The notes under the pieces are model-generated. The model was not told the origin of the DNA and ran no database searches. It worked only from the letters and a program-made list of their open reading frames with translations. Source: Patescibacteria group bacterium (GTDB taxonomy: Bacteria; Patescibacteriota; Minisyncoccia; Minisyncoccales; JAHCRE01). From it: a stretch of 52,535 bases of DNA. Position numbers and translations under genes: made by a program. The stretch is taken from contig JAHCRE010000019.1 in assembly GCA_020148145.1 (NCBI GenBank), positions 1-52,535 on the forward strand, written 5' to 3'. Shown here in pieces: positions 1-52,535 of the stretch. How positions within the stretch are numbered: the first letter of the stretch is position 1; each line of letters begins with the position of its first letter.

Positions 1-65
1 AATATCAATTGTTTAGTTAATAGTTCTTTTATTTCTTTTTTGAAGATATTATAAAAGTTTCTCAT
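1..65 (-). CDS. ABC-2-type transporter permease, N-terminal fragment (runs off the window)
   Basis: ATG at 65..63 overlaps the TGA of the upstream ATPase gene (ATGA). It reads MRNFYNIFKKEIKELLTKQLI and stays open to the window edge. ATPase-permease coupling is the usual layout. Confidence 0.4.
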   Translation of the reverse strand, partial: MRNFYNIFKKEIKELLTKQLI

Positions 66-784
66 CTAATAGCTTTAATAAATACTTCTTCAATGTTTTT
101 GGCATTATATTTTTCTTTTAATTCCTGAGGAGTGCCAGTTTCCAAAATTACTCCTTTATCTATTAAAGCGATTCTATCACATAAAAAGTCCACCTCCAGC
201 ATATTATGAGAGGATAGTAAAACCGTTGTCCCTTTTTTAACAAAATCCTTAATGATTCTTCTCATTTCCTGAGAAATTATCACATCCAATCCCGCTGTCG
301 GCTCATCTAAAATAGCTAGCTCAGGATTTATCATTAAAGTTCTGGCCACCAATAATCTTCTTGTCATTCCCTTACTATAGGTGCTTACTTTATCTTTTAT
401 GCGCTTTCCGAGTTTAGCTAATCCTATTCCTCTGTCCGTTATTTCTCTTTTTTCTTCATTACTATTTGAATAAAATCCAGCCATAAATTCCAAATAATCC
501 TTTCCTGATAAATTTTTATAAGCACCAGCCTCTTCTGGTAAATAGCTTATTTTCTCTCTAACTTCGTCTGCTTCTTTGATTACATCGTAACCAAATACTT
601 TCACTTCTCCAGAAGTAATTTGCAGTAATGTTGAAATAACCCGCAAGGCAGTAGTTTTTCCAGCTGCATTTGGGCCAATTAAACCAAAGATTTCTCCTTT
701 AGGTACTTCAAAAGAAATACCTTTTAGGGCTCTAAGATTCCCGTAGTCTTTTATTAAATCTTTAATTTCTATTGCTTTATTCAT
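62..784 (-). CDS. ABC transporter ATP-binding protein (ABC-2/NatA-like)
   Basis: Walker A GPNAAGKTT, signature-like YSKGMTRRL, Walker B LAILDEPTAGLD, H-loop SSHNM. Confidence 0.9.
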   Translation of the reverse strand: MNKAIEIKDLIKDYGNLRALKGISFEVPKGEIFGLIGPNAAGKTTALRVISTLLQITSGEVKVFGYDVIKEADEVREKISYLPEEAGAYKNLSGKDYLEFMAGFYSNSNEEKREITDRGIGLAKLGKRIKDKVSTYSKGMTRRLLVARTLMINPELAILDEPTAGLDVIISQEMRRIIKDFVKKGTTVLLSSHNMLEVDFLCDRIALIDKGVILETGTPQELKEKYNAKNIEEVFIKAIR

Positions 785-848
785 ATAAAGTTTTTTTATT
801 TTAGCATATTTTAAAAAGTCAGTAAAAACTCAAATTAAAGATAATGAA

Positions 849-920
849 ACCACTAAACAGGCTCTAATATCGTCCGTCCCTCGGAGTCGCCGCCGCCCCG
901 AGAGTTTTTCTCGGGAGGTT
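849..920 (+). repeat. Cassette-array boundary repeat, copy 1 (long form)
   Basis: Sequence ACCACTAAACAGGCTCTAATATCGTCCGTCCCTCGGAGTCGCCGCCGCCCCGAGAGTTTTTCTCGGGAGGTT. The core hairpin is CCCGAGA/TCTCGGG at 897-915. Confidence 0.85.
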
Positions 921-978
921 TATTAAAAGGTTGCACAAGCCTAGAAACATATTGATCACGCAAGAAAGACATAATTTC

Positions 979-1009
979 TTGCATATTTTTTAAAAATATG
1001 GTAGATAAT
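979..1009 (+). promoter_or_regulatory. Candidate sigma70-type promoter for the 1025 ORF
   Basis: TTGCAT, 17-nt spacer, TAGATA(AT). Preceded by the hairpin CAAGAAA-N7-TTTCTTG at 961-981. Confidence 0.35.
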
Positions 1010-1024
1010 TGTTAGGTGAAAGTA

Positions 1025-1495
1025 ATGAATGACGTAGAACACGCAGAAAAGCTTGTCGGCGAACTATTTCAGTTGAAATTCGGGACAGATATTCAAATCA
1101 GCGGACAAATGCACCAGCTTTTACGAGATATAACGCCTGAATTGGTACCTCATGTCATCCAAGAGCTCTTTAAAAAAAGAGATGGAGGGAGAAAACTTCT
1201 CTATCTTCCTGATGCTTGTGGTAGTCCTTTGTTTCTGATTGTTAGAACTATTGCAAAGCTCGAAGGGGTCCCATCTGATACTCTTCAGAATCTAGCTAGG
1301 ATATTGGAGTGGCCAGACATTGTGCATCAATTTGATTACTCATTAGTTAACACAATACTTGAAATGCTCAGAGGAATTAAAGATCTTTCTCCAAGAACAA
1401 CGGTTTCTATTAAAACATTCATAGGAAATATGGAGAATTGGCAACGACAGCAGGACATCATAGACACAGCAAGAGCTATAATAAAAGATGCTTAA
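1025..1495 (+). CDS. Hypothetical protein (cassette 1, 156 aa)
   Basis: Long ORF. The ATG at 1025 follows AGGTGA (1013-1018), so I prefer it to the GTG at 1016 in the ORF track. It looks GC-richer than neighbouring genes. I recognise no family. Confidence 0.6.
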   Translation: MNDVEHAEKLVGELFQLKFGTDIQISGQMHQLLRDITPELVPHVIQELFKKRDGGRKLLYLPDACGSPLFLIVRTIAKLEGVPSDTLQNLARILEWPDIVHQFDYSLVNTILEMLRGIKDLSPRTTVSIKTFIGNMENWQRQQDIIDTARAIIKDA

Positions 1496-1532
1496 TTGAC
1501 CAGCACAGAAAGATATAATCCCCCCTTTTTAT

Positions 1533-1561
1533 GCCTTAGTTCATAGAATTAAGGCTTTTTT
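1533..1561 (+). terminator. Rho-independent terminator of cassette 1
   Basis: GCCTTA-N11-TAAGGC stem followed by a T run. Confidence 0.6.
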
Positions 1562-1569
1562 ATTTAAAC

Positions 1570-1670
1570 ACCCTTAAAACAGGTTCTAACCCCAGTAGTA
1601 GAACAAAATTCACTACGGGGCACGCATCGTCCATTAGGGGGACCCGCCCCCGAGAGTTTTTCTCGGGGTT
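1570..1670 (+). repeat. Cassette-array boundary repeat, copy 2 (long form with an extra internal hairpin)
   Basis: Left arm ACCCTTAAAACAGGTTCTAA. Inserted hairpin CCCCAGTAGT..ACTACGGGG at 1590-1620. Then ATCGTCC and the core hairpin CCCCGAGA/TCTCGGGG at 1648-1668. Confidence 0.85.
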
Positions 1671-1697
1671 GACTTTTTAAATGGAGTTTGATAGTAT
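1669..1697 (+). promoter_or_regulatory. Sigma70-type promoter of cassette 2
   Basis: TTGACT (1669-1674), 17-nt spacer, TAGTAT (1692-1697). The -35 box abuts the repeat hairpin. Confidence 0.55.
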
Positions 1698-1716
1698 TCT
1701 TTTAGGAGGTAACTAC

Positions 1717-2055
1717 TTGATAAAAGTATATTCGCTAGAGATCTCTGGATCTCATAAGAAAGGATGGTGGGCACACATCATAAAAGAAAGGAAATTGGGA
1801 GGGTCGCGTAAAGGGACAATGGTGCCATTTCGGGAATTAACTGTCCTTACAGAACAAGACATTCAGAGAGTTTTAAGAGAAGGCTTTAACCACATTGAAA
1901 GAAGCTGTGGCGATATCATTTCTGTTGTTCAAGATATTATGAATGCAGTAAACCCAGATCCAGATCTTCCTAAAGATATAAAGATAGTAAGAAAATACCT
2001 AGTCATAGTTAGAGAACGCCCACCCACGGGTCCGAGAACCTTAAAGAAGAAATAG
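1717..2055 (+). CDS. Hypothetical protein (cassette 2, 112 aa)
   Basis: In-frame TTG at 1717 lies 7 nt after AGGAGG (1704-1709). The ORF-track ATG at 1681 lies inside the predicted promoter. I recognise no family. Confidence 0.55.
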   Translation: MIKVYSLEISGSHKKGWWAHIIKERKLGGSRKGTMVPFRELTVLTEQDIQRVLREGFNHIERSCGDIISVVQDIMNAVNPDPDLPKDIKIVRKYLVIVRERPPTGPRTLKKK

Positions 2056-2081
2056 TAGCTCTTTATCTCTCCATTTTTTAA

Positions 2082-2117
2082 AGGTGTCACTTAACAAAAT
2101 ACGGCACCTCTTTTTTA
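2082..2117 (+). terminator. Rho-independent terminator of cassette 2
   Basis: AGGTGTC..GGCACCT stem (one G-U pair) followed by CTTTTTT. Confidence 0.55.
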
Positions 2118-2150
2118 TTTCCGCCGCCCCCGAGAGTTTTTCTCGGGGTT
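2111..2150 (+). repeat. Cassette-array boundary repeat, copy 3 (short form)
   Basis: TTTTTTATTTCCGCCGCCCCCGAGAGTTTTTCTCGGGGTT. The 8-bp core hairpin is at 2128-2148. Confidence 0.85.
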
Positions 2151-2160
2151 TTTGTTTTTG

Positions 2161-2169
2161 TGGTATAAT
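2161..2169 (+). promoter_or_regulatory. Extended -10 promoter element (TGgTATAAT)
   Basis: TATAAT at 2164-2169 ends 9 nt before the ATG at 2179, which implies a leaderless or near-leaderless mRNA. Confidence 0.5.
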
Positions 2170-2178
2170 TTGATATAT

Positions 2179-2658
2179 ATGCTTAAGGAATCAGTTAAAA
2201 CGGGGCTAAGCTTTGGTCTAACTTCTGGAATTATAACAACGCTTGGGTTAATGGTAGGACTTCATTCTGGCACTCATTCAAAACTCGCAGTTATCGGCGG
2301 TATATTAACAATAGCAATAGCAGATGCATTCTCAGATGCGCTGGGTATTCATATTTCAGAAGAATCTGAGGCTAAACATACTGAAAAAGAAATATGGGAA
2401 TCAACAATTTCTACTTTTCTCTCTAAATTCTTGTTTGCTTTAGTATTTATTATCCCAGTTCTCCTTTTAAGGCTTTGGGTAGCAATTATGATAAGTATAA
2501 TCTTTGGGTTATTAATGATAGGTATTTTTAGCTTTAAACTTGCCAAAGAACAAAATATAAAGCCCTGGAAAGCGACTACAGAGCACCTAATTGTTGCTCT
2601 ATTAGTTATAGTTATAACTCATTATATTGGTGATTGGATATCATCAAAGTTTGGTTAA
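2179..2658 (+). CDS. VIT1/CCC1-like (DUF125-type) membrane protein (cassette 3)
   Basis: Multi-TM protein with GLSFGLTSGIITTLGLMVGL and AIADAFSDALGIHISEES motifs that resemble the VIT family. The start is moved to ATG 2179 because the upstream codons overlap the -10 box. Confidence 0.45.
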   Translation: MLKESVKTGLSFGLTSGIITTLGLMVGLHSGTHSKLAVIGGILTIAIADAFSDALGIHISEESEAKHTEKEIWESTISTFLSKFLFALVFIIPVLLLRLWVAIMISIIFGLLMIGIFSFKLAKEQNIKPWKATTEHLIVALLVIVITHYIGDWISSKFG

Positions 2659-2718
2659 ATAATTTGTAATAATTTCCTTACTTTTATTAAAGTAATTTCA
2701 GGCTGCTTGATTATATTT

Positions 2719-2816
2719 ACTCATTCAAAGGTTCTCCACCTTCGTTGAAACTTCGGCGGACAAGTAAAATCGTCCGCTAGACCGAGCTCGCTTGCCCGAG
2801 AGTTTTCCTCGGGGTT
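2719..2816 (+). repeat. Cassette-array boundary repeat, copy 4 (long form)
   Basis: Left arm ACTCATTCAAAGGTTCTCC, an inserted segment, ATCGTCCGCTAGACCGAGCTCGCTTG, then the core hairpin CCCGAG/CTCGGG at 2795-2813. Confidence 0.8.
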
Positions 2817-2817
2817 C

Positions 2818-2826
2818 TGTTATAAT
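2818..2826 (+). promoter_or_regulatory. Extended -10 promoter element (TGtTATAAT)
   Basis: TATAAT at 2821-2826, a few nt after the repeat hairpin. Confidence 0.45.
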
Positions 2827-2884
2827 AAAACAATAAAACAAAGGTCGACACTATCATCAATTAAATTTTACTAATTTTAAAAAT

Positions 2885-3514
2885 ATGAATAAAAGAAAGG
2901 TTTTAGCAATTTTATCCGTAATCGTAATTTTATTTTCGGTAGGATATGTCTTGGTAAATAATTGGGTTACAGCCCAAGAAAACGGAATAGTTATCGAAGA
3001 TAACGAAACTAACGAAAATGACGAAATTGTCATTGCCGGCGAAGATGACGAAACTGAAGACGAGGTTGGAAAGGCAGAAAAACAATTCGATAAACTTTTG
3101 AAACGATTAGAAAAAGCAGAATTTAAACTCTTTAAAGCACCAGCATCTCTCATTATCACCTCTAAAGGAAAAGCTACATTTGTTAATGCTGATTTAGCGG
3201 CAATAGAAACAGTAACTCCAGCAGAGAGCGGTATTTTGACAGTAAAGATTCATGGTTTAAATTTTGATGTAGATGCTTCAAAGGCAAAGATTTATGGTGG
3301 TGGAAAAAAGATTACAATTTCTGATCTTCAGATAGGAGATAAGTTATTAATTAAAGGTGTAGTGAATGAAGAAACAGGGATAATTGAAGCTACTCGAATT
3401 CACGATCGATCTATTCATAAAAAATCTATTGATAATCTTAGAGCAAGAATTCAAGAACTACTAAGAAAGATTGAAGAGCTTCGAGCAAGATTGGAGGCGA
3501 TGAGAGGTGATTAA
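2885..3514 (+). CDS. Secreted or membrane-anchored protein, acidic linker plus beta-rich domain (cassette 4)
   Basis: N-terminal hydrophobic anchor VLAILSVIVILFSVGYVLV, a D/E-rich stretch, and a C-terminal helix LRARIQELLRKIEELRARLE. No confident family call. Confidence 0.6.
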   Translation: MNKRKVLAILSVIVILFSVGYVLVNNWVTAQENGIVIEDNETNENDEIVIAGEDDETEDEVGKAEKQFDKLLKRLEKAEFKLFKAPASLIITSKGKATFVNADLAAIETVTPAESGILTVKIHGLNFDVDASKAKIYGGGKKITISDLQIGDKLLIKGVVNEETGIIEATRIHDRSIHKKSIDNLRARIQELLRKIEELRARLEAMRGD

Positions 3515-3646
3515 GAAATCCAGAACTCAACAATTATCTTAAGGTTGATTTTCAATCAAATTCTTTCTACTTTTAGATCTTTAGAGTAAGTTCTAATAAT
3601 TCTTTTGTTTGCCGCAAAACAACCCCAGGATTTTTAATCAAATCCA

Positions 3647-3718
3647 CCCACTCAAAGGTTTGAAAATCGTCCGTCCCGCGGAGCCGCCGCCCCGCCTTGG
3701 GAGGTTTTCTCTCGGGTT
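3647..3718 (+). repeat. Cassette-array boundary repeat, copy 5 (long form, degenerate hairpin)
   Basis: CCCACTCAAAGGTTTGAAAATCGTCCGTCCCGCGGAGCCGCCGCCCCGCCTTGGGAGGTTTTCTCTCGGGTT. It aligns closely with copy 1. Confidence 0.8.
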
Positions 3719-3722
3719 TTAT

Positions 3723-3750
3723 TTAACAAGAATCTAATATTGAATATAAT
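3723..3750 (+). promoter_or_regulatory. Candidate promoter of cassette 5
   Basis: TTAACA, 16-nt spacer, TATAAT (3745-3750). Confidence 0.4.
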
Positions 3751-3778
3751 AGAAACAGTACAAAAAGGAGGATTGAGA

Positions 3779-3973
3779 TTGGATAAACTATTTCAAGATC
3801 TAAAGGTTGGAACTTTCTTTCTGATGAATCTACCAAAAGAAAATCATCCAGATTGGGAGGTCGCGACATCCGCTCTTCATAAAAAAGTAAAGAACGACGC
3901 AGCAGTAAGGATAACAGACGGCAACTACCACGCAATAGCTCCTGGAAGATCTGTACGAGTAGTTCACATCTAA
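3779..3973 (+). CDS. Hypothetical small protein (cassette 5, 64 aa)
   Basis: In-frame TTG at 3779 lies 7 nt after GGAGG (3767-3771). The ORF-track start at 3740 overlaps the -10 box. The ORF looks GC-richer than the resident genes. Confidence 0.5.
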   Translation: MDKLFQDLKVGTFFLMNLPKENHPDWEVATSALHKKVKNDAAVRITDGNYHAIAPGRSVRVVHI

Positions 3974-3992
3974 AATTCGTTCTTTTACCTAT

Positions 3993-4024
3993 GCCCCGAG
4001 ACATGATAAAGCGGGGCTTTTTTA
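3993..4024 (+). terminator. Rho-independent terminator of cassette 5
   Basis: GCCCCG-N13-CGGGGC followed by a T run. Confidence 0.65.
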
Positions 4025-4074
4025 TTTCCGCCGCCCCCCCCCGAGAGCTTTTCTCGGGGGTTTTGTTCGCCGCC
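4018..4074 (+). repeat. Cassette-array boundary repeat, copy 6 (short form)
   Basis: TTTTTTATTTCCGCCGCCCCCCCCGAGAGCTTTTCTCGGGGGTTTTGTTCGCCGCC. The 9-bp core hairpin is at 4038-4060. Confidence 0.85.
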
Positions 4075-4076
4075 AT

Positions 4077-4105
4077 TTGACAAATTATTTATTTGGGTGT
4101 AAAAT
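4077..4105 (+). promoter_or_regulatory. Sigma70-type promoter of cassette 6
   Basis: TTGACA (4077-4082), 17-nt spacer, TAAAAT (4100-4105). Confidence 0.6.
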
Positions 4106-4131
4106 ATAATATAACCAAAGGAGGTGATTGC

Positions 4132-4362
4132 GTGGCTAATGTGCTTTGTGTAAGCGCAAATCTGAAGGAATTAAATGAAAAAGCAACAAGCAAGGTGTGG
4201 AGTCTCCAGAGCTTATTGTCCAAATGGACTACAGTCGTAGAAGAAACCGTTAGAAAGGATACTATGCAGAATATGCGACTCGTGAATGTTCTTCCCGTGA
4301 GATATGTTGCAGGAACATTGGAGGAAGCAATTCTCATTTTCGTTCCAAAGGAGGAGAGCTAA
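4132..4362 (+). CDS. Hypothetical small protein (cassette 6, 76 aa)
   Basis: In-frame GTG at 4132 lies 7 nt after AAGGAGGTGA (4118-4127). The ORF-track start at 4093 lies inside the promoter. Confidence 0.5.
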   Translation: MANVLCVSANLKELNEKATSKVWSLQSLLSKWTTVVEETVRKDTMQNMRLVNVLPVRYVAGTLEEAILIFVPKEES

Positions 4363-4377
4363 ACCAATAAAGTCCTA

Positions 4378-4405
4378 CGGGCAGACTCTTAATGCCCGTT
4401 TTTTT
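4378..4405 (+). terminator. Rho-independent terminator of cassette 6
   Basis: CGGGCA-N9-TGCCCG followed by TTTTTTT. Confidence 0.65.
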
Positions 4406-4472
4406 ATTTCCGCCGCCCCGAGAGCCTGCCGTGAACCGAGCTTCGCTCTGGTTCGTGGTTTCTCTTGGGGTT
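4399..4472 (+). repeat. Cassette-array boundary repeat, copy 7 (short form, loop interrupted by a second GC hairpin)
   Basis: TTTTTTTATTTCCGCCGCCCCGAGAG, then the insert CCTGCCGTGAACCGAGCTTCGCTCTGGTTCGTGG, then TTTCTCTTGGGGTT. Confidence 0.8.
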
Positions 4473-4478
4473 TTGATT

Positions 4479-4487
4479 TGGTATAAT
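4479..4487 (+). promoter_or_regulatory. Extended -10 promoter element (TGgTATAAT)
   Basis: TATAAT at 4482-4487, downstream of repeat copy 7. Confidence 0.45.
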
Positions 4488-4537
4488 TTGTTAAAGGTCA
4501 AATAATTAATTGAGAAAAATTAAAACTAATAAATAAG

Positions 4538-4864
4538 ATGTATATTGAAATTTTAATTGCTGGATTTGGAGGAGGAGTTATCAGGGGATTAATTGGATTC
4601 ATTAAGCATCAATACTCCTACAAAAATGTTGGTTTTCGTCTACCTTATTTTTTTAATATGATGTTCCTTTCTGGCATCGTGGGAGTCTTAACTGCCGTAG
4701 CCATTAAAGAATTGGGTATGACTTTTCTGGGTCTAGACTATCTCACTCCAGCCCTAGCCCTTATTATCGGTTATGCCGGCGGAGATTTTATTGAAAACGT
4801 TTACAAAATCATCATTAAAAAACCCTCCCTTTATTCTTTCCCAAAGGATTTGGAAACAAAATAA
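4538..4864 (+). CDS. Small integral membrane protein (108 aa)
   Basis: Three predicted hydrophobic helices (ILIAGFGGGVIRGLIGFI, FFNMMFLSGIVGVLTAVAI, LTPALALIIGYAGG). No family recognised. Confidence 0.6.
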   Translation: MYIEILIAGFGGGVIRGLIGFIKHQYSYKNVGFRLPYFFNMMFLSGIVGVLTAVAIKELGMTFLGLDYLTPALALIIGYAGGDFIENVYKIIIKKPSLYSFPKDLETK

Positions 4865-4877
4865 ATAATATAACTTA

Positions 4878-5342
4878 ATGAATAATCAATTTAATAAAAA
4901 AGTGGTTATTGGTGGAACTTTTGATGTGTTACATGATGGACATAAAGCATTATTAAAGAGAGCCTTTGAGTTGGGTGAAGTAATTATTGGTTTAACCTCT
5001 AATGTTATGGCTGGAGAAATGAAAAAAAGAGAAGTTCAAGACTTTGAAAGCAGAAAAAAAGAGTTAGAAGATTTTATTAGAAAGGAGTTTAAAGTTGAAC
5101 CGGGAATTGAAAAAATCGAAGATAAATTCGGCTTTGCCTTGGAAAAAGATTTTGATTATATTGTGGTTTCTCCGGAAACTTACGAAACAGCCCAACTAAT
5201 CAATGAGGAACGTCAGAAAAGAAATAAAAAACCTATAGAAATTGTCAAAATAGATTTTGTTTTAGCTGAAGATGGAACACCTATTTCTTGCCAGAGAATA
5301 TTGAAAGGGGAAATAGATAGACAGGGGAAATTATTAAAATAG
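4878..5342 (+). CDS. Phosphopantetheine adenylyltransferase, archaeal/eukaryotic type (cytidylyltransferase fold)
   Basis: GGTFDVLHDGHKALLKRAFE nucleotidyltransferase motif. At about 150 aa it is collinear with the archaeal PPAT I remember (VVSPETY, ISCQRILKGEI). Confidence 0.75.
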   Translation: MNNQFNKKVVIGGTFDVLHDGHKALLKRAFELGEVIIGLTSNVMAGEMKKREVQDFESRKKELEDFIRKEFKVEPGIEKIEDKFGFALEKDFDYIVVSPETYETAQLINEERQKRNKKPIEIVKIDFVLAEDGTPISCQRILKGEIDRQGKLLK

Positions 5343-5391
5343 CCAATTTTAGCTGAAACTGAATTAGCCTATTGGTTTACGAAGTCAATAG

Positions 5392-6210
5392 ATGTCAATT
5401 ATGAATAAAGTAAGTAGGGTAAGGGTTGAGAAAAGTTTAAAGGAATCTATTTTGAAGGCAGTGGATTTGATTGGTGGTTTTAAGCGATTTATAAGTCCTA
5501 CTGATGTAGTTTTATTAAAGCCCAATTTCAATACCGCCGATCCTTTTCCAGCCTCTACTGATTTGGGTTTTCTAAAAACTGTAACTGAATTAGTTTATAA
5601 TTGTGGGGCTAAGATAGTAATGATCGGTGATTCTTCTACTATGAGCTCCAATTGCCGAAAGATAATGGAGGGACTTGGAGTTTTTAATTTGGAAAATATG
5701 GAAAGACCTCCCCGGATTTATGTTTTTGAGGAACGCGAATGGGTGACAAAAGAAATACCCGGAGCTAAGTATTTAAAAAAGGTTTCTGTAACAGAATATT
5801 TAGACCGAGCCGATAAATTAATCCTTCTTCCTTGTCTTAAAACCCACTCCCAGGCCCAGTTTTCAGGAAGCCTAAAGCTCTCTGTTGGTTTTATGAAGCC
5901 CTTTCAACGAGTTCGTCTTCATCTCGGGCACACTCAAGAGAAAATAGCCGAGTTGAACAAAATTATCAATCCTGATTTGGTTATTATGGATGCTAGAAAA
6001 TGTTTTATTAATAAAGGACCTGCAAAGGGGGAGGTTCGGGAGCCGGGATTAATTTTAGCTTCAACTGACAGAATCGCTCTTGATGTTGAGGGTATAAAAA
6101 TAATTCAAAGTTTTAGAGGTAATTCGCTTAAAGATATTGATCCCTGGGAATTACCCCAAATTAAAAGAGCAGTAGAATTTGGCATCGGGGTAAAAAGCAA
6201 ATATGAATAA
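5392..6210 (+). CDS. DUF362 domain protein
   Basis: VVLLKPNFNTADP and LPCLKTHSQAQFSGSLK motifs are typical of DUF362. Confidence 0.55.
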   Translation: MSIMNKVSRVRVEKSLKESILKAVDLIGGFKRFISPTDVVLLKPNFNTADPFPASTDLGFLKTVTELVYNCGAKIVMIGDSSTMSSNCRKIMEGLGVFNLENMERPPRIYVFEEREWVTKEIPGAKYLKKVSVTEYLDRADKLILLPCLKTHSQAQFSGSLKLSVGFMKPFQRVRLHLGHTQEKIAELNKIINPDLVIMDARKCFINKGPAKGEVREPGLILASTDRIALDVEGIKIIQSFRGNSLKDIDPWELPQIKRAVEFGIGVKSKYE

Positions 6211-7006
6211 AAATTTTGTCATTATTTTGGCTTTAATTCTAATAGTGGTTATTGGTTATTTTGTTTTTTTATGGCCAATAAAAGAGGGGCAAAAGCCAGA
6301 AGAAATTTCTAATATCATTGTTTTTAACCCAAAAGAGGGGGATGAGGTTGGATTACCTTTGAAGATCGAAGGTAAAGCAAGAGTTTTTGAAGGTACCGTT
6401 AATTTAAGGCTCAGAGAAAAAGAAGGTGGGATTTTAGTTGAAGATATTGTAACGGCCCAAAGTCCAGAAATTGGTCAGTTTGGGCCCTTTAAGAAAGAAT
6501 TAACTTATCCCCTACCAAAAACTAGAGAAGGGATCTTAGAGGTTTTTCAGATTTCAGCTAAAGATGGTTCAGAGATTGATAAAGTTATTATTCCTTTAAA
6601 ATTTAAGACAGTGGAATCTTTAACAGTAAAAGTATTTTTTGGAAATACTAAACAAGACCCCCAGGTCCTTTATTGTGATAGAGTCTACCCAGCTGAGAGA
6701 AGAATTGCCAAAACTCAGGCGCTGGCCCGAGCTGCCCTAGAAGAACTCTTAAAAGGACCAACAATTACTGAACAAAATCAAGGATTTTTCACCAGTATTA
6801 ACCCCGGTGTAAAAATCCAAAGTTTAACCATCGAAAATGGGGTAGCTAAAGTTGACTTTAATGAGAAATTAGAATATCGGGTTGGTGGTTCCTGTCGGGT
6901 AACAGCAATTCGAGCTCAGATTATTGAAACCCTTAAACAATTTCCAACAGTAGATAATGTCATAATTTCAATTAATGGCCAGGTTGAGGATATTTTACAA
7001 CCCTAA
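6203..7006 (+). CDS. Membrane-anchored Gmad2 Ig-like plus GerMN domain protein
   Basis: N-terminal TM anchor. PLKIEGKARVFEGTVNLRL is Gmad2-like. VKVFFGN..DRVYPAERRI..ALEELLKGPT..GVKIQSLTIENGVAKVDF is GerMN-like. The start overlaps the upstream gene by 8 nt. Confidence 0.65.
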   Translation: MNKNFVIILALILIVVIGYFVFLWPIKEGQKPEEISNIIVFNPKEGDEVGLPLKIEGKARVFEGTVNLRLREKEGGILVEDIVTAQSPEIGQFGPFKKELTYPLPKTREGILEVFQISAKDGSEIDKVIIPLKFKTVESLTVKVFFGNTKQDPQVLYCDRVYPAERRIAKTQALARAALEELLKGPTITEQNQGFFTSINPGVKIQSLTIENGVAKVDFNEKLEYRVGGSCRVTAIRAQIIETLKQFPTVDNVIISINGQVEDILQP

Positions 7007-7201
7007 ACTCTTGAGTTAAAATAAGGTATGGCCAAGAAACAAAAAACAATGAAAAATTTCCTGGTGGAACAAAAGCCCAGGCAATGCGTTTAAGAAAAGA
7101 GGGGCATAGTATTTTGCCAGGCAAGGGCAAAAAGCCACCAAAGGTAAAAGATTTTGAAAAATATCTACAGAAACTAAAAAAATTTAAATTAAGAAAAAAA
7201 T

Positions 7202-9193
7202 ATGCCAAAACAAATTAACAGTAAATTAGCAATAATTATTTCAATAACCCTATTTGTTATTGCTTCGGGTTATATGTATGTAATTTTTAAATACACTTCT
7301 ATTTCCTTTCCAACTTTTCCCGGCTTTCCTCGTATTCCTTTTCCGCCCTTTGTTTCTGAAATAGAAGGTGTTGAAAAATTTTCTTCAGAGGAAGATTTTA
7401 AGGTTTATTTACAGGAAGCTGAATTAGGATATTATGGTGGTTTTGTAGGGCTGGGAGGGGCAACAATGAGACCTCTTGTTGAGGAGGGACTTCCTGTGCC
7501 AACGGCTCCTCTTGAATTTGAAGCAAAAGGGGCAATACCAGAAAGGGTTTCAGAAACTACTGTCCAAGTTTTAGGGATTGATGAACCGGATATTGTCAAA
7601 ACAGATGGCAAAGAAATTTATTTTTCTTCGGGAGAAAGTTATTACTGGAGAGGATTTATGGAAGTAATCCCGCCAAAAATAATTGGGGAAACAAAAATAA
7701 TAAAGGCCTTTCCTCCAGCAGATTTGGCAATCGATGCCAAAATTGATAAAAAAGGAGATTTACTTTTAAAGGGAGATATTTTAGTGATTTTTTCTGGAGA
7801 AAAAATTTATGGCTACGATATTTCAGATCCTGAATCTCCAGAAAAGGAATGGACTATAGAACTGGAGGATAAAAATTATGTGGTTTCAGCCAGGCTTTAT
7901 AAAGATAAAATATACTTAATTACCAAAACAAAAATTGATACCTATCACCCTTGTCCAATTCGACCTTTGACTGTAGAGGGGGTTCCTTTAGAAATAAAGT
8001 GTATAGATATTTATCATCCTGTTCCCACAATTCCGGTAGATGTTACCTATAATGCCATAATTTTTAACCCAGATTCTGGAGAAATTGAAAATACCGTTTC
8101 TTTTGTCGGCTCTTCTGATTTATCTATAGTCTATATGTCAGAGGATGCGATTCATGTAACTTATTCTTATTACGCGAGCATTATCAAGTTTTTCTCTAAT
8201 TTTTTCAAAGAAAAGTGTAAAGATATAGTTCCAGATTGGCTTATTGAAAAGCTAGAAAAACTGGAGGGTTATGATATAAGTGATACGGCTAAACTTATGG
8301 AATTTCAGGTTGTTCTTGAGAGATATTTTAATTCTCTAAGCAGTGATGAAAGGCTGAGAATAGAAAATGAGTTTGAAAATAGAATGGGAGATTATCACAA
8401 AGCGCACAAAAGAGATTTCGAAACAACAGGAATAATAAAAATAGGATTAGATAAATTTGAGGTATCGGCAACCGGTAATGTTCCAGGTAGGCCTTTAAAT
8501 CAGTTTTCTTTAGATGAATACAATGATTTCCTCAGGGTAGCAACCACTGTTGGAGGAGGAGGGTTTTGGTGGGGAATTGGTGGAACAAGAGAAAGCGCCA
8601 ATGATATCTATATTTTAGATAAAGATTTGAAAAGGGTGGGTTCCCTTCAAGATTTAGGCCTAGAAGAAAGAATTTATTCTGTCAGATTTATAGAAGATAA
8701 AGGATATGTAGTAACTTTCAAACAAATTGACCCATTTTTTGTGCTAGATTTATCCAATCCTAAAAAACCCGAATTAAAAGGAGAACTAAAAATCCCTGGG
8801 TATTCTTCCTATTTGCACCCTATAACAAAAGATAAGATTTTAGGGATAGGGAAAGAAGGCTCTAAGGTAAAAATTTCTTTATTTGATGTAGCCCAGCCCC
8901 AAAAACCAACTGAAACAGATAAATATACCCTGGATGAGTACTGGTCAGATATATTAAATACTCACCATGCCTTCTTGCTGGATAAAAAACATCAGATCTT
9001 TTTCTTGCCCGGTTCCAGGGGCGGTTATGTATTTTCTTATAAAGGAAATCAGTTGGAGTTAACAAGGGCTGTAAGTAGTATAAGAGCAAGAAGGGCAGTC
9101 TATATAGAAGACTTGCTATATATAATCGGAGATGATAAAGTTGTTGTTTTGAATGAATTAAACTGGGAGAAAGTTAATGAAATAGAGTTTTAA
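7202..9193 (+). CDS. Secreted beta-propeller domain protein (COG4880/Beta_propel-like)
   Basis: N-terminal TM anchor. TTVQVLGIDEPDIVKTDGKEIYF, RVATTVGG, VRFIEDKGYVVTFKQIDPFFVLDLSNPKKPELKGELKIPGYSSYLHP. Confidence 0.7.
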   Translation: MPKQINSKLAIIISITLFVIASGYMYVIFKYTSISFPTFPGFPRIPFPPFVSEIEGVEKFSSEEDFKVYLQEAELGYYGGFVGLGGATMRPLVEEGLPVPTAPLEFEAKGAIPERVSETTVQVLGIDEPDIVKTDGKEIYFSSGESYYWRGFMEVIPPKIIGETKIIKAFPPADLAIDAKIDKKGDLLLKGDILVIFSGEKIYGYDISDPESPEKEWTIELEDKNYVVSARLYKDKIYLITKTKIDTYHPCPIRPLTVEGVPLEIKCIDIYHPVPTIPVDVTYNAIIFNPDSGEIENTVSFVGSSDLSIVYMSEDAIHVTYSYYASIIKFFSNFFKEKCKDIVPDWLIEKLEKLEGYDISDTAKLMEFQVVLERYFNSLSSDERLRIENEFENRMGDYHKAHKRDFETTGIIKIGLDKFEVSATGNVPGRPLNQFSLDEYNDFLRVATTVGGGGFWWGIGGTRESANDIYILDKDLKRVGSLQDLGLEERIYSVRFIEDKGYVVTFKQIDPFFVLDLSNPKKPELKGELKIPGYSSYLHPITKDKILGIGKEGSKVKISLFDVAQPQKPTETDKYTLDEYWSDILNTHHAFLLDKKHQIFFLPGSRGGYVFSYKGNQLELTRAVSSIRARRAVYIEDLLYIIGDDKVVVLNELNWEKVNEIEF

Positions 9194-9220
9194 TTTTCCA
9201 AGTAAGATGCGAATCAAAAA

Positions 9221-9242
9221 ATCGCCAGGAAGGCGATTTTTT
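9221..9242 (+). terminator. Rho-independent terminator
   Basis: ATCGCC-AGGAA-GGCGAT flanked by A and T runs. Confidence 0.7.
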
Positions 9243-9261
9243 GATAGAATAATAAAATGAT

Positions 9262-9471
9262 ATGGAGTGTAAAAAAGAACAAAACTTAAAAGATTGTCCC
9301 TGTACTTACCCTAATTGTCCCAGAAGGGGAATTTGTTGTGAATGTATAAAACATCACTGGGAAAAGAAAGAGCTTCCGGCCTGTTTTTTCTCAAAAGAAG
9401 CTGAAAAAACTTACGATCGCTCAATTGAGATGTTTATTAAAGACCAGCAGAAGAAATTGACAACGGAATAA
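9262..9471 (+). CDS. Small cysteine-rich protein (probable metal-binding)
   Basis: 69 aa with 8 Cys: CPCTYPNCPRRGICCECIKHHW..PACFF. Confidence 0.6.
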   Translation: MECKKEQNLKDCPCTYPNCPRRGICCECIKHHWEKKELPACFFSKEAEKTYDRSIEMFIKDQQKKLTTE

Positions 9472-9474
9472 CAG

Positions 9475-10233
9475 ATGAAAAAAAATGAAAAAAGAAAACT
9501 TTTTATTGGGATTGATCTTGGAGGAAAGAAAAAGAAAACAACTGGAATTTGTATTTTAGACTACAACCCACCCACCGCATCCTCCCATTTCTCGCTTCGC
9601 TCGAAATGGGCCCCTAAAAAAGGTAAAAATCTTATTTTTTTTGAAGATTACTGCCAAAAATGTCAGGATGTAGTGGGAGGACAGATCTTAAAGGTGATAA
9701 AACCTTATTTAAAAGATACAAAAGTGATTGCCATTGATGCACCCCTGACAAAAGGAAGAGGAAAAGGGGATATGCGACTTTATGAGAAATTTTTATCAAC
9801 TAAAATTTTTCGTCAAGAAAAAATAGCTCCAATCCCGCCGGCCCTGATGTCATCTTGGTGTTCTTTTGCTAGAGAAATCAAAAGAAAACTTGAAAAGAAA
9901 GGGTTTGTTTTAGATTTAAATTTGATTGAGGTATTTCCAACTCTTGTTAAAAAAATTTCTCAAGAAAATCTTTTTTTAAAATTTTTTCCAAAAGGGTTTA
10001 AAAAATTCCCCTGTAAAACAGAAAATCAAAAATCAGCTTTAATTTGTGCTATTTTGGCTTTTTTACATTTTAATTTCAAAACCCGCTATTTAGGTTATAA
10101 AGATGGATTCTTATTTTTACCAGAAATGTCTTTTTGGAAGAAAGAATGGCGTCAAAAATTTTACCAAGCCTGGATGGAGCGCTCTCGATTAAAATATAAA
10201 TATTTAATTACAAATATTTTTGATAAAAAATAA
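9475..10233 (+). CDS. DUF429-like (RNase H-fold) protein, tentative
   Basis: FIGIDLGGKKKKTTGICIL and VIAIDAPL motifs. Carries a GC-rich hairpin patch at 9567-9615. Confidence 0.4.
   Translation: MKKNEKRKLFIGIDLGGKKKKTTGICILDYNPPTASSHFSLRSKWAPKKGKNLIFFEDYCQKCQDVVGGQILKVIKPYLKDTKVIAIDAPLTKGRGKGDMRLYEKFLSTKIFRQEKIAPIPPALMSSWCSFAREIKRKLEKKGFVLDLNLIEVFPTLVKKISQENLFLKFFPKGFKKFPCKTENQKSALICAILAFLHFNFKTRYLGYKDGFLFLPEMSFWKKEWRQKFYQAWMERSRLKYKYLITNIFDKK
9567..9615. repeat. GC-rich hairpin element inside a CDS
   Basis: CCCACCCACCGCATCCTCCCATTTCTCGCTTCGCTCGAAATGGGCCCC. Stem CCCATTTC/GAAATGGG (9584-9591 with 9603-9610). The loop carries the TCGCTTCGCTC motif seen in other copies. Confidence 0.55.
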
Positions 10234-10467
10234 ATGAGAAGATATTTAAAACTTACCTTAGTTATCATTCTCGGACTTTTAGTGGGGCTGATTATCCACG
10301 GGGTTTTGGAAATTCTCGCTATCTGGATTCTAACGACCTGGTTAAATGATTTCTTTTTGAAGGTTTCTTGGTCAGCCTGGTTCTGGATTCATCTAATTTT
10401 CACAGTTATTATTGAAATTCTGGGAGTAATTTTAGTTTTTAAGATCTACAAAAAATATGAAAAATAG
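10234..10467 (+). CDS. Small membrane protein (77 aa)
   Basis: Two to three hydrophobic helices. The start abuts the upstream stop (TAAATG). Confidence 0.55.
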   Translation: MRRYLKLTLVIILGLLVGLIIHGVLEILAIWILTTWLNDFFLKVSWSAWFWIHLIFTVIIEILGVILVFKIYKKYEK

Positions 10468-10495
10468 ATAATAATTCCCTTGAACAAATTCTTCT

Positions 10496-11488
10496 ATGGA
10501 AATAGAAAAATTGAAGAAAATTTTAAAAGAAGGGAAAGAGCCAAGATATCGATTTTCTCAGATTTATCAGGCGATTTTTCGAGACCTAATTTTTGATTTT
10601 GGGAAAATGACTAATCTATCAAAAAAAATAAGAGAGAGATTAAAAAAAGAAATCAAAATCTTATCTTTAGAACCTTTAAAACTCAAAAAAGATAAAGACA
10701 CACAAAAAGCTCTTTTTTTACTTTCTGACGGAGTTTCGATTGAGACGGTTTTAATGAAACACAAAGATGGTCACAAAACAGTTTGCGTTTCTTCAGCTGC
10801 CGGCTGCCCTTTAGAATGCCGATTTTGCGCCACCGGAAAGATGGGATTTAAAAGGAATTTGAATTGGCAGGAAATTTTAGACCAGGTTTTGTTTTTTGCC
10901 AAAAAAGAAAAAACAAGAAAGTTAAATGTTGTTTTTATGGGAATGGGAGAACCATTTTTAAATTATGAAAATGTTTTGAAAGCCATTCGGTTTTTAAATG
11001 ACAAAAAAGGCTTTAATTTAAGACAAAGGGCAATTTCTATTTCCACGGCTGGGATTATTCCAGGGATTAAGAGATTTCAAAAAGAAAAATTAGAAGTCAA
11101 CTTAGCCATTTCCCTTCATAGCCCGGATGATAAGGTCCGTTCTTTTTTAATGCCAATTAACAAAACTTATCCTTTAAAAGATTTAATTTTGGCTGCCAGA
11201 AATTATGTTAAAACTACTAGGAGAAAACTATTCTTTGAATATTTGATGCTAAAAGGGATTAACGACAGTATATCTTTTGCCCAGAAATTAGTTAAACTTT
11301 TAAAGGGAGAGTCTCTTTTTCATATAAATCTAATTAAATATCATGAAACTCAAACTGATTTTTTGAGTTCAGATAAAAAAACTATTTTTCGTTTTCAAAA
11401 AGAACTTCAAAAACACAATTTAAAAGTAACTATTCGTCACAGTTTTGGAGAAAAAATTGAGGCTGCCTGCGGACAATTGGCAACTTAG
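10496..11488 (+). CDS. rlmN: 23S rRNA/tRNA adenine-C2 methyltransferase RlmN (radical SAM)
   Basis: RYRFSQIYQAIF N-terminus, CPLECRFCATG cluster motif, MGMGEPFLNYENV, C-terminal AACGQL. Confidence 0.85.
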   Translation: MEIEKLKKILKEGKEPRYRFSQIYQAIFRDLIFDFGKMTNLSKKIRERLKKEIKILSLEPLKLKKDKDTQKALFLLSDGVSIETVLMKHKDGHKTVCVSSAAGCPLECRFCATGKMGFKRNLNWQEILDQVLFFAKKEKTRKLNVVFMGMGEPFLNYENVLKAIRFLNDKKGFNLRQRAISISTAGIIPGIKRFQKEKLEVNLAISLHSPDDKVRSFLMPINKTYPLKDLILAARNYVKTTRRKLFFEYLMLKGINDSISFAQKLVKLLKGESLFHINLIKYHETQTDFLSSDKKTIFRFQKELQKHNLKVTIRHSFGEKIEAACGQLAT

Positions 11489-11584
11489 ACGAAAAATTAT
11501 TGTTAAAATCGTTAAAGAAAGTGGCCAAATGCCATTTTTTAGTCTTTATTTTTGGGAAAATAAATGATATAAAAAATTGTAATT

Positions 11585-12832
11585 ATGAGATTTATTGCCG
11601 ATTTTCATTTACATTCAAAGTATTCAAGAGCAACTTCAAAAAATATGAATTTGGAGAATTTGGATAAATGGGCAAAGATTAAAGGAATTAAAGTTTTGGG
11701 AACAGGAGATTTTACCCATCCTATCTGGCTAAAAGAATTAAAAGAAAAGTTAGAACCCGCTGCCCAGGACTTGTATAAATTAAAAAATGGAGATTCGGAA
11801 ACTTATTTTATTTTAACTGCTGAAATTAGTTGTATTTATTCCAAAAGCGGTAAGGTTCGGAAAATTCATATTATAATTTTCGCTCCTTCTTTTGAGATCG
11901 TTGAAAAAATTAATGCCCATCTGGGTTGGATTGGAAATTTAAAAGCCGACGGAAGACCAATTTTAGGATTAGACGCCAAGGAATTAGCTAAAATTGTTTT
12001 AGACGTTTCTGAGGATTGTTTAATTGTTCCCGCTCATATCTGGACACCTTGGTTTAGTCTATTTGGTTCCAAATCCGGCTTTGATTCTATCGAAGAATGC
12101 TTTGAAGAATATTCAAAATATATTTTCGCTGGGGAAACGGGCTTATCCAGCAATCCTCTAATGAACTGGAGACTCTCGGCTTTGGATAAAATAACTTTAA
12201 TAAGTAACTCAGATGCCCATAGCCCTCAAAAAATAGGCCGAGAGGCAAATGTTTTCGATATTGAAATCAGTTATCCAAAAATTTTAGAAGCAATAAAAAC
12301 AAAAGACTCTCAAAAATTTCTTTACACAGTTGAATTTTTTCCTCAGGAAGGAAAATACCATTACGATGGTCATAGGAACTGCGGAATTAACGTAAGTCCC
12401 CAGGAGTCAAAAAAATATGGAAATATATGTCCTGTTTGTGGAAGACTTTTAACTATTGGGGTTTTAAATAGGGTGGAGAATTTGGCAGATAGACCAAACG
12501 GTTTTAAGCCAGAAGGAGCAATTTCGTTTAAAAGCCTTGTTCCTTTGGAGGAAATAATTGCCGATGCCTTAAACCTAACGAGCGGTACAAAAAGAGTAGC
12601 TATAGAATATAAAAATTTAATAAAGAAATTCGGAAATGAATTTAAGGTTTTACTCGAAATCCCTTATCGAGAATTAGAAACAGCCACCTTGTCAGAAATT
12701 GCCGAAGGCATTATAAGAGTAAGAGAGGGAAAGGTGAATATTACACCTGGTTTCGATGGGGTTTATGGGAAAATAAGAATTTTCTCTCAAGAAGAAAAAA
12801 AGGGTTTGTCCAAGCAGGGAACATTATTTTAA
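11585..12832 (+). CDS. Endonuclease Q (PHP-domain endonuclease cutting 5' of deaminated or abasic bases)
   Basis: DFHLHSKYSRATS, GTGDFTHP, PAHIWTPWFSLF, SNSDAHSPQKIGREAN, EGKYHYDGHRNC, Zn-finger CPVCGRLLTIGVLNRV, C-terminal PGFDGVYGKIRIF. Collinear with the Pyrococcus EndoQ I remember. Confidence 0.85.
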   Translation: MRFIADFHLHSKYSRATSKNMNLENLDKWAKIKGIKVLGTGDFTHPIWLKELKEKLEPAAQDLYKLKNGDSETYFILTAEISCIYSKSGKVRKIHIIIFAPSFEIVEKINAHLGWIGNLKADGRPILGLDAKELAKIVLDVSEDCLIVPAHIWTPWFSLFGSKSGFDSIEECFEEYSKYIFAGETGLSSNPLMNWRLSALDKITLISNSDAHSPQKIGREANVFDIEISYPKILEAIKTKDSQKFLYTVEFFPQEGKYHYDGHRNCGINVSPQESKKYGNICPVCGRLLTIGVLNRVENLADRPNGFKPEGAISFKSLVPLEEIIADALNLTSGTKRVAIEYKNLIKKFGNEFKVLLEIPYRELETATLSEIAEGIIRVREGKVNITPGFDGVYGKIRIFSQEEKKGLSKQGTLF

Positions 12833-12834
12833 AA

Positions 12835-13749
12835 ATGATAAAAAAAACTAAAATTGGAATCCCGAGAGCACTATTTTATTGGAAAAAACCTTATTTTTGG
12901 GAGAGTTTTTTTGAAAATTTAGGATTAGAAGTTATTTTGTCTCCAGAAACTAATAAAGAAATTGTTGAAAAAGGAGTAGGGGCGGCTGATCCCGAGGCCT
13001 GCTTTGCCACCAAGGTTTTTTTTGGCCATATCTTGTTCTTGGAAGGAAAAGTAGATTATATTTTTGTTCCACGACTGAAAACAAATGAGGAAAAACTGGA
13101 ATACTGTCCAAAATTTTTTGGAATCCCAGAATTGGCTCAAATTTTAGTTAAGACCAGAATTTTAACTGAAACTTTTGATGAAAGAAAAAGGGAATTTAAA
13201 ACGGACCTCAAGAAGCTAGGAGAAAAATTGAATAAAGACCCAGTAATAATAGAAAAGGCAATAAAGGCTGCCTTTTTAAAAGAAAAAGAGTTAGAGGAAA
13301 GGCAAAAAAAAGATTTTTTTAAAAAAATAAAATCTAAAAAACAAAAAGTGGTTTTAATTTCTCATCCCTACAACTTATATGACGATTATGTTAATGTTGG
13401 AATAAAAAAGAAATTAGAGAAATTAGACACTGAAGTAATCTTCATAAATGAAATCTCAATCAAAAATCAGAAAGGAGAAGGCGAAAATCAAAAAGTAGAT
13501 TATCCGGATTTTCATTGGGAATTTGGCAAAGAAATGATGGAAAAAATTCAAGAGATTTTGAAATATCCTATTTCTGGGGCTATTGAGATTTCCTCTTTTT
13601 TATGTGGCTGCGATGCGGTATTAAAAGAGTTTGTAGAAAAAGTATTTAAGCAAAATAAAGTCCCATTTTTATATTTAATAATTGATGAGCAAACGGCAGA
13701 CGCCGGAGTCCAAACAAGATTAGAAGCATTTATCGATACAATAAAATAA
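12835..13749 (+). CDS. Acyl-CoA dehydratase/benzoyl-CoA reductase-like subunit (HGD-D/DUF2229 family)
   Basis: Conserved Cys contexts (PEACFATKVFFG, CPKFFG, FLCGCDAV) and the C-terminal VPFLYLIIDEQTADAGVQTRLEAFID signature. Confidence 0.6.
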   Translation: MIKKTKIGIPRALFYWKKPYFWESFFENLGLEVILSPETNKEIVEKGVGAADPEACFATKVFFGHILFLEGKVDYIFVPRLKTNEEKLEYCPKFFGIPELAQILVKTRILTETFDERKREFKTDLKKLGEKLNKDPVIIEKAIKAAFLKEKELEERQKKDFFKKIKSKKQKVVLISHPYNLYDDYVNVGIKKKLEKLDTEVIFINEISIKNQKGEGENQKVDYPDFHWEFGKEMMEKIQEILKYPISGAIEISSFLCGCDAVLKEFVEKVFKQNKVPFLYLIIDEQTADAGVQTRLEAFIDTIK

Positions 13750-13783
13750 TCTGTGTAAATCAGCGTTTCACAAAGTGAAAAAT

Positions 13784-14845
13784 ATGAAAATAACTTTTGC
13801 CTATTGGGGGAATTATACTATTGCTTTTAAGGCCCTATTCCAAAAATTAGGGTTAGATATTGTTCCCCCAGAAAAAACTAATCCAAGAACAATCGAAGAA
13901 GGAGCAAAAATCTCTCCTGAAATGTATTGTTTTCCATTAAAAATAAATGTTGGGAATTATTTATCAGCCATAAAAAAAGGAGCTGATACTATTTTTATGG
14001 TGACCAGTCTCAGTGGTTCCTGTCGGCTGAGATATTATGGAATAATCGAAGAGAAGGTCTTATCAGAAATGGGTCACGATATTAAACTTATTAATTTCGA
14101 CCAAACTCCAAAAGATATTTATTTAAAAATAAAAAAAATTTCTGGAGCTTCTTTCTGGCAAATAATGAATGCGGCTTGGTTTTTCTTTGAAAAATTAAGG
14201 TTAATCGAGAATTTAGAAAAAAAGGCGAATTATCTCAGACCAAGAGAAAGAGAAAAAGGGAAAACCGATGAAACTCTAATCCGGGCCTTTTTAGATCTGG
14301 ATAAAATAAGCACTAAAAGAGAATTAGCCAAATTTAAAAAAGAAATTCAACGGAAAATTTCAGAAATTGAGATTGATAAAGACAAAAGTGTTCCAAAAGT
14401 AGGCTTAATAGGAGAAATATTTACAGTAACTGATGGAGCAGTAAATTTTGGAATTGAAGAAAAATTAGGGAGAGAAGGAATTGAAGTCCATCGAGAAATG
14501 GATATCACCTATCATTTAAAAAAGAGGGTTTTCCCCTGGAAAGATTGGTTGATTCAAAGAAAGATAAATCCCTATTTAAAATCAACAGTGGGAGGACACG
14601 GCCGTGATGCAATTTACGAGATGTTAGAATATGTTAAAAAAGACTTTGACGGAGTGGTTCACCTTCTACCTTTCGGATGCATGCCCGAAACCACTGTCAG
14701 GCCTATCTTACAGAAAATTCATTTAAAAAAAGGAATTCCTTTTTTATCTCTATCTTTAGACGAACAGGTAGCAGAAGCCGGAATTAATACCAGAATTGAG
14801 GCTTTTGTAGATGTAGTAAAAAATTATCACAACAAAAAAATATGA
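13784..14845 (+). CDS. Acyl-CoA dehydratase/benzoyl-CoA reductase-like subunit (HGD-D/DUF2229 family), second paralogue
   Basis: PEMYCFPLKINVG, GSCRLRYYG, LLPFGCMPETT, IPFLSLSLDEQVAEAGINTRIEAFVD. I prefer ATG 13784 to the GTG at 13775. Confidence 0.6.
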   Translation: MKITFAYWGNYTIAFKALFQKLGLDIVPPEKTNPRTIEEGAKISPEMYCFPLKINVGNYLSAIKKGADTIFMVTSLSGSCRLRYYGIIEEKVLSEMGHDIKLINFDQTPKDIYLKIKKISGASFWQIMNAAWFFFEKLRLIENLEKKANYLRPREREKGKTDETLIRAFLDLDKISTKRELAKFKKEIQRKISEIEIDKDKSVPKVGLIGEIFTVTDGAVNFGIEEKLGREGIEVHREMDITYHLKKRVFPWKDWLIQRKINPYLKSTVGGHGRDAIYEMLEYVKKDFDGVVHLLPFGCMPETTVRPILQKIHLKKGIPFLSLSLDEQVAEAGINTRIEAFVDVVKNYHNKKI

Positions 14846-15798
14846 AAACTTATTTAGGTATTGATGTCGGCTCCATTACAACTAAGTTGGTTTTAATTGA
14901 TGGGAAAAATGATATCCTTTCCTCTCTTTATTTTAGGACAGAGGGGAATCCAATTTGGGCTGTTCAAGAAGGGCTCAAGGAATTAAAAAAAGCTGTTCCA
15001 AAAGATATTAAAATTACTGGGGTAGGAACAACCGGATCAGCCAGACATTTGGCCGGAGTAATTACAGGGGCAGATTTAATAAAAAACGAAATTACTGCCC
15101 ATGCTATTGGAACAAGTTTTTTTGTCCCTGATGTTAGAACAATAATAGAAATTGGAGGTCAAGATTCAAAAATTATAATTTTAGAAGATAAAGTGGCAGT
15201 TGATTTTGCTATGAACTTACTCTGCGCCGCCGGAACAGGAGCCTTCCTTGACGCTCAGGCTTTTAGATTAAGGATTCCGGTAGAAAAATTCGGAGAACTT
15301 GCCTTGAAGTCAAAAAGCCCAACAGCGATTGGCAGCCGATGTACAATTTTTGCCGAGTCAGACATGATTCATAAGCAACAAATTGGTCACAAAACCGAAG
15401 ATATTGTTGCTGGTCTTTGCCAAGGTCTTGTTCGAAATTTTCTATCCAATGTTGCCAAGGGGAAAAATATAAAACCACCGATTGTTTTTTTAGGGGGAGT
15501 TTCTGAAAATGTGGGAATGAGAAAGGCCTTTGAAAAAGCCTTAAATCAAAAAATTATTGTTCCAAGATATAACACAGTAATGGGCGCCTTTGGGGTAGCT
15601 CTTTTAGTAAAAGAGTTGGCTCTTCAAAAGAGTAAATTCTTTGGTTTTGAAATTTCTAATAAAGATATTAAATGCACTTCTTTTCAATGCGGGGGTTGTC
15701 CTAATCAATGTGAAGTAATTGAGGCCAGAATCGAGGGGAAAGTAGTTTCGAGGTGGGGAGACAGATGCGGAAAATGGTCAGGGCTCAATCTAAAATAA
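14842..15798 (+). CDS. BadF/BadG/BcrA/BcrD-type ATPase (CoA-substrate-specific enzyme activase)
   Basis: YLGIDVGSITTKLVLID, GVGTTGSARH, EIGGQDSK, CAAGTGAFLD, plus a C-terminal Cys cluster CTSFQCGGCPNQCEV. 4-nt overlap with the upstream gene. Confidence 0.8.
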   Translation: MKTYLGIDVGSITTKLVLIDGKNDILSSLYFRTEGNPIWAVQEGLKELKKAVPKDIKITGVGTTGSARHLAGVITGADLIKNEITAHAIGTSFFVPDVRTIIEIGGQDSKIIILEDKVAVDFAMNLLCAAGTGAFLDAQAFRLRIPVEKFGELALKSKSPTAIGSRCTIFAESDMIHKQQIGHKTEDIVAGLCQGLVRNFLSNVAKGKNIKPPIVFLGGVSENVGMRKAFEKALNQKIIVPRYNTVMGAFGVALLVKELALQKSKFFGFEISNKDIKCTSFQCGGCPNQCEVIEARIEGKVVSRWGDRCGKWSGLNLK

Positions 15799-15860
15799 AT
15801 TTTATTAATTTCAAAAATCCCTGCTTTTTATTTAATATAAAAACACAAGTGAAAATTTCT

Positions 15861-16376
15861 ATGTCTCTTTTAGAAATTATTAAAAATCGGCGAAGCATTT
15901 ATAGGTTTCAGAAAAAACAAATTCCAGAGAAAATCATTAATAAACTGATTGAGGCCTTGATTTGGGCTCCCAGTGCAGGCAATCTTCAATCGAGAAAATT
16001 CTATTTTGTTTTCAATCAAAAAATAAAAGAAAGGTTAGTTGAAGCTGCTTTAAGTCAAAGCTTTATTGCCGAAGCTCCTTTAGTTGTTGTTGGTTGTACT
16101 AACGATGAAATTAGCCAGTGGTATAGAGAGAGAGGAAAAAATCTCTACGCAATCTGTAACACATCTGTTAGCATCCAAAATATGATGTTACTTGCTTACG
16201 AACAAGGGCTAGGAAGTGTTTGGATTGGCGCTTTCAGTGAAAAAGAGGTGGCCAAAATTTTAAATTTACCAGAAAATTTACATCCCATTGTCATTGTCCC
16301 TGTTGGCTATCCGGCTGAAAAACCTAAGGCCCCACCAAGGGTTTCAAAAGAAGAAGCTGTCAAATTTATAAAATAA
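15861..16376 (+). CDS. Nitroreductase family protein
   Basis: Starts MSLLEIIKNRRSIYRF, with WAPSAGNLQ and VWIGAF motifs. The ORF-track N-terminal extension (15753) overlaps the activase gene and is probably not translated. Confidence 0.8.
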   Translation: MSLLEIIKNRRSIYRFQKKQIPEKIINKLIEALIWAPSAGNLQSRKFYFVFNQKIKERLVEAALSQSFIAEAPLVVVGCTNDEISQWYRERGKNLYAICNTSVSIQNMMLLAYEQGLGSVWIGAFSEKEVAKILNLPENLHPIVIVPVGYPAEKPKAPPRVSKEEAVKFIK

Positions 16377-16395
16377 TAAAATTATATAAAATATT

Positions 16396-16482
16396 GTAAA
16401 ATTTCCACGGGCTATAAGGTCCCGGGAAATTTTACACCTTATATTTTTTGGCGGTTGGACACCTTTTTTGAAAAAGGGGTCC
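16396..16482 (+). promoter_or_regulatory. Structured intergenic element, copy A (second copy at 46673-46755 on the minus strand)
   Basis: Hairpin 1 is GTAAAATTTCC-aCGGG..CCCG-GGAAATTTTAC (16396-16435). The linker ACCTTATATTTTTTGGCGG is identical in both copies. Hairpin 2 is GGACACC-T6GA5-GGGGTCC (16457-16482). The element ends 10 nt before the ATG at 16493. Confidence 0.6.
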
Positions 16483-16492
16483 AGAAGGATTT

Positions 16493-16855
16493 ATGATTGA
16501 AGAATATCATTTTGGTTCCATTACCATTAATGGTAAAACTTATAACCATGATGTTGAGGTTCGTTGGACTGGCGAGGTTTTGAAATGGTGGAGAAAAGAA
16601 AGTCATTTAATTGAGATTGAAGATTTAAAAAGGGCAATTGAACAAAAGCCTGAAGTAATTATTATTGGAACAGGTGAATCAGGGCTAGCTAAAGTCACTG
16701 AAGAAACCAAAAATTTCTTAAAGGAAAAGGGGATTGAGTTAATAATCGATGTAACTGAGCAGGCAACTAAAACCTTTAATATAATAAATGAAGAATCAAT
16801 TAAAGAGGAAGGGGGGCAGAAAAAAGTGATTGGCCTTTTTCATTTGACTTGTTAG
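16493..16855 (+). CDS. Mth938-like (DUF498) domain protein
   Basis: FGSITINGKTYNHDVEV, VIIIGTGESG, C-terminal LFHLTC. Confidence 0.65.
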   Translation: MIEEYHFGSITINGKTYNHDVEVRWTGEVLKWWRKESHLIEIEDLKRAIEQKPEVIIIGTGESGLAKVTEETKNFLKEKGIELIIDVTEQATKTFNIINEESIKEEGGQKKVIGLFHLTC

Positions 16856-16858
16856 ATT

Positions 16859-17410
16859 ATGGATTTAAAAAAAGAAAAAGAATTAATTAAGAAGGCAAAA
16901 AGAGATCCTGAAGTTTTTGGAAGGCTTTATGATGAACATTACCCAAAAATTTTTGGTTATATTCTAAAAAGAGTGGCTAATCTTGAGATTGCTCAGGATA
17001 TTACTTCAGAGACTTTTTTTAAGGCCTTAAAAAATCTTTGGAGATTTCGCTGGCGAAATATTTCTTTATCCTCCTGGCTTTATCGTATTGCCTCAAACGA
17101 AATAGCAAATTTCTTTAGAAAAAATAAAAATAGAGTAATTCCTCTAGAGAAAACTTCAGAGCCAATTTCTACTCATAATCCTTTAATAGAAATTATCGAA
17201 GCTCAAGAAAAGTTAAAAAGGCATAAAGATTTTTTGGCTTTACAGGAAAAAATCTCTCAACTTCCTCTTAAATATCAAGAGGTGATTTGTCTAAAATTCT
17301 TTGAGAAAAAGAAAATTAAAGAAATTGCTGAAATCTTAGGAAGAAAAGAAGGGACAATAAAATCTTTACTTCATCGAGGATTAAAAAAATTAAGAGAGCT
17401 TTGCCACTAA
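16859..17410 (+). CDS. ECF-type RNA polymerase sigma factor (sigma-70 family, regions 2 and 4)
   Basis: FGRLYDEHYPKIFGYILKRV..AQDITSETFFKAL (region 2) and IAEILGRKEGTIKSLLHRGLKKLR (region 4 HTH). Confidence 0.85.
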   Translation: MDLKKEKELIKKAKRDPEVFGRLYDEHYPKIFGYILKRVANLEIAQDITSETFFKALKNLWRFRWRNISLSSWLYRIASNEIANFFRKNKNRVIPLEKTSEPISTHNPLIEIIEAQEKLKRHKDFLALQEKISQLPLKYQEVICLKFFEKKKIKEIAEILGRKEGTIKSLLHRGLKKLRELCH

Positions 17411-17438
17411 TTAATAATTAAAACGTTATATTTAAAAA

Positions 17439-18239
17439 ATGGAGAAAGGAGATTTAATTAAAAAATTGGAAGAAACTTCTCTCCCTGAGATTGAGATTCC
17501 CAGTCATAAAAAAAAGCTTAAGGAAGTTTTACTTAATAAATATTTTCGAGAAAAAAGAAGCTGGGAGATTTTTAATATTCTTAGGAAAGTCGTTCCAGTA
17601 GGAGCTGTAGCGATTATTTTAATTGTCCTGATTTTAAATAATCTAATTTCCCCAAAATACACTTTAGCTCAGGCTAAAGAAATTGCCATGAGAGATCCTC
17701 AAATTAAGGAACTGATAGAAAGAGGAGCTATTGTAAGAGATGTAAAAATACTAAACAATAAAGGCTATGTTTTGATTCAGCCATCAGCGAGAGCGGAGAT
17801 GGGGGCGGAGATAGAAATTGAAGAAATAAAAACAGATTTGAAGATTGGAGAAGAATTTTTAGGAGCTTTAGCTGAAGTAGATCTTAAAGAAAAAAGAGTA
17901 TCCAGGATTGAAAAAGTAACTCCCCAATTTTTTCCTTTAGCCGAGGGAGAGGAAGAAAAAGTTAAAGAGATTGCTAAAGATAATCCTGAAATTCAGACAA
18001 TTGTTCCAAAAGAGGCTGAAATTAAGGAGATAATACCAGTGCCTTACTTCCAGTTGAAATTGATCAAAGAAGAAAATTCAATAAAAGTTGTTCCAGAGCA
18101 AAGAGAAGAAAAGAGGGCTCGAATAATTTATGAATTTGATAAAAATCAATGGGAAGGAGAGATAGATTTGATTGAAGAAAAGGTTAAAGAAGTAAAATTT
18201 TTGGGTGAAACCGAAAATAATGCAACCTTTCAAGAGTAA
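17439..18239 (+). CDS. Single-pass membrane protein, candidate anti-sigma factor
   Basis: Sits immediately downstream of the ECF sigma gene. One TM helix (VVPVGAVAIILIVLILNNLI) separates a short cytoplasmic N-terminus from an acidic external domain. There is no zinc-binding anti-sigma motif. Confidence 0.35.
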   Translation: MEKGDLIKKLEETSLPEIEIPSHKKKLKEVLLNKYFREKRSWEIFNILRKVVPVGAVAIILIVLILNNLISPKYTLAQAKEIAMRDPQIKELIERGAIVRDVKILNNKGYVLIQPSARAEMGAEIEIEEIKTDLKIGEEFLGALAEVDLKEKRVSRIEKVTPQFFPLAEGEEEKVKEIAKDNPEIQTIVPKEAEIKEIIPVPYFQLKLIKEENSIKVVPEQREEKRARIIYEFDKNQWEGEIDLIEEKVKEVKFLGETENNATFQE

Positions 18240-18290
18240 GGGCGTTTTGGATAGAAAGGTCGATTGAAAACTAAGTCATTAAAGTGGCTT

Positions 18291-19193
18291 ATGAAGAAAA
18301 AAGCTATTTTTATCAGTTTTATAGGAATCATTTTTTTACTCAGTGGAATTGGTGGAGATATTGCCAATGCCCGGGAAATTCCTTGGGCTCGAGGAATGAG
18401 AAGCGCAGAGGTAAAAGCACTCCAGAGCATCTTAAAGGCAGATACTGAGATTTATCCAGAAGGTTATGTGACAGGCTATTTTGGTCCTCTAACTGAAAAA
18501 GCAATTAAAAGACTTCAGAAAAGATGTGGAATTTCAGAAACTGGTGTAGTTGATCCTGAAACAGAAAGATGTATTTTCCCAATAGAATATAAAATCAGGG
18601 TTATCTCTCCGAATGGAGGAGAGGTCTGGGATCGAAACGAGATTCAGACTGTGAAATGGGAGGTTATAGCGCCATCCGGAGAAGAAGAGGTAATACCAGA
18701 GATAAAACCGTATCTATTTTGGCCAAAGGCCTCAATTGATCTGTTTAGAAGAGTAATAATAACGCCAGAATGTGAACCTGGCGAAGTCTGCCCGGCAGCA
18801 GTAAAGTCAGTTTTTGTAAAACATGTAGCTACAGTTAATTTATTTAATAGAGCTTATTCGTGGAGAATTACAAAAGACATCCCAGATGGCAAAGATTATG
18901 TAATCAGAATTTCTGTTGGAAGAGGAATTATTCCATTTACATTGGAAGAAAAAGTTATTATCGAACCTGAAGAAATCTGGCCAGTTCCGCCAAGGCCAGT
19001 GCCACCAGAGCGTCTTTATTGGGATGAAAGTGATGGACCATTTGAAATTACCGGAGATATTATCCACCCCTGTCCGGAACCTATCTGCCCTCTCTGTCCC
19101 GGTCTTCCGGTGGAAGAAGTGATAAGAGCTTTAGAAAGGATTACAAATGAACTTCAGAGGGTAATTGCTTTGTTAAAAGAAATGAGCCGTTAA
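18291..19193 (+). CDS. Secreted peptidoglycan-binding (PG_binding_1) domain protein
   Basis: Signal or anchor sequence AIFISFIGIIFLLSGIGG. GMRSAEVKALQSILKAD..GYFGPLTEKAIKRLQ. Pro/Cys-rich C-terminus. I prefer ATG 18291 to the TTG at 18264. Confidence 0.65.
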   Translation: MKKKAIFISFIGIIFLLSGIGGDIANAREIPWARGMRSAEVKALQSILKADTEIYPEGYVTGYFGPLTEKAIKRLQKRCGISETGVVDPETERCIFPIEYKIRVISPNGGEVWDRNEIQTVKWEVIAPSGEEEVIPEIKPYLFWPKASIDLFRRVIITPECEPGEVCPAAVKSVFVKHVATVNLFNRAYSWRITKDIPDGKDYVIRISVGRGIIPFTLEEKVIIEPEEIWPVPPRPVPPERLYWDESDGPFEITGDIIHPCPEPICPLCPGLPVEEVIRALERITNELQRVIALLKEMSR

Positions 19194-19207
19194 TCTGAAA
19201 GAATAAC

Positions 19208-19240
19208 AGCCCACCCCTTTTGGGGTGGGCTGGAAAGTTT
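19208..19240 (+). terminator. Rho-independent terminator
   Basis: 10-bp stem AGCCCACCCC-TTTT-GGGGTGGGCT (19208-19231) with T-rich sequence downstream. Confidence 0.7.
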
Positions 19241-19283
19241 TTCTTTAGCCATTTATAATTAAATAATAATTAAATTTAAAAAT

Positions 19284-20720
19284 ATGAAAAAGCAACGTTT
19301 TTATTTTTTAATAATTTGTTTAATTTTAATTTTCCCAATTTTTATTTTTGCTGATGGTGGGATGATAATTTGGCCGCCTGAAATTCATTTAGACCAGTCA
19401 GCCCAAAATGCCATAGTTGCCTGGAATGGAAAAGAAGAAATAATAATTCTTTCAAACGATATAAAAAGCGATAGCCAGGCTACTGCTTTAAGAATCGTTC
19501 CCTTACCTTCTAATCCTTCTGAAATTAAAGAAGGGGGTTTTGATTCTTTTGAGAAATTAGTGGAGATAATGAATGAGAAAATAGAAGAGGTAAGAAATCA
19601 ATGGATGCTAGCGGGTAAAGATTTAGAAAAAGCCCCGGCTGCTGGAGTAGAAATTACCTTTCATGAAAAAATCGGAGCCCATGATATAACCGTAGTCAAA
19701 GTAAATGACTTAGATTACTTTTTAAATTGGATTAAAGATTTTGCGACTGAAAAAGGACTAGAGATAAAAGAGATTTCTTCAGAATTCAAAGAAGGAGTCA
19801 AGAGTTATCTAAAGAGAGATATAAAATACTTTGTCTTTGATGTAATTGATACCAAGGAAGAAGAAAGTATCAAGCCCTTAATTTATCAATTTGAATCTAA
19901 TTTTTTGTATTATCCGATTTTAATCTCTGGAATTTCTGAAATTTCTGAAAGTAGGGCAAAAATAAGAGTATTTTTAATCACAGAGGGGAACCTTCCAAAA
20001 GAAATTTCAGGAGTAAATATTCCAATTTTCTATTGGCAAGGTCATTTTGATTATCCGGTAGAATTAACAAATGAAGAGTTAATGGAAATTAGTGAAGACA
20101 TTGGGAGCCTATTTGAATCAAGTGTAAGGGTAAGAACTTTTGATTATTTTGGTCCTTTAAAAAAGTTTGATAAAGATTTAATATTTTATCCTAAAATCTG
20201 GCAAAAGCACTTAGGGATAGGGAGTTATGGTGACGATGTAAAAATTTTACAACAAATTTTAATAAACGAAGGGTATTGGGATTCTGAGGCTGGGGCAACA
20301 GGTTATTTTGGTGAAATTACTAAAAATTCTTTAATTAAATTCCAAGAATATTTTAAAGAAGATATTTTAAAGCCCCTTGATTTAGAGAAAGGAACAGGAT
20401 ATTTCGGTCCAAAAACTAAAGAATTCTTAGAAAAAGGTTTCGCTTTAATTTCTGAAATTAAAACCTGGAGTCGTAATCTAAAAATAGGAATGATGGGAGA
20501 TGATATAAAAACTTTACAAGAAATATTAATTAAAGAAGGGGTGTGGGGAAGGCCAGATATTAAAACCACAGGTTATTTTGGCCAAATTACAAGGGAAGCG
20601 GTAATTTTGTTTCAAGAAAAATATTCCAAAGAAATTCTTGAACCTCTTGGATTAGAAAGAGGAACAGGTTTTATTGGCCCTTCTACTAGGACTTATTTGG
20701 AAAAATTTAGTAAAGAATAG
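19284..20720 (+). CDS. Secreted protein with two C-terminal peptidoglycan-binding repeats
   Basis: Signal peptide FYFLIICLILIFPIFIFA. Tandem repeats GSYGDDVKILQQILINEGYW..GYFGEITKNSLIKFQ and GMMGDDIKTLQEILIKEGVW..GYFGQITREAVILFQ. Confidence 0.6.
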   Translation: MKKQRFYFLIICLILIFPIFIFADGGMIIWPPEIHLDQSAQNAIVAWNGKEEIIILSNDIKSDSQATALRIVPLPSNPSEIKEGGFDSFEKLVEIMNEKIEEVRNQWMLAGKDLEKAPAAGVEITFHEKIGAHDITVVKVNDLDYFLNWIKDFATEKGLEIKEISSEFKEGVKSYLKRDIKYFVFDVIDTKEEESIKPLIYQFESNFLYYPILISGISEISESRAKIRVFLITEGNLPKEISGVNIPIFYWQGHFDYPVELTNEELMEISEDIGSLFESSVRVRTFDYFGPLKKFDKDLIFYPKIWQKHLGIGSYGDDVKILQQILINEGYWDSEAGATGYFGEITKNSLIKFQEYFKEDILKPLDLEKGTGYFGPKTKEFLEKGFALISEIKTWSRNLKIGMMGDDIKTLQEILIKEGVWGRPDIKTTGYFGQITREAVILFQEKYSKEILEPLGLERGTGFIGPSTRTYLEKFSKE

Positions 20721-20893
20721 GTTTTGGACTTGACTTGTTAAGAAATTTTTGTTAAGCTGAGTTTAGATCGATAAGTCGAAGTATCTTAAGTTAAGTCTTC
20801 ATAATTTTTTAAAATAGTGAGGGCCAAAATTAAGTAGGGCGACTTAAAAATCGGAAAGGTCGCTTTTTATTTAAAATTTAATAGAAATCTAGT

Positions 20894-21064
20894 ATGGCCT
20901 TCGAAAAATTTGAGAAGAAGTTCGAGCGCAAAATGTTTAAAGGAGATTGGACTTGTGCTGATTGTGGAGCAAAGATAACTGAATTACCCTTTCAACCAGA
21001 TTCTGATAGACCAATCTATTGTCGAGAATGTCACCGAAAAAAAAGAGCTCGATTCCAACGCTAA
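20894..21064 (+). CDS. Small zinc-ribbon protein (CxxC-x18-CxxC, 56 aa), absent from the ORF track
   Basis: MAFEKFEKKFERKMFKGDWTCADCGAKITELPFQPDSDRPIYCRECHRKKRARFQR. A strong terminator at 21071-21095 follows directly. It resembles the CxxC-x17-CxxC small-protein family. Confidence 0.65.
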   Translation: MAFEKFEKKFERKMFKGDWTCADCGAKITELPFQPDSDRPIYCRECHRKKRARFQR

Positions 21065-21070
21065 ACAAAA

Positions 21071-21095
21071 AGCCCGCTCAAAAGCGGGCTTTTTG
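21071..21095 (+). terminator. Rho-independent terminator
   Basis: AGCCCGC-TCAAAA-GCGGGCT followed by TTTT. Confidence 0.75.
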
Positions 21096-21102
21096 TTATA
21101 AT
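21094..21102 (+). promoter_or_regulatory. Extended -10 promoter element (TGtTATAAT), leaderless layout
   Basis: TATAAT at 21097-21102 ends 6 nt before the ATG at 21109. Confidence 0.5.
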
Positions 21103-21108
21103 GAAACA

Positions 21109-22047
21109 ATGTATCCCAGCTATTTAAGCCTTTCGAGAAAAGAACTTAATAAAAGAATCGAAAAGCTTTTTAAGATTTTAGAAAGATGCGAAATTTGTCC
21201 CAGAAAATGCCGAATTAATAGATTAAAAGAAAAAAAAGGTTTTTGCCAATTGGGACGCGAACCTGTGGTTTCAGCTCACCATCCCCATTTTGGTGAAGAA
21301 AGTCCCTTAGTTGGTCGCTTTGGTCCAGCCTCGCCCGACTCGCTGGCGAGGCGAGGCGGGTCAGGAACAATATTTTTTACTTCTTGTAATTTGGCTTGCG
21401 TTTATTGTCAAAATTATGGAATATCTCAATTAAGGATCGGGGATGAAACCTCTTTTGAAAAACTGTCTCAGATGATGATTGATCTCCAAAAATTAGGTTG
21501 TCATAATATTAATTTGGTTACCCCCACCCCTCAGGTTCCCCAGATTATAAAATCACTTTCTATTGCCATTGAGAAGGGATTAAAATTGCCCTTAGTTTAT
21601 AACACCAGTTCTTATGACTCAATCGAGGTTTTAAAATTATTAGATAAAATTGTTGATATTTACATGCCGGATGCCAGATATTCTGATAATGAAATTGCTT
21701 TGAAATATTCCAATGCAAAAAATTATTTTGAAATAATGAAAGGGGCAATTAAGGAAATGCATCGCCAGGTTGGTGATTTAGTTTTGGATAAAAATGGAAT
21801 CGCTGTTCGCGGTCTTTTAGTTAGGCATTTAGTCTTGCCTAATGATTTGGCCGGTTCTGAAAAAATTTTTAAATTTTTAGCCAAAGAAATTTCCCCTAAT
21901 ACTTTTTTAAATATTATGGGCCAATATTATCCTTGCTATAGGGCTTTTGAATTTCCTGAACTTTCCCGGAGAATTACATATGAAGAGTATCAGGAAGCAA
22001 TTAAATTAGCTAAAAAAGCCAATTTAAAACGGCTTTACCGTGAATAA
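21109..22047 (+). CDS. Radical SAM protein, PflX-like (pyruvate formate-lyase activase homologue, COG1313-type)
   Basis: CEICPRKCRINRLKEKKGFCQLG N-terminal Cys motif and the CNLACVYCQN cluster. The start is moved to ATG 21109 because the upstream part of the ORF-track ORF overlaps the zinc-ribbon gene and its terminator. Confidence 0.7.
   Translation: MYPSYLSLSRKELNKRIEKLFKILERCEICPRKCRINRLKEKKGFCQLGREPVVSAHHPHFGEESPLVGRFGPASPDSLARRGGSGTIFFTSCNLACVYCQNYGISQLRIGDETSFEKLSQMMIDLQKLGCHNINLVTPTPQVPQIIKSLSIAIEKGLKLPLVYNTSSYDSIEVLKLLDKIVDIYMPDARYSDNEIALKYSNAKNYFEIMKGAIKEMHRQVGDLVLDKNGIAVRGLLVRHLVLPNDLAGSEKIFKFLAKEISPNTFLNIMGQYYPCYRAFEFPELSRRITYEEYQEAIKLAKKANLKRLYRE
21324..21364. repeat. GC-rich hairpin element in frame inside the radical SAM gene
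   Basis: CCAGCCTCGCCCGACTCGCTGGCGAGGCGAGGCGGGTCAGG. Stem GCCTCGCC/GGCGAGGC (21328-21335 with 21345-21352). It encodes GPASPDSLARRGG between the conserved HFGEESPL and GSGTIFF. Confidence 0.6.
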
Positions 22048-22053
22048 TTTAAA

Positions 22054-23094
22054 ATGAAAAATCCAAGAATTAAAAACCTGTTTTCTCTTTTTTTACTGCT
22101 TGGATTATCATTTTTAGTTCTTTTATTTTCTATTTATATTTCCAAAATTAATGCCGAGATTAGCTCTCTTTATCTCGGGGCAATCGTTAGTCAGTCGTTA
22201 ATTCAAAAAAGGCAACCCTCATCAGGGGCAATAACTCTAATTTTTGTTGGCGATATTATGTTAGACCGGGGAATAGAGTATATGGTTAAAAATCATGGTG
22301 ATGGTAATTACGAATTTCCATTTTTAAAAATCGCTGATTTTTTAAAAAAAGCTGATATTTTATTTGGTAATTTAGAGGGGCCAATTTCCAATAAAGGGAA
22401 AAAAGTTGGAAGTATTTATTCGTTTCGAGCTGATCCTAAGGCGGTTGAGGGTTTAACCTATGCTGGTTTCGATATTTTATCAGTGGCCAATAATCATATT
22501 TTCGATTATGGAAAAGTGGCAATGGAGGATACTTTTTTAAATTTGAAAAAGGCCGGGATTGAATATGTAGGAGGGGGATTTACTGAAACTGAAGCTCATT
22601 CTCCAATAATTAAGGAGGTAGATAAAACAAAAATTGCCTTTTTAGCCTACACTAATTTGGGTTCGAAATATTGGGAGGCAAAAGGAAACAATTCGGGTAT
22701 TGCCTGGTTAAATAAAGAAAAGATGGAAAAAGATATTAAAATAGCGAAAAATCAGGCAGACATAGTAGTAGTTTCAATACATACAGGTAGAGAATACCAA
22801 GCTAAACCCAATCTTATTCAGAAATATTCCTCTCACCTATTTATTGATGCCGGAGCAGATTTAGTAATAGGCCATCACCCCCATGTTATTCAGGAAATTG
22901 AAAAATATAAAAACAACTATATTGCCTATTCTCTGGGCAACTTTGTTTTTGACCAAGGATTTTCTAAAGAAACTATGAAAGGACTTTTATTAAGAGTTAT
23001 TATCAAAGATAATAAAATAAAAACAGTTGACCCAATTGAAATTAAAATTAACAAATTCTTCCAGCCAGAGATTATAGAAGAACTGGAGGAATAA
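22054..23094 (+). CDS. CapA/PGA_cap family metallophosphatase-like protein
   Basis: N-terminal TM anchor. LIFVGDIMLDRG, GNLEGPIS, SVANNHIFDYG, IGHHPHVIQ. Confidence 0.75.
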   Translation: MKNPRIKNLFSLFLLLGLSFLVLLFSIYISKINAEISSLYLGAIVSQSLIQKRQPSSGAITLIFVGDIMLDRGIEYMVKNHGDGNYEFPFLKIADFLKKADILFGNLEGPISNKGKKVGSIYSFRADPKAVEGLTYAGFDILSVANNHIFDYGKVAMEDTFLNLKKAGIEYVGGGFTETEAHSPIIKEVDKTKIAFLAYTNLGSKYWEAKGNNSGIAWLNKEKMEKDIKIAKNQADIVVVSIHTGREYQAKPNLIQKYSSHLFIDAGADLVIGHHPHVIQEIEKYKNNYIAYSLGNFVFDQGFSKETMKGLLLRVIIKDNKIKTVDPIEIKINKFFQPEIIEELEE

Positions 23095-23172
23095 AAAACT
23101 TTGCCAAGAGGCAAGGTTAAAAATCGAGAAGCTAATTGGGGGGAAATTTATGTGGGTGGTGATGTTAAAAAT

Positions 23173-24222
23173 TTAAACTTCTGGACTCCAACTAATTAAA
23201 TTTCCTTTTATCTCAAACTTTCCATCTATAAATTTTTCGATTGCCCAGATGTTAGTTTTGCAGTGATTAGTAACTTCTGAAACTGTAAATTTACTCTCTT
23301 TGGGAACCAGGGCCACATAAGGTAAAATTTGGTCAGCCAAATGTTTATCTAAGCAGGCCTGGGTTTTTTGTTCTCTTAATAATTCTAGGGCTGCTTCTTT
23401 TCCGACATTTTCAGCTCTCTTTCCTAATTTTCCTAAATTATCTACTCCAATCACTGTATTCTCAAATTGACAAATTAGACAAATTTGGCTTCCCGGGCAT
23501 TGAGTTTCATGATATTTAACTTTTTCTTCAATTGGTAATTTTAATTTTCCTAAGATTTCTCTAACTCCAAAAATTTGCCTTTCAGCAACTTTTTTATTTT
23601 TCAAAAATTCTGAGGCTCCAGAAATAACTAAAATTTTTTGAAGTTCTCCTCTTTCTAAAAGATTGAGGTTTTTTATTTTTGAGGGAAAAATTTTTACTTC
23701 AACTTTTGCCCCTCCTTCTGGATAATAACCTCTTTTCAAAACATTTATTTCAGTTTTAACCCCGATTTTTTCTAAAATTTTTAAAAAACAATATCTGAAA
23801 TGGTCAATAGTTGGAGAAAAGAAAGTATCAGTAGCGCCTCCATTAAAAACAATCTTCACTGGCCCTGGAGCAAAGAGGCTGGGTAAAATTAGAGTCTGTA
23901 AAACTAAAGTAATACTTCCGGCAGTTTTAATTCTAACATTGACTGAAATTTGTTTTTGGCTAATTTCGCCAGGATAAAATTTTATATCCTCACTTTCTAG
24001 TTTATCACCCTCTAATCTTCCATTACAAAGTTGAGCTAAGGCCTGAATTCCTAAAAGATGCTGGGGTCTTAAACCGGGCTTTGGTCTACTTTTACGAATA
24101 TTAAAAACATGACAGGATTTTTTAGTCACTACTGAAAGAGCAGTTGCTACTCTTAATATAGCCCCACCCCCTTCATATTTTGAACCATCTATCTCAATTA
24201 GATTTTGATTAAATTGAATCAT
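23173..24222 (-). CDS. rtcA: RNA 3'-terminal phosphate cyclase
   Basis: IEIDGSKYEGGGAILRVATALSVVT, RPKPGLRPQHL, DKHLADQILPY. Confidence 0.85.
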   Translation of the reverse strand: MIQFNQNLIEIDGSKYEGGGAILRVATALSVVTKKSCHVFNIRKSRPKPGLRPQHLLGIQALAQLCNGRLEGDKLESEDIKFYPGEISQKQISVNVRIKTAGSITLVLQTLILPSLFAPGPVKIVFNGGATDTFFSPTIDHFRYCFLKILEKIGVKTEINVLKRGYYPEGGAKVEVKIFPSKIKNLNLLERGELQKILVISGASEFLKNKKVAERQIFGVREILGKLKLPIEEKVKYHETQCPGSQICLICQFENTVIGVDNLGKLGKRAENVGKEAALELLREQKTQACLDKHLADQILPYVALVPKESKFTVSEVTNHCKTNIWAIEKFIDGKFEIKGNLISWSPEV

Positions 24223-24276
24223 TTTAATTCAAAAACTTGACAGCGTTTTTTTGAAAGACTAAGATAGGTTGTTAAC

Positions 24277-24744
24277 ATGACTAAAGAAAAAAAATTTTAT
24301 TTAACTAAAGAAGGTTTAGAAAAGATTAAAAAAGAACACAAAGAACTTAAAAGTCTTAGGTCTCTGAAAGTTAAAGGTGAATTTCCAAAAATTTTACATT
24401 CAGAAAATGTAAGCCCAGAATATCTTTCTTTACAGGAAGATTTAAGTTTTATAGAGAGGAGAATAGCTGAGCTGGAAAGTGTTCTCAAAAATAGTGAATT
24501 AATTAAATCACCTCCTAAAGAAAGGCAAGATGTTGTTAATTTAGGAGCAATGGTTTTGGTGCAAATTGATGACCAAATTGACGAATTCACAATTGTTGGG
24601 TCACTAGAAGCGAACCCCTCTTTGGGAAAAATCTCAAATGAATCACCGGTTGGAAAAGCACTTCTGGGGCATCGAGTTAGAGATGAAGTTATTATCCCCT
24701 CTCCAATAAAAATAACTTATAAAATTTTGAAGATAAAGTACTAG
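24277..24744 (+). CDS. greA: Transcription elongation factor GreA
   Basis: N-terminal coiled coil LTKEGLEKIKKEHKELKS and a C-terminal domain with ISNESPVGKALLGHRVRDEV. Confidence 0.8.
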   Translation: MTKEKKFYLTKEGLEKIKKEHKELKSLRSLKVKGEFPKILHSENVSPEYLSLQEDLSFIERRIAELESVLKNSELIKSPPKERQDVVNLGAMVLVQIDDQIDEFTIVGSLEANPSLGKISNESPVGKALLGHRVRDEVIIPSPIKITYKILKIKY

Positions 24745-24770
24745 TAATTAGTAAATTTATTTTTTTTATT

Positions 24771-24794
24771 TGCCCAAAAAATATGGGCATTTTT
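24771..24794. terminator. Bidirectional terminator between convergent genes
   Basis: TGCCCA-AAAAATA-TGGGCA flanked by T and A runs on both sides. Confidence 0.6.
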
Positions 24795-25944
24795 ATTTTA
24801 AATAGTAAAATATTTGAGAAACTGCTCCGAGAATAAAAACAAATATTAAGAAATAAATTAAAATTGAGGGCGCTTTTAAACTATATTCTGGCTTTCTCTC
24901 ACCGAGTTTTTTAATTTTTTTGAAAATCAAAGTAATTACTACTCCTTCAATTACCCCCAGAATTGTCCCAACAAAACCAATAACTTCAATAAAACCTCGA
25001 AGGCCAATTAAAAATAAAATTAGTGGTAAGCCAGAGGAAACGATAGCAGATAAAGTTTTTGGCAGACGATAATCGTAAATTAGAGTATTTTTTAAGTAAA
25101 GACAAATTACCAAAAATGAGTCGGCCAAGGTTATTACTCCAAATAATGCTCCCAAAAAGATGATTTTTGGACCCAAGAAAGGAACTAGACCTGAGAAGGC
25201 TTCAGGAGAAGTGTTTTTCCCACTTACTCCAACTACTGCTAAAGAAAAAAGGAGATATAAAATAACCACGATTACAGTAGTTAGAATAATTATTTTTTTA
25301 AAGACCTTCCTTTCCTTAGGGCTTTTTAAAATATCTCCCATTTCTGGTATGGCCACCCATCCTCCTAAGGCAAACAAAATTACTCCATAGGGTAAAAAAA
25401 CATGTCTAAAATTAATTAAATTGAAATTTTGGAGATTAATCTTTGGCAAAAGGAAACAAAAAACAAGAAAAATAATCAAAAAGAAGGCAGAATTCGTAAG
25501 AATTTCAGTTGGAGCAATCAGTTTTAATCCTCGAAAAATAAAATAAGATAAAATTACCCAAAAAATTAAACTAAAATAAAAAGAAGATAAATTAAGTAAA
25601 GGAGAAAATATTATTTTCAAAAACTCCCCCCCAAGAATAAGGTAGGCCAAAAGAGTACCGGTCAATCCTAAGATCGTCGAGATAGTAATTAAAATTTTTC
25701 CTCCCTTTCCTAAATATTTTTGGGAGTAACCAACGAATCTATGTTTTTCCTTTGTTCTTAGAACAATTTCGCCAAAGAAGAGGTGCAAAAAAGTTACTGA
25801 TAAACCTAAAATTAGAAAATAAAAAAAGCCGGGAATTATCCCGCTTTGGGCAATGACATAGGGGATTCCAAAAATACCTGCCCCAATTATTGTTCCAATT
25901 AAAATTGCTAAGGCGAAAAGAAATTTTTTATTTAAAAAAATCAT
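24793..25944 (-). CDS. Amino acid permease/transporter family membrane protein
   Basis: About 11 TM helices. IGTIIGAGIFGIPYV N-terminal motif, typical of amino acid transporters. Confidence 0.55.
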   Translation of the reverse strand: MIFLNKKFLFALAILIGTIIGAGIFGIPYVIAQSGIIPGFFYFLILGLSVTFLHLFFGEIVLRTKEKHRFVGYSQKYLGKGGKILITISTILGLTGTLLAYLILGGEFLKIIFSPLLNLSSFYFSLIFWVILSYFIFRGLKLIAPTEILTNSAFFLIIFLVFCFLLPKINLQNFNLINFRHVFLPYGVILFALGGWVAIPEMGDILKSPKERKVFKKIIILTTVIVVILYLLFSLAVVGVSGKNTSPEAFSGLVPFLGPKIIFLGALFGVITLADSFLVICLYLKNTLIYDYRLPKTLSAIVSSGLPLILFLIGLRGFIEVIGFVGTILGVIEGVVITLIFKKIKKLGERKPEYSLKAPSILIYFLIFVFILGAVSQIFYYLK

Positions 25945-25954
25945 TTCTTAGGAA

Positions 25955-26416
25955 TTACTCAGAATCTCTGCTATTAAAAATTTTCTTTTCCACTATTCTT
26001 AAACCAGCTAAAATTAAAATGGTTAAAAAAGTAGCAAAAATGGCTGGAAAATAAAGCCTTGTACCAACGGCTACTCCAATAGCAGCTGTTATCCAAAGAC
26101 CGGCAGCAGTAGTTAAACCCTCAATATGAAGTTGGCGATAGATAATTAATCCTGCTCCTAAAAAACCAACTCCTAAGACTACTTGGCCAATTACCCTAGA
26201 GGGGTCGAAATTAATCCCTGGCTTTCCAGCAAAAAGATTAAGAGCCTCAAAAGAAATTATGGTAAATAAGGCTGCTCCTAAAGAAACTAGGGCATATGTC
26301 CTTAAACCAGCTTCTTTTTTCTTATATTCTCGTTCCAAACCAACCAATCCTCCTAAAAGAGCGGCTAGGATTAGCTGGAAAATAATTCGAATTTGAGGAC
26401 TAACAAAAAACTTCAT
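25955..26416 (-). CDS. MgtC/SapB family membrane protein
   Basis: LLGGLVGLEREYKKKEAGLRTYALVSLGAALF and HIEGLTTAAGLWITAAIGVAVG. Confidence 0.8.
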   Translation of the reverse strand: MKFFVSPQIRIIFQLILAALLGGLVGLEREYKKKEAGLRTYALVSLGAALFTIISFEALNLFAGKPGINFDPSRVIGQVVLGVGFLGAGLIIYRQLHIEGLTTAAGLWITAAIGVAVGTRLYFPAIFATFLTILILAGLRIVEKKIFNSRDSE

Positions 26417-26532
26417 CTTCTTTCATCGCCTTAAAGGCGGTTCAATCTCAAAACTTAAATCTTAAAAATCAAGACTAAAAGATTAAGAATTTGAGATTAT
26501 AATTTATAACGAGCTTCGCTCGATATATGCTT

Positions 26533-26838
26533 TTAGAGCTTATAAACTTTGTAGCCTTCTCGGACTTTTTGATCGACCTTGAGGCCAATAGAGTCGCCGG
26601 CCTTAGCCTCCTCTACTTTCTCGTGTTCAATCTCCATTGACCCTACTGCCTGAGTGAAATCGGTTACCCCCCCAACAATTCTAATAGATTCTCCTGCTCT
26701 TAAGGGGTCAGTGAGCTCAATCACTGCCACTCCTATTTTCGAAAAATAGTGAGTAACTTTCCCCACTAATTTCCCTTCTTCTGGCCGCCCTTGGCGAGCC
26801 TCGCCTTCGGCGGGAACTTGGGGTTTTTCATTTGGCAT
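26533..26838 (-). CDS. Translation elongation factor-like beta-barrel protein (EF-Tu domain 2-like)
   Basis: GKVTHYFSKIGVAVIELTDPLRAGESIRI..GDSIGLKV..REGYKVY. The N-terminal 24 codons are encoded by a GC-rich element. An alternative GTG start at 26766 follows GAAGGG. Confidence 0.6.
   Translation of the reverse strand: MPNEKPQVPAEGEARQGRPEEGKLVGKVTHYFSKIGVAVIELTDPLRAGESIRIVGGVTDFTQAVGSMEIEHEKVEEAKAGDSIGLKVDQKVREGYKVYKL
26783..26814. repeat. GC-rich hairpin element at the 5' end of the EF-like gene
   Basis: GGCCGCCCTTGGCGAGCCTCGCCTTCGGCGGG. Outer stem CCGCC/GGCGG, inner stem GGCG/CGCC. Homologous to the copy at 41667-41705. Confidence 0.6.
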
Positions 26839-26860
26839 AACTTTTCTTTTTAAAATAATT

Positions 26861-27460
26861 TTATTTTTCCGACCTTTTTAAATGAGTTTTTTCTTTTTTT
26901 ATTAAATTAATTAATTTTTTTACTAATTTTTTGGGGTTTTCATCATAAATAATTTTTTTTACTCCTCGATAGGGACCTGTAGCAATAATTCTTATTTTAT
27001 CAGCGGTTCCAGCTGAACCTTCTAATACTCCGATTGGTTTTTGGATTTCAAAAGCAGTGGCAAATTCATGCAAGGTTCCCATCCGACCACAGATAATAAT
27101 TACTCCGTCTACTGACTTTGTCATGATTACGTTTCTGCCCACATAATCAGCCCCGGTATAAATCACGACATTAAATGGATCTAGGGGTAGTTTATATTTT
27201 TTTAAATGGGCAGCTTCAGAGGTTGCTGGAGAAAAACCAACACTAAATCCACCGGTTTCTTTACAGCCCAGGGCGGCAAAATAAGGAACTCCGGTTGTGG
27301 CTCCAGTGACCAAAACACATTTTCGGCGAGCGATCTCTCGACCAATCTCTTTAGATAATCCTTCAACCCCTTTTGCGCAGTGACCAATCTGGGCTGCACC
27401 TGAAACTGCAATTTTATATTTTGAGCGATAGCGAGAAATATCCCTAGAGGTATATCTCAT
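26861..27460 (-). CDS. TIGR00725/LOG-like (SLOG) Rossmann-fold protein
   Basis: IAVSGAA..LVTGATTGVPYFAALG..GGFSVGFSP..GRMGTLHEF. The minus-strand TGTTATAAT ends 8 nt before the ATG, a leaderless layout. Confidence 0.6.
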   Translation of the reverse strand: MRYTSRDISRYRSKYKIAVSGAAQIGHCAKGVEGLSKEIGREIARRKCVLVTGATTGVPYFAALGCKETGGFSVGFSPATSEAAHLKKYKLPLDPFNVVIYTGADYVGRNVIMTKSVDGVIIICGRMGTLHEFATAFEIQKPIGVLEGSAGTADKIRIIATGPYRGVKKIIYDENPKKLVKKLINLIKKEKTHLKRSEK

Positions 27461-27498
27461 ACATTTTTATTATAACAAAAATTTGTCAAACTAAAAAT

Positions 27499-27723
27499 GG
27501 GTGACAATCACCCAGCTTTACCTCGTTAGAGAATTATAGAAGTATACTGCCCAAACTAAAAACCGCTAGAAAACTTCTCTAACGGGGTTTAGTGAGGGGG
27601 GAACGGACTTAACAATTTTAGTTTAATCTTCAAAGCCTGGCTGGACATTAGCCAAGGAAGCTTCTTTGACCTCTACTATTAAATACCGCTTGTCCCTAGA
27701 GGATATTACCTCGCACCCCCTCA
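27499..27723. ncRNA. Candidate structured RNA of unknown class (strand undetermined)
   Basis: A 290-nt non-coding gap with nested helices. These are GGGTGA/TCACCC (27499-27513), a 14-bp helix 27520-27533 with 27575-27588, an 8-bp GC helix 27593-27600 with 27716-27723, and two internal hairpins (27637-27658, 27670-27702). Confidence 0.3.
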
Positions 27724-27753
27724 ATTTTTATCGTAGTTTTCCAAAAATTTTTG

Positions 27754-28533
27754 TCAAGACCTTTTTCCACTATTTTTTAGAAAATGCCTTAACCACCTTA
27801 CTGTCTCTTTAATCAGCTTCTTTTGTGAATAGTAATCTTCAAATTTGTGATCGGCTTTTGGAAGGATAATTAATTTTATATTCTTGTATTTTTGGGCTAA
27901 TTGTCTTGAGAACCTTATCGGAACTGTCTCATCTTTTTGGCCATGAACAATCAAGATAGGAACCTGAATTTGAGAAAACAAAGGGGTGTAATCTTTCTTT
28001 TCGTTCTCTTTTAGATAACTTATCCCAAATTTTTTGTCTTTTCTAATAAAGTATCCTTGTCTCCTCCATTTCTTTAAATCATTTTTAGTATTCCATATAG
28101 GAAAAAGGGCTTTTTGGTTGAATCCTGGAGCCCAAAAAACTAAAGTTTTTATTGGAAATTTACTTTGTTTAATGAAAAAGGCTGCAATAAGGCATCCCAA
28201 GCTATGCCCTAAAAAAACTATTTTGTTTTTATTAATATTTTTTTGTTTTAAGATTAAATTTATTACTGTTTCTAAATCTGAAACTTGTTTTCTAACTGTG
28301 GTTTTTTCGAGTTTTCCTTCTGAATCTCCGCATCCCTCAAAATCAAATCGAAAGGTGGCAATTTTATTTTTCTCCAAATCTCTGGCTAATCTCACAAACT
28401 CTCTTCTTGTTTTATCTCCGCCAAATCCATGACAAATTACAATCAAAGGGAACTTCTTCTTTCCTTCCGGTAGATGCAAAATCCCCATTAACTGCTTTCC
28501 TCTTTTATTTTTAAAAACAATTGGTTTTTCCAT
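27754..28533 (-). CDS. Alpha/beta hydrolase
   Basis: HGFGGDK, nucleophile elbow GHSLGC, late HGQKDETVP and DHKF motifs. Confidence 0.75.
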   Translation of the reverse strand: MEKPIVFKNKRGKQLMGILHLPEGKKKFPLIVICHGFGGDKTRREFVRLARDLEKNKIATFRFDFEGCGDSEGKLEKTTVRKQVSDLETVINLILKQKNINKNKIVFLGHSLGCLIAAFFIKQSKFPIKTLVFWAPGFNQKALFPIWNTKNDLKKWRRQGYFIRKDKKFGISYLKENEKKDYTPLFSQIQVPILIVHGQKDETVPIRFSRQLAQKYKNIKLIILPKADHKFEDYYSQKKLIKETVRWLRHFLKNSGKRS

Positions 28534-28538
28534 AAATT

Positions 28539-29273
28539 TTATTTTTCTACTTTAAAAAGAAGAAAAATTGGGGCTCCAATTCTTTTTCTGTGTTTTTTGC
28601 TAAGTTTCCCTACTTCTTTACTTACTAGTATATCTTTCATTTCTATTATTTTTAAACCATTTTTCACTATTTCATTTACATAGAGAGAAATTGGTTTTCT
28701 ATAAACGACAAAAGATTTCTCAAATCCCTTAATTGCGCTCGAATGGATTGGCTCTACTTTTGGATATCTTTTTAAATTCTCTAAAGAAGAACTATTCCTT
28801 GTTTCCGTAGCACTTAGGAATAAATGATACAGGGGATGCGTTATTGAAATTATCAGTCTTCCTCCTTTCTTTAAAACTCTTGCCATTTCTTTTATAGACG
28901 TAGATATATCTTTAATCTCCTGGAGAACATTATAACTTACAATTATATCAAAAAAATTATTCTTAAAATTTAACTTTTTTGTTAGATCTATTTGATGAAA
29001 TTCCACTTTTTTTGATTTAATTCTTTTCTTAGCGTAATCTAAAAGCCACTTTGAAATATCAATTCCTATAATTTTTTTAGGATTTTTTTTAAGAAGATTT
29101 GGGATAAAAAATCCATCTCCACAACCAGCTTCAAGCACAATTTTTCCTTTTAAATCTCCAATAGCCTTTTCCATAACTTTATTCATTAAGTAAACCCTAG
29201 GAATATCAGTATAAGTTGTTAGATGTTTGTGCCAGGTTTCTGCGAATTTTTTTGATTTATAAAGGTGTTGCAT
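28539..29273 (-). CDS. Class I SAM-dependent methyltransferase
   Basis: VLEAGCGDGFF motif I and LKKGGRLIIS. Confidence 0.75.
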   Translation of the reverse strand: MQHLYKSKKFAETWHKHLTTYTDIPRVYLMNKVMEKAIGDLKGKIVLEAGCGDGFFIPNLLKKNPKKIIGIDISKWLLDYAKKRIKSKKVEFHQIDLTKKLNFKNNFFDIIVSYNVLQEIKDISTSIKEMARVLKKGGRLIISITHPLYHLFLSATETRNSSSLENLKRYPKVEPIHSSAIKGFEKSFVVYRKPISLYVNEIVKNGLKIIEMKDILVSKEVGKLSKKHRKRIGAPIFLLFKVEK

Positions 29274-29314
29274 GAAATACCTTTAAATTTTGAAAGTAAT
29301 AAACTTAATATTAA

Positions 29315-29386
29315 TGCCCTTGAGAGGAATCGAACCCCTATCTCAAGCTCCGGAGGCTCGCGTTCTATCCGTTGAACTACAAGGGC
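29315..29386 (-). tRNA. tRNA-Arg (anticodon CCG)
   Basis: 72-nt cloverleaf folded by hand. Acceptor GCCCTTG/CAAGGGC, D stem GTTC/GAAC, anticodon stem CGAGC/GCTTG with loop CTCCGGA, T arm AGGGG-TTCGATT-CCTCT, discriminator A. No encoded CCA. Confidence 0.9.
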
Positions 29387-29387
29387 T

Positions 29388-30089
29388 TTATTTCTCAGCT
29401 ATGATATAAAAATTAGAGTTTTTTCTTTTTTTTAGGGGAACCGTTATAATTCCACTTTCTTTTATCTTAAACTTTCCCTTTTTTACTAAATCTTCTAACC
29501 CTCTCTTTCTGAAACAATGGAAATAAAAATCTCTCATTCCCATCCCGGAAATTAAGATATCATAAAAATCTAGTTTTGATCTTCCAATAATTTTTAATAA
29601 AATCGATTTGTAAATTTTTTTTCTAAAAGATGGTTTTCGCCACAAATCCCAAACTGTTAGAATCAAAAGACCCCCTGGCTTTAAAACTCTTCTTGCTTCT
29701 TTTAAAAATTGAAGTCGAAATTCTTCTGAAGGAATATGATGTAAAACAGCAATACTGTAAATTTTATCAAAAAAATTATCAGGGAAAGGTAAATTTAAGA
29801 CATCGGCTACTTGAAATCTGGCTTTGGGGTATCTCTTTTTAGCTATCTCGATTAGTTTTTCAGAATTATCAATACCAATATAATCTATTTTCTTATCTCT
29901 TAGAAATTCAAATAATCTGCCATTTCCACATCCTAAATCTAAAATTTTCTCCCCTGCTATTACATAATCATCCACTAAAAACCTTACTTCTTCCCACATT
30001 TTAAATCTAACTCTTGAAAAGTCCTCGGCAATTAGGTTATAATCTTCTTTAGTCTTCTCTAATATATATTCGGCGTAACTCCTTTCCAT
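29388..30089 (-). CDS. Trm9-like class I SAM methyltransferase (candidate tRNA wobble-uridine carboxymethyl ester methyltransferase)
   Basis: IAEDFSRVRFKMWEEVRFL..ILDLGCGNGR..AVLHHIP..LKPGGLLILTVW. The pattern matches what I remember of Trm9/ALKBH8 methyltransferase domains. Divergent neighbour of Elp3. Confidence 0.55.
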   Translation of the reverse strand: MERSYAEYILEKTKEDYNLIAEDFSRVRFKMWEEVRFLVDDYVIAGEKILDLGCGNGRLFEFLRDKKIDYIGIDNSEKLIEIAKKRYPKARFQVADVLNLPFPDNFFDKIYSIAVLHHIPSEEFRLQFLKEARRVLKPGGLLILTVWDLWRKPSFRKKIYKSILLKIIGRSKLDFYDILISGMGMRDFYFHCFRKRGLEDLVKKGKFKIKESGIITVPLKKRKNSNFYIIAEK

Positions 30090-31743
30090 GGTAAAAATTT
30101 GGGAATCTACCCCGAAGGAATCTCTTCGAGATCCTACGGGGCAGGCAATTAAAGAACTAATTAAAAACCGGGTAAAAACTCAGGTTGGTTTAGCTAAGAT
30201 TAAAAGGAAAATAGCAAAAAAATACAAAATCCCTTTGCCTTCAAATATTGAACTCTTAAAAGCATATCATAATCTAATTAAAAAGAAAAGTATAAAAAAA
30301 TCTGAAAATTTAGAAAATCTTTTAAAAAAAAGAAAAATTAGAAGTCTATCTGGGGTAGTTGTGGTTTCGGTTTTAACAAAACCTTATCCCTGTCCCGGAA
30401 AATGTATCTATTGCCCTTCAGAGAAAGGTCTTCCAAAAAGCTATTTATCAGGGGAGCCGGCAGTGGAAAGGGCAAAAAAGCTAAAATTTGATCCCTATTT
30501 ACAATCTCAAAAGAGAATTGAAAGTTTAAAAAGACAAGGCCATCCTACTGACAAAATCGAACTAAGAATAATCGGAGCAACTTTTTCTGTTTATCCAAAA
30601 AAATATAAAATCTGGTTCATATCTAATTGTTTTGCAGCAGCAAATAAAAGAAAAGGAGTTTCCAAAAAAGAGGTTAGCTGGAAAATACTGGAAAAACAAC
30701 AAAAAATAAATGAAAAAGCAAAACAAAGGATTATTGGAATAAGTATTGAGACCAGGCCGGATTTAATTAACAAAAATGAGATTTTAAATTTAAGAAAACT
30801 AGGAGTAACAATGGTCGAAATCGGAGTTCAGACAATTTTTGATGATATTTTAGAAAAATGTAAAAGAGGCCACGGAGTCAAAGAAACAGTTTTAACTACA
30901 AAAATTTTAAAAGATGCTGGCTTCAAAGTAATGTATCAAATGATGCCGAATTTGCCTGGCTCTGATTTAAAAAGGGATTTGAAATGTTTTGAAGAAATCT
31001 TTAAAAACAAAAGTTTTAAACCAGATTGGTTAAAAATTTATCCTTGTGTAGTCTGTAAAGAATCTAAACTCTATCAAATCTGGAAAAAAAGAAAATACAA
31101 GACCTATTCTGATGAGAAATTAATTGAACTTTTAATTAAAATAAAAAAAACCTTACCTTATTGGGTAAGAGTAGCGAGGCTTTTTAGAGATATTCCAATT
31201 CCAAAAATTAAAGGGGGTTGTAAAATTTCTAATTTGAGAGAAGTTGTTCAGCAAAAAATGAAAGAAAAAGGAGAAAGCTGTTGTTGTATTAGATGCAGGG
31301 AGGTCAGAGGAGATTATAATCCAAAAGAAAAATTTTATTTATTTAGAGAAAATTATGAAGCGTCTGAAGGAAAAGAAATATTTCTGAGTTATGAAAACAA
31401 AAATAGAGAGAAACTCTTGAGTTTCCTAAGATTAAGAGTTCCCTCCTGCACCCTTCGGGCTTCAGGGGGCAAGCCCTTTCAAAAATATTTCTTACCAGTT
31501 TTAGAAAATTCGGCAATAATTAGAGAGGTTCACACTTATGGCAGGTTAGTTCCAATATCAAAAAGAAAAATAGCTCCTCAACATCGAGGCCTTGGGAAAA
31601 AATTAATCAAAATGGCAGAAAAAATCACCAAAAAAGAGTTTGGATTGAATAAAATTACTGTAATTTCTGGTGTAGGAGTAAGGAATTATTGGCGGAGACT
31701 AGGATATAAATTAAAAAATAACTATATGATAAAAGAGATCTAG
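30088..31743 (+). CDS. Elp3-type tRNA uridine(34) acetyltransferase (radical SAM plus GNAT)
   Basis: PYPCPGKCIYCPSE radical SAM motif, ETRPD, VEIGVQT, C-terminal GNAT HRGLGKKLIKMAEKI. Confidence 0.8.
   Translation: MVKIWESTPKESLRDPTGQAIKELIKNRVKTQVGLAKIKRKIAKKYKIPLPSNIELLKAYHNLIKKKSIKKSENLENLLKKRKIRSLSGVVVVSVLTKPYPCPGKCIYCPSEKGLPKSYLSGEPAVERAKKLKFDPYLQSQKRIESLKRQGHPTDKIELRIIGATFSVYPKKYKIWFISNCFAAANKRKGVSKKEVSWKILEKQQKINEKAKQRIIGISIETRPDLINKNEILNLRKLGVTMVEIGVQTIFDDILEKCKRGHGVKETVLTTKILKDAGFKVMYQMMPNLPGSDLKRDLKCFEEIFKNKSFKPDWLKIYPCVVCKESKLYQIWKKRKYKTYSDEKLIELLIKIKKTLPYWVRVARLFRDIPIPKIKGGCKISNLREVVQQKMKEKGESCCCIRCREVRGDYNPKEKFYLFRENYEASEGKEIFLSYENKNREKLLSFLRLRVPSCTLRASGGKPFQKYFLPVLENSAIIREVHTYGRLVPISKRKIAPQHRGLGKKLIKMAEKITKKEFGLNKITVISGVGVRNYWRRLGYKLKNNYMIKEI
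31441..31477. repeat. GC-rich hairpin patch in frame inside Elp3
   Basis: CCCTCCTGCACCCTTCGGGCTTCAGGGGGCAAGCCCT. Stem GGGCTT/AAGCCC (31457-31462 with 31471-31476). It encodes PSCTLRASGGKP. Confidence 0.5.
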
Positions 31744-31752
31744 GGAGGGCTC

Positions 31753-31780
31753 TTGACAAGGGTCTTTGGTTGAGTAAAAT
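31753..31780 (+). promoter_or_regulatory. Near-consensus sigma70 promoter
   Basis: TTGACA (31753-31758), 16-nt spacer, TAAAAT (31775-31780). It drives a 16-codon ORF (31791-31841) and the terminator at 31841. Confidence 0.6.
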
Positions 31781-31840
31781 GGTTAAAAATATGTGGAAAA
31801 GGCTTAAACCACCAAAACTAAGAGCAAAGGTCGAAATTTA

Positions 31841-31864
31841 ATCGCCCAAAAGGGCGATTTTTTA
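31841..31864 (+). terminator. Rho-independent terminator or attenuator upstream of the AsnRS-like gene
   Basis: ATCGCCC-AAAA-GGGCGAT followed by TTTTTT. The stem starts at the last base of the micro-ORF stop codon. Confidence 0.7.
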
Positions 31865-31886
31865 AAAAATTAAATTTACTGGAATT

Positions 31887-32891
31887 ATGAGAGAAAAAAT
31901 CGCCACAGCTAAATTAGAAAGACTGGTAATAAAATCAATGAGAAACTGGCTAGAAGAAGCTGGTTTTTTTGAAATTTTCCCGCCAAAAATAGTCAGGGCC
32001 TCAGGGGCCTGCGAAAATATCGATACTTTATTTGAAGTAGGAGTAAATGGAAATCTTCATTGGTTTAACCCAAAAAAGCCTCACCGAGCCTATCTCTCCC
32101 AAACTGCCCAGCTTTATCTCGAAGTCTTTGTTCCCTATTTAAAAAGAGTTTACTCAGTTGGTCCGAGTTTTAGGGCCGAAGAAGGGAACGACAACCGCCA
32201 TTTGACTGAGTTTTTGATGCTGGAAATTGAATTCGCTGGAGGCTTCAAAAAACTCTTGGATTGTATTGAAAAGATTATCTATAGAGTAATTGAAGATATT
32301 TTAAACTCACCAGCAAAAATTAAAAAGGAAATTAATCTTAGCAAAAAAACAGTGGAAAGATTAAGAAAAACGAAACCCATCTTTCCAAAAATTACCTATG
32401 ATAAAGCAATTGAGATCTTAGGGCTTCCCTTTGGCAGCGATATCTCCCGGAGAGATGAGCAAAAGTTAATTGGAAAATTCGGCGGCCAGCCACTTTTTAT
32501 TACCCATTTCCCAAATCCTTTATATAATTATGGAAAAGAAATTGAGGTTGAGAAATTTTTCAATATGATACCAGATTCCAGAAATCAAAAACGAGTCCTT
32601 TCAGCTGATTTAATTTTGCCTTTTGGAGGAGAGGTAGTCGGAGCAGCCCAGAGGGTTTATAAATTAGAAGAACTAAAATGGAGATTAGAAAATTCGAAAA
32701 TGTTTGAGAGACTGAAAAAGAAAGGAGGGGAGTTAGATGATTTTAGTTGGTATTTCCAGAAAGTACAAGAAAAAAACCTTCCTCATTCAGGTTGTGGATT
32801 TGGGATAGGAAGGATTCTTAAATTCTTAAGAGAAGAAGAGAATATTAAAAAAGTAATTACTTTTCCTTCAAATCAGGAAAATATAATTTAA
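31887..32891 (+). CDS. Class IIb aminoacyl-tRNA synthetase catalytic-core paralogue (AsnRS/AspRS-like, archaeal-type asparagine synthetase A candidate)
   Basis: Motif 2 SFRAEEGNDNRHLTEFLMLEIE and motif 3 GCGFGIGRILKFL. There is no N-terminal OB anticodon-binding domain. Confidence 0.55.
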   Translation: MREKIATAKLERLVIKSMRNWLEEAGFFEIFPPKIVRASGACENIDTLFEVGVNGNLHWFNPKKPHRAYLSQTAQLYLEVFVPYLKRVYSVGPSFRAEEGNDNRHLTEFLMLEIEFAGGFKKLLDCIEKIIYRVIEDILNSPAKIKKEINLSKKTVERLRKTKPIFPKITYDKAIEILGLPFGSDISRRDEQKLIGKFGGQPLFITHFPNPLYNYGKEIEVEKFFNMIPDSRNQKRVLSADLILPFGGEVVGAAQRVYKLEELKWRLENSKMFERLKKKGGELDDFSWYFQKVQEKNLPHSGCGFGIGRILKFLREEENIKKVITFPSNQENII

Positions 32892-32904
32892 AAAGAGACG
32901 TTTC

Positions 32905-33456
32905 TTAAAAATTTTTAGATTTTATCTTTTTAAAATCTTTTTCTAAAATTTTTCTTATTTTTAGAAATCTTATTCCAGCGGCTGGATGATAGGTGACAAA
33001 AAATTCTTTGCCACCTTTTTTTATTAATTTTCCTCGAAAATCTTTTAATTTCTTTTTGAGAAAGAAAACTTTAAAGGCAACTTCACCTAATGAAATAAAT
33101 TTTTTAGGATTGATGATTTCAATTTGTTTTTTTAAGTAGAGGAGACAAGCCGCAATTTCTTCTTTGTTTGGTTTGCGATTTTTTGGTGGAAAACATTTAA
33201 TAGGCGAGGTAATAAAAATTTTTTTTCTATTTATTTTGGATATCTTTAATAATTGATTTAAAAATTGACCAGCTCTTCCGACAAATGGTCGGCCAGTTTG
33301 ATTTTCTAAAGAACCTGGGGCCTGCCCAATTATTATAATCTTAGCATTTACTGGTCCTTCACCTGGGACAGCATTTTTTCTTGTCTCCCATAAAGGACAT
33401 TTTTTACATTTTCTAATCTCCTGATTTAATTTTTCCAATTTTTCTCTCTTTTTCAT
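32905..33456 (-). CDS. Uracil-DNA glycosylase, family 4
   Basis: CKKCPLWETRKNAVPGEG, IIIGQAPGSLENQTGRPFVGRAGQFL, HPAAG. Confidence 0.8.
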   Translation of the reverse strand: MKKREKLEKLNQEIRKCKKCPLWETRKNAVPGEGPVNAKIIIIGQAPGSLENQTGRPFVGRAGQFLNQLLKISKINRKKIFITSPIKCFPPKNRKPNKEEIAACLLYLKKQIEIINPKKFISLGEVAFKVFFLKKKLKDFRGKLIKKGGKEFFVTYHPAAGIRFLKIRKILEKDFKKIKSKNF

Positions 33457-33480
33457 AAAACCTTAGTAATCAAAAAGCTT

Positions 33481-33540
33481 CCACAGCCCCGCCCGCCAAG
33501 GAGGCAGCCTCGTCTTCGGCGAGTGCTGAACTCCCGACCC
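33481..33540. repeat. Intergenic GC-rich hairpin element
   Basis: CCACAGCCCCGCCCGCCAAGGAGGCAGCCTCGTCTTCGGCGAGTGCTGAACTCCCGACCC. Its reverse complement shares CGCCGAAG-CGAGGCT-GCC with the copy at 26783-26814. Confidence 0.6.
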
Positions 33541-33541
33541 A

Positions 33542-34414
33542 TCAAAGGAAAAGAGTACAAAAATAGCCAATTATTGAAAGCAAAGCAATTGGTGGTAAGG
33601 CAGGGATAGGCTTACGAGTTTTTTGTGAAAAGAATATTAAGAAGCTAATCAAAAGACCAACTGTAGCAAAAATAGCAACAATTAAAGAGTCTAAAATTCC
33701 TTTAGGAACCAAAGAAGCTACTAAAAGTAAAGGAAAAACAATATCTCCTCCTCCTAAGATTAAAAATCTTCCGCCAGGCTTCACAGTTCCTAATGAAGTT
33801 TGAAATTCAGAAATCTTTGGAGGTAGAATTATTCCAGGAATTGCTCCCGCTTTAATCATTTCTTTAGCCATTCTTACCATATGTTTTGTTTTATAAACTG
33901 CGACAATGTCATAAATTGAAAAAATTACCAGCAATGTCACCACTGTCAGGGGTTGTAATCTTAACCCAAAAGTACTTCCAATGCCCACCATTCCTGAAAT
34001 TAAAAGAAAATCATGAATCAAAATATTTGGTTTTTTAAGCCAATAAAAAATTAGGATCAGAATTAAAATTAAGGCGAAATCACCAATCCACCAACCTAAA
34101 AAAAAGAAGCTTCCTATAGAAACTATTAAGATAAAAAGAGATTTAAATAAAATTCCTTTTCTTGGTCGAAATTTGACAAATTTAATAATTAAAAAAATTA
34201 TTAAACCAACAAAAATGAAAGAAAAAATAAATTGCAAAAGAGAGATTGGTGTTAAAGGAATTTTTTGAATCTCTTCTTTCGAAATCTGAATTATCCTTAA
34301 AGCATTAATTATTCCCAAACCTAAAGTTAGAGAAAATAAAAAAGCCTCCCAAGCGAGGAGTTTCAAGGGTTGAGCTAAAATAAATTTGTTTCTTATTTCT
34401 TCATTTTCTCCCAT
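33542..34414 (-). CDS. Presenilin/signal-peptide-peptidase-like intramembrane aspartyl protease (A22 family)
   Basis: Polytopic membrane protein with the catalytic-type motifs in order: YD (FSIYDIVAVY), GxGD (LGGGDIVFP), PAL (IPALPPIA). Confidence 0.6.
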   Translation of the reverse strand: MGENEEIRNKFILAQPLKLLAWEAFLFSLTLGLGIINALRIIQISKEEIQKIPLTPISLLQFIFSFIFVGLIIFLIIKFVKFRPRKGILFKSLFILIVSIGSFFFLGWWIGDFALILILILIFYWLKKPNILIHDFLLISGMVGIGSTFGLRLQPLTVVTLLVIFSIYDIVAVYKTKHMVRMAKEMIKAGAIPGIILPPKISEFQTSLGTVKPGGRFLILGGGDIVFPLLLVASLVPKGILDSLIVAIFATVGLLISFLIFFSQKTRKPIPALPPIALLSIIGYFCTLFL

Positions 34415-34415
34415 T

Positions 34416-35567
34416 TTATATTAACCTGAGTAATTCTTTAACTTTGTCTTTTTTCTCCCAACTAAACCCTGGTTCTTCCCTACCAAAATGGCCGTAGCAG
34501 GCAGTTTTTCGATAAATTGGTCTTAAAAGATTTAGTTGTTTAATAATTCCTCCCGGCGATAAACTAAAAACTCTAGGAATAATTTTAACCAGTTTTTCTT
34601 CTGAAACTTTTCCAGTACCAAAAGTGTCAATTCCTATTTCTGAAGGTTCTGTCCCTCCAATCACATAAGATAGTCTAACCTGGCATTTTTCAGCTAAATT
34701 TGCTGCCACAATGTTTTTGGCAATATAGCGAGCCATATAGGCGCCGGATCTATCAACTTTTGTTGGGTCTTTGCCGGCGAAACTGCCACCACCAACGGGA
34801 ACTCCAACTCCATAACTATCTACCACTGTTTTTCTTCCGGTCATACCGGTGTCTGAAACAGGCCCACCAATAACAAAACGGCCAGTATTATTAATATGAT
34901 ATTTTGTTTTTTTATCTAAAAATTGGCTACAAATAGGTTTTATAACTTTTTCAATGATATCCTTTCTAATTTTTCTCAAAGGAACATTTGGATCGTGCTG
35001 AGCTGCAATTATTACACTGTCCAATCTTTTTGCAACTCCATTTTGATATTCTAAAGTTACTTGTGATTTTCCATCTGGTCTTAAATAGGACAAAATCTTC
35101 TTTCTTCTAACCTTAGCCAATCTCATTACTAATTTATGAGCCAACATTATTGGCAGAGGCATCAATTCAGGAGTCTCTTTGCAGGCATAACCTATCATTG
35201 AGCCTTGATCTCCAGCTCCCTGTTTTTTTGTTGCAGTTTTTTTTACTCCCAAAGCAATATCTGGTGATTGTTCATGAATAGTATTTAAAACTGCTACTGT
35301 TCTAAAATCAAAACCATATTCAGGTTTTGTATAGCCAATATCTCTGATAACTCCTCTGGCTAAATTATTAATATCTATCCAGGTCTTAGTAGTAATCTCT
35401 CCGCCAACAATTACGTAACCCATACTAGCAAAGACTTCACAGGCTACTCTTGCAAATTTATCCTTTTTTAAAATATCATCCAAGACGGCATCAGCAATAG
35501 CATCACTAATTTTATCCGGATGCCCAGGACAAACTGATTCTGATGTAAATAAAAATTTTTTCCTCAT
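34416..35567 (-). CDS. metK: S-adenosylmethionine synthetase
   Basis: [47 protein letters not shown]. Confidence 0.95.
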
Positions 35568-35568
35568 T

Positions 35569-36708
35569 TTAAAAACTCTTAATTAATCTTTTTTGAGCTT
35601 CTAATTTTTCTTTATAACTTATTTTACTTCTTTTAATTCCTTTCTCCAAGGCCTCAATGGTTTTATCATAAGTTTTCCGGTCAACAGGATAGGGGATGTG
35701 GTCTTTTCCCCCGTGGGCAAAGGAATATCTTGCCGGATCTTCATAAGATGGTTTTGCTCCATAAATTATTTCTGAAACCAAGGATAGTGCCCGAATTGTT
35801 CTTGGCCCTACGCCTTTTATAGACAATAATTCCTCAAAATTTTCTGGTCGGGCTTCATTTGCCAAAAATATAATTTTTTCTAATCTTTTCAAATCGAATT
35901 TTTCTTTTAAGACTGGGTGCCAACGAAAGTCTCTGTTATAAAGCTCCATCAAAGTGAAATTTCCCAATCTTTGTTTTTTAATTAAAGCACTGTCTGATTT
36001 ATTTAAAATCATCCGAAAATCTTTCAAAAAAGTTTTTGGTTCCTCTTTTACTAAACTAGCGCTAATTTCCCTATTCTCGCTACTTTCTTTGGCAGTTAAA
36101 TTTAACGGTTTAACTCTAATGTCAGAAATTATTCCTGAATGTGGTTCTTCAACAAAATCTTTAACATTTGAAGATAACCAATGATAACGACGAGCTTTCT
36201 GGATCTCAGTGGCCATCCCCTGCTGAATGACACACCATTTTCCAGATTTTGTGAAAATTAAATTGTGATGATAAATTTGAAAATCGTCTTGTAAACAAGA
36301 ACTATCTACCTTTGCCGATATTTTTGAAGCATAAACAAATTTATCAATTTTTTCTATCGGCCAGCCCAGAGATTCTCCCCAATTTTGAATTTGTTCTGGG
36401 GTTTTTCTAGAAGTCCTGCCTTTTCCACCGCAAACAAAAAGACCGAGGTCAAATTCTAATCCCCGAAGTCCAGCTTTTAGAGCCCCCATTACTGTAGTAG
36501 TTAAACCGCTCGAATTCCAATCAAATGAAAGTACGCAGCCAAAACTTTGGAACCAAATTGGATTGGACATTCTTCTTAAAAACTCCTCTACTCCAAATTC
36601 CTCTACAATCGCTATAGTTATTCCTCGAGCTAACCTTTTCATTCTTTCAAACAACCAATATGGGCATTTTCCATAATCGAGCGGAATCGTGGCAATTCCA
36701 GTCCTCAT
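35569..36708 (-). CDS. DUF763 domain protein
   Basis: [28 protein letters not shown]-terminus and a C-terminal HhH-like [17 protein letters not shown]. Confidence 0.5.
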
Positions 36709-36736
36709 AATCTCAAATTATAACAAAAATTGAATT

Positions 36737-37690
36737 TTATTTTTTAAAACGACTAATTCTAATTAACCCGGAACAAGGAATAATTTCAATTCCTCTCTTT
36801 TCTAATTCGTCTAAGAATAAATTTACTCCCAAAGAATCAGAACTCATATGCCCGGCGATGACGACATTGATATGGGCGGCTTCTGCTTCTTTTTTGTGTT
36901 CTTCAGAAATATGCATACCAACGATTGTTCCAATTCCAGCTATGGCCATTTTCTCATAAAGCTTTGAAGAACCTTCAGTTCCGCCAGTTATTTCAGTTAG
37001 AGCAATTTTCCCACACCTTCTTTCTTTATCTCCAACAAAGATTTTTGGTCCCGCTCCAAATTTCATAGCCTTTTTGTATTCTGGAATTTTCTTTAAAAGC
37101 GATACTAAATCCCCAATTCTCATTAGGCTATCTTCTTTTTCAACTTTTTCTTTTAAAAATTTTGCCGATAAATTATCACAGACCGTATGCAAACACATTA
37201 AATTAAATCCTAAAATCTTGACCACATCAACTGTTCTTTGATGATTAACTTTATTTAATCCCCTAGCTACTTCGGAAATTTTTTCTTTCATTAAGCCTTC
37301 AGCAATATTTATTGGTACTCCATACAAGTTTAAAACATCGCATTGTAATTCCATTACATCAGATAAAGTTGCTAAGGCTTTACCCAAAGGATGATGAGAA
37401 ATAATTAAATCAACATTACCAATTTCTTTTGCTAATAGAATTTCAGCGGGCTCAACGTCAATTCCGACTAAAATTCTTTTTATTTCTTTATCTTGGCTAA
37501 TATGTAAAATTCTGGAATCTAAATAGGGATTTTCCAAAGCCTCACTATCGAATTCTTCTTTTTCATTTCCTGATAGTTTCTCAAATTTTTTCTGTCTTCT
37601 TTTTAAAACCCGTTCTACCCCCTCAATTCCCCGGAAGTCACTTTCCTTTCCCATTTTTATTGCTAAATTATAGATTTCTTTTATTTTCAT
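36737..37690 (-). CDS. NIF3 (GTP cyclohydrolase 1 type 2-like) family protein
   Basis: VDLIISHHPLG, LHTVCDN, AGHMSSDSLG metal-site-like motifs in the NIF3 order. Confidence 0.55.
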   Translation of the reverse strand: MKIKEIYNLAIKMGKESDFRGIEGVERVLKRRQKKFEKLSGNEKEEFDSEALENPYLDSRILHISQDKEIKRILVGIDVEPAEILLAKEIGNVDLIISHHPLGKALATLSDVMELQCDVLNLYGVPINIAEGLMKEKISEVARGLNKVNHQRTVDVVKILGFNLMCLHTVCDNLSAKFLKEKVEKEDSLMRIGDLVSLLKKIPEYKKAMKFGAGPKIFVGDKERRCGKIALTEITGGTEGSSKLYEKMAIAGIGTIVGMHISEEHKKEAEAAHINVVIAGHMSSDSLGVNLFLDELEKRGIEIIPCSGLIRISRFKK

Positions 37691-37921
37691 TTTTTTTATT
37701 TTTAATTTTTGAAAATTTTTTATAGAGTTCCGAAATTAATCTTTCTTGTTCCGTCAAATCCAAAACCTCCCGGCGAATCCTGGCTTTTTCCTTTCGAATA
37801 AATTTTCTGATTGACTGTGGCAATTTCTTCTTTGACATTGGAAATTAAAAATTTTGATTTTTCAAAAAACTTAGATTGAAATTTATAATTTCCCATTTAA
37901 GTTTTAATCTTTGAATTATTT

Positions 37922-39364
37922 TTATTCGCCCTTAATTACTGCCAAGGGCACAAGCCTTGCCACTTTTTTTGATAAACCAGCCCGATGGACGACATCAACT
38001 ACTTGTTCCACATCTTTATAAGCCATTGGCGCTTCTTCAGCAATTCCTCTCATTGACCAGCATTTCACAATGATTCCTTTTGATTCTAACTCTCTCACTA
38101 CTTCTTGTCCAGAAATTCTTCTGACCGCTGCGTGCCGTGACATTGTTCTACCGGCACCGTGGCAAGTACTAAAGAAAGCATTTTCTCCTTCCTTTTGACC
38201 AACTAAAATATAAGAAGCAGTTCCCATTGAGCCTGGGATCAAAACTGGCTGACCAACTTCTCGATATTTTTCTGGGATTTCAGGATGCCCCGGTGGAAAG
38301 GCCCGAGTGGCTCCTTTTCGATGAATAACTAACTTCATTTTTTTTCCATTAACCTCATGCTCTTCGATTTTAGCAATATTATGAGCAACATCATAAAGTA
38401 ATTGAAGCTCTTCTTTTTCTCCTAATATCTTTTTCCAAGCTTTTCTTACATAGTGAGCAATCATATGGCGGTTTGACCAGGCATAATTACAAACGGCAGA
38501 CATTGCTTTAAAGAATCTTTGCCCTTCTGGAGAATTAAATGGAACGCAAGCTAATTCTCTATCTGGAAGTTTGATGCCATATTTTGGCATAGCCTGCATC
38601 ACTACTCTTAAATAATCAGTACAATTTTGATGCCCAAGCCCCCTAGAACCGGTATGTATCATCACTACTACCTGGTTCTTGAATAATCCGAAAGCTTCTG
38701 CTACCTCTGCGTCAAAAATTTCCTCAACCCTATCAAGTTGGCAAAAATGATTGCCACTTCCGAGAGTGCCAACTTGATTCCTTCCTCTGTTTTTAGCTTT
38801 TTCAGAAACGCAAAAGGCATCAGCTAATTCCATTTTTCCTGTGTGTTCACAATTTTCAATATCCTCTTTTTCTCCATATCCCTGTTTTACAAGATAGGGA
38901 ACCCCTCCCTCTAAAATTTTGTTAATTTGCTCAATGCTTAACTTTATTTTTCTCCCCCTTCCCAAACCAGAGGGAACTTCTTTTTGAATTTCAGTAGCTA
39001 ATTTATCCAAGTGAGGCTTGACCTCTTTTTCAGAATGTTCAGACTTCAGCAATCTAACCCCACAATTTTCGTCATAACCGACAAAGCCAGGAGAAATAAC
39101 TCCACCTGGTAATTTCATTGCCCCTACTCCGCCAATGGGGGCACCGTAGCCCTCATGCATATCTGGCATACCCAAAACATACTTTACAACCCCAAGAAGC
39201 GTTGAGGTGTTTATTACTTGAGGAATTGACCTATCTCGGAAAATATCTTTCAACATCTTTTCTGAAACATAAATTCTGGCAGGAACTCGCATATCCGGCC
39301 GGAAATTTTTTGGAATTTCCCATAAATAATCTGTAATCTTTTTGAAATTTTGTTTTGTAATCAT
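37922..39364 (-). CDS. rtcB: RNA-splicing ligase RtcB (3'-phosphate/5'-hydroxyl RNA ligase)
   Basis: MPDMHEGYG, GYDENCGVR, GSGNHF, HTGSRGLGHQ, STCHGAGR. Confidence 0.95.
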   Translation of the reverse strand: MITKQNFKKITDYLWEIPKNFRPDMRVPARIYVSEKMLKDIFRDRSIPQVINTSTLLGVVKYVLGMPDMHEGYGAPIGGVGAMKLPGGVISPGFVGYDENCGVRLLKSEHSEKEVKPHLDKLATEIQKEVPSGLGRGRKIKLSIEQINKILEGGVPYLVKQGYGEKEDIENCEHTGKMELADAFCVSEKAKNRGRNQVGTLGSGNHFCQLDRVEEIFDAEVAEAFGLFKNQVVVMIHTGSRGLGHQNCTDYLRVVMQAMPKYGIKLPDRELACVPFNSPEGQRFFKAMSAVCNYAWSNRHMIAHYVRKAWKKILGEKEELQLLYDVAHNIAKIEEHEVNGKKMKLVIHRKGATRAFPPGHPEIPEKYREVGQPVLIPGSMGTASYILVGQKEGENAFFSTCHGAGRTMSRHAAVRRISGQEVVRELESKGIIVKCWSMRGIAEEAPMAYKDVEQVVDVVHRAGLSKKVARLVPLAVIKGE

Positions 39365-39401
39365 ATATATAATTTTAGCTTAAATTTATCTATTTGTAAA
39401 T

Positions 39402-39423
39402 AAAAAGGCGTCTTTTTGACGCC
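39402..39423 (-). terminator. Rho-independent terminator after the SIS-domain gene
   Basis: On the minus strand, GGCGTC-AAAAA-GACGCC followed by TTTTTATTT. Confidence 0.65.
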
Positions 39424-39456
39424 AAATGGAGTTCTTTTAGAAAGAAGGAGGGAATT

Positions 39457-40047
39457 TTATGCTATTTTTGGGTGTCTTTCTTGTAAGTCTTTCTCTGTCT
39501 TTTTTTTCATTACGGCCAAGTGGCTGATTATAGCATCTAATACTATCATTGCAAAATCTTCAAAGGCAGTGCCTAAAGGAAATATTGGTAGCCCTCTCAT
39601 TCTTCTTTCTTTGTAGCTTGAAGATAAACTTTCTTCTTTCGATCTCCCAGGAATAATTAATTTGATGTCTGCAAGCTTTGCTAAAGTTGAGTCAGTTTGA
39701 GAAGTGATTGCTATCACTTTCGCTCCAATTTCCCGAGCTATTCTTGTTTGTTCAATTTCGTGTTCTCCGCCCCCTGAAACGACAACGAATAAATCACCTT
39801 TTTTAACAGGTGGGGCAGTGGTTTCTCTTAAAACCCGGGAGTCGTAACCTAAGTGAGCCAGTCTCATTCCAAAGGCACCAGCATCAAACCCAGACCTTCC
39901 TAAGCCTGTGAGAAAAATTGTTTGCTTAAAGTTGAGGATTTCTTCCACTACTTTAATTATTTGTTCATCTTTTAATTTTTGAGCGGCCATCCAGTCAATC
40001 ATTCTTTTTATTTCCTCTTTTACTTCTTTAGCAATTTCTTTTGTCAA
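39457..40047 (-). CDS. SIS-domain protein, 6-phospho-3-hexuloisomerase-like
   Basis: IFLTGLGRSGFDAGAFGMRLAHLGY, VVVSGGG, PLGTAFEDFAMIVLDAIISHL, ERH. Confidence 0.6.
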   Translation of the reverse strand: MTKEIAKEVKEEIKRMIDWMAAQKLKDEQIIKVVEEILNFKQTIFLTGLGRSGFDAGAFGMRLAHLGYDSRVLRETTAPPVKKGDLFVVVSGGGEHEIEQTRIAREIGAKVIAITSQTDSTLAKLADIKLIIPGRSKEESLSSSYKERRMRGLPIFPLGTAFEDFAMIVLDAIISHLAVMKKKTEKDLQERHPKIA

Positions 40048-40085
40048 AGAACCATCTCCTTTATTTATTTTAAAATTTCAACCTC

Positions 40086-40490
40086 TTAGATGTCAAATAA
40101 CACCGTTGCTTCCCAAGTCCCGTCTTTTTTTTGAAGAACGTCTAATTCATGATAAGTCACTGCCTTAATATCTTCACCAAATCTTTTTACTTTTTGACCG
40201 ATTAATTCTCCTTTAATTTCTCTATCGGTGAATTTAATAAATTTGGCATTAAAATAGATTTCTTTATTCACCTGACTTAAATAAAGGGCCTCGCTCAAAA
40301 AATCAACTAAAAGAGCAGCTAAATCAAGGGATTTTATTTTAATTTCTCTCTTTGTTTTTTTTGCTAATTTTTCAGCCTTTTGAGAATCTGCCATCCCAAA
40401 AAGCATATTCAAAAAAAGCTCCGGCTTTTCTTTACCGAAAGCCCTGATTTTTAAATCAGCCTTATGCTCTAAAATCTCATATTTTTTCAT
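40086..40490 (-). CDS. Archease (RtcB activator/chaperone)
   Basis: YEILEHKADLKIRAFG and a C-terminal IKAVTYHELDV. TAATG overlap with the upstream gene. Confidence 0.85.
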   Translation of the reverse strand: MKKYEILEHKADLKIRAFGKEKPELFLNMLFGMADSQKAEKLAKKTKREIKIKSLDLAALLVDFLSEALYLSQVNKEIYFNAKFIKFTDREIKGELIGQKVKRFGEDIKAVTYHELDVLQKKDGTWEATVLFDI

Positions 40491-41797
40491 TAAAAATCTA
40501 TTATTTTAAGATTTTTAAATTCTTCCCTGACTATCCGTCTATCATCCCAGGGAATCTTCCTGCCGCCGGCTACGCATATCCAGGGTTCACATCCTTTGCC
40601 AGTAATAATAACAGCATCTCCTGATTTAGCAATTTTTAAGGCTTCTCTAATTGCTTTTTTTCTGTCTAAAATTTTTTTTGCCTTACCTTTTGTTCCATGA
40701 TCTATCTGCTCAATTATTTCTATCGGATCTTCATCATAGGGATCTTCATTGGTCACAATAACTTGATTGCAATATTTGGAAGCTAATTTTCCAAGGATAG
40801 GCCTTTTCCACTTATCTCTTCCTCCACCACAAGACCCTAAAACACAGATTAAATTTTTTGGCCTAAATTCTTGAGAAATTATTCGATAGACTTTTTCTAA
40901 AGCATTTGGGGTGAAAGCATAATCAACAAAAACTTTAAAGGGATTTTTAATTACTATTTCCATCCTGCCCGGGATTTTTTTAACTTTTTCTAAAGCCAAT
41001 TTACAGGTTTCAAAATCAACCCCCTGTGATAACCCAATACAAATTGCTGCCAGAGCATTATAAATATTGAATTTAGCAAGTAAATTTAATTCAAATTCAA
41101 TGTTGTCAAGAGAGAATTTTAACCCATCTGAAGAGATTTTATAATTTTTGACATTTAAAATGTTTATTCTTTTATTCGCCTGAGATTTAGACCCAATCGA
41201 ATAGCCATATTTTTTGTTAGCTAAAAATCGCAAAAAATATTGAGCATTTTCATCATCTAAATTGACAATATGAATTTTTTTGGCTGCCTGAAACAGCTTC
41301 CCTTTTGCCTCTCTATATTTTTCAAATGAACCGTGAGCTTCAATATGTTCAGGGGTTAAATTAGTAAACACGGCTACATCAAAATCAATAAATCTATGAC
41401 GGTGTTGCAAAATTCCCTCAGATGTTACCTCCAAAACACAAAATTGGCAGCCCGAATCTAAGGCCTGTCTTAAAAACTTTTGTAATTTAAAACGACCAGG
41501 CATAGTCATTTTTAAAGTATTTAGCCACTCTTTTCCCCAAATTTTGAAAGAAATTGAAGACAGAGAGGCAACCTTGAAACCTTCCTCTTCTAGGATTTTG
41601 GTTGTTAAATTAACTACCGTAGATTTTCCATTAGTTCCGGTTACTCCAATTACAACCATTTTTTTTGCCGTCCCGTTGGGCGAGGTTCGCTTTTGGCGGG
41701 AAGGGAAACCATAAAAAAAAGCGCCTAGCATCGCTAACAAAAAATGGTAATAATTAATCAAAAATTCAGGAATGATTTTTTTGATTAAATCTTTCAT
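40490..41797 (-). CDS. Mur ligase family protein (MurE-like) with N-terminal membrane anchor
   Basis: VIGVTGTNGKST P-loop, FTNLTPEHIEAHGS, DYAFTPNALE, C-terminal domain ITGKG. Confidence 0.7.
   Translation of the reverse strand: MKDLIKKIIPEFLINYYHFLLAMLGAFFYGFPSRQKRTSPNGTAKKMVVIGVTGTNGKSTVVNLTTKILEEEGFKVASLSSISFKIWGKEWLNTLKMTMPGRFKLQKFLRQALDSGCQFCVLEVTSEGILQHRHRFIDFDVAVFTNLTPEHIEAHGSFEKYREAKGKLFQAAKKIHIVNLDDENAQYFLRFLANKKYGYSIGSKSQANKRINILNVKNYKISSDGLKFSLDNIEFELNLLAKFNIYNALAAICIGLSQGVDFETCKLALEKVKKIPGRMEIVIKNPFKVFVDYAFTPNALEKVYRIISQEFRPKNLICVLGSCGGGRDKWKRPILGKLASKYCNQVIVTNEDPYDEDPIEIIEQIDHGTKGKAKKILDRKKAIREALKIAKSGDAVIITGKGCEPWICVAGGRKIPWDDRRIVREEFKNLKIIDF
41667..41705. repeat. GC-rich hairpin element in frame inside the Mur ligase gene
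   Basis: GCCGTCCCGTTGGGCGAGGTTCGCTTTTGGCGGGAAGGG. It aligns with 26783-26814 (C-TTGG-CGAG..TCGC-TT-GGCGGGAA). It encodes SRQKRTSPNGTA just before the P-loop. Confidence 0.6.
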
Positions 41798-41810
41798 CTT
41801 TCAATTTCAA

Positions 41811-42377
41811 TTATCTCCGGCCCAAGATCTTCAAGGCTTTTTTGATTTTTTGTTCGGTATCCTGAATATCTTTTGGAATTCTAGAAATTACCTCTTTTAC
41901 TCTCTGACGAGGAAAACCTAGGTTTACTAAAGCCTCTTCAACTTCATCGGTTTTTTTAATTCTTTTCTTTGAAATTTCTTTTATTTTCCCAGAAAGTTCC
42001 AAAATTATTGATCGGGCTTTTTTCTTTCCGATTAGGGAGATTTCTTCAAATATTTTTTCGTCTTGAGCTAAAATTTTTTCCTTTAATTTTTCCAAGGGGC
42101 CAAGAGAGGAAATCTCCAAAGCGGCTTTTGGCCCTATCCCAGGAATACTCAAAAGCATCTCAAAAAACTTTAGTTCTCCTAGGTTTGGGAATCCACACAA
42201 ATCTAAAGCGTTCTGTCTAAGAATGAGGTGACAAAAAACCTTGAGGGATTCTTTGTTTTGTGGTATTTTTGAAAGAGTCTTTTGAGATAAAAAAACCTTA
42301 TAACCAACACCTCTTACATCTAAAATTATAAATTTTTCTCCTTTAAATATAACTTTTCCTTGAAGACAAGAGATCAT
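41811..42377 (-). CDS. ruvA: Holliday junction DNA helicase subunit RuvA
   Basis: MISCLQGKV..ILDVRGVGYKV, the HhH pair LLSIPGIGPKAALEI, and C-terminal domain III. Confidence 0.85.
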   Translation of the reverse strand: MISCLQGKVIFKGEKFIILDVRGVGYKVFLSQKTLSKIPQNKESLKVFCHLILRQNALDLCGFPNLGELKFFEMLLSIPGIGPKAALEISSLGPLEKLKEKILAQDEKIFEEISLIGKKKARSIILELSGKIKEISKKRIKKTDEVEEALVNLGFPRQRVKEVISRIPKDIQDTEQKIKKALKILGRR

Positions 42378-42435
42378 ATTTATTAATTATATCATGCGGT
42401 CTCCAAAATTGCGAAGCAATTTTGGAGTATAATTT

Positions 42436-44472
42436 ATGAAGTTTAAACTCTACTCAAAATTTAAACCAACTGGTGATCAACCTCAGGCAATTGAGGGGTT
42501 AGTTAAGAATTTAAAAGTTGGAATTAAAAATCAAGTTTTATTAGGGGTAACGGGGTCGGGAAAAACATTTACTTTAGCTAATGTAATTGAAAGTGTCCAG
42601 AAACCAACCCTGGTGATATCCCATAATAAGGTTTTGGCTGCCCAACTTTATCAAGAATTTAAAGAATTTTTTCCAAAAAATGCTGTTCATTACTTTGTCT
42701 CTTATTATGACTACTATCAACCAGAGGCTTACCTTCCTCAAACCGACACCTATATTGAAAAGGATGCCAAAATTAATAAAGAGATTGATAGATTAAGGCA
42801 TGCCGCCACTCAAGATCTCCTGACAAGGCCTGATATTGTTATTATTGCCTCGGTTTCTTGCATTTACAACATTGGTTCGCCAGAAACCTATCAGAAAGTT
42901 TCTCTTGAAATTAAACCAGGAAAAAAAATTAGAAGAAAAGTTTTTCTTTCTTATTTAACTGATTTACAATATCAAAGAAATGATATCGATTTTCGGCCAG
43001 GGACTTTTCGAGTTAGAGGAGAGATTATTGAAATTTATTTAGTTACTGGAAAAGAAATTTTGAGAGTTGAATTTTTTGGCGATGGGATTGAAAAAGTTTC
43101 AATCTCTCCAGCTTCATTAACTCCAAACTATAAACTTCTAACCACTAGTTATCGTTTATATCCAGCCCATTTCTGGGTGACTCCTCAAGAGAAATTAAAT
43201 ATTGCTATTGAGAATATAAAATTGGAACTACAAGAAAGATTAAAGGAATTAAAAAAAGAAAAAAAACTAATAGAAGCTCAAAGATTAGAACAGAGAACAA
43301 ATTATGACTTGGAAATGCTAAGAGAAGCGGGCTTCTGTCATGGAATTGAAAATTATTCAAGACATTTAGAATTTAGAAAACCAGGCCAAGCCCCTTATAC
43401 TTTAATTGATTATTTTTCCGCCGAGGGGCCCGCGGTAAGCGGGAGGGTGGAGGGGGGGTTGGAGTCCGCCAAGGCTACAACGAACAAATCAAGAAATTTC
43501 TTAATTTTTGTTGACGAATCTCATATGACCTTACCTCAACTCCATGCCATGGCTAATCAAGATCGAGTTAGAAAAGAAACTTTGATTGAATATGGATTTA
43601 GGCTTCCTTCAGCAATAGATAATAGGCCCCTAACCTTCAAAGAATTTGAAGAAAAAACCGGTCAGATAATCTATATTTCAGCCACTCCAGCCAAAGAGGA
43701 AAGGAAGAAGGCTAGTAAAAAATATGTTGTTGAACAATTAATTCGGCCTACTGGCCTTTTGGAACCTTCAGTTGAACTTCGATCGGCAAAAAATCAGGTT
43801 GAGGATTTAGTCAAGGAAATTAAGGCAAGGGTAAAGAAAAAACAAAGAGTCCTTGCTCTAACTCTAACCAAGAGGTTGGCTGAAGCCTTGTCTGATTATT
43901 TGGCCGAAGAAGGAATTTCCACTCAGTGGTTACATGCTGAAGTTAAAACCTTGGAGAGACCGCAAATCCTCAAAGACTTAAGAAAAGGAAAATATGATGT
44001 CTTAGTTGGAATTAATCTCTTAAGGGAAGGGTTGGACTTACCAGAAGTTGCACTGGTCGCAATTTTAGATGCTGATAAAGAAGGATTTTTAAGGTCAGAA
44101 ACCACTTTGATTCAAACCATGGGAAGGGCAGCTAGGCATATTGAAGGCCATGTTATTTTATACGCAGATAAAATTACAAAATCAATGGCGGCTGCCATAA
44201 AAGAGGTAGAGAGAAGAAGAAAAATTCAAAGGAAATATAATAAAAAGCAGGGAATAATCCCCAGGTCAATTATAAAAGAAATTAGGGGTTGGCCGTTTGT
44301 TTCAAAAGAAAAAGAAATATCCTCTGAATTTTGGGCAATCAAAGACGTTAAACTCCTTGAAAAAGAGATGAAGGAAGCGGCCAAGAATTTGGATTTTGAA
44401 AGAGCGGCTGAAATTAGAGACTTGATTAAAAAATTAAAAAGTAATAAAAATAAATTGTATGCCAATTACTAA
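42436..44472 (+). CDS. uvrB: Excinuclease ABC subunit B
   Basis: [22 protein letters not shown], beta-hairpin region [25 protein letters not shown]-terminal UVR domain FERAAEIRD. Confidence 0.95.
43416..43476. repeat. GC-rich hairpin element in frame inside uvrB
   Basis: TTCCGCCGAGGGGCCCGCGGTAAGCGGGAGGGTGGAGGGGGGGTTGGAGTCCGCCAAGGCT. Hairpin CCCGC-GGTAA-GCGGG (43429-43443). Direct TCCGCC repeats at both ends. It adds about 23 aa between the conserved LIDYF and FLIFVDESH. Confidence 0.7.
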
Positions 44473-44731
44473 ATCGGTAAAAAAAGCCTTAAGACAAAGT
44501 TTAAAGAAAAGGTCAAGAAATATTCAAAGGAAACAAAAAATAAAAAGCCTCATTAAAGAGGTCAAAAAATTAGTTTCTCAAAAGAAAATAAAAGAGGCAA
44601 AAAAACTCCTACCTCAGGTTTATAAATCTTTAGATAAGGCAGCGAAAGTAGGAATGATTAAAAAGAATGCTGTAGCCAGAAAGAAGTCAAGAATTACCCA
44701 ATTGATTAATAAAACCTCTAAACTTCCATAA
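44459..44731 (+). CDS. rpsT: 30S ribosomal protein S20
   Basis: [40 protein letters not shown]. 14-nt overlap with the uvrB 3' end. Confidence 0.85.
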
Positions 44732-45665
44732 TTAACAGGTCAAGGGCTGTTTGAGGATCAAGCCTTCCCGTCTTAATTTTTAAATCTACCTGAAAAATTT
44801 TTCGGTAGATTTTTTTTAATTCTTCTATTTTAAATTTTCTGGCCAAAAAATAGCTTTTTCTGACAACAAAAGGATGAACCCCTAAACGCTTACTAATTGT
44901 TGAGATGTAATTTATCTCAAATTTTTTTTCTAATTGGCAAGATTTTATTAAAATTAAATTCCGAAACTGAAAATTAATCATTGAAAGAAGATATAAAGGG
45001 GAATCACCCTTTTTTAAATGTTTATGAATTAAATTTAAAGCCTTTTTTTTATTTCTTGAGGCTAGAGCATCGATAGTTTTAAAAATATCTGTTTCAATCT
45101 TTGGTTTAACTAAAAGTTCAACATCTTTTGTCTCAATTTTTTTTCTACCTCTAAAATTTATCAATTTTTTAATCTCATTAGCTAACTGCCAAAGGTTATT
45201 GCCAACAAAATTTATTAATCTCTCCAAGGCCAGAGGTTCTATCTTAGTCCCGTAATTTTCGATTTCCTTTTTAATCCATTTTTTTAATTTTTGCCCAGTC
45301 AGTAATTTAAATTCCTGGCATTTTCCATATTTTTTTAGAAAATTAAACAGAGGGTTTTTCTTATCAATTCCTTTTTCTTCATAAAATAAAATTATTTCAG
45401 CTGAGTTTAAAAAAAGCTTACTTTCTTTGAGAAATCTTTCAGAAAATTTTAAATTTAAAAAAGCATTTTTAAAAATTAGCAGTTTTTTTTCTTTAAACAT
45501 TGAAACTGATCGAATCTCATCTTTAAATTTTTCATAACTATCTTTTTTGAAATCGAAAATTTTAAAACTAAGTCCACTTTTGTGAATTTTTTTATAGCGC
45601 TCAATGATTCCATTTAGTTTTTGACGCGACCGATAGGTATCGAGGCCGTAAAGAAATAAAATCAT
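44718..45665 (-). CDS. holA: DNA polymerase III delta subunit
   Basis: ILFLYGLDTY N-terminus, about 315 aa, helical C-terminal domains with the conserved-position FRNLILIK segment. Confidence 0.7.
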   Translation of the reverse strand: MILFLYGLDTYRSRQKLNGIIERYKKIHKSGLSFKIFDFKKDSYEKFKDEIRSVSMFKEKKLLIFKNAFLNLKFSERFLKESKLFLNSAEIILFYEEKGIDKKNPLFNFLKKYGKCQEFKLLTGQKLKKWIKKEIENYGTKIEPLALERLINFVGNNLWQLANEIKKLINFRGRKKIETKDVELLVKPKIETDIFKTIDALASRNKKKALNLIHKHLKKGDSPLYLLSMINFQFRNLILIKSCQLEKKFEINYISTISKRLGVHPFVVRKSYFLARKFKIEELKKIYRKIFQVDLKIKTGRLDPQTALDLLIMEV

Positions 45666-45681
45666 AGTGAATTTGAGGCTC

Positions 45682-46554
45682 TTATAACTTCTGACATTTT
45701 GGGCAAAAGTGAGCTGATCTGCCAGCTAATTTTACCCTTTTTATTTTTTTACCACAACGAAAGCATTTCTCACCTTCCCGGCGATAAACTTTTCTTTCTT
45801 TTTCGTAATATCCTTTTTGACCTGAAATCGTTCTGAAATCAGAAATTGAAGTCCCTTTTAATTCAATAGCTCTTTTCGGAATTTTCCTCATAGCCTTATA
45901 GATTTTTTTAAGTTCTATATCATTCAAACTTTTTATTTCCCGAAAAGGATGAATTTTAGCTGTCCATAATATTTCATCAGAATAAATATTGCCTATGCCA
46001 ACAATAGTTTTTTGATCCATTAGAACCTGTTTAATCTTTCCCTTTTTTCCGCTTAGGGTTTCCTTAAATTTCTCCAAGTTAAAACTTCTCTCTAAGGGTT
46101 CAGGCCCTAAATTTTTTAGATTCTCTGAGTTTTTTAATTCTTTAGTATCCCATAATTCAACCTTGGCAAATTTTCTTAGATCAGAAAGGGCTAGCATCTG
46201 GCTATTGTCAAAAGTAAATAACAAATGAATGTAGGTATTAATTTTTTCTGAAAGGGGTCCGGGCGGAGGAAGCCATTTCCCGTGTTTAAACTTCCATTTC
46301 CCCAAAAGTAAATGACCAGTTAGTTTTTGATGAATTAATAAGCTTTTTCCGTCAGATAAATCAAAAATGATATTTTTACCTCTTCGCCAGGCTTTTTGAA
46401 TTTTTTTACCTTTAATTTCTCTTTTAAAATCCTTAAAATTTTTAGGTTTTTTAACTTGTTTTTCGAAGTCTGTCCATATGTATTCGATCTTTCGACCGAG
46501 TATTTTTTTCTGTAAATCTCTCACCGTAATTTCTACTTCTGGTAATTCTGGCAT
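45682..46554 (-). CDS. mutM: Formamidopyrimidine-DNA glycosylase (Fpg/MutM)
   Basis: MPELPEVE catalytic N-terminus (Pro2 is the nucleophile, so the ATG at 46554 is the start and not the TTG at 46566). H2TH region. C-terminal zinc finger CFRCGKKI..HFCPKCQ. Confidence 0.9.
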   Translation of the reverse strand: MPELPEVEITVRDLQKKILGRKIEYIWTDFEKQVKKPKNFKDFKREIKGKKIQKAWRRGKNIIFDLSDGKSLLIHQKLTGHLLLGKWKFKHGKWLPPPGPLSEKINTYIHLLFTFDNSQMLALSDLRKFAKVELWDTKELKNSENLKNLGPEPLERSFNLEKFKETLSGKKGKIKQVLMDQKTIVGIGNIYSDEILWTAKIHPFREIKSLNDIELKKIYKAMRKIPKRAIELKGTSISDFRTISGQKGYYEKERKVYRREGEKCFRCGKKIKRVKLAGRSAHFCPKCQKL

Positions 46555-46559
46555 ATACA

Positions 46560-46664
46560 TCAACAAACCCCGCCCTCTAAGCTCAGTGAGCTACATATAG
46601 CACAGAGGGCGGGGTTCTTTCTTAAATCTCTAACTATCGTCTCTACTTCGGGAAGCTCAGGCAT
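46560..46664 (-). pseudogene. Relic 5' end of a second fpg copy (16 codons) fused to a GC hairpin
   Basis: The minus-strand ATG at 46664 reads MPELPEVETIVRDLRK, then hairpin-encoded NPALCAICSSLSLEGGVC, then a stop. The TGA overlaps the ATGTATATG preceding the real fpg start. Confidence 0.6.
46566..46616. repeat. Perfect 13-bp GC-rich inverted repeat
   Basis: AACCCCGCCCTCT (46566-46578) pairs with AGAGGGCGGGGTT (46604-46616). There is an inner AGCTC/GAGCT hairpin. Confidence 0.85.
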
Positions 46665-46672
46665 AATTATGT

Positions 46673-46755
46673 GGACACCTTTTTAAAAAGGTGTCCCCGC
46701 CAAAAAATATAAGGTATCGGAAAACTCGGAATCTTGTAACCCGTAGTTTTTCGAC
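46673..46755 (-). promoter_or_regulatory. Structured intergenic element, copy B (see 16396-16482)
   Basis: On the minus strand: hairpin (46716-46725 with 46746-55), the identical linker ACCTTATATTTTTTGGCGG, then the 24-nt perfect palindrome GGACACCTTTTTAAAAAGGTGTCC (46673-46696). It ends 8 nt before the relic fpg ATG. Confidence 0.6.
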
Positions 46756-46757
46756 TT

Positions 46758-47126
46758 TTATTTGAGGGCGTTTTTTATCTTATCAATAATTTCTCCTGGG
46801 GTGAAGTGGGCCTTAATTAAATAATCCACTGCCCCCAGTTTTAGCCCTCTTTCGATATCATCTTTTTGACCAAGATTAGAGAGAATAATTACCGGAATTT
46901 GGACTAGGGTTGGCTCTTCTTTCATCCGGGAGAGAACCTCAAAACCATCTATTCCTGGTAAGATAAGGTCAAGCAAAATTAGATCTGGTTTCTCGGCTTT
47001 AATCTTTTTTATTCCTTCCTCTCCATCAACTGCTTCAAAAGTCTTATAGCCTTCTTTTACGAGTTTTTGAGCAATTAACTCTCTCAAAAACTTATCATCC
47101 TCAATAATGAGAATATTTTTTGGCAT
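46758..47126 (-). CDS. Single-domain response regulator (CheY-like receiver)
   Basis: ILIIEDD, phospho-acceptor context LILLDLILPGIDG, IPVIILSN, K in LIKAHF. Confidence 0.9.
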   Translation of the reverse strand: MPKNILIIEDDKFLRELIAQKLVKEGYKTFEAVDGEEGIKKIKAEKPDLILLDLILPGIDGFEVLSRMKEEPTLVQIPVIILSNLGQKDDIERGLKLGAVDYLIKAHFTPGEIIDKIKNALK

Positions 47127-47163
47127 GGTTTAAATTTAATTTAGTAATCTCTTAATTGCTTCT

Positions 47164-47535
47164 TTACTTTCCTATTTGTTTAACCACCTTATCAATTACC
47201 TCCTGGGGATCAAATTCTGTTTTAATTAACCAGTCTTTTGCACCTAATTCCTGGGCTTTACTCAATTCAACTGGTTGGCCAGAGTTGGAAATAATAATTA
47301 TTGGAATTTCCTTTAGCTCAGGATCTTTACTCATTTCCTCCATCACTTCAAATCCTCCCATTTTTGGCATAACAATGTCCAGTAAAACAAGATCGGGTTT
47401 TACTTCTCTCATTACTTCTAGTCCTTCTTCTCCGTTTTTGGCTACGGAAATATCATAACCTTCCTTGGTTAGTTTTTTTTGGAGGAGATCAATCATAATC
47501 TCCTCGTCTTCAATTAGTAGAATTTTTTTTGGCAT
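47164..47535 (-). CDS. Single-domain response regulator (CheY-like receiver)
   Basis: ILLIEDE, LVLLDIVMPKMGG, IPIIIISN, WLIKTEF. Confidence 0.9.
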   Translation of the reverse strand: MPKKILLIEDEEIMIDLLQKKLTKEGYDISVAKNGEEGLEVMREVKPDLVLLDIVMPKMGGFEVMEEMSKDPELKEIPIIIISNSGQPVELSKAQELGAKDWLIKTEFDPQEVIDKVVKQIGK

Positions 47536-47615
47536 ATTGGAGTTTCTTTAATTATATTTTACCTTTTTTTAAAAAATTTGTTAAGTAATTTTAATTACCC
47601 GCAATTGGCAAGAGG

Positions 47616-48293
47616 CTAGATTTTCATCCCAAATGCTTTATATATTAAGATTGCTCCTATTGTATATCCTATTCTGGCGAAAATTGGAGAAATAAATACA
47701 CATAAAAGGGCTGGAAGAAATAAAAGTAAAATACCCAATCCATAAAGTAATCCTTTTATTTTCCCCTTTTTCTCCTTTTCTCTTATTGAATTATACAAAA
47801 ATATGAAAAAAATTAAAATAGAGAATCCTATAATTAGGCTGAAAAAAGCTATATTTACTGCATTTGATTGCCAGGGATGACTAATCACTTTATAGGGAAC
47901 TGGTTCAAGAGGAGCCTCTTCTATAATACTCATGGTTGGGAAAAAGGCAATGGCTATTATCATAAAAACTATACCTCCTATAATTATTGGAAAGATAATT
48001 TTGATAAAGAATCTTGGAACAAATTCTTGAAATACAAACCAAAATATCAGAAGGATTCCTATGGCTTGGACTGTCCCGCCAATTTGATATAAAACATATT
48101 GAATTTTATATAATTCGAATTGAATAAAAACATCTCTGATTGCATAGGAAAAAATTGAAAAGGCTATAGAGAGTAAACCCCAGGCCAATAATTTACCAGG
48201 AGAATAGTTTATTGTTTTACTTTTTTGAAGAATCCTCTTCCCTCCCCAAAGAAGACAAATAATTGAAGTAAGCATTACTAATTGAATAAACAT
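47616..48293 (-). CDS. Seven-TM membrane protein (possible stand-alone sensor module)
   Basis: About 7 hydrophobic helices and no soluble domain. It sits between the soluble histidine kinase and the receivers. Confidence 0.5.
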   Translation of the reverse strand: MFIQLVMLTSIICLLWGGKRILQKSKTINYSPGKLLAWGLLSIAFSIFSYAIRDVFIQFELYKIQYVLYQIGGTVQAIGILLIFWFVFQEFVPRFFIKIIFPIIIGGIVFMIIAIAFFPTMSIIEEAPLEPVPYKVISHPWQSNAVNIAFFSLIIGFSILIFFIFLYNSIREKEKKGKIKGLLYGLGILLLFLPALLCVFISPIFARIGYTIGAILIYKAFGMKI

Positions 48294-48333
48294 ATTTTTA
48301 AGTGAGATTAAAATTTAATTTCAATTTTTATTT

Positions 48334-49890
48334 TTAAAGTTCTTCTAAGAATTTTTTAAATTTTTCTTTAACCGGTAATGTAAAATAGAAAGTTGTTCCT
48401 TTATTCTCTTTAGATTCAAACCAAATTTTTCCCCCATGAGCTTCAATAATGTTTTTGGTGGTAAATAAACCGAGGCCAGTGCCTTCAGTCTCCATCCTCA
48501 TTACATTAGCTGCTCGAAAAAACTTAGTAAATACTCTTTCTTGCTGATCTTCGGGGATTCCTACCCCGGTATCCTCTATTGAGAATTCTATTTCTTTTTT
48601 AGCATATTTTAAAGAAACTGTCACCTGGCCACCGGGGAAAGTATATCTTATGGCATTGTCAAGAAGGTTCTCAATTACTACTTTCATTTTCTCCGTATCT
48701 ATCAGAATTTTCGGTAATTTTTTTTCTAGTTTCTTGAATTCAAATTTAATATTTTTTCTCTCAATTTCTTCGTTAAAAGAGTTTATTACGGATCGAACAA
48801 TCTCTTCAATATTAGCAAATATTGGTCGATAAATATATCTCCCTTCTTCTATCCTGGCTACGTTTAAAAGATCATTAATTAAATTAATCATTCTCTCATT
48901 AGATCGGTAAGTCTTTTTTAAGAAATCTCGTTGCTCTTTTGTTATTTCTCCTAAATCTCCATCTAATAACATACGTAGCGTCCATTTAATTGCCGAGAGG
49001 GGGGTTCTTAATTGATGGGCAGAAAGAGAGACAAATTCTGTTTTCATTCTCTCAATTAATTTCTCTCTGGTAATATCGTGTAAGATAACTAAAGTTCCTA
49101 ATTTTTCTTTTTCTCTTATAAAAGGGGTGGTGGTTATTTCTAAAACTAAATTTTTTCCTAAGGAAAGTTCTTTTCTAAAAATCTTCTTAATTTCTTCACC
49201 AAAAAGATTTATTAAGGACTTAAAGGGAGAAAATTTAGCAATTTTGGAAATAGACTTACCGACTATTTTTTTAGCCTTAATCTCAAAAAAGTCTTCAGCC
49301 TGAGGATTAATTAGCAAAAGATTATTTTCTTTATCAAAAACCAAAAGACCGTCAGCAAAATTAGTAATAATTGCCAAGGTTTTATTTTTTTCTTCCTCAA
49401 CTCTTTCTCTCTCTTTTTCAGTATCTTCAAGCATATTTAAAAGAGCAGTCTGGGCATTTTTAAGTTCCCCTTCCTTTTTTTTAATATCAATTAAATCAAA
49501 AAAGCCAATAAAATAGCCGATAATTTCTCCTTCCTCACTTTTTCTCAATACAGTAGAAGCGCTTACTGGAACCTTTCTCTTCTCTTTTGTGAAGATATTA
49601 ATTTCTTTTCCCTTAACAAAACCTTTTTCTATGGTGTCTTTAGATAATATTTCAATCTCTTCTTTGATAAAAAGGTTTTCTACCGGTTTTCCAATAATCT
49701 CCTCTATTTTGTAACCAGAGATTCTTTCAAGAGCAGGGTTGGCTTCTAAAATTATCCCAATTGAACTAATAAGACAAACTGGTAAGGGTAAAAAAGAAAA
49801 TAAATCACTGGCATAGCTTTCAAGAGAGGCTAAGTCTTCAAGGAGGATAGAAATTTTATTTTCCTCTTTGTTTTTTTCTTTTATTTCCAT
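48334..49890 (-). CDS. Soluble PAS-PAS sensor histidine kinase
   Basis: Two PAS-like regions, H-box SAHQLRTPLSAI, N-box ENLLDNAIRYT, G-boxes DTGVGIP and GTGLGL. No TM segment. Confidence 0.9.
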   Translation of the reverse strand: MEIKEKNKEENKISILLEDLASLESYASDLFSFLPLPVCLISSIGIILEANPALERISGYKIEEIIGKPVENLFIKEEIEILSKDTIEKGFVKGKEINIFTKEKRKVPVSASTVLRKSEEGEIIGYFIGFFDLIDIKKKEGELKNAQTALLNMLEDTEKERERVEEEKNKTLAIITNFADGLLVFDKENNLLLINPQAEDFFEIKAKKIVGKSISKIAKFSPFKSLINLFGEEIKKIFRKELSLGKNLVLEITTTPFIREKEKLGTLVILHDITREKLIERMKTEFVSLSAHQLRTPLSAIKWTLRMLLDGDLGEITKEQRDFLKKTYRSNERMINLINDLLNVARIEEGRYIYRPIFANIEEIVRSVINSFNEEIERKNIKFEFKKLEKKLPKILIDTEKMKVVIENLLDNAIRYTFPGGQVTVSLKYAKKEIEFSIEDTGVGIPEDQQERVFTKFFRAANVMRMETEGTGLGLFTTKNIIEAHGGKIWFESKENKGTTFYFTLPVKEKFKKFLEEL

Positions 49891-50489
49891 TTTATTAAAA
49901 ATTCATGATATTCATCTCCCCGAAAAAAACATTTAGTTTCTTGGCAAGTTATTTTAGGGCTTTTCACCATTAGCTGAAAGGGCCCAGGGAAATAACCTTC
50001 TAGATAGCGACAATAAACAGGGTGGAGATTAAAATTTTTCAACTGGATAATAGCATATTTTTTTTCTTCATTTAGTTCAACCGGAACTAATTCACCAACA
50101 GTCCAATGTTTTCTCCAAAGTTTTGAGGTCTGTTTATTAAAAGCTAATTTGAGAGAAAAAACATATTTTATAAAAAACTTAACAATCAAGGAGACCTTAG
50201 TGGCAAAAATTCCCATCTCTTTAATTTTTTCATCATTAAAATTAAAAATTTTCTTAATGGCTAAAAGAGAAAGGGCCCTTAACCCCACTGGATAAAAAGC
50301 CATGGTCTTAATTTCTTTATATTTTATTGGATAACCTAATTTCTCTAGTTCATCTTCTAATTCTTTTAAACCTTCTTTCCCTTTTTCTTTAAAGATAAAT
50401 TCTCCATCGGTTTTGAAAACCACCCCCCTTACTTCACCTTTAATTTCCATTAATTTTTTAACAGTTTCTTTTGTAAGTTCCTGATTCAT
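49881..50489 (-). CDS. V4R/DUF2378-like putative ligand-binding protein, paralogue A2
   Basis: 202 aa. Ends ITCQETKCFFRGDEYHEFLIKWK. Conserved C-x21-C-x4-C-x7-H pattern. 10-nt overlap with the kinase start. Confidence 0.4.
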   Translation of the reverse strand: MNQELTKETVKKLMEIKGEVRGVVFKTDGEFIFKEKGKEGLKELEDELEKLGYPIKYKEIKTMAFYPVGLRALSLLAIKKIFNFNDEKIKEMGIFATKVSLIVKFFIKYVFSLKLAFNKQTSKLWRKHWTVGELVPVELNEEKKYAIIQLKNFNLHPVYCRYLEGYFPGPFQLMVKSPKITCQETKCFFRGDEYHEFLIKWK

Positions 50490-50510
50490 GCAAAAATATT
50501 TTAAATAGTT

Positions 50511-51089
50511 TTATAATTGGCCTTTATTTTTTAATTCTTTTTTAAGTCTCTCAATCTCTTTTTTAAGTTCAATCATTTTTAATTCTCGGCCAACAGCTAC
50601 TTTTCGAAATTTTTCTAACTCTTCCATTTTTTTTTGGAGTTCTTTAGTTCTTTCACTAACTTGTCGCTTCAATTCCTCTCGGAATTTTTTACTCTCGCGG
50701 ATATCAACAAAGGCAAGGAAAAACCCAATAATGTTTCCTTTTCTATCTTCCCGGGCACGAGAATAAACAGCCACTGCTACCTTCTCGCTCTTTTTGGTTA
50801 ATAAATCTGTCTCTCGATTACTTAAGCCCCTTTTTTTGAGGGTCTGATCTATAATCTCTGAAGCTTCTTTTTCGGCCAAAACAGAACTAAGGTGTTTTCC
50901 AGATATTTCTGAGATTGTCCACAAAGAAAAATCTTCAAAAGCCCGATTAACATCTAAAATAAAGCCTTTGGAACTGAGATAGCTAAGAGCTAAAGGTAAA
51001 AATTGCCAGAGGCTTTTAGTATAGTCGGTTAAACCTTCTAAATGTTGTGACAAAATTTCTAATTCACTCTTTCTAATTTTTTTTCCCAT
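50511..51089 (-). CDS. PAS domain plus coiled-coil protein (no output domain)
   Basis: The PAS region resembles the N-terminal PAS of the kinase (LWQFLPLALSYLSSKGFILDVN against LFSFLPLPVCLISSIGIILEAN). C-terminal heptad-rich helix ending VAVGRELKMIELKKEIERLKKEL. Confidence 0.6.
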   Translation of the reverse strand: MGKKIRKSELEILSQHLEGLTDYTKSLWQFLPLALSYLSSKGFILDVNRAFEDFSLWTISEISGKHLSSVLAEKEASEIIDQTLKKRGLSNRETDLLTKKSEKVAVAVYSRAREDRKGNIIGFFLAFVDIRESKKFREELKRQVSERTKELQKKMEELEKFRKVAVGRELKMIELKKEIERLKKELKNKGQL

Positions 51090-51110
51090 GAATTAATTTA
51101 AATTTCTTTT

Positions 51111-51734
51111 CTATTTTTCCCAGGTAACTTTGAATAGATGGCCTTCCCCTTTTCCTTTTAGACAACATTTTACCTCTCGGCATTTCGGTTCTTTAACTAT
51201 ATAAGAGACGATCTGTTGAATAACTCCTTCCATATATCGGCAGTAAACTTGATGACCAGGGAAATCCTTAAGAATTAAAAGGACGCATCTTTCTTTTTCA
51301 TTTAAGTCAATACCCTCCATTTTCCCAACTGTATAATACATATTCCAATAATTAGATATCTCTTGAAAACACTTTCTCATCGTAACAAAGTATTTCATCA
51401 TTATTTTGGTAATTAAAGAAATCTTTTGAGCATTAGCACCCATTCGACGAATCGTCTCATCGTCCCATTCAAACAGTTCTTTAGCTACTAGAACTGAAAG
51501 TAAGTAATATCCTACGGGATACCATTTAAAATTTTTAAGCTCCCGATATTTTAGAGGATAGCCCAATTCAGCCATTGCCTTCTCAACTTTTTTTACTCCC
51601 TCTTCTCCTTTTTCTTTTAAAATAAAATCAAGATCCTCGATGAGGCCAGTACCAATGAGCTTGCCAGGAAGAGATATTAATCTTTTAATTTCTTTTTTAG
51701 AGATTTTTTTTCTAGTTTTAGAAGTTTTTTTCAT
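51111..51734 (-). CDS. V4R/DUF2378-like putative ligand-binding protein, paralogue B
   Basis: 207 aa, basic N-terminal tail. Shares LGYPLKYRELK..WYPVG and YCRYMEG..KCREVKCCLKGKGEGHLF with paralogues A1 and A2. Confidence 0.4.
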   Translation of the reverse strand: MKKTSKTRKKISKKEIKRLISLPGKLIGTGLIEDLDFILKEKGEEGVKKVEKAMAELGYPLKYRELKNFKWYPVGYYLLSVLVAKELFEWDDETIRRMGANAQKISLITKIMMKYFVTMRKCFQEISNYWNMYYTVGKMEGIDLNEKERCVLLILKDFPGHQVYCRYMEGVIQQIVSYIVKEPKCREVKCCLKGKGEGHLFKVTWEK

Positions 51735-51746
51735 ATTTTAACTTTT

Positions 51747-52355
51747 TTATTTCCATTTTAATAAATACTTATGGTGTCTATCTCCCCGAAAATAGCATTT
51801 AATTTCTTCACAGGTTATTTGAGGGCTTTTTACTATCAATTGTAAAATTCCAGAAAAGTAGCCCCTTAAATAATAACAATAAAGATGATGAAGATTAAAG
51901 TTTTCTACTTTTAAAATCGCATATTTCTTTTCTTCATCTAGTTCGAGTGGAATGAGGTCACCGGTAGTCCAGTGCTCTTTCCAGATTTTTGGAGCCTCTT
52001 TGAAAAAAACTCTTTGAACAGAAAGAAAGTACCTTATAAAAAGCTTAACAATTAAGGATTTCTTTGTGGCAAAGAATCCCATTTCTTTAATTTTCTCATC
52101 ATCAAAATTAAAAATTTTCTTAATGGCTAAAAGAGAAAGGGCCCTTAATCCCACTGGATAAAAGGCCATTGTCTCAATTTCTTTGTATTTAATTGGATAA
52201 CCCAATTTTTCTAGTTCATCTTCTAATTTTTTAAGACCTTCTTTTCCTTTCTCTTTTAAAATATAGTCTCCATCGGTTTTGAAAACTACCCCCCTTACTT
52301 CACCTTTAATTTCCATTAATTTTTTGATGGTTTCTTTTGTGATTTCTTGGTTCAT
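51747..52355 (-). CDS. V4R/DUF2378-like putative ligand-binding protein, paralogue A1
   Basis: 202 aa. The N-terminal half is nearly identical to A2 and the C-terminal half is clearly diverged. Confidence 0.4.
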   Translation of the reverse strand: MNQEITKETIKKLMEIKGEVRGVVFKTDGDYILKEKGKEGLKKLEDELEKLGYPIKYKEIETMAFYPVGLRALSLLAIKKIFNFDDEKIKEMGFFATKKSLIVKLFIRYFLSVQRVFFKEAPKIWKEHWTTGDLIPLELDEEKKYAILKVENFNLHHLYCYYLRGYFSGILQLIVKSPQITCEEIKCYFRGDRHHKYLLKWK

Positions 52356-52377
52356 ATAAAAATGTTTTAAATAGTTT

Positions 52378-52535
52378 CTACGATCGACTTTTATTTTCCC
52401 CTAATTCTTTTTTTAATCTCTCTATTTCTTTTTTTAGTTCAATCATTTTTAATTCCCGACCAACAGCTAATCTTTGGAATCTTTCTAATTCTCCTATTTT
52501 TTCTTGAAGTTCTTTTGTTCTTTGTTTAACCTGTG
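52378..52535 (-). CDS. PAS/coiled-coil protein paralogue, C-terminal fragment (runs off the window)
   Basis: Reads ..LAVGRELKMIELKKEIERLKKELGENKSRS then a stop (TAG at 52380..52378). The nucleotide sequence is close to 50511-50660. Confidence 0.6.
   Translation of the reverse strand, partial: QVKQRTKELQEKIGELERFQRLAVGRELKMIELKKEIERLKKELGENKSRS

Follow-up and report, generated by a model that had tools for sequence, protein, structure and literature searches.

Cassette boundaries resembling tRNA 3' ends in a possible integron-like array of a Patescibacteria group bacterium

A cassette array with composite boundaries

The stretch of DNA analyzed here (the window; 52,535 nucleotides from a Patescibacteria group bacterium) holds the right-hand part of an array of same-strand cassettes, each carrying one gene, mostly an orphan, with a boundary element between neighbors. 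Each boundary is composite, consisting of a mimic of a tRNA 3' end, then a terminator hairpin, and then a promoter. We judge the chances about evenly balanced that the region is an integron-like, tRNA-seeded cassette array, in which the tRNA-like part, termed L, together with its tail constitutes an attachment (att-type) site, and the hairpin and promoter form an insulating module. The boundary looks like a gene-capture site that is apparently undescribed: a literature search found no published description of it, and it matched no Rfam family.

According to this proposal, an L site would recombine site-specifically with the 3' end of a tRNA-Gln, tRNA-Asn, or tRNA-His gene, or with an L copy already present in an array, and cassettes would thereby be inserted or exchanged. 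The recombinase would be encoded elsewhere in the genome, and arrays would grow by successive insertions, as integrons or tandem tRNA-targeting islands do. The GC-rich hairpin with its U-run would end the upstream unit, and the promoter, 4-85 nt further on, would start the next; cassettes would then be independently transcribed. Homologous exchange might also make use of the hairpin/promoter half, which adds 40-75 nt of near-identical sequence.

A first-pass annotation had confined the array to positions 849-4490, which is too narrow, because the array continues leftward outside the window, past an ABC operon, and spans at least 7.8 kb. Across about 72 kb of scaffold, the array region contains 11 copies of the hairpin and additionally two boundaries with other or no hairpins; one copy lies elsewhere, about 10 kb beyond the window. 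The ABC transporter ATPase gene (62-784, minus strand; Pfam ABC_tran) is the first gene of an ABC2 operon that exceeds the window. In its scaffold context (permease, then a further L copy), the operon is an inverted two-gene unit of ~2.2 kb between same-sense L copies, and most units are single-gene and about 0.3-1.2 kb long. As annotated previously, the intervals between boundaries each hold one plus-strand ORF (156, 112, 159, 209, 64, and 76 aa), followed by an ORF of 108 aa.

Anatomy of the seven boundaries

L is a conserved 20-mer, AACAGGTTCTAACATCGTCC, followed by a variable tail of 11-13 nt, which makes a site of ~33 nt. The long boundaries (1, 2, 4, and 5) do share a left arm, as had been noticed before, and all boundary features lie on the plus strand. 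Boundary 1 has the L core AAACAGGCTCTAATATCGTCC with an 11-nt tRNA-acceptor-like tail, GTCCCTCGGAG (855-886), and then the spacer CCGCCGCC and hairpin H (890-915; H at 897-915). In boundary 2, L and its tail ATTAGGGGGAC, of the tRNA-His-like class, occupy 1577-1643 and are split by a ~38-nt hairpin (1588-1625) between AACAGGTTCT and ATCGTCC. This type of insert recurs in loci L150 and L179 with stem and loop altered. Hairpin H follows (1648-1668), with TTGACT immediately 3' (1669). Boundary 4 likewise has an L that is split, by a ~33-nt hairpin insert, with the tail GCTAGACCGAG (2726-2786); both inserts lie between AGGTTCT(AA) and ATCGTCC, in accord with the interrupted arms reported earlier, and the counterpart of boundary 4 in CR_Bin_053 lacks the insert. 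The H of boundary 4 in the window is a variant with a TTTTCC loop (2795-2813), followed by TGTTATAAT at 2818. Boundary 5 (3652-3716) comprises L as AGGTTTGAAAATCGTCC (3656-3672), the tail GTCCCGCGGAG, CCGCCGCC (3684-3691), and a degenerate hairpin (3696-3716). Upstream of it, positions 3588-3650 contain an incomplete L-like sequence together with a small hairpin, and this upstream module is common to loci L012, L026, L031, L045, and L064.

The remaining three of the seven boundaries are short forms, all lacking L. Each consists of a terminator hairpin, TTTTTTATTT-CCGCCGCC, and H: boundary 3 at 2086-2148 (2111-2128 and H at 2128-2148, with TGGTATAAT at 2161), boundary 6 at 3993-4060 (4018-4035 and H at 4038-4060, with TTGACA at 4077), and boundary 7 at 4377-4470 (4400-4417 and H at 4417-4470, with TGGTATAAT at 4479). 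The earlier observation that TTTTTTATTTCCGCCGCCCC is identical in all three (2111, 4018, and 4400) is borne out, and each copy lies directly 3' of a separate terminator hairpin. In boundary 7, H is interrupted by an extra hairpin in place of its loop, and the fold is stable (-48.3 kcal/mol, z = -5.1). The 75-nt unit of boundary 3 is 90% identical to positions 5375-5453 of locus L012, where it lies behind an unrelated gene.

Hairpin H and its putative promoters

The seven hairpin copies described in the first-pass annotation are present, five of them exact, one degenerate, and one interrupted. The pattern CCCGAGAG-N3-6-CTCGGG matches at 897, 1649, 2129, 2795, and 4040, all on the plus strand, with 0 matches expected from 100 shuffles, and there are indeed no further hairpin copies in the 52.5 kb. 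However, the hairpin is not the special element it was taken for, since in many contigs of related MAGs it also lies directly 3' of true tRNA genes and ordinary genes. This is the case on at least nine contigs of the nearest MAG, and CR_Bin_053, CR_Bin_039, and Modern_marine.mb.304 each have many contigs on which H follows tRNA genes and unrelated protein-coding genes. Moreover, among 234 copies of the wider L family, just 12 have it. H is a terminator flavor of the clade.

If H were the clade's preferred intrinsic terminator and nothing else, the repeats would be ordinary terminators and promoter spacers, and the locus would vary by unrelated indels. The terminator score of H, its occurrence behind tRNA and unrelated genes, and the one copy outside the array region agree with this idea. 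Yet H is not behind most genes in the ~72 kb of scaffold; all copies but one fall within ~8 kb, and no copy accompanies the ~45 other genes in the window. The available data suggest that a minority of genes is followed by H or L, with a concentration in variable regions. Sequence conservation across genera is not normal for terminators, L itself is not a terminator, and the elements coincide with breakpoints, which together make this explanation quite improbable.

Promoter-like boxes follow each copy, as proposed, but the count across the window (12) is not above that in shuffled sequence (12.7). The promoters therefore rest on their position and on conservation in relatives. In function, the hairpins probably act as terminators, and the boxes probably as promoters.

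L and its tail resemble a tRNA 3' end

The part that is widely conserved and associated with recombination is the left arm, L, which the first-pass annotation had treated as secondary. L plus tail matches the T-arm and the acceptor 3' strand of tRNA, except that its T-loop is five bases longer, and every alignment with the 3' parts of relatives' tRNAs has a single 5-nt gap there. Boundary 1 is identical to tRNA-Asn at 18 of 26 bases, and the tail and T-arm part of boundary 5 match relatives' tRNA-Asn at 21 of 26. For tRNA-His the figure is 20 of 25, and for tRNA-Gln of locus L096 it is 48 of 52, with the downstream flank and H included.

The exact 20-mer of L is found in at least 120 metagenome contigs of uncultured relatives. 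Nearly all copies of L (283 of 293) are intergenic, with a median spacing of 835 bp. Arrays usually begin behind tRNA-Gln, tRNA-Asn, or tRNA-His, and the tails resemble the end of that tRNA: among 59 L copies with a same-strand tRNA gene no more than 6 kb upstream, 53 sit behind one of these three. The 8-nt acceptor part of the tail has 2.64 mismatches to the local tRNA versus 3.71 to random tRNAs, a value that none of 2000 permutations matched.

The orientation of L agrees with that of the upstream ORF in 202 of 226 cases and of the downstream ORF in 167 of 193 (about 88% overall). Such co-orientation, together with the position of L 3' of ORFs, would also be expected if L plus tail and the hairpin acted at the RNA level, as a tRNA mimic in the 3' UTR or at the transcript end that, for example, recruits or blocks tRNA-end processing or decay enzymes, with variable gene content being incidental. 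True tRNA genes are followed by the same hairpin and promoter, and L accommodates a hairpin of variable length at a single position, much as structured RNAs do. We nevertheless find such a role improbable. A separate terminator precedes many of the copies, which should therefore be poorly transcribed; as read from the sequence, L has no partner strand for the acceptor stem; four of the seven boundaries fold no better than shuffles; and the hairpin variants have 11 G.U against 13 A.C pairs, which is no RNA-strand signature. There is also no Rfam match, and an RNA-level role does not explain the insert found between L copies.

Small hairpins are repeatedly found inserted in L at the same point, and tandem double-L units occur with a spacing of 55-79 nt. 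These features, and the dispersed, multi-copy nature of the short hairpin elements, recall selfish MITE or REP/BIME-type repeats that are spread by a transposase and accumulate in a tolerant intergenic region. We give this little credence, as the elements showed neither terminal inverted repeats nor target-site duplications, every copy has the orientation of the genes, no recurrent transposase or RAYT-like family was found (113 ORFs by Pfam; 494 clustered), and the tail changes with the local tRNA.

Gene content and breakpoints

The first-pass annotation had asked whether relatives differ in cassette content with breakpoints inside the boundary element, and they do; the locus does not keep the same genes from one relative to another. 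Where relatives diverge, the breakpoint lies within L or immediately 3' of its tail. Exactly where the window has a single hybrid L, CR_Bin_053 carries an insert of 1179 bp with two genes between two direct L copies, and at boundary 1 homology to CR_Bin_053 changes partner inside L (855-886). The ABC segment is 95.6% identical to CR_Bin_053 and ends in L; the other shared genes are 72-77% identical. For the VIT1 cassette, homology to CR_Bin_053 begins right after the preceding site and stops exactly after the cassette's own tail (...GACCGAGC). Similarly, DNA that is 99.7% identical between loci L170 and L219 begins exactly after ...GGAGC.

Breakpoints do not all fall at the same point: some lie within L, others after the tail, and others at CCGCCGCC-H. 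This pattern fits plain homologous recombination as well. In such shuffling, RecA-type exchange between near-identical terminator/promoter modules, either with DNA taken up from outside or among modules of one genome, would swap the genes that lie between them. It would require neither a dedicated site nor a dedicated enzyme, and the tRNA-like part would be a passenger from the flanks of tRNA genes. Modules of 40-100 nt that are 85-98% identical do lie next to unrelated genes. The short form is common to the window and loci L012, L026, L045, and L096; a double-L unit is 94% identical to one in L095; and the promoter/5' UTR module ahead of the 64-aa ORF (3706-3781) is 89.6% identical over 77 nt to locus L096 of CR_Bin_053, which has an unrelated cassette there. 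The lack of a detectable recombinase is as expected. However, L, at 20 nt, is no longer than, or falls short of, what efficient RecA exchange usually requires. Nor does this mechanism account for the conservation of an exact 20-mer in many lineages with differing hairpins and promoters, for the tRNA geometry of the tail and its tracking of the local tRNA, or for identity that stops exactly at the tRNA-like 3' end. We regard it as rather unlikely to be the whole explanation.

Exchange of this kind is reported for the PeSL elements of T4-like phages, to which the boundaries had been compared. PeSLs are composites of a terminator stem-loop and a promoter between small orphan genes, and indels and replacements between close relatives terminate in the motif, which is ascribed to homologous recombination (PMC2839356, PMC4122927). 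The comparison suits the hairpin-plus-promoter half of the boundary but not L plus tail, because PeSLs have no extra conserved tRNA-like site. In addition, PeSLs belong to a phage hyperplastic region, in contrast to the CPR bacterial chromosome here.

Search for a recombinase

We infer that the cassettes move by site-specific, enzyme-driven recombination. Several observations count against an integron-like, tRNA-seeded array. No integrase or transposase is present in the window or in the ~72 kb of scaffold, no recurring recombinase family was found by Pfam among 113 large ORFs of element-bearing loci, and all-against-all clustering of 494 large ORFs yielded no recombinase-like recurrent cluster. 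L lacks an inverted-repeat core site as used by typical tyrosine recombinases, the array in the window does not adjoin a tRNA gene, and the short-form boundaries have no L.

Relation to known systems

The array shares with integrons its same-strand, single-ORF cassettes of similar size and mostly unknown function, a recombination-site-like element at each cassette 3' end, and variable cassette content among relatives. A nearby integrase may be absent in integrons as well, including attC clusters that lack one. In contrast, no intI was found here, the boundary has neither the R''/L''-L'/R' imperfect palindrome nor the GTTRRRY core of attC, and the cassettes have their own promoters. Furthermore, arrays begin at tRNA genes rather than at attI, and the site itself imitates a tRNA end.

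The pdif modules of Acinetobacter plasmids carry genes between sites at which the host Xer recombinases act. They resemble the present cassettes in being small, in having short conserved boundary sites, and in not encoding the recombinase. Unlike pdif sites, L has no dif-like 11-6-11 inverted structure and occurs as direct repeats, in a chromosomal, tRNA-linked setting.

Prochlorococcus tycheposons are tRNA-seeded islands with partial-tRNA attachment repeats and tandem accretion of integrase-less elements (10.1101/2020.12.28.424599). As in such islands, arrays start at a tRNA gene 3' end, inserted segments lie between directly repeated, partial copies of a tRNA 3' end, older units would be displaced inward while integrase-less remnants pile up, and the cargo consists of flexible genes. 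The differences are that island elements are 10-20 kb long, compared with mostly single genes here, that none of the loci showed an integrase or a replication module, and that each unit here has its own terminator and promoter. The array in the window is also not beside a tRNA gene. Finally, L is not a plain tRNA fragment: it has a fixed non-tRNA 5' part, and its 5-nt T-loop insertion is identical across many lineages.

Cassette genes

The cassettes carry orphan or rare genes, and those between the seven boundaries are all on the plus strand. The 156-aa ORF (1025-1495), which has its own terminator hairpin at 1533-1565, has no homologues among 5.8 billion proteins, and Pfam searches with it, with the 112-aa ORF (1717-2055), and with the 76-aa ORF (4132-4362) returned no family. 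The 112-aa and 64-aa (3779-3973) ORFs have TTG starts, and the 76-aa ORF a GTG start, each behind AGGAGG. The public gene call for the 112-aa ORF is 124 aa, with an ATG start at 1681, and the 64-aa ORF is absent from the public annotation.

The 159-aa ORF (2179-2658) encodes a VIT1/CCC1-family metal transporter (Pfam VIT1, 2.4e-12) that is 86% identical to its CR_Bin_053 counterpart and 83% identical to that on a JGI contig. It is found among three different sets of neighboring genes, and each time H precedes it and L follows. The 209-aa protein (2885-3514) has an N-terminal membrane anchor, an acidic linker, and a C-terminal coiled coil, and only five homologues. One of these, in locus L241, has the same 5' UTR and sits directly behind a full-length tRNA and a short-form boundary, where the window has L plus tail. 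The last small ORF of the array (4538-4864) encodes the 108-aa membrane protein and is followed by conserved genes, PPAT, DUF362, and onward.

Anatomy of the array boundaries

The pattern CCCGAGAG-N3-6-CTCGGG, which describes the GC-rich terminator-type hairpin (H) of the boundaries, matches the window at five positions (897, 1649, 2129, 2795 and 4040), all on the plus strand, versus an expectation of 0 in 100 shuffles. A degenerate plus-strand copy at 3696-3716 and an interrupted one at 4417-4470, which has an extra hairpin in its loop (fold of -48.3 kcal/mol, z = -5.1), complete the seven copies described in the first-pass annotation. In line with that annotation, no further copy of the core is found in the 52.5 kb, even with up to three mismatches tolerated. 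Each interval between boundaries does contain a single plus-strand ORF (156, 112, 159, 209, 64 and 76 aa, termed c1 to c6), and a 108-aa ORF lies 3' of the last boundary. Among these ORFs, only the 159-aa one belongs to a Pfam family (VIT1).

Boundaries take two forms. The long form consists, from 5' to 3', of a conserved left arm, AAACAGGTTCTAACATCGTCC (L), an 11-13-nt tail, a short spacer that is often CCGCCGCC, H, a T-run and a predicted promoter. In the short form, which lacks L, the upstream gene's own terminator hairpin is followed by TTTTTTATTT-CCGCCGCC and H. The stretch reported to be shared by the three short copies is indeed one 20-mer, TTTTTTATTTCCGCCGCCCC, present at 2111, 4018 and 4400, each time behind its own, distinct terminator hairpin. 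Long and short forms are fused as one long unit in two related loci (L026 and L045). The L of copies 2 and 4 is interrupted by hairpin inserts of ~38 and ~33 nt, respectively, at a constant point between AGGTTCT(AA) and ATCGTCC; inserts of the same kind, with other stem and loop sequences, occur within L in the related loci L150 and L179. Pairing of the tail with the 5' arm of H as an alternative structure was considered and is feasible for some tails only, and so is not general.

H has the GC-rich stem-loop and U-run predicted for an intrinsic terminator, and lies 3' of a co-oriented gene. A terminator scan yielded 12 predicted sites versus 3.1 expected, with every H copy called, and 4 of the 7 boundaries fold as single strands no better than shuffled sequences. 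Plain terminators would be a weaker fit to the array as a whole, and we consider this explanation quite improbable. As in the first-pass annotation, a predicted promoter box of the TTGACA or TGnTATAAT type follows every copy, but the whole-window scan gives no excess over shuffles (12 versus 12.7). A role of L at the RNA level also fits less well and appears improbable; hairpin variants contain 11 G·U versus 13 A·C pairs, counts that do not separate RNA-level from DNA-level selection.

Cassettes without a GGAGG ribosome-binding site carry AAAGGTCGA or AAAGGTCAA a few bases 3' of the -10 box (2841-2849 and 4494-4502 in the window), and this motif is found again behind many L/hairpin/promoter units of metagenome contigs. 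In the public annotation, a 117-aa ORF is called on the minus strand at 3723-4076, across hairpin copy 6. It takes the place of the two small plus-strand ORFs at 3779-3973 and 4132-4362, which have promoter boxes and GGAGG sites, and is probably spurious.

Hairpin and left arm across relatives

One genome per species was scanned for the exact hairpin. Exact H occurs on many contigs of three Patescibacteria MAGs, namely CR_Bin_053 (the nearest related MAG, at least 9 contigs), CR_Bin_039 and Modern_marine.mb.304, and as single copies in other CPR groups. H lies directly 3' of true tRNA genes (tRNA-Gln in locus L096 and tRNA-His in locus L109) and also behind ordinary genes in the same MAGs, usually with TTGAC or TGnTATAAT coming at once. 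Thus, H is a clade-typical module of predicted terminator plus promoter, and not the special part of the boundary.

The part that is conserved over many MAGs is the left arm. The exact L 20-mer is present in at least 120 metagenome stretches, and its density among the matches listed reaches 6 copies in 5.9 kb and 11 in 14 kb. Only 12 of 234 L copies among the matches listed have H within 100 nt; behind the remainder comes either a different type of hairpin (...ATCGCCnnnnGGCGGTTTTTTGGTAGAAT) or, with no hairpin between, a TTGACA promoter. L is almost always intergenic (283 of 293 copies) and is mostly co-oriented with the upstream ORF (202 of 226) and the downstream ORF (167 of 193), with a median spacing of 835 bp. 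At three loci (L138, L169 and L219), the 3' end of a small opposite-strand gene lies just after L, with similar sequence across contigs; these genes look like reverse-oriented cassettes.

Resemblance of the left arm and tail to tRNA 3' ends

L and its tail align to the T-arm and 3' acceptor strand of relatives' tRNAs, with a constant, single 5-nt gap in the T-loop. Identical bases number 21 of 26 between copy 5 of the window and tRNA-Asn, 20 of 25 between the copy in locus L196 and that locus's own tRNA-His, and 48 of 52, flank and H included, between the copy in L096 and the tRNA-Gln ~1.1 kb upstream. The tail has the geometry of a tRNA (3 nt from the T-stem, then 7 from the acceptor strand, then the discriminator base), and tails fall into Asn-like, Gln-like and His-like classes. 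For 53 of 59 L copies in L-bearing loci, the nearest same-strand upstream tRNA is one for Gln, Asn or His. Over 25 loci, the 8 nt of the tail that correspond to the acceptor differ from the local tRNA end by 2.64 mismatches versus 3.71 for randomly assigned tRNAs, a value as low being reached in 0 of 2000 permutations. A full-length tRNA gene stands at the head in 25 related loci, whereas no tRNA lies within ~10 kb to the left of the window's array. In one related locus (L241), a full tRNA takes the position that L plus tail has in the window: immediately behind it come a short-form boundary, the same 5' UTR and a c4 homologue (63% identical).

The cassette array proposed from sequence inspection is supported and extended, with the weight moved from the GC hairpin to the mimic of a tRNA end. 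In the best-supported reading, L plus tail is an att-type site at which cassettes are inserted by a recombinase encoded elsewhere; we rate the chances of this as roughly even. The cassette unit would consist of hairpin, promoter, ORF, L and tail, and a trans-encoded recombinase would target it to the 3' end of a tRNA or to an L site already in place. Repeated insertion would give rise to tandem arrays, in which H and its promoter may act as an insulator of each unit. More tentatively, and with a likelihood a little below even, this may represent a dedicated, hitherto unrecognized, integron-like capture system of CPR bacteria, in which a putative trans-acting enzyme would use a conserved ~33-nt mimic of the tRNA 3' end to build arrays of self-expressed orphan-gene cassettes at tRNA-Gln, tRNA-Asn and tRNA-His and at secondary sites such as the present one.

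CPR bacteria (Patescibacteria) have tiny genomes with few recognizable mobile elements and abundant orphan genes. To our knowledge, the gain and turnover of their accessory genes are poorly understood, and we know of almost no genetic tools for them. A short, sequence-defined site would mark hundreds of single-gene cassettes over many uncultured lineages, and the 20-mer would be a simple handle on the CPR flexible gene pool in metagenomes. The site would also be a lead to a recombination system and the enzyme behind it, and would offer a natural terminator-promoter cassette architecture for use in CPR.

Signs of cassette exchange at boundaries

The first-pass annotation raised the question whether cassette content varies among relatives with breakpoints inside the repeat. 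Content does differ, and breakpoints fall at boundaries, in CR_Bin_053 and between loci L170 and L219. For CR_Bin_053, the alignments of the ABC side and of the VIT1 cassette each lie within a single sequence block. The ABC gene is 95.6% identical in nucleotides between the window and this MAG up to L, versus 72-77% for other shared genes, and the high-identity block (window 62-875; 2591-3164 of the MAG's locus L085) ends inside L. This suggests that the ABC operon, the inverted two-gene unit at the left end of the window, was recently transferred as an L-bounded unit. The counterpart of the window's single L in CR_Bin_053 is a pair of direct L copies, 1179 bp apart, that encloses two genes; the left flank of the window's L matches the first copy, and its tail and H match the second.

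The VIT1 cassette (c3) occupies three gene contexts (the window; CR_Bin_053, where it is ~14 kb away from the ABC gene; and a JGI contig), always with H upstream and L downstream. Homology between the window and CR_Bin_053 extends from CCGCCGCC-H to exactly behind the tail (...GACCGAGC). DNA that is 99.7% identical between L170 and L219 starts exactly behind ...GGAGC. Window cassettes other than VIT1 are absent from the relatives' loci that were compared; among 5.8 billion proteins, c1 has no homologue and c4 has five. Promoter/5' UTR modules are common to unrelated ORFs, as for window 3706-3781, which is 89.6% identical to the leader of an unrelated cassette in L096.

The main rival to insertion at an att-type site is homologous recombination between conserved modules, in the style of the PeSL elements of phages; we regard this process as rather unlikely. 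It would account for the multiple breakpoint positions and for the absence of an enzyme, but leaves the conserved 20-mer, the tRNA geometry and the identity limit at the tRNA-like 3' end unexplained. Were homologous shuffling the only process, the array would still be the first cellular counterpart of PeSL, as far as the literature that we found goes.

The VIT1 protein (159 aa, 2179-2658) represents a short, highly conserved VIT1 family that numbers thousands of matches, and is ~75% identical even to a protein of Archaeoglobus sulfaticallidus. Such conservation points to wide horizontal spread of the family.

Searches for a recombinase and for known counterparts

The first-pass annotation had pointed beyond the window for a possible recombinase, and none is present in ~72 kb of the 203-kb scaffold; integrase, resolvase and transposase genes are lacking in both the window and these ~72 kb. 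Pfam searches gave no recombinase among unclear window ORFs and scaffold extensions, and no recombinase family that recurs in a set of 113 large ORFs taken from genome loci with the element. When 494 large ORFs were clustered all against all, no recurrent cluster resembled a recombinase. With Rfam, tRNA-Arg (29315-29386) was the only match in the window to reach the gathering threshold, and nothing relevant for the repeat was found at E <= 10 in 780-4560. Boundary 1 had no BLAST match in phage and plasmid collections. We found no paper on CPR integrons, repeats or tRNA islands that describes the element, in keeping with its initial designation as apparently undescribed.

In a viral scan, all eight hairpin matches proved unrelated or coding, and two of the three L matches are a coding motif of Dcm methylase. 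The third L match lies within the last 130 nt of L114 (IMG/VR UViG_3300009529_003397), in an AT-rich stretch with a terminator and an exact L plus tail (...CCCGGAGC). Phage-like DNA of ~14.7 kb, more GC-rich by eye and with terminase-, portal- and capsid-sized ORFs, abuts the tail. Either a prophage meets an L site in this contig, or the assembly is chimeric.

Relation to known gene-capture systems

The nearest known counterparts are integrons, PeSL elements and tRNA-seeded islands with partial-tRNA att repeats. Like an integron, the array consists of co-oriented cassettes, most with one ORF and a few hundred base pairs long, and their content varies between relatives. However, intI, the tyrosine recombinase of integrons, is absent beside the array (the window plus ~72 kb of scaffold), as is attC, an imperfect inverted repeat (R''-L''...L'-R') with a GTTRRRY core, and no such core stands at the junctions of any of the seven boundaries. 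Integron cassettes are promoterless and under a common Pc, whereas here each boundary has its own predicted box. A reading of the boundary as attC was rejected: core sites are absent, L plus tail forms no palindrome, and the sole hairpin is a perfect GC stem with a T-run behind it.

With the PeSL elements of T4-like phages (PMC2839356, PMC4122927), the array shares a predicted stem-loop terminator directly followed by a promoter and repeated between small genes, as well as indels or replacements between close relatives that terminate in the motif. PeSL elements reside in phage hyperplastic regions, whereas the array lies in a cellular chromosome, and its boundaries contain an extra tRNA-like site. 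In tycheposon-type islands of Prochlorococcus, too, the inserted DNA lies between direct repeats that copy part of a tRNA 3' end, but these islands have units of 10-20 kb with an integrase (bioRxiv 10.1101/2020.12.28.424599). By contrast, the tRNA end is modified in the repeat here, where the T-loop contains 5 extra nt and the 5' part is non-tRNA, and no integrase, mobility or replication genes of their own were found in element loci. REP/BIME or MITE sequences differ in that no inverted termini, no target-site duplications and no recurrent transposase or RAYT-like family were seen here; MITE- or REP-like repeats are thus a weaker fit and a highly improbable explanation. Because at least one defining feature of each fails, the element falls outside the integron, PeSL and tycheposon classes. 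Judged by its sequence organization, it is a previously undescribed variant on known gene-capture architectures and a member of none.

Scaffold context of the array

The window derives from a 203-kb metagenome scaffold (ERZ23498930 scaffold_13) and has housekeeping genes of a bacterium: uvrB, ruvA, metK, a murE-like gene of the Mur-ligase family, and a tRNA. The limits of 849-4490 first assigned to the array proved too narrow: it extends left past the window edge, beyond the ABC2 operon, which is on the opposite strand. Four more short-form boundaries and one double-L unit lie there, together with array-strand genes of 95, 103 and 187 aa. Because array elements resume beyond the operon, the ABC operon is bracketed by same-sense L copies. 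This left extension (12156-14083 of L246) corresponds to about -3330 to -1290 in window coordinates. The double-L unit comprises L1, a C/T-rich spacer of ~62 nt, and L2 (AGTTCTGAACGCGTCC) with its tail, and shows 94% identity along 102 nt with another MAG, CSMAG_1234 (L095, 2018-2119).

No tRNA is present beside the array within ~10 kb to the left or, to the right, before 29.3 kb. A further exact H copy lies ~9.8 kb past the right end of the window (L245, 212-230) and adjoins a series of small genes that lack annotation (74, 124, 91 and 234 aa). The 96-nt "tRNA-Phe" that ARAGORN predicts across this copy is implausible.

Three paralogous genes of 202-207 aa without a Pfam family (49881-52355, minus strand) adjoin PAS and histidine-kinase genes, and a fourth neighbor runs past the window. 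In contig L118, the VIT1 cassette lies among V4R-domain genes of the same size as these paralogues. Genes for an RNA 3'-phosphate cyclase (23173-24222), an RtcB ligase (37922-39364) and an archease (40086-40490) were recognized by eye in the window, and would make up an RNA-repair or tRNA-splicing-type set.

Follow-up and report, generated by a model that had tools for sequence, protein, structure and literature searches.

GC-rich hairpins inside two unrelated genes of a Patescibacteria bacterium: likely copies of one family of tiny DNA insertion elements

Introduction

Two unrelated genes in a 52,535-nt stretch of DNA from a Patescibacteria group bacterium (the window, in what follows) each carry a short GC-rich patch, and both patches are likely to be copies of one family of tiny GC-rich, hairpin-forming DNA insertion elements, intact in the gene of a small EF-like protein and decayed in that of a MurE-like ligase. 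The best reading of the element is a non-autonomous DNA hairpin that is translated once it has landed in a gene. The comparisons presented below show that a fixed unit, with a length that is a multiple of three (3n), was inserted at the DNA level into unrelated genes and was then read through and decayed.

The original prediction had taken the similarity of the two patches as evidence for a dispersed nucleotide-level element rather than protein-level evolution. This core inference is supported and can be extended. The dispersed insert stands; the claim that the two copies share a reading frame does not, and the MurE copy taken alone is a weak member of the family.

Results and Discussion

The window has a GC content of 33.7%, and the named relatives of its proteins are Candidatus Nealsonbacteria and Patescibacteria. 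The two host genes and the copies that they carry are the following:

26533..26838, minus strand: host gene 1, a small EF-Tu domain 2-like (EF-like) protein of 101 aa, Pfam GTP_EFTU_D2
26784..26814, minus strand: canonical 31-nt copy in the N-terminal tail of the EF-like protein, sense strand C-CCGCC-GAA-GGCGAG-G-CTCGCC-AAG-GGCGG-C
40490..41797, minus strand: host gene 2, a MurE-subfamily Mur ligase of 435 aa, Pfam Mur_ligase_M and Mur_ligase_C
41667..41700, minus strand: decayed copy in the MurE-like ligase, sense strand C-CCGCC-AAA-AGCGAA-C-CTCGCC-CAAC-GGGACGG-C

Both reading frames are on the minus strand, as had been proposed. The position given for the MurE patch (patch A, 41667-41705) was exact, and the EF-like patch (patch B) was correctly placed, its end lying one base further than had been given (26783-26817). 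Host gene 2 matches TIGR01085 (murE) with 346 bits against a cutoff of 257; the usual N-terminal domain is absent from this ligase, which has a hydrophobic N-terminal helix instead. Other genes in the window encode RtcB (37922-39364), archease (40086-40490) and the RNA cyclase RTC (23173-24222). The EF-like protein, with its 101 aa, is longer than its orthologues, which typically have 88-91 aa, and the pipeline product for the same gene (P0124) has 77 aa, its start being placed 3' of the insert. Since the N-terminus is conserved in the orthologue alignment, ATG 26838 is the true start and patch B is coding.

The two patches were confirmed to align with each other, with 29 matches, 4 mismatches and 3 one-base gaps and a local score of 31, which is reached by 1 of 5000 dinucleotide shuffles of the pair. 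The window also holds a separate, unrelated repeat family at 860-4460. With that family excluded, A and B form the top-scoring pair among the GC-rich patches of the window, and when the 37 remaining patches were shuffled window-wide in 150 sets, the best score had a mean of 24.4 and a maximum of 30, none of the sets reaching 31.

The common reading frame that had been claimed for the two elements was, however, not found. The first base of the element is at codon position 1 in the EF-like gene and at position 2 in the MurE gene, and the reading phases of the two copies agree only in the last 2-3 codons, past two of the three alignment gaps. The peptides RQKR (41698..41687) and RQGR (26796..26785), on which the claim was built, come from the 5' arm and the 3' arm, respectively, and their codons are not homologous. 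They resemble each other because the element is nearly dyad-symmetric and the codons are taken from opposite arms.

In the EF-like gene, the copy is a net insertion of 30 nt that is translated as PAEGEARQGR. The N-terminus reads MPNEKPQV-PAEGEARQGR-PEEGKL in the window, while the usual, insert-free N-terminus of the 88-91 aa orthologues is MPNEKPLPEEGKL. The empty site can be seen at the DNA level in L205, where it reads AAACCTCTTC/CTGAAGAA (here and below the slash marks the junction). An eroded copy is present at the same place in L204 (P0123), encoded by CCCGCCGAAGGCGAAGCTCCCCAGGAGCAGCC and translated as IPAEGEAPQEQ; its pairing has been lost and its frame retained.

In the MurE gene, the copy is a net insertion of 33 nt, translated as the 11 residues RQKRTSPNGTA, and it is placed after the N-terminal hydrophobic helix and before the first strand with the P-loop. 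It had been proposed that the element adds 11 residues between the membrane anchor and the P-loop, and this agrees with the alignments, in which both the orthologues and a solved MurE-like chain leave an 11-residue gap, the latter (PDB alignment) at SRQKRTSPNGT. Typical MurE-like orthologues read FPS-RK-MKVIGVTGTNGKST, that is, FPS-(R/K)K-xKVIGVTGTNGKST (most of the 120 closest). A long insert is present at this site in 11 of 120 aligned proteins and a 2-residue insert in 1, the remainder having FPS-(R/K)K. At both loci, proteins without the GC patch also are without the residues. The empty MurE site in L003 is TTTCCTTC/CCGAAAAATG at the DNA level, which can also be written TTTCCTTCCCG/AAAAATG; 33 extra bases are present there in the window, L001 and L206. 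The copies of L001 and L206 have the same site, the same 33-nt length and the same layout of 3+6 spacers as that of the window, and they have kept the cores GGCGAG-A-CTCGTC (L001) and GGCGGG-G-CTCACC (L206). In an AF2 model of the ligase (pLDDT 90.8), the insert is placed in the linker between the helix 11-29 and the strand 48-53, with lower confidence than its neighbours.

It is important to point out that the same MurE codon carries CCGCC-TTCGCCAAGGCTWC-GGCGG or other hairpins in other lineages (L052, L207, L208, L060), the former giving RLRQG(F/Y)GGQ. In a neighbour-joining tree of MurE, the insert-bearing orthologues are scattered. The scatter and the different hairpin type taken together indicate that the site is a hot spot, that inserts are precisely lost, or both. 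A different hairpin at the same site could also point to a site-specific process rather than to ordinary transposition.

We now turn to the wider family. The exact outer-stem patterns CCCGCC..GGCGGG and CCGCC..GGCGG recovered so few copies from the window and the first 83 loci that no family could be defined with them, and they were replaced by a census of GC patches followed by clustering. In this census, covering about 1 Mb of related loci, the EF-like copy clusters with one patch in L078 and with patches in two L001 genes, those for archease and DUF498. L001 is the genome that also bears the MurE insert, and it has family copies in all three of these genes, MurE, archease (+54 nt) and DUF498 (+45 nt). 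Its archease is 18 residues longer than that of the window, where the archease site is empty, and its DUF498 protein is 15 residues longer than that of L208; the L208 and window proteins both have 120 aa, and the window site is empty here too. The family unit of 31 nt is C-CCGCC-nnn-GGCGAG-G-CTCGCC-nnn-GGCGG-C, of which the EF-like copy is a perfect member. The unit is made up of a 29-nt two-tier hairpin plus 1 base, giving 30 nt, and reaches 33, 36 nt or more through longer spacers. Copy numbers in the clade of the window are low, with 3 canonical and about 4 decayed copies in about 1 Mb.

To go beyond this clade, species-representative genomes were scanned with CCGCC-N(2-7)-GGCGAG-N-CTCGCC-N(1-8)-GGCGG, and contigs of at most 56% GC were kept. 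At least about 95 copies were found in such contigs of public genomes. The carrier MAGs are labelled as many classes of Patescibacteria, Planctomycetota, Omnitrophota, Ignavibacteria, Elusimicrobia, Chlamydiales and others, labels that may include mis-binned contigs. The exact 29-mer of the window recurs in several copies, within genes that are unrelated and belong to distant lineages, one of them in a gene for a UvrD-like helicase. Among the matches listed, at least 59 of the ca 95 copies are in long unambiguous ORFs and 15 of 95 in stop-free stretches below 100 aa, "in an ORF" being defined here by stop-free length and not by gene calls. The core frames 0, 1 and 2 are used 28, 15 and 17 times among the matches listed, and 55 carrier ORFs among them match 138 Pfam families, with at most 3 ORFs each; these families include aminoacyl-tRNA synthetases, UvrD, kinases, PolX and ribonucleotide reductase.

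The spacers sum to 3n in 93 of the 95 copies among the matches listed, including 14 of the 15 outside long ORFs, compared with 9 of 26 chance-control matches from contigs above 56% GC. We infer that a length of 3n is inherent in the family. The spacers on the sense strand are purine-rich in 47 cases against 11 (p=2e-6), whichever way the 31-mer is oriented, and the orientation of the 31-mer itself (36 against 22) is not significantly biased, again among the matches listed. In 89 of the 95 listed copies, the bases at the flank, centre and flank go together as C..G..C or as the reverse complement of this, and the unit is therefore one asymmetric 31-mer. The consensus of the 5' flank is C-Y-T-C and that of the 3' flank C among these matches. 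The conservation of the stems, on the other hand, is partly by construction, because the collecting pattern fixes both of them. Direct heptamer repeats flank about one fifth of the listed copies elsewhere; since the same heptamer is found at all three copies of L113, these look like a part of the element.

A covariance model, for which 85 copies from other genomes and no MurE sequences were used, gives 46.8 bits (E=9e-7) for the EF-like copy and 19-21 bits for the MurE, archease and DUF498 copies of L001. The MurE copy of the window obtains 16.1 bits (E=0.76) and is the best site outside the EF-like gene in the window; in nhmmer, its E value is 0.45 over 2 Mb, with underpowered profiles that were built from five seeds. 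Its assignment to the family is made because of the pairwise test and the less-decayed orthologous copies in two related genomes, and the patch is most readily understood as an old copy that has eroded. Two further patches of the window, at 33474-33540 and 21310-21371, contain core-like words and were considered as copies; they were rejected with nhmmer E values of 6.7 and 9.2 and no cmsearch match. At least two other GC-hairpin families are present in the same window.

In the predicted fold of the EF-like hairpin, an outer and an inner stem of 5 bp each are separated by a 3x3 internal loop, and the inner stem is capped by a 3-nt loop. The predicted folding energies of this copy are −17.7 kcal/mol as RNA and −10.7 kcal/mol as DNA, the MurE copy being weaker, and the stability is modestly above that of GC-matched shuffles (z −1.4 to −2.6). 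The inserts have a GC3 of about 0.7 compared with 0.26 for the host, and their codons are foreign to it, CGC making up 3% of the host Arg codons. Known RNA families and intrinsic terminators were considered and dismissed. There is no Rfam match at gathering score, the only Rfam hit in the window being one tRNA, with nothing better than 13 bits around 26700-26900; no terminator-like site is found at either patch, and both are inside ORFs. On the sense strand, a run of A follows the MurE hairpin. The structure, codon and decay data agree with a passenger that is translated and tolerated rather than with an RNA or peptide that has a function, and the element is probably without function for the host.

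The 3n length and the lack of stop codons imply that the element is read through, which adds a mostly hydrophilic loop or linker of 10-12 residues. Once inserted, the element evolves like the gene around it and decays. Survival of a copy would require that the extra peptide is tolerated, as at termini or in linkers and loops, and that the copy has the orientation or variant with purine-rich spacers on the sense strand. Such a filter by peptide tolerance may be why the sense strand is biased to purines and why copies are found in tails and linkers.

As to the mode of insertion, both empty sites (L003 for MurE and L205 for EF-like) read CTTC/C and the family has C-Y-T-C as its 5' flank, with only two empty/filled pairs available and boundaries that are ambiguous by 1-3 nt. 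At each of the EF-like, MurE and DUF498 sites, the net insert is one nucleotide longer than the hairpin, and no duplication is present. These data tentatively suggest that insertion takes place at the DNA level immediately 3' of (C)TTC and without a target-site duplication. The pattern is as in single-strand hairpin transposition, and transposases of the IS200/IS605 type or REP-associated Y1 transposases might act in trans. The 52-kb window showed neither a transposase nor any other gene for mobilisation. Several other origins were also considered. A longer parent element with the same ends was rejected, no separated half-sites being present in 1.6 Mb of low- and mid-GC DNA, and phages as the vector were rejected with 1 match in 2.9 million viral contigs; phage and plasmid collections gave only chance-level matches, in high-GC records. 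A transposon excision footprint was rejected in view of two spacers that do not complement each other and a sequence that stays constant from genome to genome, and a sequencing or assembly artefact was rejected in view of the orthologous copies in independent assemblies, which have diverged in step with their genes.

Comparison with known elements

We found no description of the motif, or of such elements in Patescibacteria or the Candidate Phyla Radiation, in the literature. The closest known kind are the Rickettsia palindromic elements (RPEs), of which the present element is a miniature counterpart. As far as PMC2229807 describes them, RPEs (Ogata et al. 2000) are in-frame selfish palindromes of 105-146 bp, found in conserved genes and in Rickettsia only. 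Within the scope of that source, both kinds of element are palindromes that recur in a reduced, AT-rich genome and sit in frame within conserved, unrelated protein-coding genes; both are missing from orthologues and translated as an extra surface segment that is apparently neutral or slightly harmful; and neither has a known transposase. The copies described here thus show what characterises the RPE type, namely a stem-loop-forming palindrome that is in frame in conserved genes and absent from their orthologues. They are, however, not members of the RPE sequence family, with its size of 105-146 bp and its restriction to Rickettsia: there is no sequence similarity, most copies have 30-36 nt, the 3n length is intrinsic, and near-identical copies occur in MAGs that are assigned to many phyla.

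With the REPs that are associated with RAYT (Y1) proteins, the element shares the size of 20-40 nt, the GC-rich imperfect hairpin, a short conserved motif that marks the 5' foot of the stem, and the lack of a target-site duplication (PMC3733652, PMC3184786). REPs are extragenic, present in hundreds per genome, often clustered, tagged with GTAG or CGTC, and species-specific (PMC3733652, PMC3184786). The copies found here are instead mostly intragenic and low in number, have a C-Y-T-C flank and a sequence that is common to several phyla; size and palindrome are thus those of a REP, while the extragenic location and the GTAG/CGTC tetranucleotide are not. No RAYT gene was found in the 52-kb window.

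The GC clusters of yeast mitochondria and the hairpin elements of sponge and fungal mitochondria are also short GC-rich hairpin palindromes that spread in very AT-rich genomes, have no known enzyme and are occasionally found within coding sequence, but they belong to organelles, form lineage-specific families that are mostly intergenic, and are not described as having 3n phasing as a family trait (PMC4478555, PMC2800124). MITEs (Correia/NEMIS with 107 bp, ERIC, YPAL) are likewise small and non-autonomous, with open frames fused into host genes; they differ in that they have about 100-200 bp or more, carry terminal inverted repeats, are flanked by target-site duplications (often of TA) and derive from identifiable IS (PMC2229807, PMC10969869). 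None of these traits was observed for the present element, for which neither a target-site duplication nor a longer autonomous IS with the same ends was found.

Alternative explanations

One alternative is that the GGCGAG-N-CTCGCC family includes the EF-like patch but not the MurE patch. The latter would be a GC hairpin of unrelated or different origin, sitting at a site prone to insertions, and would resemble patch B through features common to many GC hairpins, such as the CCGCC/GGCGG ends. The low score of the MurE patch with the family model (16.1 bits, E=0.76), the clearly different interior of CCGCC-TTCGCCAAGGCTWC-GGCGG at the same codon in other lineages and the scattered insert-bearing orthologues in the tree would all be consistent with this. 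However, the A/B score is above all 150 window-wide shuffle sets, and the MurE patch is the best non-self match of the family model in the window. In addition, the copies at this site in L001 and L206 keep family-like cores, the 33-nt length and the 3+6 spacers, and that of L001, with 20.8 bits, is in the same range as the archease and DUF498 copies of this genome. We therefore regard an unrelated MurE hairpin as improbable. A different kind of objection is that the hairpins could be functional mRNA or DNA structures under selection, for instance structures that make translation pause after the membrane helix, stabilise the mRNA or bind a protein. The striking conservation of the hairpin across phyla, its conserved non-pairing 3x3 internal loop and asymmetric C..G..C positions, and the purine bias of the sense strand could be understood in this way. 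Such a role is nevertheless very unlikely, considering that the hairpin is missing from most orthologues, that in orthologous copies (L204 and the window MurE) pairing is lost and the frame kept, that the carrier genes are unrelated, that the fold z-scores are modest (−1.4 to −2.6), and that neither an Rfam match nor a terminator-like site is found at either patch.

Selection could alternatively act on the peptide, the inserts being Arg-, Gly- and Pro-rich modules with a function of their own. That the sense-strand spacers are biased to codons for hydrophilic residues would fit, as would the RQ.R-like peptides pointed out in the original prediction. The three frames, however, give the unrelated peptides PAEGEARQGR, SRQRRGSPKAA and PPKARLAKGG, the two copies of the window are in different phases, the codon usage is foreign to the host, and copies are found also outside long ORFs, which leaves this explanation with hardly any credibility. 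The same low standing is given to the idea that the hairpin is removed from the RNA or skipped, like an intron or a bypass element, an idea to which the RtcB, archease and RTC genes of the window might lend some colour. Excision would not need a 3n length, yet 93 of the 95 copies among the matches listed are 3n, and the sense-strand spacers show a coding-type bias. Moreover, splicing endonucleases recognise an offset bulge-helix-bulge, whereas the internal loop here is a symmetric 3x3 one; an archaeal-type bulge-helix-bulge intron spliced by the neighbouring RtcB/archease was rejected for the symmetric loop and for an element that is 3n and read through. The non-autonomous, translated hairpin element remains the best explanation, and it is important to note that several observations count against it: the MurE copy alone is no significant match to the family model, the copy number in the clade is low, no mobilising gene was found in the window, viral contigs gave only 1 match, the MurE site carries a different hairpin in other lineages, and a selfish repeat would not usually have a hairpin that is nearly identical from phylum to phylum.

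Conclusion

A broader proposal, which we put forward as possible and hold only tentatively, is that the copies represent a pan-phylum class of "codon-phased" 30-nt mini-elements with a fixed asymmetric sequence, which have colonised the coding sequences of Patescibacteria, Planctomycetota, Omnitrophota and further uncultivated lineages and are spread or regenerated by widely shared machinery, whose 3n length is an adaptation to life inside genes and which, together with at least two other GC-hairpin families of the window, form a general source of loop insertions in the proteins of AT-rich small genomes.

With 30 nt, the element is far below the in-frame elements of about 100-200 bp that are reviewed in PMC2229807, as far as this source covers them. 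Such patches mislead gene callers, as seen for the EF-like gene, where the start was put 3' of the insert and 77 aa instead of 101 were predicted. If the explanation given here is correct, the near-identity across phyla would point to a shared mobilising activity or vector, the copies could be used as presence/absence markers to trace strains and lineages in metagenomes, and the built-in 3n length would be a clear case of selection on the element itself. A part of the protein length variation and of the "low-complexity" loops in Patescibacteria and other uncultivated bacteria would then be selfish DNA and not adaptation.

MurE insertion site and flanks of the hairpin element

At the same MurE codon position, other lineages carry either a different GC hairpin, CCGCC-TTCGCCAAGGCTWC-GGCGG-GCAAG, which is translated as RLRQG(F/Y)GGQ, or other hairpins. 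Such different hairpins are found in the related loci L052 (10095-10120), L207, L208 and L060, and CYTC precedes every one of them. The MurE site looks like an insertion hot spot common to several hairpin families. As to the protein itself, the MurE-subfamily ligase of the window (40490-41797, minus strand) has a hydrophobic helix in place of the canonical N-terminal domain (AF2 H11-29), an architecture that is common to all of its 120 closest relatives.

In approximately 17 of the 93 copies of the hairpin element, tandem direct heptamers are found on both sides of the hairpin, as in AATTTCC x2, hairpin, C AATTTCC x2. Such copies are located in L113 (2435, 3156 and 7202), L140 (1178), L104 (5299), L116 (4907), L125, L179, L153 and L154. 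The heptamer varies from genome to genome, but it is identical at all three L113 copies, where it forms a 60-nt composite together with the hairpin. The copies in the window have no heptamer flanks.

Other GC-rich patches and repeats in the window

The following features of the window are considered here:

860-4460, intergenic unit CCGCCGCCCC-GAGAG-TTTTT-CTCTCGGGG-TTTT, 6 or 7 copies
21310-21371, palindrome GCCTCGCC-9 nt-GGCGAGGC within a radical SAM gene (21019-22047, plus strand)
31438-31480, GC-rich hairpin patch CCCTTCGGGCTTCAGGGGGCAAGCCC within an ELP3-like radical SAM gene (30088-31743, plus strand)
33474-33540, 67-nt patch with 67% GC between the signal-peptide-peptidase and uracil-DNA glycosylase genes
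43412-43482, GC-rich in-frame insert of 24 residues within UvrB (42436-44472, plus strand)

The UvrB insert is absent from the L001 orthologue and belongs to a GC family other than the hairpin element, with the layout GGACTCCAACCC..CCACCCTCCC-hairpin-GGGCCCC. Further members occur in L016 (inside MurE), L018, L020, L034, L041 and L059, and the DYNPPT... peptides of the proteins P0025, P0068 and P0087 probably stem from this family.

At 31438-31480, too, a conserved gene carries a GC insert in frame: the patch gives the ELP3-like protein 7 residues more than its L205 orthologue. The palindrome, which encodes GPASPDSLARRGGSG immediately upstream of the CxxxCxxC motif, has core words in common with the hairpin element, but the match is not significant.

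In L205, the signal-peptide-peptidase and uracil-DNA glycosylase genes directly adjoin. In the window, the patch that separates them bears a weak resemblance to the hairpin element, with a local score of 28 and nhmmer E=6.7, and may thus represent an intergenic copy that has decayed.

Some copies of the 860-4460 unit are preceded by ATCGTCCGTCCC, and most have a small plus-strand ORF a short way downstream; these ORFs mostly lack a Pfam match, one being VIT1-like. One possibility is that the unit, which has no match in Rfam and has related patches in L001 and L018, is a regulatory hairpin or a shared leader.

The cumulative GC skew reaches its maximum at about 22000-24500, where the gene strand changes from plus to minus; replication termini show this pattern. 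The genes for RtcB, archease and RNA 3'-phosphate cyclase are all found within the window.

Start of the EF-like gene

The pipeline product of the EF-like gene (26533-26838, minus strand), P0124, has 77 residues and begins downstream of the GC insert. Comparison with orthologues places the true start at ATG 26838, with a product of 101 residues. Start codons can thus be miscalled where a gene carries a GC insert.

Follow-up and report, generated by a model that had tools for sequence, protein, structure and literature searches.

The fpg (mutM) locus described here raises the question of why the start of a DNA repair gene should stand twice on the same strand, once as a short displaced copy and once at the head of an intact gene, with a perfect GC-rich hairpin between the two. 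It lies in a window of 52,535 nucleotides (the whole stretch of DNA analysed, G+C about 32%) from a genome of the Patescibacteria/CPR type that comprises 809 kb in 26 contigs and is called G000 below. A first-pass annotation of the letters alone had read the displaced copy as the scar of gene replacement or of recombination between two alleles of fpg, its junction marked by the hairpin element, and had named a regulatory upstream ORF coupled to fpg translation as a less likely alternative. We consider it likely that the region is a gene-start replacement patch that formed around a selfish hairpin and was spread by recombination.

The features of the locus are collected in Table 1, and they bear out most of what had been claimed from the letters. 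The minus-strand ORF opened by the ATG at 46664 does encode an Fpg N-terminus and reads MPELPEVETIVRDLRKNPALCAICSSLSLEGGVC*, that is, MPELPEVETIVRDLRK-NPALCAICSSLSLEGGVC. The arms of its GC inverted repeat are fully complementary, and its stop TGA shares one A with the ATG (46560-46558) of ATGTATATG, the sequence that precedes the real gene. The count of 33 matches between the two 48-nt starts proved exact; the differences are distributed 2/3/10 over the codon positions, with 10 of 15 at third positions in agreement with the claim that most are at synonymous sites, and 13 of 16 residues are identical at the protein level. The displaced start, hereafter the relic, also matches the Fpg family consensus N-terminus, as a true copy of an fpg start was expected to do. 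The live gene begins ATG-CCA at 46554 (MPELPEVEITVRDLQKK...), with Pro adjoining the initiator Met, and is preceded two codons upstream by an in-frame ATG within the spacer TGTTGATGTAT. Its product contains all three Pfam domains of the family (PF01149, PF06831 and PF06827: Fapy_DNA_glyco, H2TH and zinc finger), and full-length Fpg matches were found in 35 of 41 relatives. As judged from these domains, the live gene encodes a Fpg/MutM glycosylase. An assembly artefact, which had been named as a possible refutation, is ruled out by the occurrence of the same layout in independent assemblies, including a GTDB genome from another genus (G001), four JGI metagenome contigs, and JGI/ENA/Logan contigs.

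Table 1. Features of the fpg locus, in positions of the 52,535-nt window
Feature	Position	Strand	Remark
Response-regulator gene, 122 aa	46758..47126	-	ORF; PF00072 gene 5' of fpg in most relatives
Spacer between regulator gene and relic, 93 nt, two hairpins inside	46665..46757	-	
Perfect 24-nt palindrome GGACACCTTTTTAAAAAGGTGTCC in the 93-nt spacer	46673-46696		
Relic, 16 codons MPELPEVETIVRDLRK of a putatively displaced fpg 5' end	46617..46664	-	
34-codon ORF, relic plus read-through of the hairpin	46560..46664	-	Stop TGA 46562-46560
Hairpin element (HP), 51 nt	46566..46616	.	ORF-less miniature of a GIY-YIG cassette
Hairpin arms AACCCCGCCCTCT and AGAGGGCGGGGTT	46616-46604 and 46578-46566		Perfect 13+13 bp; loop 25 nt
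Family-invariant ends of the hairpin, CCCCGCCCTCT and AGAGGGCGGGG	46614-46604 and 46578-46568		
Spacer TGTTGATGTAT between hairpin and fpg	46555..46565	-	Contains the stop of the relic ORF
First 82 nt of fpg (codons 1 to ~27), replacement 5' end, M3/L191-like	46473..46554	-	Mosaic test
Weak coding hairpin TCGGTC-GAAA-GATCGA, codons 19-24	46484..46499	-	
Intact fpg/mutM, 290 aa	45682..46554	-	PELPEVE N-terminus, C-terminal zinc finger

The response-regulator gene is the conserved upstream neighbor of fpg across the order. Only 2-15 nt separate its stop codon from the relic in G001, L191 and L200, and the palindrome GGACACCTTTTTAAAAAGGTGTCC in the longer gap of G000 occurs a single time in the genome and among all fetched loci. 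Homologues of the short spacer between hairpin and gene are TGTTGATAT in L200, TATTGATGT in M3 and TGTTATTTAT in G001. The hairpin alone has a predicted folding energy of -32.4 kcal/mol, and the 231-nt leader one of -76.1 kcal/mol (z = -5.2 versus shuffles). It runs into a T-rich downstream tail, TTTGTTG (taking TGTTGATGTAT plus the preceding TT). A scan for promoter and terminator consensus found none on the relevant strand, the 25-nt loop being longer than the terminator consensus searched. The hairpin and its T-rich tail would probably shield fpg from the regulator operon that lies upstream.

The live gene is a mosaic. A maximum chi-square test places a breakpoint after nt 82 of the G000 gene (p<=0.0005), and sliding windows agree. 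To the left of this point 23 of 24 informative sites are M3-like and not like G003, a member of its own clade, and to the right 75 of 210 are M3-like (75:135). The first ~25-28 codons share 85-87% identity with M3/L191 and 59-64% with the genes of their own clade (G003, L202 and L204), whereas the rest of the gene (codon 26 to the end) shares 67% with M3/L191 and 73-76% with the latter three. The start of the live gene (codons 1 to ~27) is by this measure foreign, apparently coming from another Fpg clade of the M3/L191 type, and its junction with the resident gene body falls close to the conserved DxW(S/T)DF codons. This mosaic supports the main reading of the first-pass annotation, a recombination scar between two fpg alleles. 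A second case is found in L200, where the breakpoint lies at nt 77 (p<=0.0005) and the sequence beyond it is 96-100% identical to unpatched sisters. The L200 relic, VPDLPEVETTVKDLNK, has the GTG start and the TVKDLNK of a G003-type native start, together with an E2D change at a catalytic residue; in this lineage the relic is recognizable by its sequence as the start of the resident clade. The G000 relic shares 77% identity with the G003 native start and 83% with other relics, and it is not assignable to the resident lineage. The regulator gene was tried as a left-hand recombination marker and proved uninformative, with 68-78% identity to all clades.

The arrangement is not confined to G000. 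The order relic, hairpin, short AT-rich spacer, new start was found in at least six lineages belonging to three Fpg clades, at the same codon, and the same left junction (AAGAA/CC) recurs among patched lineages. The hairpin of G000 also stands at fpg in G001 (same family, other genus), in M3 (metagenomic, four contigs), in L200/P0009 and in L201/P0013, the last of which shares the hairpin and the new start and has another gene upstream. A different hairpin, CCGAGCACATAA..TTATGTGCTCGG, occupies the same slot in L191-L195, which are close relatives of M3, and in L196-L199, which are close relatives of G001. M3 and L191 match at 46 of 48 positions of the relic and 836 of 897 positions of the gene, and differ in the interior of the hairpin, between a shared AACC and a shared GGTT, a swap of the hairpin. 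In the Fpg tree the patched lineages then known (G000, M3 and G001) fall into three clades, and G000 and L200 group with the unpatched G002, G003, L202 and L204. An uninterrupted fpg, for which a comparison with related genomes had been proposed, is present in these four: the ancestral KKVLGRTFID with its coding hairpin is retained, in a gene that follows directly after the regulator gene. The metagenomes were scanned with a single strict pattern for the junction, so the count is too low for patched lineages that carry other junctions. Two left junctions are known, one after codon 16 plus AA and the other after codon 14, which means that spread from a single origin can be only part of the story. 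Together, the recurrence, the swap and the two hairpin types suggest that the site is targeted and was not hit by chance, and they are also compatible with one old allele that was spread by recombination.

The point of insertion coincides with a structure in the gene itself. Across the order, unpatched fpg has a strong coding hairpin, in frame, at codons 17-25, of two types (AAAGGTCCTnnnnAGGACCTTT and CCTCGGTCGAAAGATCGAGG; also given as AAAGGTCCTTGGAAGGACCTTT), with predicted energies of -9.5 to -22.4 kcal/mol in most unpatched relatives and with compensatory variants. The patch starts exactly at the 5' foot of this coding hairpin, from codon 17 onward. In all of the patched alleles (eight of eight) the coding hairpin of the live gene is weak, at -1.2 to -8.6 kcal/mol (-7.3 in G000), and the difference from unpatched alleles has a Mann-Whitney p of 0.0002, not corrected for phylogeny. 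The weak coding hairpin of G000 is the degenerate counterpart of the strong one in unpatched fpg.

The element between the two starts has its own history. The suggestion that it might be a further member of the GC element family of the window did not hold, as the sequences differ (e.g. CCGCCGCCCCGAGAG). In the order, hairpins with the ends CCCCGCCCTCT...AGAGGGCGGGG were found instead in 28 of 401 genomes and 24 of 246 genera, every such genome carrying 1-5 copies with loops of 17-45 nt, and public data hold more than 120 loci, mostly from Patescibacteria (Parcubacteria/Paceibacteria-type MAGs). They sit in the tips of variable 16S rRNA helices, in RNase P RNA genes and in tRNA flanks, and commonly form the entire stop-to-start gap in ribosomal-protein operons; one copy is nested within the loop of another. 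Empty sites are seen in G000, such as the nusG-rplK gap, which measures 3 nt there and holds an element in G001. This distribution marks the hairpin as a member of a mobile, dispersed element family, and the helix tips and the nested copy suggest a preference of the family for pre-existing hairpins. A second hairpin family, GAGCACATAA..TTATGTGCTC, which also supplies the other hairpin in the fpg slot, was found in 37 of 301 genomes and has its own long GIY-YIG form.

Long forms with exactly the same ends as the hairpin of G000, 242-251 bp in length, are present in 14 of 401 genomes, one of them at G001:C7:8856-9101; a fifteenth match was left out, as it came from a pair of short copies of the hairpin within an RNase P RNA gene. 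Their ORF starts with an ATG 8-9 nt inside the left end, stops with a TAG within the right end, and encodes a protein of 71-76 aa with a GIY-YIG domain (PF01541, E = 5e-12, 46 bits versus a cut-off of 22.6), for which the nearest structures are UPF0213 (1zg2, 1ywl) and SLX1. The loop of the short hairpin consists of both inner ends of the long form joined (ATGCnnTATGTA... and ...GCTT). As the ORF of these long forms encodes a GIY-YIG nuclease, the 51-nt hairpin, which has the same ends, is a gene-less, MITE-like miniature of a ~250-bp GIY-YIG cassette. Few nuclease-bearing units with transposon-like ends are smaller than the ~250-bp cassettes, which are candidate site-specific tools. G000 has a single copy of the hairpin, the sole member of its family there, and the long form is absent from this genome, so that the copy is an orphan; it presumably arrived with the patch, without transposing in G000. 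Elsewhere, G000 encodes two small GIY-YIG cassette proteins with other terminal repeats, one of which is 45% identical to the long-form protein. Among 135 distinct copies we found no target-site duplication (2-4-nt duplications fell outside the systematic scan), and only the fpg copies have flanking direct repeats, which are the diverged gene starts. The start duplication is therefore specific to fpg and does not represent a target-site duplication of the element. Two further ideas about the family were dropped: on inspection, the flanks common to the copies did not fit the motifs of hammerhead and other ribozymes or the GTAG tag of REP sequences, and carriage by phages was set aside as the pattern occurred in only one viral contig.

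We propose the following route to the present locus. A hairpin cassette would have struck the coding hairpin of fpg, and the gene would have been rescued by a duplicate 5' end arriving alongside, possibly via one-sided homologous plus illegitimate recombination. Later spread to unpatched alleles might have proceeded by gene conversion, in which codons 1-16 of the recipient pair with the donor relic, the gene body pairs past codon 27, and the stretch between is copied. A break or nick at the hairpin by a GIY-YIG nuclease acting in trans may stimulate such conversion in a homing-like manner, or ordinary transformation may suffice; we regard these nuclease-driven and passive variants of patch spread by recombination as about equally likely. 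The relic ORF would be a by-product that decays over time. Two features expected of homing are found, namely foreign flanking sequence beside the hairpin (the mosaic) and unpatched sister alleles (G002, G003, L202 and L204). Homing driven by a nuclease serves here only as an analogy, as no nuclease gene lies in or adjoining any fpg patch examined and cleavage sites are not known. Other observations also count against our account. The L200 relic is of native type to within 5 nt of the junction, where break-induced conversion would normally co-convert more, and the G000 relic is fully intact, so that selection may act on it in this genome.

A more specific form of this account, which we hold only tentatively and think rather doubtful, is that hairpin, spacer and spare start make up one self-compensating homing module. 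A nuclease of ~73 aa with a GIY-YIG domain would cut, in trans, a conserved hairpin at the beginning of a gene that is essential or useful, and when a patched allele served as the repair template, the hairpin and the replacement start would be copied together, with the old start as left homology arm. If this were true, the element could enter coding sequence without a cost to its host, and fpg, with rpsO, uvrA and others in G000, would be recurrent landing sites. Mini-elements that encode no protein would then have a previously undescribed means of spreading through the coding sequence of streamlined genomes.

It is unlikely, though still worth weighing, that the region is simply a passive scar. 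Here an intergenic terminator hairpin of a donor, together with the donor's fpg start, would have entered the resident gene in the course of transformation, through homology-facilitated illegitimate recombination that took place only once or on a few occasions. Ordinary homologous recombination would have passed the result on, and the nuclease ancestry of the hairpin would be irrelevant to its arrival. Possible donors are at hand in G007/L012, G033/L004 and G245/L047, in which the hairpin and then TTTGTT..TATA stand directly 5' of a normal fpg start. A microhomology, (G)AA, is shared by fpg codons 16-17 and the usual left flank of the hairpin, CGAAAA, and the lack of a nuclease ORF within any fpg patch would also fit. 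Such an origin has difficulty, however, with an identical junction in lineages from three Fpg clades, with a swap limited to the hairpin interior, and with two different nuclease-derived hairpins in one slot.

The duplicated start could alternatively be functional. We find it very improbable that the upstream ORF and hairpin, derived by duplication, are a maintained regulator of fpg, be it an attenuator or terminator with a leader peptide or a coupling ORF, and the coupling to fpg translation that the first-pass annotation had kept as its second choice is disfavored accordingly by damaged relics and by an ORF end that differs by lineage. The relic ORF is intact in G000, G001, M3 and L191 with differences almost only at third positions, in G000, M3 and L200 the real ATG follows its stop by 3-5 nt, and the very stable stem is followed by a T-rich tail, all of which a regulatory leader would explain. 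The unit is, however, absent from most relatives, and several relics are decayed or altered at invariant Fpg residues: L193 has P5S, R12G and K16N, L199 has L4F and D13N, L200 carries the change noted above, and the relic of G026 is barely recognizable to unrecognizable. The end of the relic ORF varies across lineages, lying inside the hairpin in L193, L196 and L199 and overlapping the real ORF in G001 and L191. The coding-like differences among relics are accounted for by independent descent from functional native starts, and leader-peptide selection is not their cause. Purifying selection on the relic had been considered, since G000 and G001 differ at 7 third positions among 8 changes, and was dropped given unpatched sisters and lineage-specific, decayed relics. 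A known RNA family is not apparent either: Rfam searches at E<=10 for the region and at the gathering score for eight hairpin loci returned only chance matches or tRNAs. A programmed frameshift or bypass that would join relic to gene is rejected because the offset between the frames varies from lineage to lineage (110, 109 and 108 nt). Finally, a tandem duplication of the fpg start in this lineage followed by divergence and a later, unrelated hairpin insertion, or else an assembly artefact, is hardly credible: a ~110-nt unit of start, hairpin and spacer could duplicate by slippage, but the two copies are as diverged as between genera, the second resembles the start of another clade more than that of its own, so that the mosaic test already contradicts the duplication, and independent assemblies share the layout.

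We return to a gene-start replacement patch spread by recombination as the preferred reading, and to what it would mean. A genome of 0.8 Mb would survive selfish DNA in the catalytic start of a repair gene because the invader brings a spare start. The look-alike starts that are left stranded will mislead start-codon, pseudogene and leader-peptide calling in Patescibacteria. A protein-level scan for start duplicates across G000 returned three other instances. The rpsO gene has an exact 39-nt duplicate of its start, with a GC-rich element of 184 nt between the two; the relic start at uvrA has diverged and precedes a TTCGCTTCGCTCA motif, which hairpin copies also have in their common right flank; and one further start duplicate lies on contig C7.

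Several groups of mobile DNA resemble the locus in part. Some integrative elements and phages insert in the end of a gene and supply a substitute end, the displaced remnant staying on the other side. The fpg patch differs from these in being only ~145 nt long, in having no integrase and no pair of att sites, and in the distance of ~60 nt between remnant and new end. Small palindromic selfish repeats, such as the Rickettsia palindromic elements and the MITEs of the Correia and REP/BIME types, lie in or between genes and are co-transcribed with them. Rickettsia elements are read in frame within the host protein, whereas at fpg the reading frame closes and translation would begin again at a new start: the hairpin measures 51 nt, a multiple of three, yet the frame stops two codons past it and the live protein starts anew. 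REP sequences and MITEs differ further in that the present element has neither a target-site duplication nor a GTAG-tagged REP structure. A full-text literature search returned no report of hairpin miniatures of such cassettes in the starts of protein-coding genes with a co-travelling spare start.

Other parallels are found among GIY-YIG nucleases. The Seg homing endonucleases of T-even phages mediate intronless homing, a non-reciprocal transfer that includes flanking donor sequence (PMC2330249, PMC2988022), and this co-conversion resembles the mosaic 5' end of fpg. Seg proteins have a separate DNA-binding domain and their genes are located between other genes, whereas the fpg copies of the hairpin come without a nuclease gene and the insertion lies inside a coding region, where it is compensated by the duplicated gene start. 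In CPR bacteria, rRNA genes contain non-intron insertions that encode GIY-YIG proteins as well as many ORF-less insertions of less than 200 bp, located at the tops or bases of stem-loops (Tsurumaki et al. 2024, PMC11270868). Several copies of the present hairpin are such short rRNA insertions. That survey does not connect the short insertions with cassettes, and it describes neither copies in protein-coding genes nor gene-start duplication.

The Ssn system offers a likeness in architecture. Its NTS-ssnA-NTS arrangement has been described as identical to that of insertion sequences, the nuclease cuts single strands at hairpin repeats, and in Neisseria the genes adjoining NTS/SRM repeats show raised diversity and mosaicism (Chenal et al. 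2025, PMC11893778). Both Ssn and the hairpin family described here comprise a small single-domain GIY-YIG gene flanked on both sides by a hairpin-forming repeat, with gene-less repeats dispersed elsewhere. This architecture of repeat-flanked gene and solo repeats is present in relatives of G000, and G000 itself has a solo copy only. The 73-aa protein and SsnA are compared here by their shared Pfam domain only. The present family differs from Ssn in that its two ends form one hairpin upon loss of the ORF, in its 1-14 copies per genome in place of hundreds, and in its sites, which are rRNA helix tips, stop-to-start gaps and, with a spare start, the inside of fpg. By analogy, conversion of the fpg patch may be related to Ssn-like single-strand cutting at hairpins. 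The locus ties together the short and GIY-YIG-encoding insertions of CPR rRNA genes, the nuclease-repeat architecture of the Ssn type, and the mosaicism of alleles near repeats.

Across the order, fpg genes with a continuous native start (unpatched) retain a strong in-frame hairpin at codons 17-25 (loci L003-L026, L202 and L204). It occurs in two types, GGTCCTnnnnAGGACC or CCTCGGTCGAAAGATCGAGG, and is written in GC-rich codons within AT-rich genomes, with compensatory variants present among these genes. In all patched alleles, which carry a relic of the old start, a GC hairpin, a spacer and a replacement start, the coding hairpin is weak; its counterpart in G000, the genome to which the window belongs, is listed in the table.

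The Fpg proteins of two relatives, G003 (L003) and G001 (L015), each carry a proline/glycine-rich, 13-aa in-frame insertion (TPTHPPPSRESGP and ARPPGLRPGEVGR, respectively) in a common loop at alignment columns 87-117. These are probably in-frame insertions of GC elements, and G000 Fpg is without them. The 93-nt spacer between the upstream response-regulator gene and the relic, the 16 stranded fpg codons, is found in G000 only; within it lie two hairpins, one of them a perfect palindrome of 24 nt. This palindrome occurs once in the G000 genome and all fetched loci taken together. In the metagenomic lineage M3 (L059-L062), the regulator-to-relic gap is filled by tandem GC-rich units of ~55 nt (GGAAGCTCGGTAGGCGAAGAGAACTTCGTTCTCTTCTTCACCTTCGCTTCCTTC), ~200 nt upstream of the relic.

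Most copies of the hairpin, an ORF-less miniature of a GIY-YIG cassette, and of its nuclease-encoding long form are held in a composite that takes up the entire stop-to-start gap between genes (L035, L037, L051, L055, L183, L184, L210 and others). Its left flank, TGAGCGnAGCGAAAA, is the source of the upstream gene's TGA, and its right flank is a small, covarying TGC-loop-GCA hairpin, accompanied in some cases by a 9-bp locus-specific clamp, whose final A doubles as the A of the downstream ATG. Hairpin copies also lie at variable helix tips of 16S rRNA (L038, L041, L052, L053), and in RNase P RNA genes they adjoin the conserved core sequence GGAAAGTCCGAAC (L050, L087, L122, L129, L148). One copy is nested within the loop of another (L082); this is direct evidence of hairpin insertion, and it suggests that the element prefers hairpin loops.

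G000 also encodes two small GIY-YIG cassettes, each located at the start of a gene. In one of them the terminal inverted repeats, CCCCGTAGAGGAATTTCGAAT, are 21 nt long and TATG flanks both sides; the other ends in CCCCGTTAGAAACC. Three additional stranded gene starts precede live genes in this genome.

Coordinates of features in the window and on other G000 contigs (C7, C11, C12, C25), and of the nested copy
Feature	Location	Description
Weak fpg coding hairpin, G000 counterpart	window 46484-46499	
Regulator-to-relic spacer	window 46665-46757	
Palindrome	window 46673-46696	
Nested hairpin copies	L082:256-360	
GIY-YIG cassette	C11:~17085-17390	
GIY-YIG cassette	C7:~169200-169560	
rpsO stranded start	C25:12053-12092 and 12276 onward	exact 39-nt duplicate plus 184-nt GC-rich element
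uvrA stranded start	C12:32110-32175 and 32198 onward	diverged 22-codon relic, then TTCGCTTCGCTCA
Third stranded start	C7:229155 and 229438	

Seven long forms of the GIY-YIG cassette, found in different genomes, share one site (L213-L216, L218, L221, L222), downstream of a DnaA-box-like motif, TGTGGATAA, and directly upstream of an mraZ-like gene whose product starts MFIGEY. This site looks like a hot spot.

Follow-up and report, generated by a model that had tools for sequence, protein, structure and literature searches.

A probable multi-polypeptide two-component system with H-NOX/V4R-like accessory proteins in Paceibacteria and Nealsonbacteria

We analyzed a 52,535-nt stretch of DNA from a Patescibacteria group bacterium (GCA_020148145.1 JAHCRE010000019.1:1-52535; hereafter, the window), in which a cluster of signaling genes occupies positions 46758-52535. 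On balance, and with somewhat better than even confidence, we read this cluster as a multi-polypeptide two-component system that is conserved in Paceibacteria/Nealsonbacteria and in which an H-NOX/HnoK-like accessory protein and kinase-less sensors with a common tail act on one kinase and, through it, on two receivers. The core of the initial annotation of this DNA, that separate inputs feed one soluble kinase with a receiver-only output, survived comparative testing.

The cluster was found to comprise eight complete co-directional ORFs on the minus strand, separated by gaps of -10 to 80 nt, and a ninth that is truncated at the window edge; the tightly packed minus-strand gene run reported initially was thus confirmed, as was the 10-nt overlap of A2 with the kinase start. 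The full scaffold that carries the window (203 kb) was used to read the cluster beyond the window end. It yielded the complete ninth gene, encoding 297 aa, and a gene for a 313-aa paralogue just upstream and outside the window, both of the 6TM type, which brings the total to ten genes. The initial gene list held except for its partial first gene. The features within the window are as follows.

52378..52535, minus strand: 3' end (51 codons plus stop) of the gene for the 297-aa membrane tail sensor; the minus-strand translation is the C-terminus of ORF L001 9085-9978
51747..52355, minus strand: A1, V4R/H-NOX-like ORF, 202 aa; 75% identity to A2, V4R match below the cut-off
51111..51734, minus strand: B, divergent V4R/H-NOX-like paralogue (ORF), 207 aa; 38-40% identity to A1/A2
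50511..51089, minus strand: PAS-coiled-coil protein, 192 aa; Pfam PAS, TIGR00229
49881..50489, minus strand: A2, V4R/H-NOX-like ORF, 202 aa; AF2 model and Foldseek
48334..49890, minus strand: soluble histidine kinase, 518 aa; Pfam PAS, PAS, HisKA and HATPase_c
47616..48293, minus strand: 7-helix membrane protein, 225 aa; AF2 model
47164..47535, minus strand: receiver-only response regulator 1, 123 aa; Response_reg, E 4.8e-25
46758..47126, minus strand: receiver-only response regulator 2, 122 aa; Response_reg, E 2e-27

The kinase is laid out as PAS1, an acidic linker helix TALLNMLEDTEKERERVEEE, PAS2, HisKA (E 4.6e-16; H292 within SAHQLRTPL) and HATPase_c (E 1.7e-31). NCBIfam matches of the PnpS/WalK/PhoR type were all under their own cut-offs. 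The sole hydrophobic stretch lies inside PAS1, indicating that there is no TM segment, and hydropathy and Pfam thus agree with the soluble PAS-PAS histidine kinase proposed earlier. The two receivers, which are 48% identical, contain a Response_reg domain only (Pfam). In response regulator 1, this domain covers residues 5-117 of 123, and E9, D10, D53, S83 and K105 are present in the translation. Judged by their sequences, the kinase and receivers would form a two-component system of the HisKA class. Further, fusion of a receiver to a DNA-binding domain was never seen in related loci, in line with the predicted output without DNA binding; some relatives carry the two receivers joined as REC-REC, as at L068.

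The 225-aa protein was modeled with seven helices (AF2 pLDDT 86.4) and a conserved beta-hairpin loop (APLEPxPY), as expected of the stand-alone 7-TM protein described initially. It matched neither HisKA_7TM (PF16927) nor any Pfam family above cut-off, and Foldseek returned only generic, weak GPCR-like 7TM matches (E >= 1.8e-3); one of 12 relatives matched 7TMR-DISM_7TM (PF07695, E 3.9e-4). A 5.8-billion-protein database contained 17 homologues, and the gene was present at 5 of 79 loci (L001, L010, L016, L021 and L072 only). The cassette thus includes the 7-helix protein only rarely, as an accessory.

Three genes of the cluster encode proteins of approximately 200 aa. A1 and A2 are 75% identical to each other, and B, which is 38-40% identical to either, belongs to a small separate similarity cluster. 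The first 300 nt of A1 (22 nt upstream included) are 90% identical to the 5' end of A2, indicating a recent tandem duplication; the co-duplicated unit of ~1.87 kb comprises a tail and the 5' end of A. One search returned more than 432 homologues of the A family at E <= 1e-3 and another returned 702 cluster representatives, and these hundreds of homologues indicate that the ORFs are real genes. The 200-aa proteins apparently constitute an unannotated family restricted to Patescibacteria.

These proteins had been assigned tentatively to V4R/DUF2378. At the sequence level, only V4R (PF02830, gathering score 31 bits) gave a signal, and all of it was below the threshold: the three window proteins scored 15.5, 18.9 and 23.5 bits (A1, 23.5 bits, E 5.8e-5; B, E 1.6e-3), and 21 of 33 family members matched at E <= 0.1, with A1 the best and none reaching 31 bits. 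MopR matched the family profile with E 0.06. DUF2378 (PF09536/TIGR02265) matched none of the three window proteins in Pfam and NCBIfam at E <= 1 and none of the 33 members, and this identity was rejected. Thus, the V4R half of the assignment stands at a level below the cut-off, and the DUF2378 half falls. V4R is named after BchJ, and ATC hydrolase is a relative.

A Cys motif, C-x19-21-C-x4-C-x7-8-H, had also been described. As C-x21-C-x4-C-x7-H it holds for the three window copies but not family-wide, because its second Cys, C182, occurs in just 25 of 75 diverse members. The conserved motif is C160…E184-x2-C187-x7-H195, in which C160 is found in 69, E184 in 70, C187 in 68 and H195 in 62 of these 75 sequences. 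B retains all four residues, whereas its positions 128 and 145 are occupied by Tyr and Cys, respectively. When the family profile was aligned to MopR, C160/E184/C187/H195 fell on C155/E178/C181/C189, with His replacing Cys as the last ligand. The zinc cysteines of MopR are C155, C181 and C189 (PMC9556785). The motif is a predicted zinc site, of the kind common to V4R sensors and some H-NOX proteins.

Structure prediction gave a confident AF2 model of A2 (pLDDT 92.6, pTM 0.88). When this model was searched with Foldseek, the first 19 matches were H-NOX proteins (E 3e-6 to 7e-5, TM 0.6-0.74, ~192 columns), the best being 4u9b (E 3e-6, TM 0.66/0.73); they included S. oneidensis H-NOX and the H-NOX domain of human sGC beta1 (6jt0_B). 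Bet3 followed in the ranking, and then MopR V4R (5kbh; E 3.9e-4, TM 0.54, 164 columns). By this model, the 200-aa proteins appear closer to full-length H-NOX than to V4R, and they fall in the sensory superfold H-NOX/V4R/Bet3. By sequence, HNOB (PF07700) matched 0 of 33 family members at E <= 0.1, and hhalign of the family against Tt H-NOX (a sequence identical to 1u4h) gave a probability of 0.2. No conserved heme motif (proximal His or YxSxR) was evident in the family. The YxSxR place, anchored on the zinc Cys without structure-based alignment, reads D-F-x-x-H-P, and the sole His of helix F, H128, is variable, with 38 His and 26 Tyr among 75 members. These features argue against canonical heme binding, short of proof.

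The partial first gene had been described as encoding a PAS-coiled-coil protein. Its full-length 297-aa product on the scaffold has no PAS; hydropathy indicated approximately six TM segments, followed by a coiled coil with the S-helix repeats ARTKEL and QRTKEL and a conserved C-terminal tail FQRLAVGRELKMIELKKEIERLKKEL, and it is kinase-less. Only 51 C-terminal coiled-coil residues (52378-52533) lie in the window. This architecture appears PilS-like: 6TM_PilS (PF25323, cut-off 27 bits) matched 7 of 12 relatives of the 6TM tail sensors (best E 4e-7), and at the window locus it scored 18.9 bits, below the cut-off, for the 313-aa paralogue and did not match the 297-aa protein. The PAS-coiled-coil protein within the window has a single PAS (Pfam, E 1e-7; TIGR00229, E 1e-9), an S-helix and the conserved tail, whose motif stops 14 aa short of the C-terminus. 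Its resemblance to the N-terminal PAS of the kinase (34% identity to PAS1, E 2e-22) and its lack of a HisKA/ATPase core were as first reported.

Tail conservation is maximal at VGRELKMIELK, and the distance from the C-terminus is 7-39 aa throughout. The heads of the tail proteins in relatives are PilS-like 6TM, PAS, dCache_1, sCache_4+HAMP, HisKA_7TM+PAS or flavodoxin-like. The classical, variable input modules are these X-coiled-coil proteins, not the 200-aa proteins. The earlier view of the 200-aa proteins as ligand-binding sensor modules gains from their sensory superfold and loses to the coiled-coil proteins as classical inputs; instead of simply binding a ligand, the 200-aa proteins may serve as co-sensors or couplers. 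Two relatives are fused in the Rosetta-stone manner, as 6TM-S-helix-PAS-HisKA-HATPase at L063 (PilS-like score 21.2 bits) and as dCache-HAMP-S-helix-PAS-kinase at L043, and in both a 'TALINILED' helix occupies the place of the tail of the split proteins. Tail proteins were absent at L040, L048, L072 and L074 and are thus not obligatory.

Across 78 related loci, in which genes were called using a simple ORF finder and labeled using phmmer, the cassette is found repeatedly at a single syntenic position, with a 5'-3' exonuclease gene on one side and fpg on the other, in dozens of genomes of Paceibacteria/Nealsonbacteria. The gene set is therefore co-conserved in relatives, as the original interpretation required. 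The order is sensor-coiled-coil gene, one to five V4R-like genes, PAS-kinase and two receivers. The PAS-kinase is directly preceded by a V4R-like gene in 38 loci; 15 of these have an overlap of exactly -10 nt, and three have one of -7 nt. In 34 of 43 cases the gene after a coiled-coil gene is V4R-like, and 23 of 31 complete loci have paired receivers 3' of the kinase. We did not find this arrangement, with tail sensors, V4R-like copies, kinase and receivers as separate genes, in the searchable literature. Of the 153 family members that the fetched loci contain, approximately 68 adjoin no kinase, indicating that the family need not always act on a kinase. The neighbors of these kinase-distant paralogues include ABC transporter, MBL hydrolase, adenylate kinase and SIMPL genes.

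From the genes, their domains, the predicted fold, the conservation of the zinc motif, the synteny and the gene order, we infer the contacts, signal and target as follows. A stand-alone protein of the H-NOX/V4R superfold would regulate the soluble PAS-PAS kinase in trans, its gene being directly upstream of that of the kinase and probably translationally coupled to it. This accessory protein, with the putative Cys/Glu/Cys/His zinc site of its superfamily, probably reports a small ligand or redox state, not NO via heme. Two PilS-like 6TM sensors and one PAS sensor, all kinase-less, would supply extra inputs here. Their tail, VGRELKMIELK, may dock on the V4R-like protein, the acidic inter-PAS linker of the kinase, or both, in which case several sensors would converge on one kinase. 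The kinase would then phosphorylate the two receiver-only regulators, which would act on a target by protein-protein contact.

It is also conceivable, although we regard it as unlikely, that the V4R/H-NOX-like proteins are non-sensing, CheW-like couplers that bind receptor tails to the one soluble kinase, with paralogues matching different receptors and two CheY-like proteins carrying the output, for which type IV pili are a possible destination. Such couplers would suit a near-invariant single tail under variable sensor heads, the position of the V4R-like gene after a tail gene in those 34 of 43 cases, the co-duplication of the tail with the 5' end of A and the one to five V4R copies per locus; however, tail and V4R-like genes are not present in a 1:1 ratio, and at some loci V4R-like genes occur without a tail protein. 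The soluble kinase and receiver-only regulators are likewise in keeping with this role, yet homology to MCP, CheW or CheA was not found, and the conserved zinc site and H-NOX-like pocket fold suit sensing better than a pure scaffold. A link to pili is suggested by the PilS-like domain matched by 7 of 12 6TM heads and by a PilB-type ATPase gene three genes upstream, where synteny is conserved, but it consists of neighborhood across housekeeping genes only.

A more far-reaching version, which we put forward as a speculation with a low chance of being correct, is a modular receptor-coupler-kinase array. Kinase-less receptors with interchangeable heads (PilS-like 6TM, Cache, HAMP, 7TM, PAS) would share one invariant helical tail read by H-NOX-fold, zinc-motif paralogues, possibly with a redox input, and a single soluble PAS kinase would signal through two CheY-like proteins to a target outside transcription, for example the type IV pilus apparatus for host attachment. 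If this were true, the logic of MCP-CheW-CheA-CheY would have been convergently reinvented with non-homologous parts, and these reduced genomes would probably have the array as their principal means of sensing.

We consider it quite improbable that the V4R-like proteins are effectors or partners of the phosphorylated receivers, forming a split regulator of the REC-V4R/MetOD1 type, rather than kinase inputs. A natural REC-V4R-like fusion, P0197, has a Response_reg match of 30.9 bits, just over the cut-off, and its V4R-like part spans residues 156-350; such a protein suggests that a position downstream of a receiver is also open to the domain. It is one such fusion among 150 listed representatives, and its zinc ligands are apparently lost, as read from its sequence, so it may be a derived form. 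A precedent is MetOD1, an output domain that occurs in archaeal response regulators and is HNOB/V4R-like (PMC5847659). However, the conserved overlap is with the kinase start and not with the receivers, and the V4R-like genes lie upstream beside the sensor-coiled-coil genes, with the receivers downstream.

Very improbably, the 200-aa proteins modify or carry small molecules and adjoin the kinase through co-regulation: numerous paralogues lie off-kinase beside transporters, hydrolases and methyltransferases, and the superfold includes palmitate-binding Bet3 and ATC hydrolase, but the exact 10-nt kinase-start overlap is kept in many genomes, the genes sit between the sensor-coiled-coil gene and the kinase in 38 loci, paralogues at L046 are linked to another kinase type (HisKA_7TM-GAF), and no catalytic motif was recognized.

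The favored multi-polypeptide two-component system resembles H-NOX/HnoK of Shewanella oneidensis and Vibrio cholerae in that the gene for a stand-alone protein of ~190-200 aa lies directly upstream of that for a soluble kinase. Further, the zinc site of So H-NOX (C139/H161/C164/C172) has the same topological place and spacing as C160/E184/C187/H195. In Vibrio, the H-NOX zinc site is a heme-independent redox switch that inhibits HnoK (PMC7108781). In contrast to H-NOX/HnoK, the family described here has no detectable H-NOX sequence similarity and no evident proximal His/YxSxR, each operon has one to five accessory copies together with kinase-less sensor-coiled-coil partners, and the outputs are two receiver-only proteins instead of the HnoB/C/D c-di-GMP and DNA-binding regulators.

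In the V4R domain of MopR/DmpR/PoxR/XylR, the zinc motif near the C-terminus matches that of the 200-aa family position by position in a sequence alignment, and the coiled-coil B-linker after V4R echoes the coiled-coil partners here. Unlike the V4R of these sigma-54 activators, which forms the N-terminal part of an AAA+ protein, the 200-aa protein is free. Compared with MopR, its last zinc ligand is His and not Cys, and the structural match (~164 columns, TM 0.54) is below that to H-NOX; the phenol-binding His/Trp pair was not identified in the family.

Soluble guanylate cyclase likewise brings together an H-NOX-fold domain, PAS and a signaling coiled coil. In sGC cryo-EM structures, the H-NOX domain packs on the PAS and coiled-coil domains. 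Here, in contrast, each module is a polypeptide of its own, a histidine kinase takes the place of the cyclase as output, HNOBA gave no match, and the coiled-coil proteins of many relatives bear Cache, HAMP or TM heads rather than PAS.

By analogy only, variable-head receptors with a conserved coiled-coil end, a small coupler, a soluble kinase and single-domain receivers recall the chemosensory array (MCP-CheW-CheA-CheY). The kinase here is a HisKA-type dimer and not CheA, there are no methylation genes, and no cluster gene had a Pfam or NCBIfam match indicating MCP, CheW or CheA homology. Finally, MetOD1 of methanogen response regulators has been described as an intermediate with HNOB secondary structure and the V4R Cys cluster (Galperin et al. 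2018, PMC5847659). It is archaeal, fused behind a receiver and has three Cys, in which it differs from the 200-aa family; likened by description only, both are HNOB/V4R intermediates, and both are tied to two-component signaling.

Eight whole ORFs and the 3' end of a ninth gene occupied the minus strand at 46758-52535, as follows.

52378-52535, minus strand: cut gene (3' end), first in transcription order
52355-51747, minus strand: A1, V4R/H-NOX-like protein of ~200 aa, V4R match sub-threshold, second in transcription order
51734-51111, minus strand: B, paralogue of A1, V4R match sub-threshold, third in transcription order
51089-50511, minus strand: PAS-CC, 192-aa coiled-coil protein with one PAS domain (Pfam)
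50489-49881, minus strand: A2, paralogue of A1 and B, V4R match sub-threshold, overlaps the kinase start by 10 nt
49890-48334, minus strand: kinase with PAS, PAS, HisKA and HATPase_c domains (Pfam)
48293-47616, minus strand: membrane (7TM) protein, between kinase and receiver 1
47535-47164, minus strand: receiver 1, Response_reg only (Pfam)
47126-46758, minus strand: receiver 2, Response_reg only (Pfam), last in transcription order

Intergenic gaps were 12-80 nt apart from the A2/kinase overlap, for which the ORF coordinates agreed with the initial annotation. The A1 gene lies on a metagenome scaffold of 203 kb (L001) that includes the window. On this scaffold, the cut gene encodes a 297-aa protein with approximately six TM segments and a C-terminal coiled coil, and not the PAS-coiled-coil protein initially annotated. 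Extending the contig upstream, as had been recommended, revealed one further gene of this type, encoding a directly adjacent 313-aa paralogue, and then a 5'-3' exonuclease gene and tsaE. Therefore the cluster comprises ten genes. A promoter and terminator scan gave counts equal to the shuffled expectation and was thus silent on transcription units. No two-component system besides the cassette was present in the 52-kb window. The sole tRNA of the window was tRNA-Arg (CCG) at 29315-29386 on the minus strand, and the cumulative GC skew changed sign near 22-26 kb. Outside the window, at 2960-4150 of L001, a gene adjoining ruvB encodes a lamin-tail domain (LTD) protein of 396 aa.

The kinase contained no TM segment, which together with its Pfam domains bore out the proposed soluble PAS-PAS-HisKA-HATPase_c protein; Response_reg was likewise the sole Pfam domain of both regulators, as expected for receiver-only proteins. 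The two receivers were 48% identical, and both kept the acidic pair, D53, S83 and K105. The single PAS domain of PAS-CC was 34% identical to PAS1 of the kinase, in line with the resemblance noted earlier. In a related locus (L068, 12859-13701), the kinase was followed by a 280-aa REC-REC regulator without an output domain, and a single regulator of 280-298 aa occupied the matching place in three others (L073, L069 and L077).

Scanning genomes, one for each species, yielded 78 loci. Their ORFs were called simply and labelled by phmmer searches with the proteins of the window; several records bear titles ('Saccharibacteria', 'Gammaproteobacteria') that seem to have been assigned automatically or through mis-binning. 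This survey of co-occurrence, which had also been recommended, placed the cassette at one syntenic site: PilB-type ATPase (opposite strand), tsaE, 5'-3' exonuclease, cassette, fpg, holA, rpsT and uvrB. The order within the cassette was a tail protein (kinase-less sensor with a coiled coil and a conserved C-terminal tail), one to five V4R-like genes (sometimes with PAS-CC between them), the PAS-kinase and two receivers. A V4R-like gene lay immediately 5' of the kinase in 38 loci, overlapping it by 10 nt in 15 and by 7 nt in three, and in 34 of 43 cases the gene next after a tail gene was V4R-like. Among the 31 loci complete on both sides, 23 had two receivers, and the V4R-like copy number was one (15 loci), two (8), three (7) or four (1). 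The PilB/T2SSE-type ATPase gene, kept in most related loci, is located on L001 at 5388-6701 (minus strand, outside the window), three genes upstream.

The ~200-aa proteins had been assigned tentatively to V4R/DUF2378. Pfam V4R did match A1, A2 and B within their last 40 residues, but all scores (15.5-23.5 bits) were below the cut-off of 31, and DUF2378 was matched in neither the Pfam nor the NCBIfam scan. NCBIfam gave no match for A1, B or the membrane protein and, for A2, prefoldin alone at 13.6 bits, which we took as noise. One homologue search retrieved 432 family proteins at E <= 1e-3; among the matches listed, every named record was a 'hypothetical protein', and the records giving a taxon were from Patescibacteria, Nealsonbacteria or Paceibacterales. 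An exhaustive profile search retrieved 702 cluster representatives at E <= 1e-3 and 280 at E <= 1e-30. Nearly all members were stand-alone proteins of ~200 aa, the exceptions being two tandem fusions and one REC fusion. Two V4R-like domains were joined in one polypeptide in the representatives P0121 (405 aa) and P0122 (410 aa) and at L034; by analogy with Bet3-family proteins, this is consistent with paralogues that may form hetero-oligomers. In the 354-aa P0197, a receiver domain (Response_reg, 30.9 bits) was fused to a V4R-like domain that has seemingly lost the zinc ligands.

The AF2 model of A2 was confident (pLDDT 92.6, pTM 0.88). Its best PDB matches were full-length H-NOX proteins (S. 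oneidensis 4u9b, E 3e-6, TM 0.66/0.73; Nostoc; human sGC beta1), followed by Bet3/TRAPP (6aq3) and the V4R sensor of MopR (5kbh, E 4e-4). Structure prediction, a check suggested at the outset, thus placed the protein in a predicted H-NOX/Bet3/V4R sensory superfold. The viral structure library gave no relevant fold match. The family showed no sequence-level similarity to H-NOX: HNOB membership was rejected, with no match in profile scans, and hhalign of the family against Tt H-NOX found nothing; V4R was the only sequence signal. Against PDB sequences, a profile built from the broad alignment matched MopR and Bet3 marginally (E 0.06-0.25), which was useful for the zinc-motif register only, and a profile built from the narrow one matched nothing but an acetyltransferase, spuriously.

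In a 75-member profile, C160, E184, C187 and H195 (conserved in 69, 70, 68 and 62 members, respectively) aligned with MopR C155, E178, C181 and C189. The three MopR cysteines bind zinc (PMC9556785), and DmpR has an equivalent Cys/Glu/Cys/Cys site. H-NOX of S. oneidensis binds zinc via C139/H161/C164/C172, with spacing equal to that of the family's site, and the zinc site of V. cholerae H-NOX is a haem-independent redox switch controlling HnoK inhibition (PMC7108781). From the C-x19-21-C-x4-C-x7-8-H pattern described initially, the first and third cysteines and the histidine were conserved, but the second cysteine (C182) was present in only 25 of 75 members. Because the predicted fold matches H-NOX and the zinc site aligns with the V4R type, the 200-aa proteins appear to be a new branch of the H-NOX/V4R/Bet3 superfold, with the overall shape of H-NOX and a shared zinc site. 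The family is unlikely to have a canonical haem site: no YxSxR motif was evident, the sole helix-F histidine was replaced by tyrosine in a third of the 75 aligned members, and these organisms are not known to synthesise haem.

The three coiled-coil proteins of the cluster (two membrane proteins and PAS-CC) end in …RTKELQ.K..ELE.F….AVGRELKMIELKKEIERLKK. In relatives, this tail was always at the extreme C-terminus; conservation peaked at VGRELKMIELK, preceded by two S-helix-like 'RTxEL' repeats. The heads before the tail were PilS-like 6TM regions (matched in 7 of 12 members, best E 4e-7), dCache_1 (L008), sCache_4 with HAMP (L003), HisKA_7TM with PAS (L068), a flavodoxin-like domain (L053), PAS or none, the last in tail-only proteins of ~85-130 aa. 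A search with the 71-aa tail returned mostly short fragments on short contigs, in which the tail also followed HAMP, HisKA_7TM and PocR pieces or stood alone (~85 aa). The heads are ordinary sensor domains. At L008 (7572-9959), a Peripla_BP_6 solute-binding protein is encoded directly upstream of the dCache_1 tail protein, which suggests binding-protein-dependent input in that relative. An assembly or frameshift artefact was rejected as the source of the kinase-less sensors, as the split and the intervening V4R-like gene recurred in dozens of independent assemblies. The PilS-like heads and the ATPase synteny together hint weakly at a connection with type IV pili.

Two related loci encode fused kinases, namely 6TM-S-helix-PAS-HisKA-HATPase (L063) and dCache-HAMP-S-helix-PAS-kinase (L043), which tie sensor-S-helix modules to this kinase type. 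In both, the S-helix continues into an acidic 'TALINILED…' helix, a motif that also follows PAS1 in the window kinase, whose inter-PAS linker (residues ~135-175) is strongly acidic: TALLNMLEDTEKERERVEEE. In split proteins, the position of this acidic helix is taken by the basic sensor tail, RELKMIELKKEIERLKK. Judging from these sequences, the acidic linker and the basic tail might pair.

On L001, 203 nt of coiled-coil-coding sequence in the two 6TM genes were 100% identical (8829-9031 and 9745-9947, the second being window 52409-52611); past the repeat, the upstream copy has an unrelated 33-aa tail overlapping the start of the next gene. This identity could be a recent duplication, gene conversion or assembly collapse. 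Further, the 5' ends and upstream spacers of A1 and A2 were 90% identical, with a spacing of ~1.87 kb. Together, these repeats indicate that a 'tail plus A' unit was probably duplicated in tandem recently.

The model of the 7TM protein (pLDDT 86.4) had seven helices and a conserved beta-hairpin loop, as anticipated for a stand-alone 7-TM protein, and its fold matches were weak, generic GPCR-like bundles only. HisKA_7TM, which had been proposed for checking, matched none of the window proteins, and kinship with the 6TM heads was rejected (hhalign probability 0.5). Homologues numbered 17 in a database of 5.8 billion proteins, and the gene was found in 5 of 79 loci. The 7TM protein accompanies the cassette occasionally and does not belong to its core.

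The best-supported reading, which we favour slightly, is an H-NOX/HnoK-like system. The V4R/H-NOX-fold protein, co-produced with the kinase, would bind it and control its activity in response to a small ligand or the redox state; sensors lacking a kinase would feed in via the tail, docked on a V4R-like paralogue, the acidic kinase linker or both; and the two receiver-only proteins would pass the signal to a non-transcriptional target. In the fetched loci, 68 of 153 members of the family were not kinase-linked and had no neighbour in common, which counts against a strict kinase role. A Paceibacteria locus (L046, 2404-10189) provides a second kinase context for the family: a V4R-like gene, a SAM methyltransferase and a HisKA_7TM-GAF-HisKA-HATPase kinase, with the cassette present twice. 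That the V4R-like proteins are instead pure adaptors, CheW-like in logic, is possible but doubtful. Less probable still, they are partners or outputs of the receivers, a reading prompted by archaeal MetOD1 (PMC5847659) and by P0197, a fusion hinting that the fold may, as in MetOD1, also serve on the output side of a receiver. An enzyme or carrier without a signalling role is the least probable.

Pfam, NCBIfam and PADLOC contained no family covering the 200-aa proteins, the tail or the 7TM protein, and we found no description of the system in the literature on Patescibacteria or Nealsonbacteria. A known anti-phage defence system was rejected, as PADLOC gave only 14-bit coiled-coil noise (LmuB). 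We concluded that the 200-aa proteins are a new protein family within a variant two-component system. Little is understood of sensing in Patescibacteria, which are host-dependent and very small in genome size. Because it occupies a fixed site among housekeeping genes in many genomes and is the sole two-component system in the window, the cassette is a strong candidate for a core sensory pathway of Paceibacteria/Nealsonbacteria. The 200-aa family, an unannotated branch of the superfold, would bridge two sensor families by combining an H-NOX fold with a V4R zinc motif. The tail proteins represent a class of kinase-less sensors defined by a near-invariant C-terminal helix, and the natural split and fused kinases make S-helix signal passing between separate polypeptides testable.

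Among known systems, chemosensory arrays are alike in logic, but no part is homologous, and V4R proteins differ in that the family scores below their threshold. H-NOX/HnoK, in which a stand-alone H-NOX regulates a soluble kinase in trans, is closest in working, although the family is not H-NOX by sequence. With sGC, the system has three modules in common: H-NOX, PAS and coiled coil.
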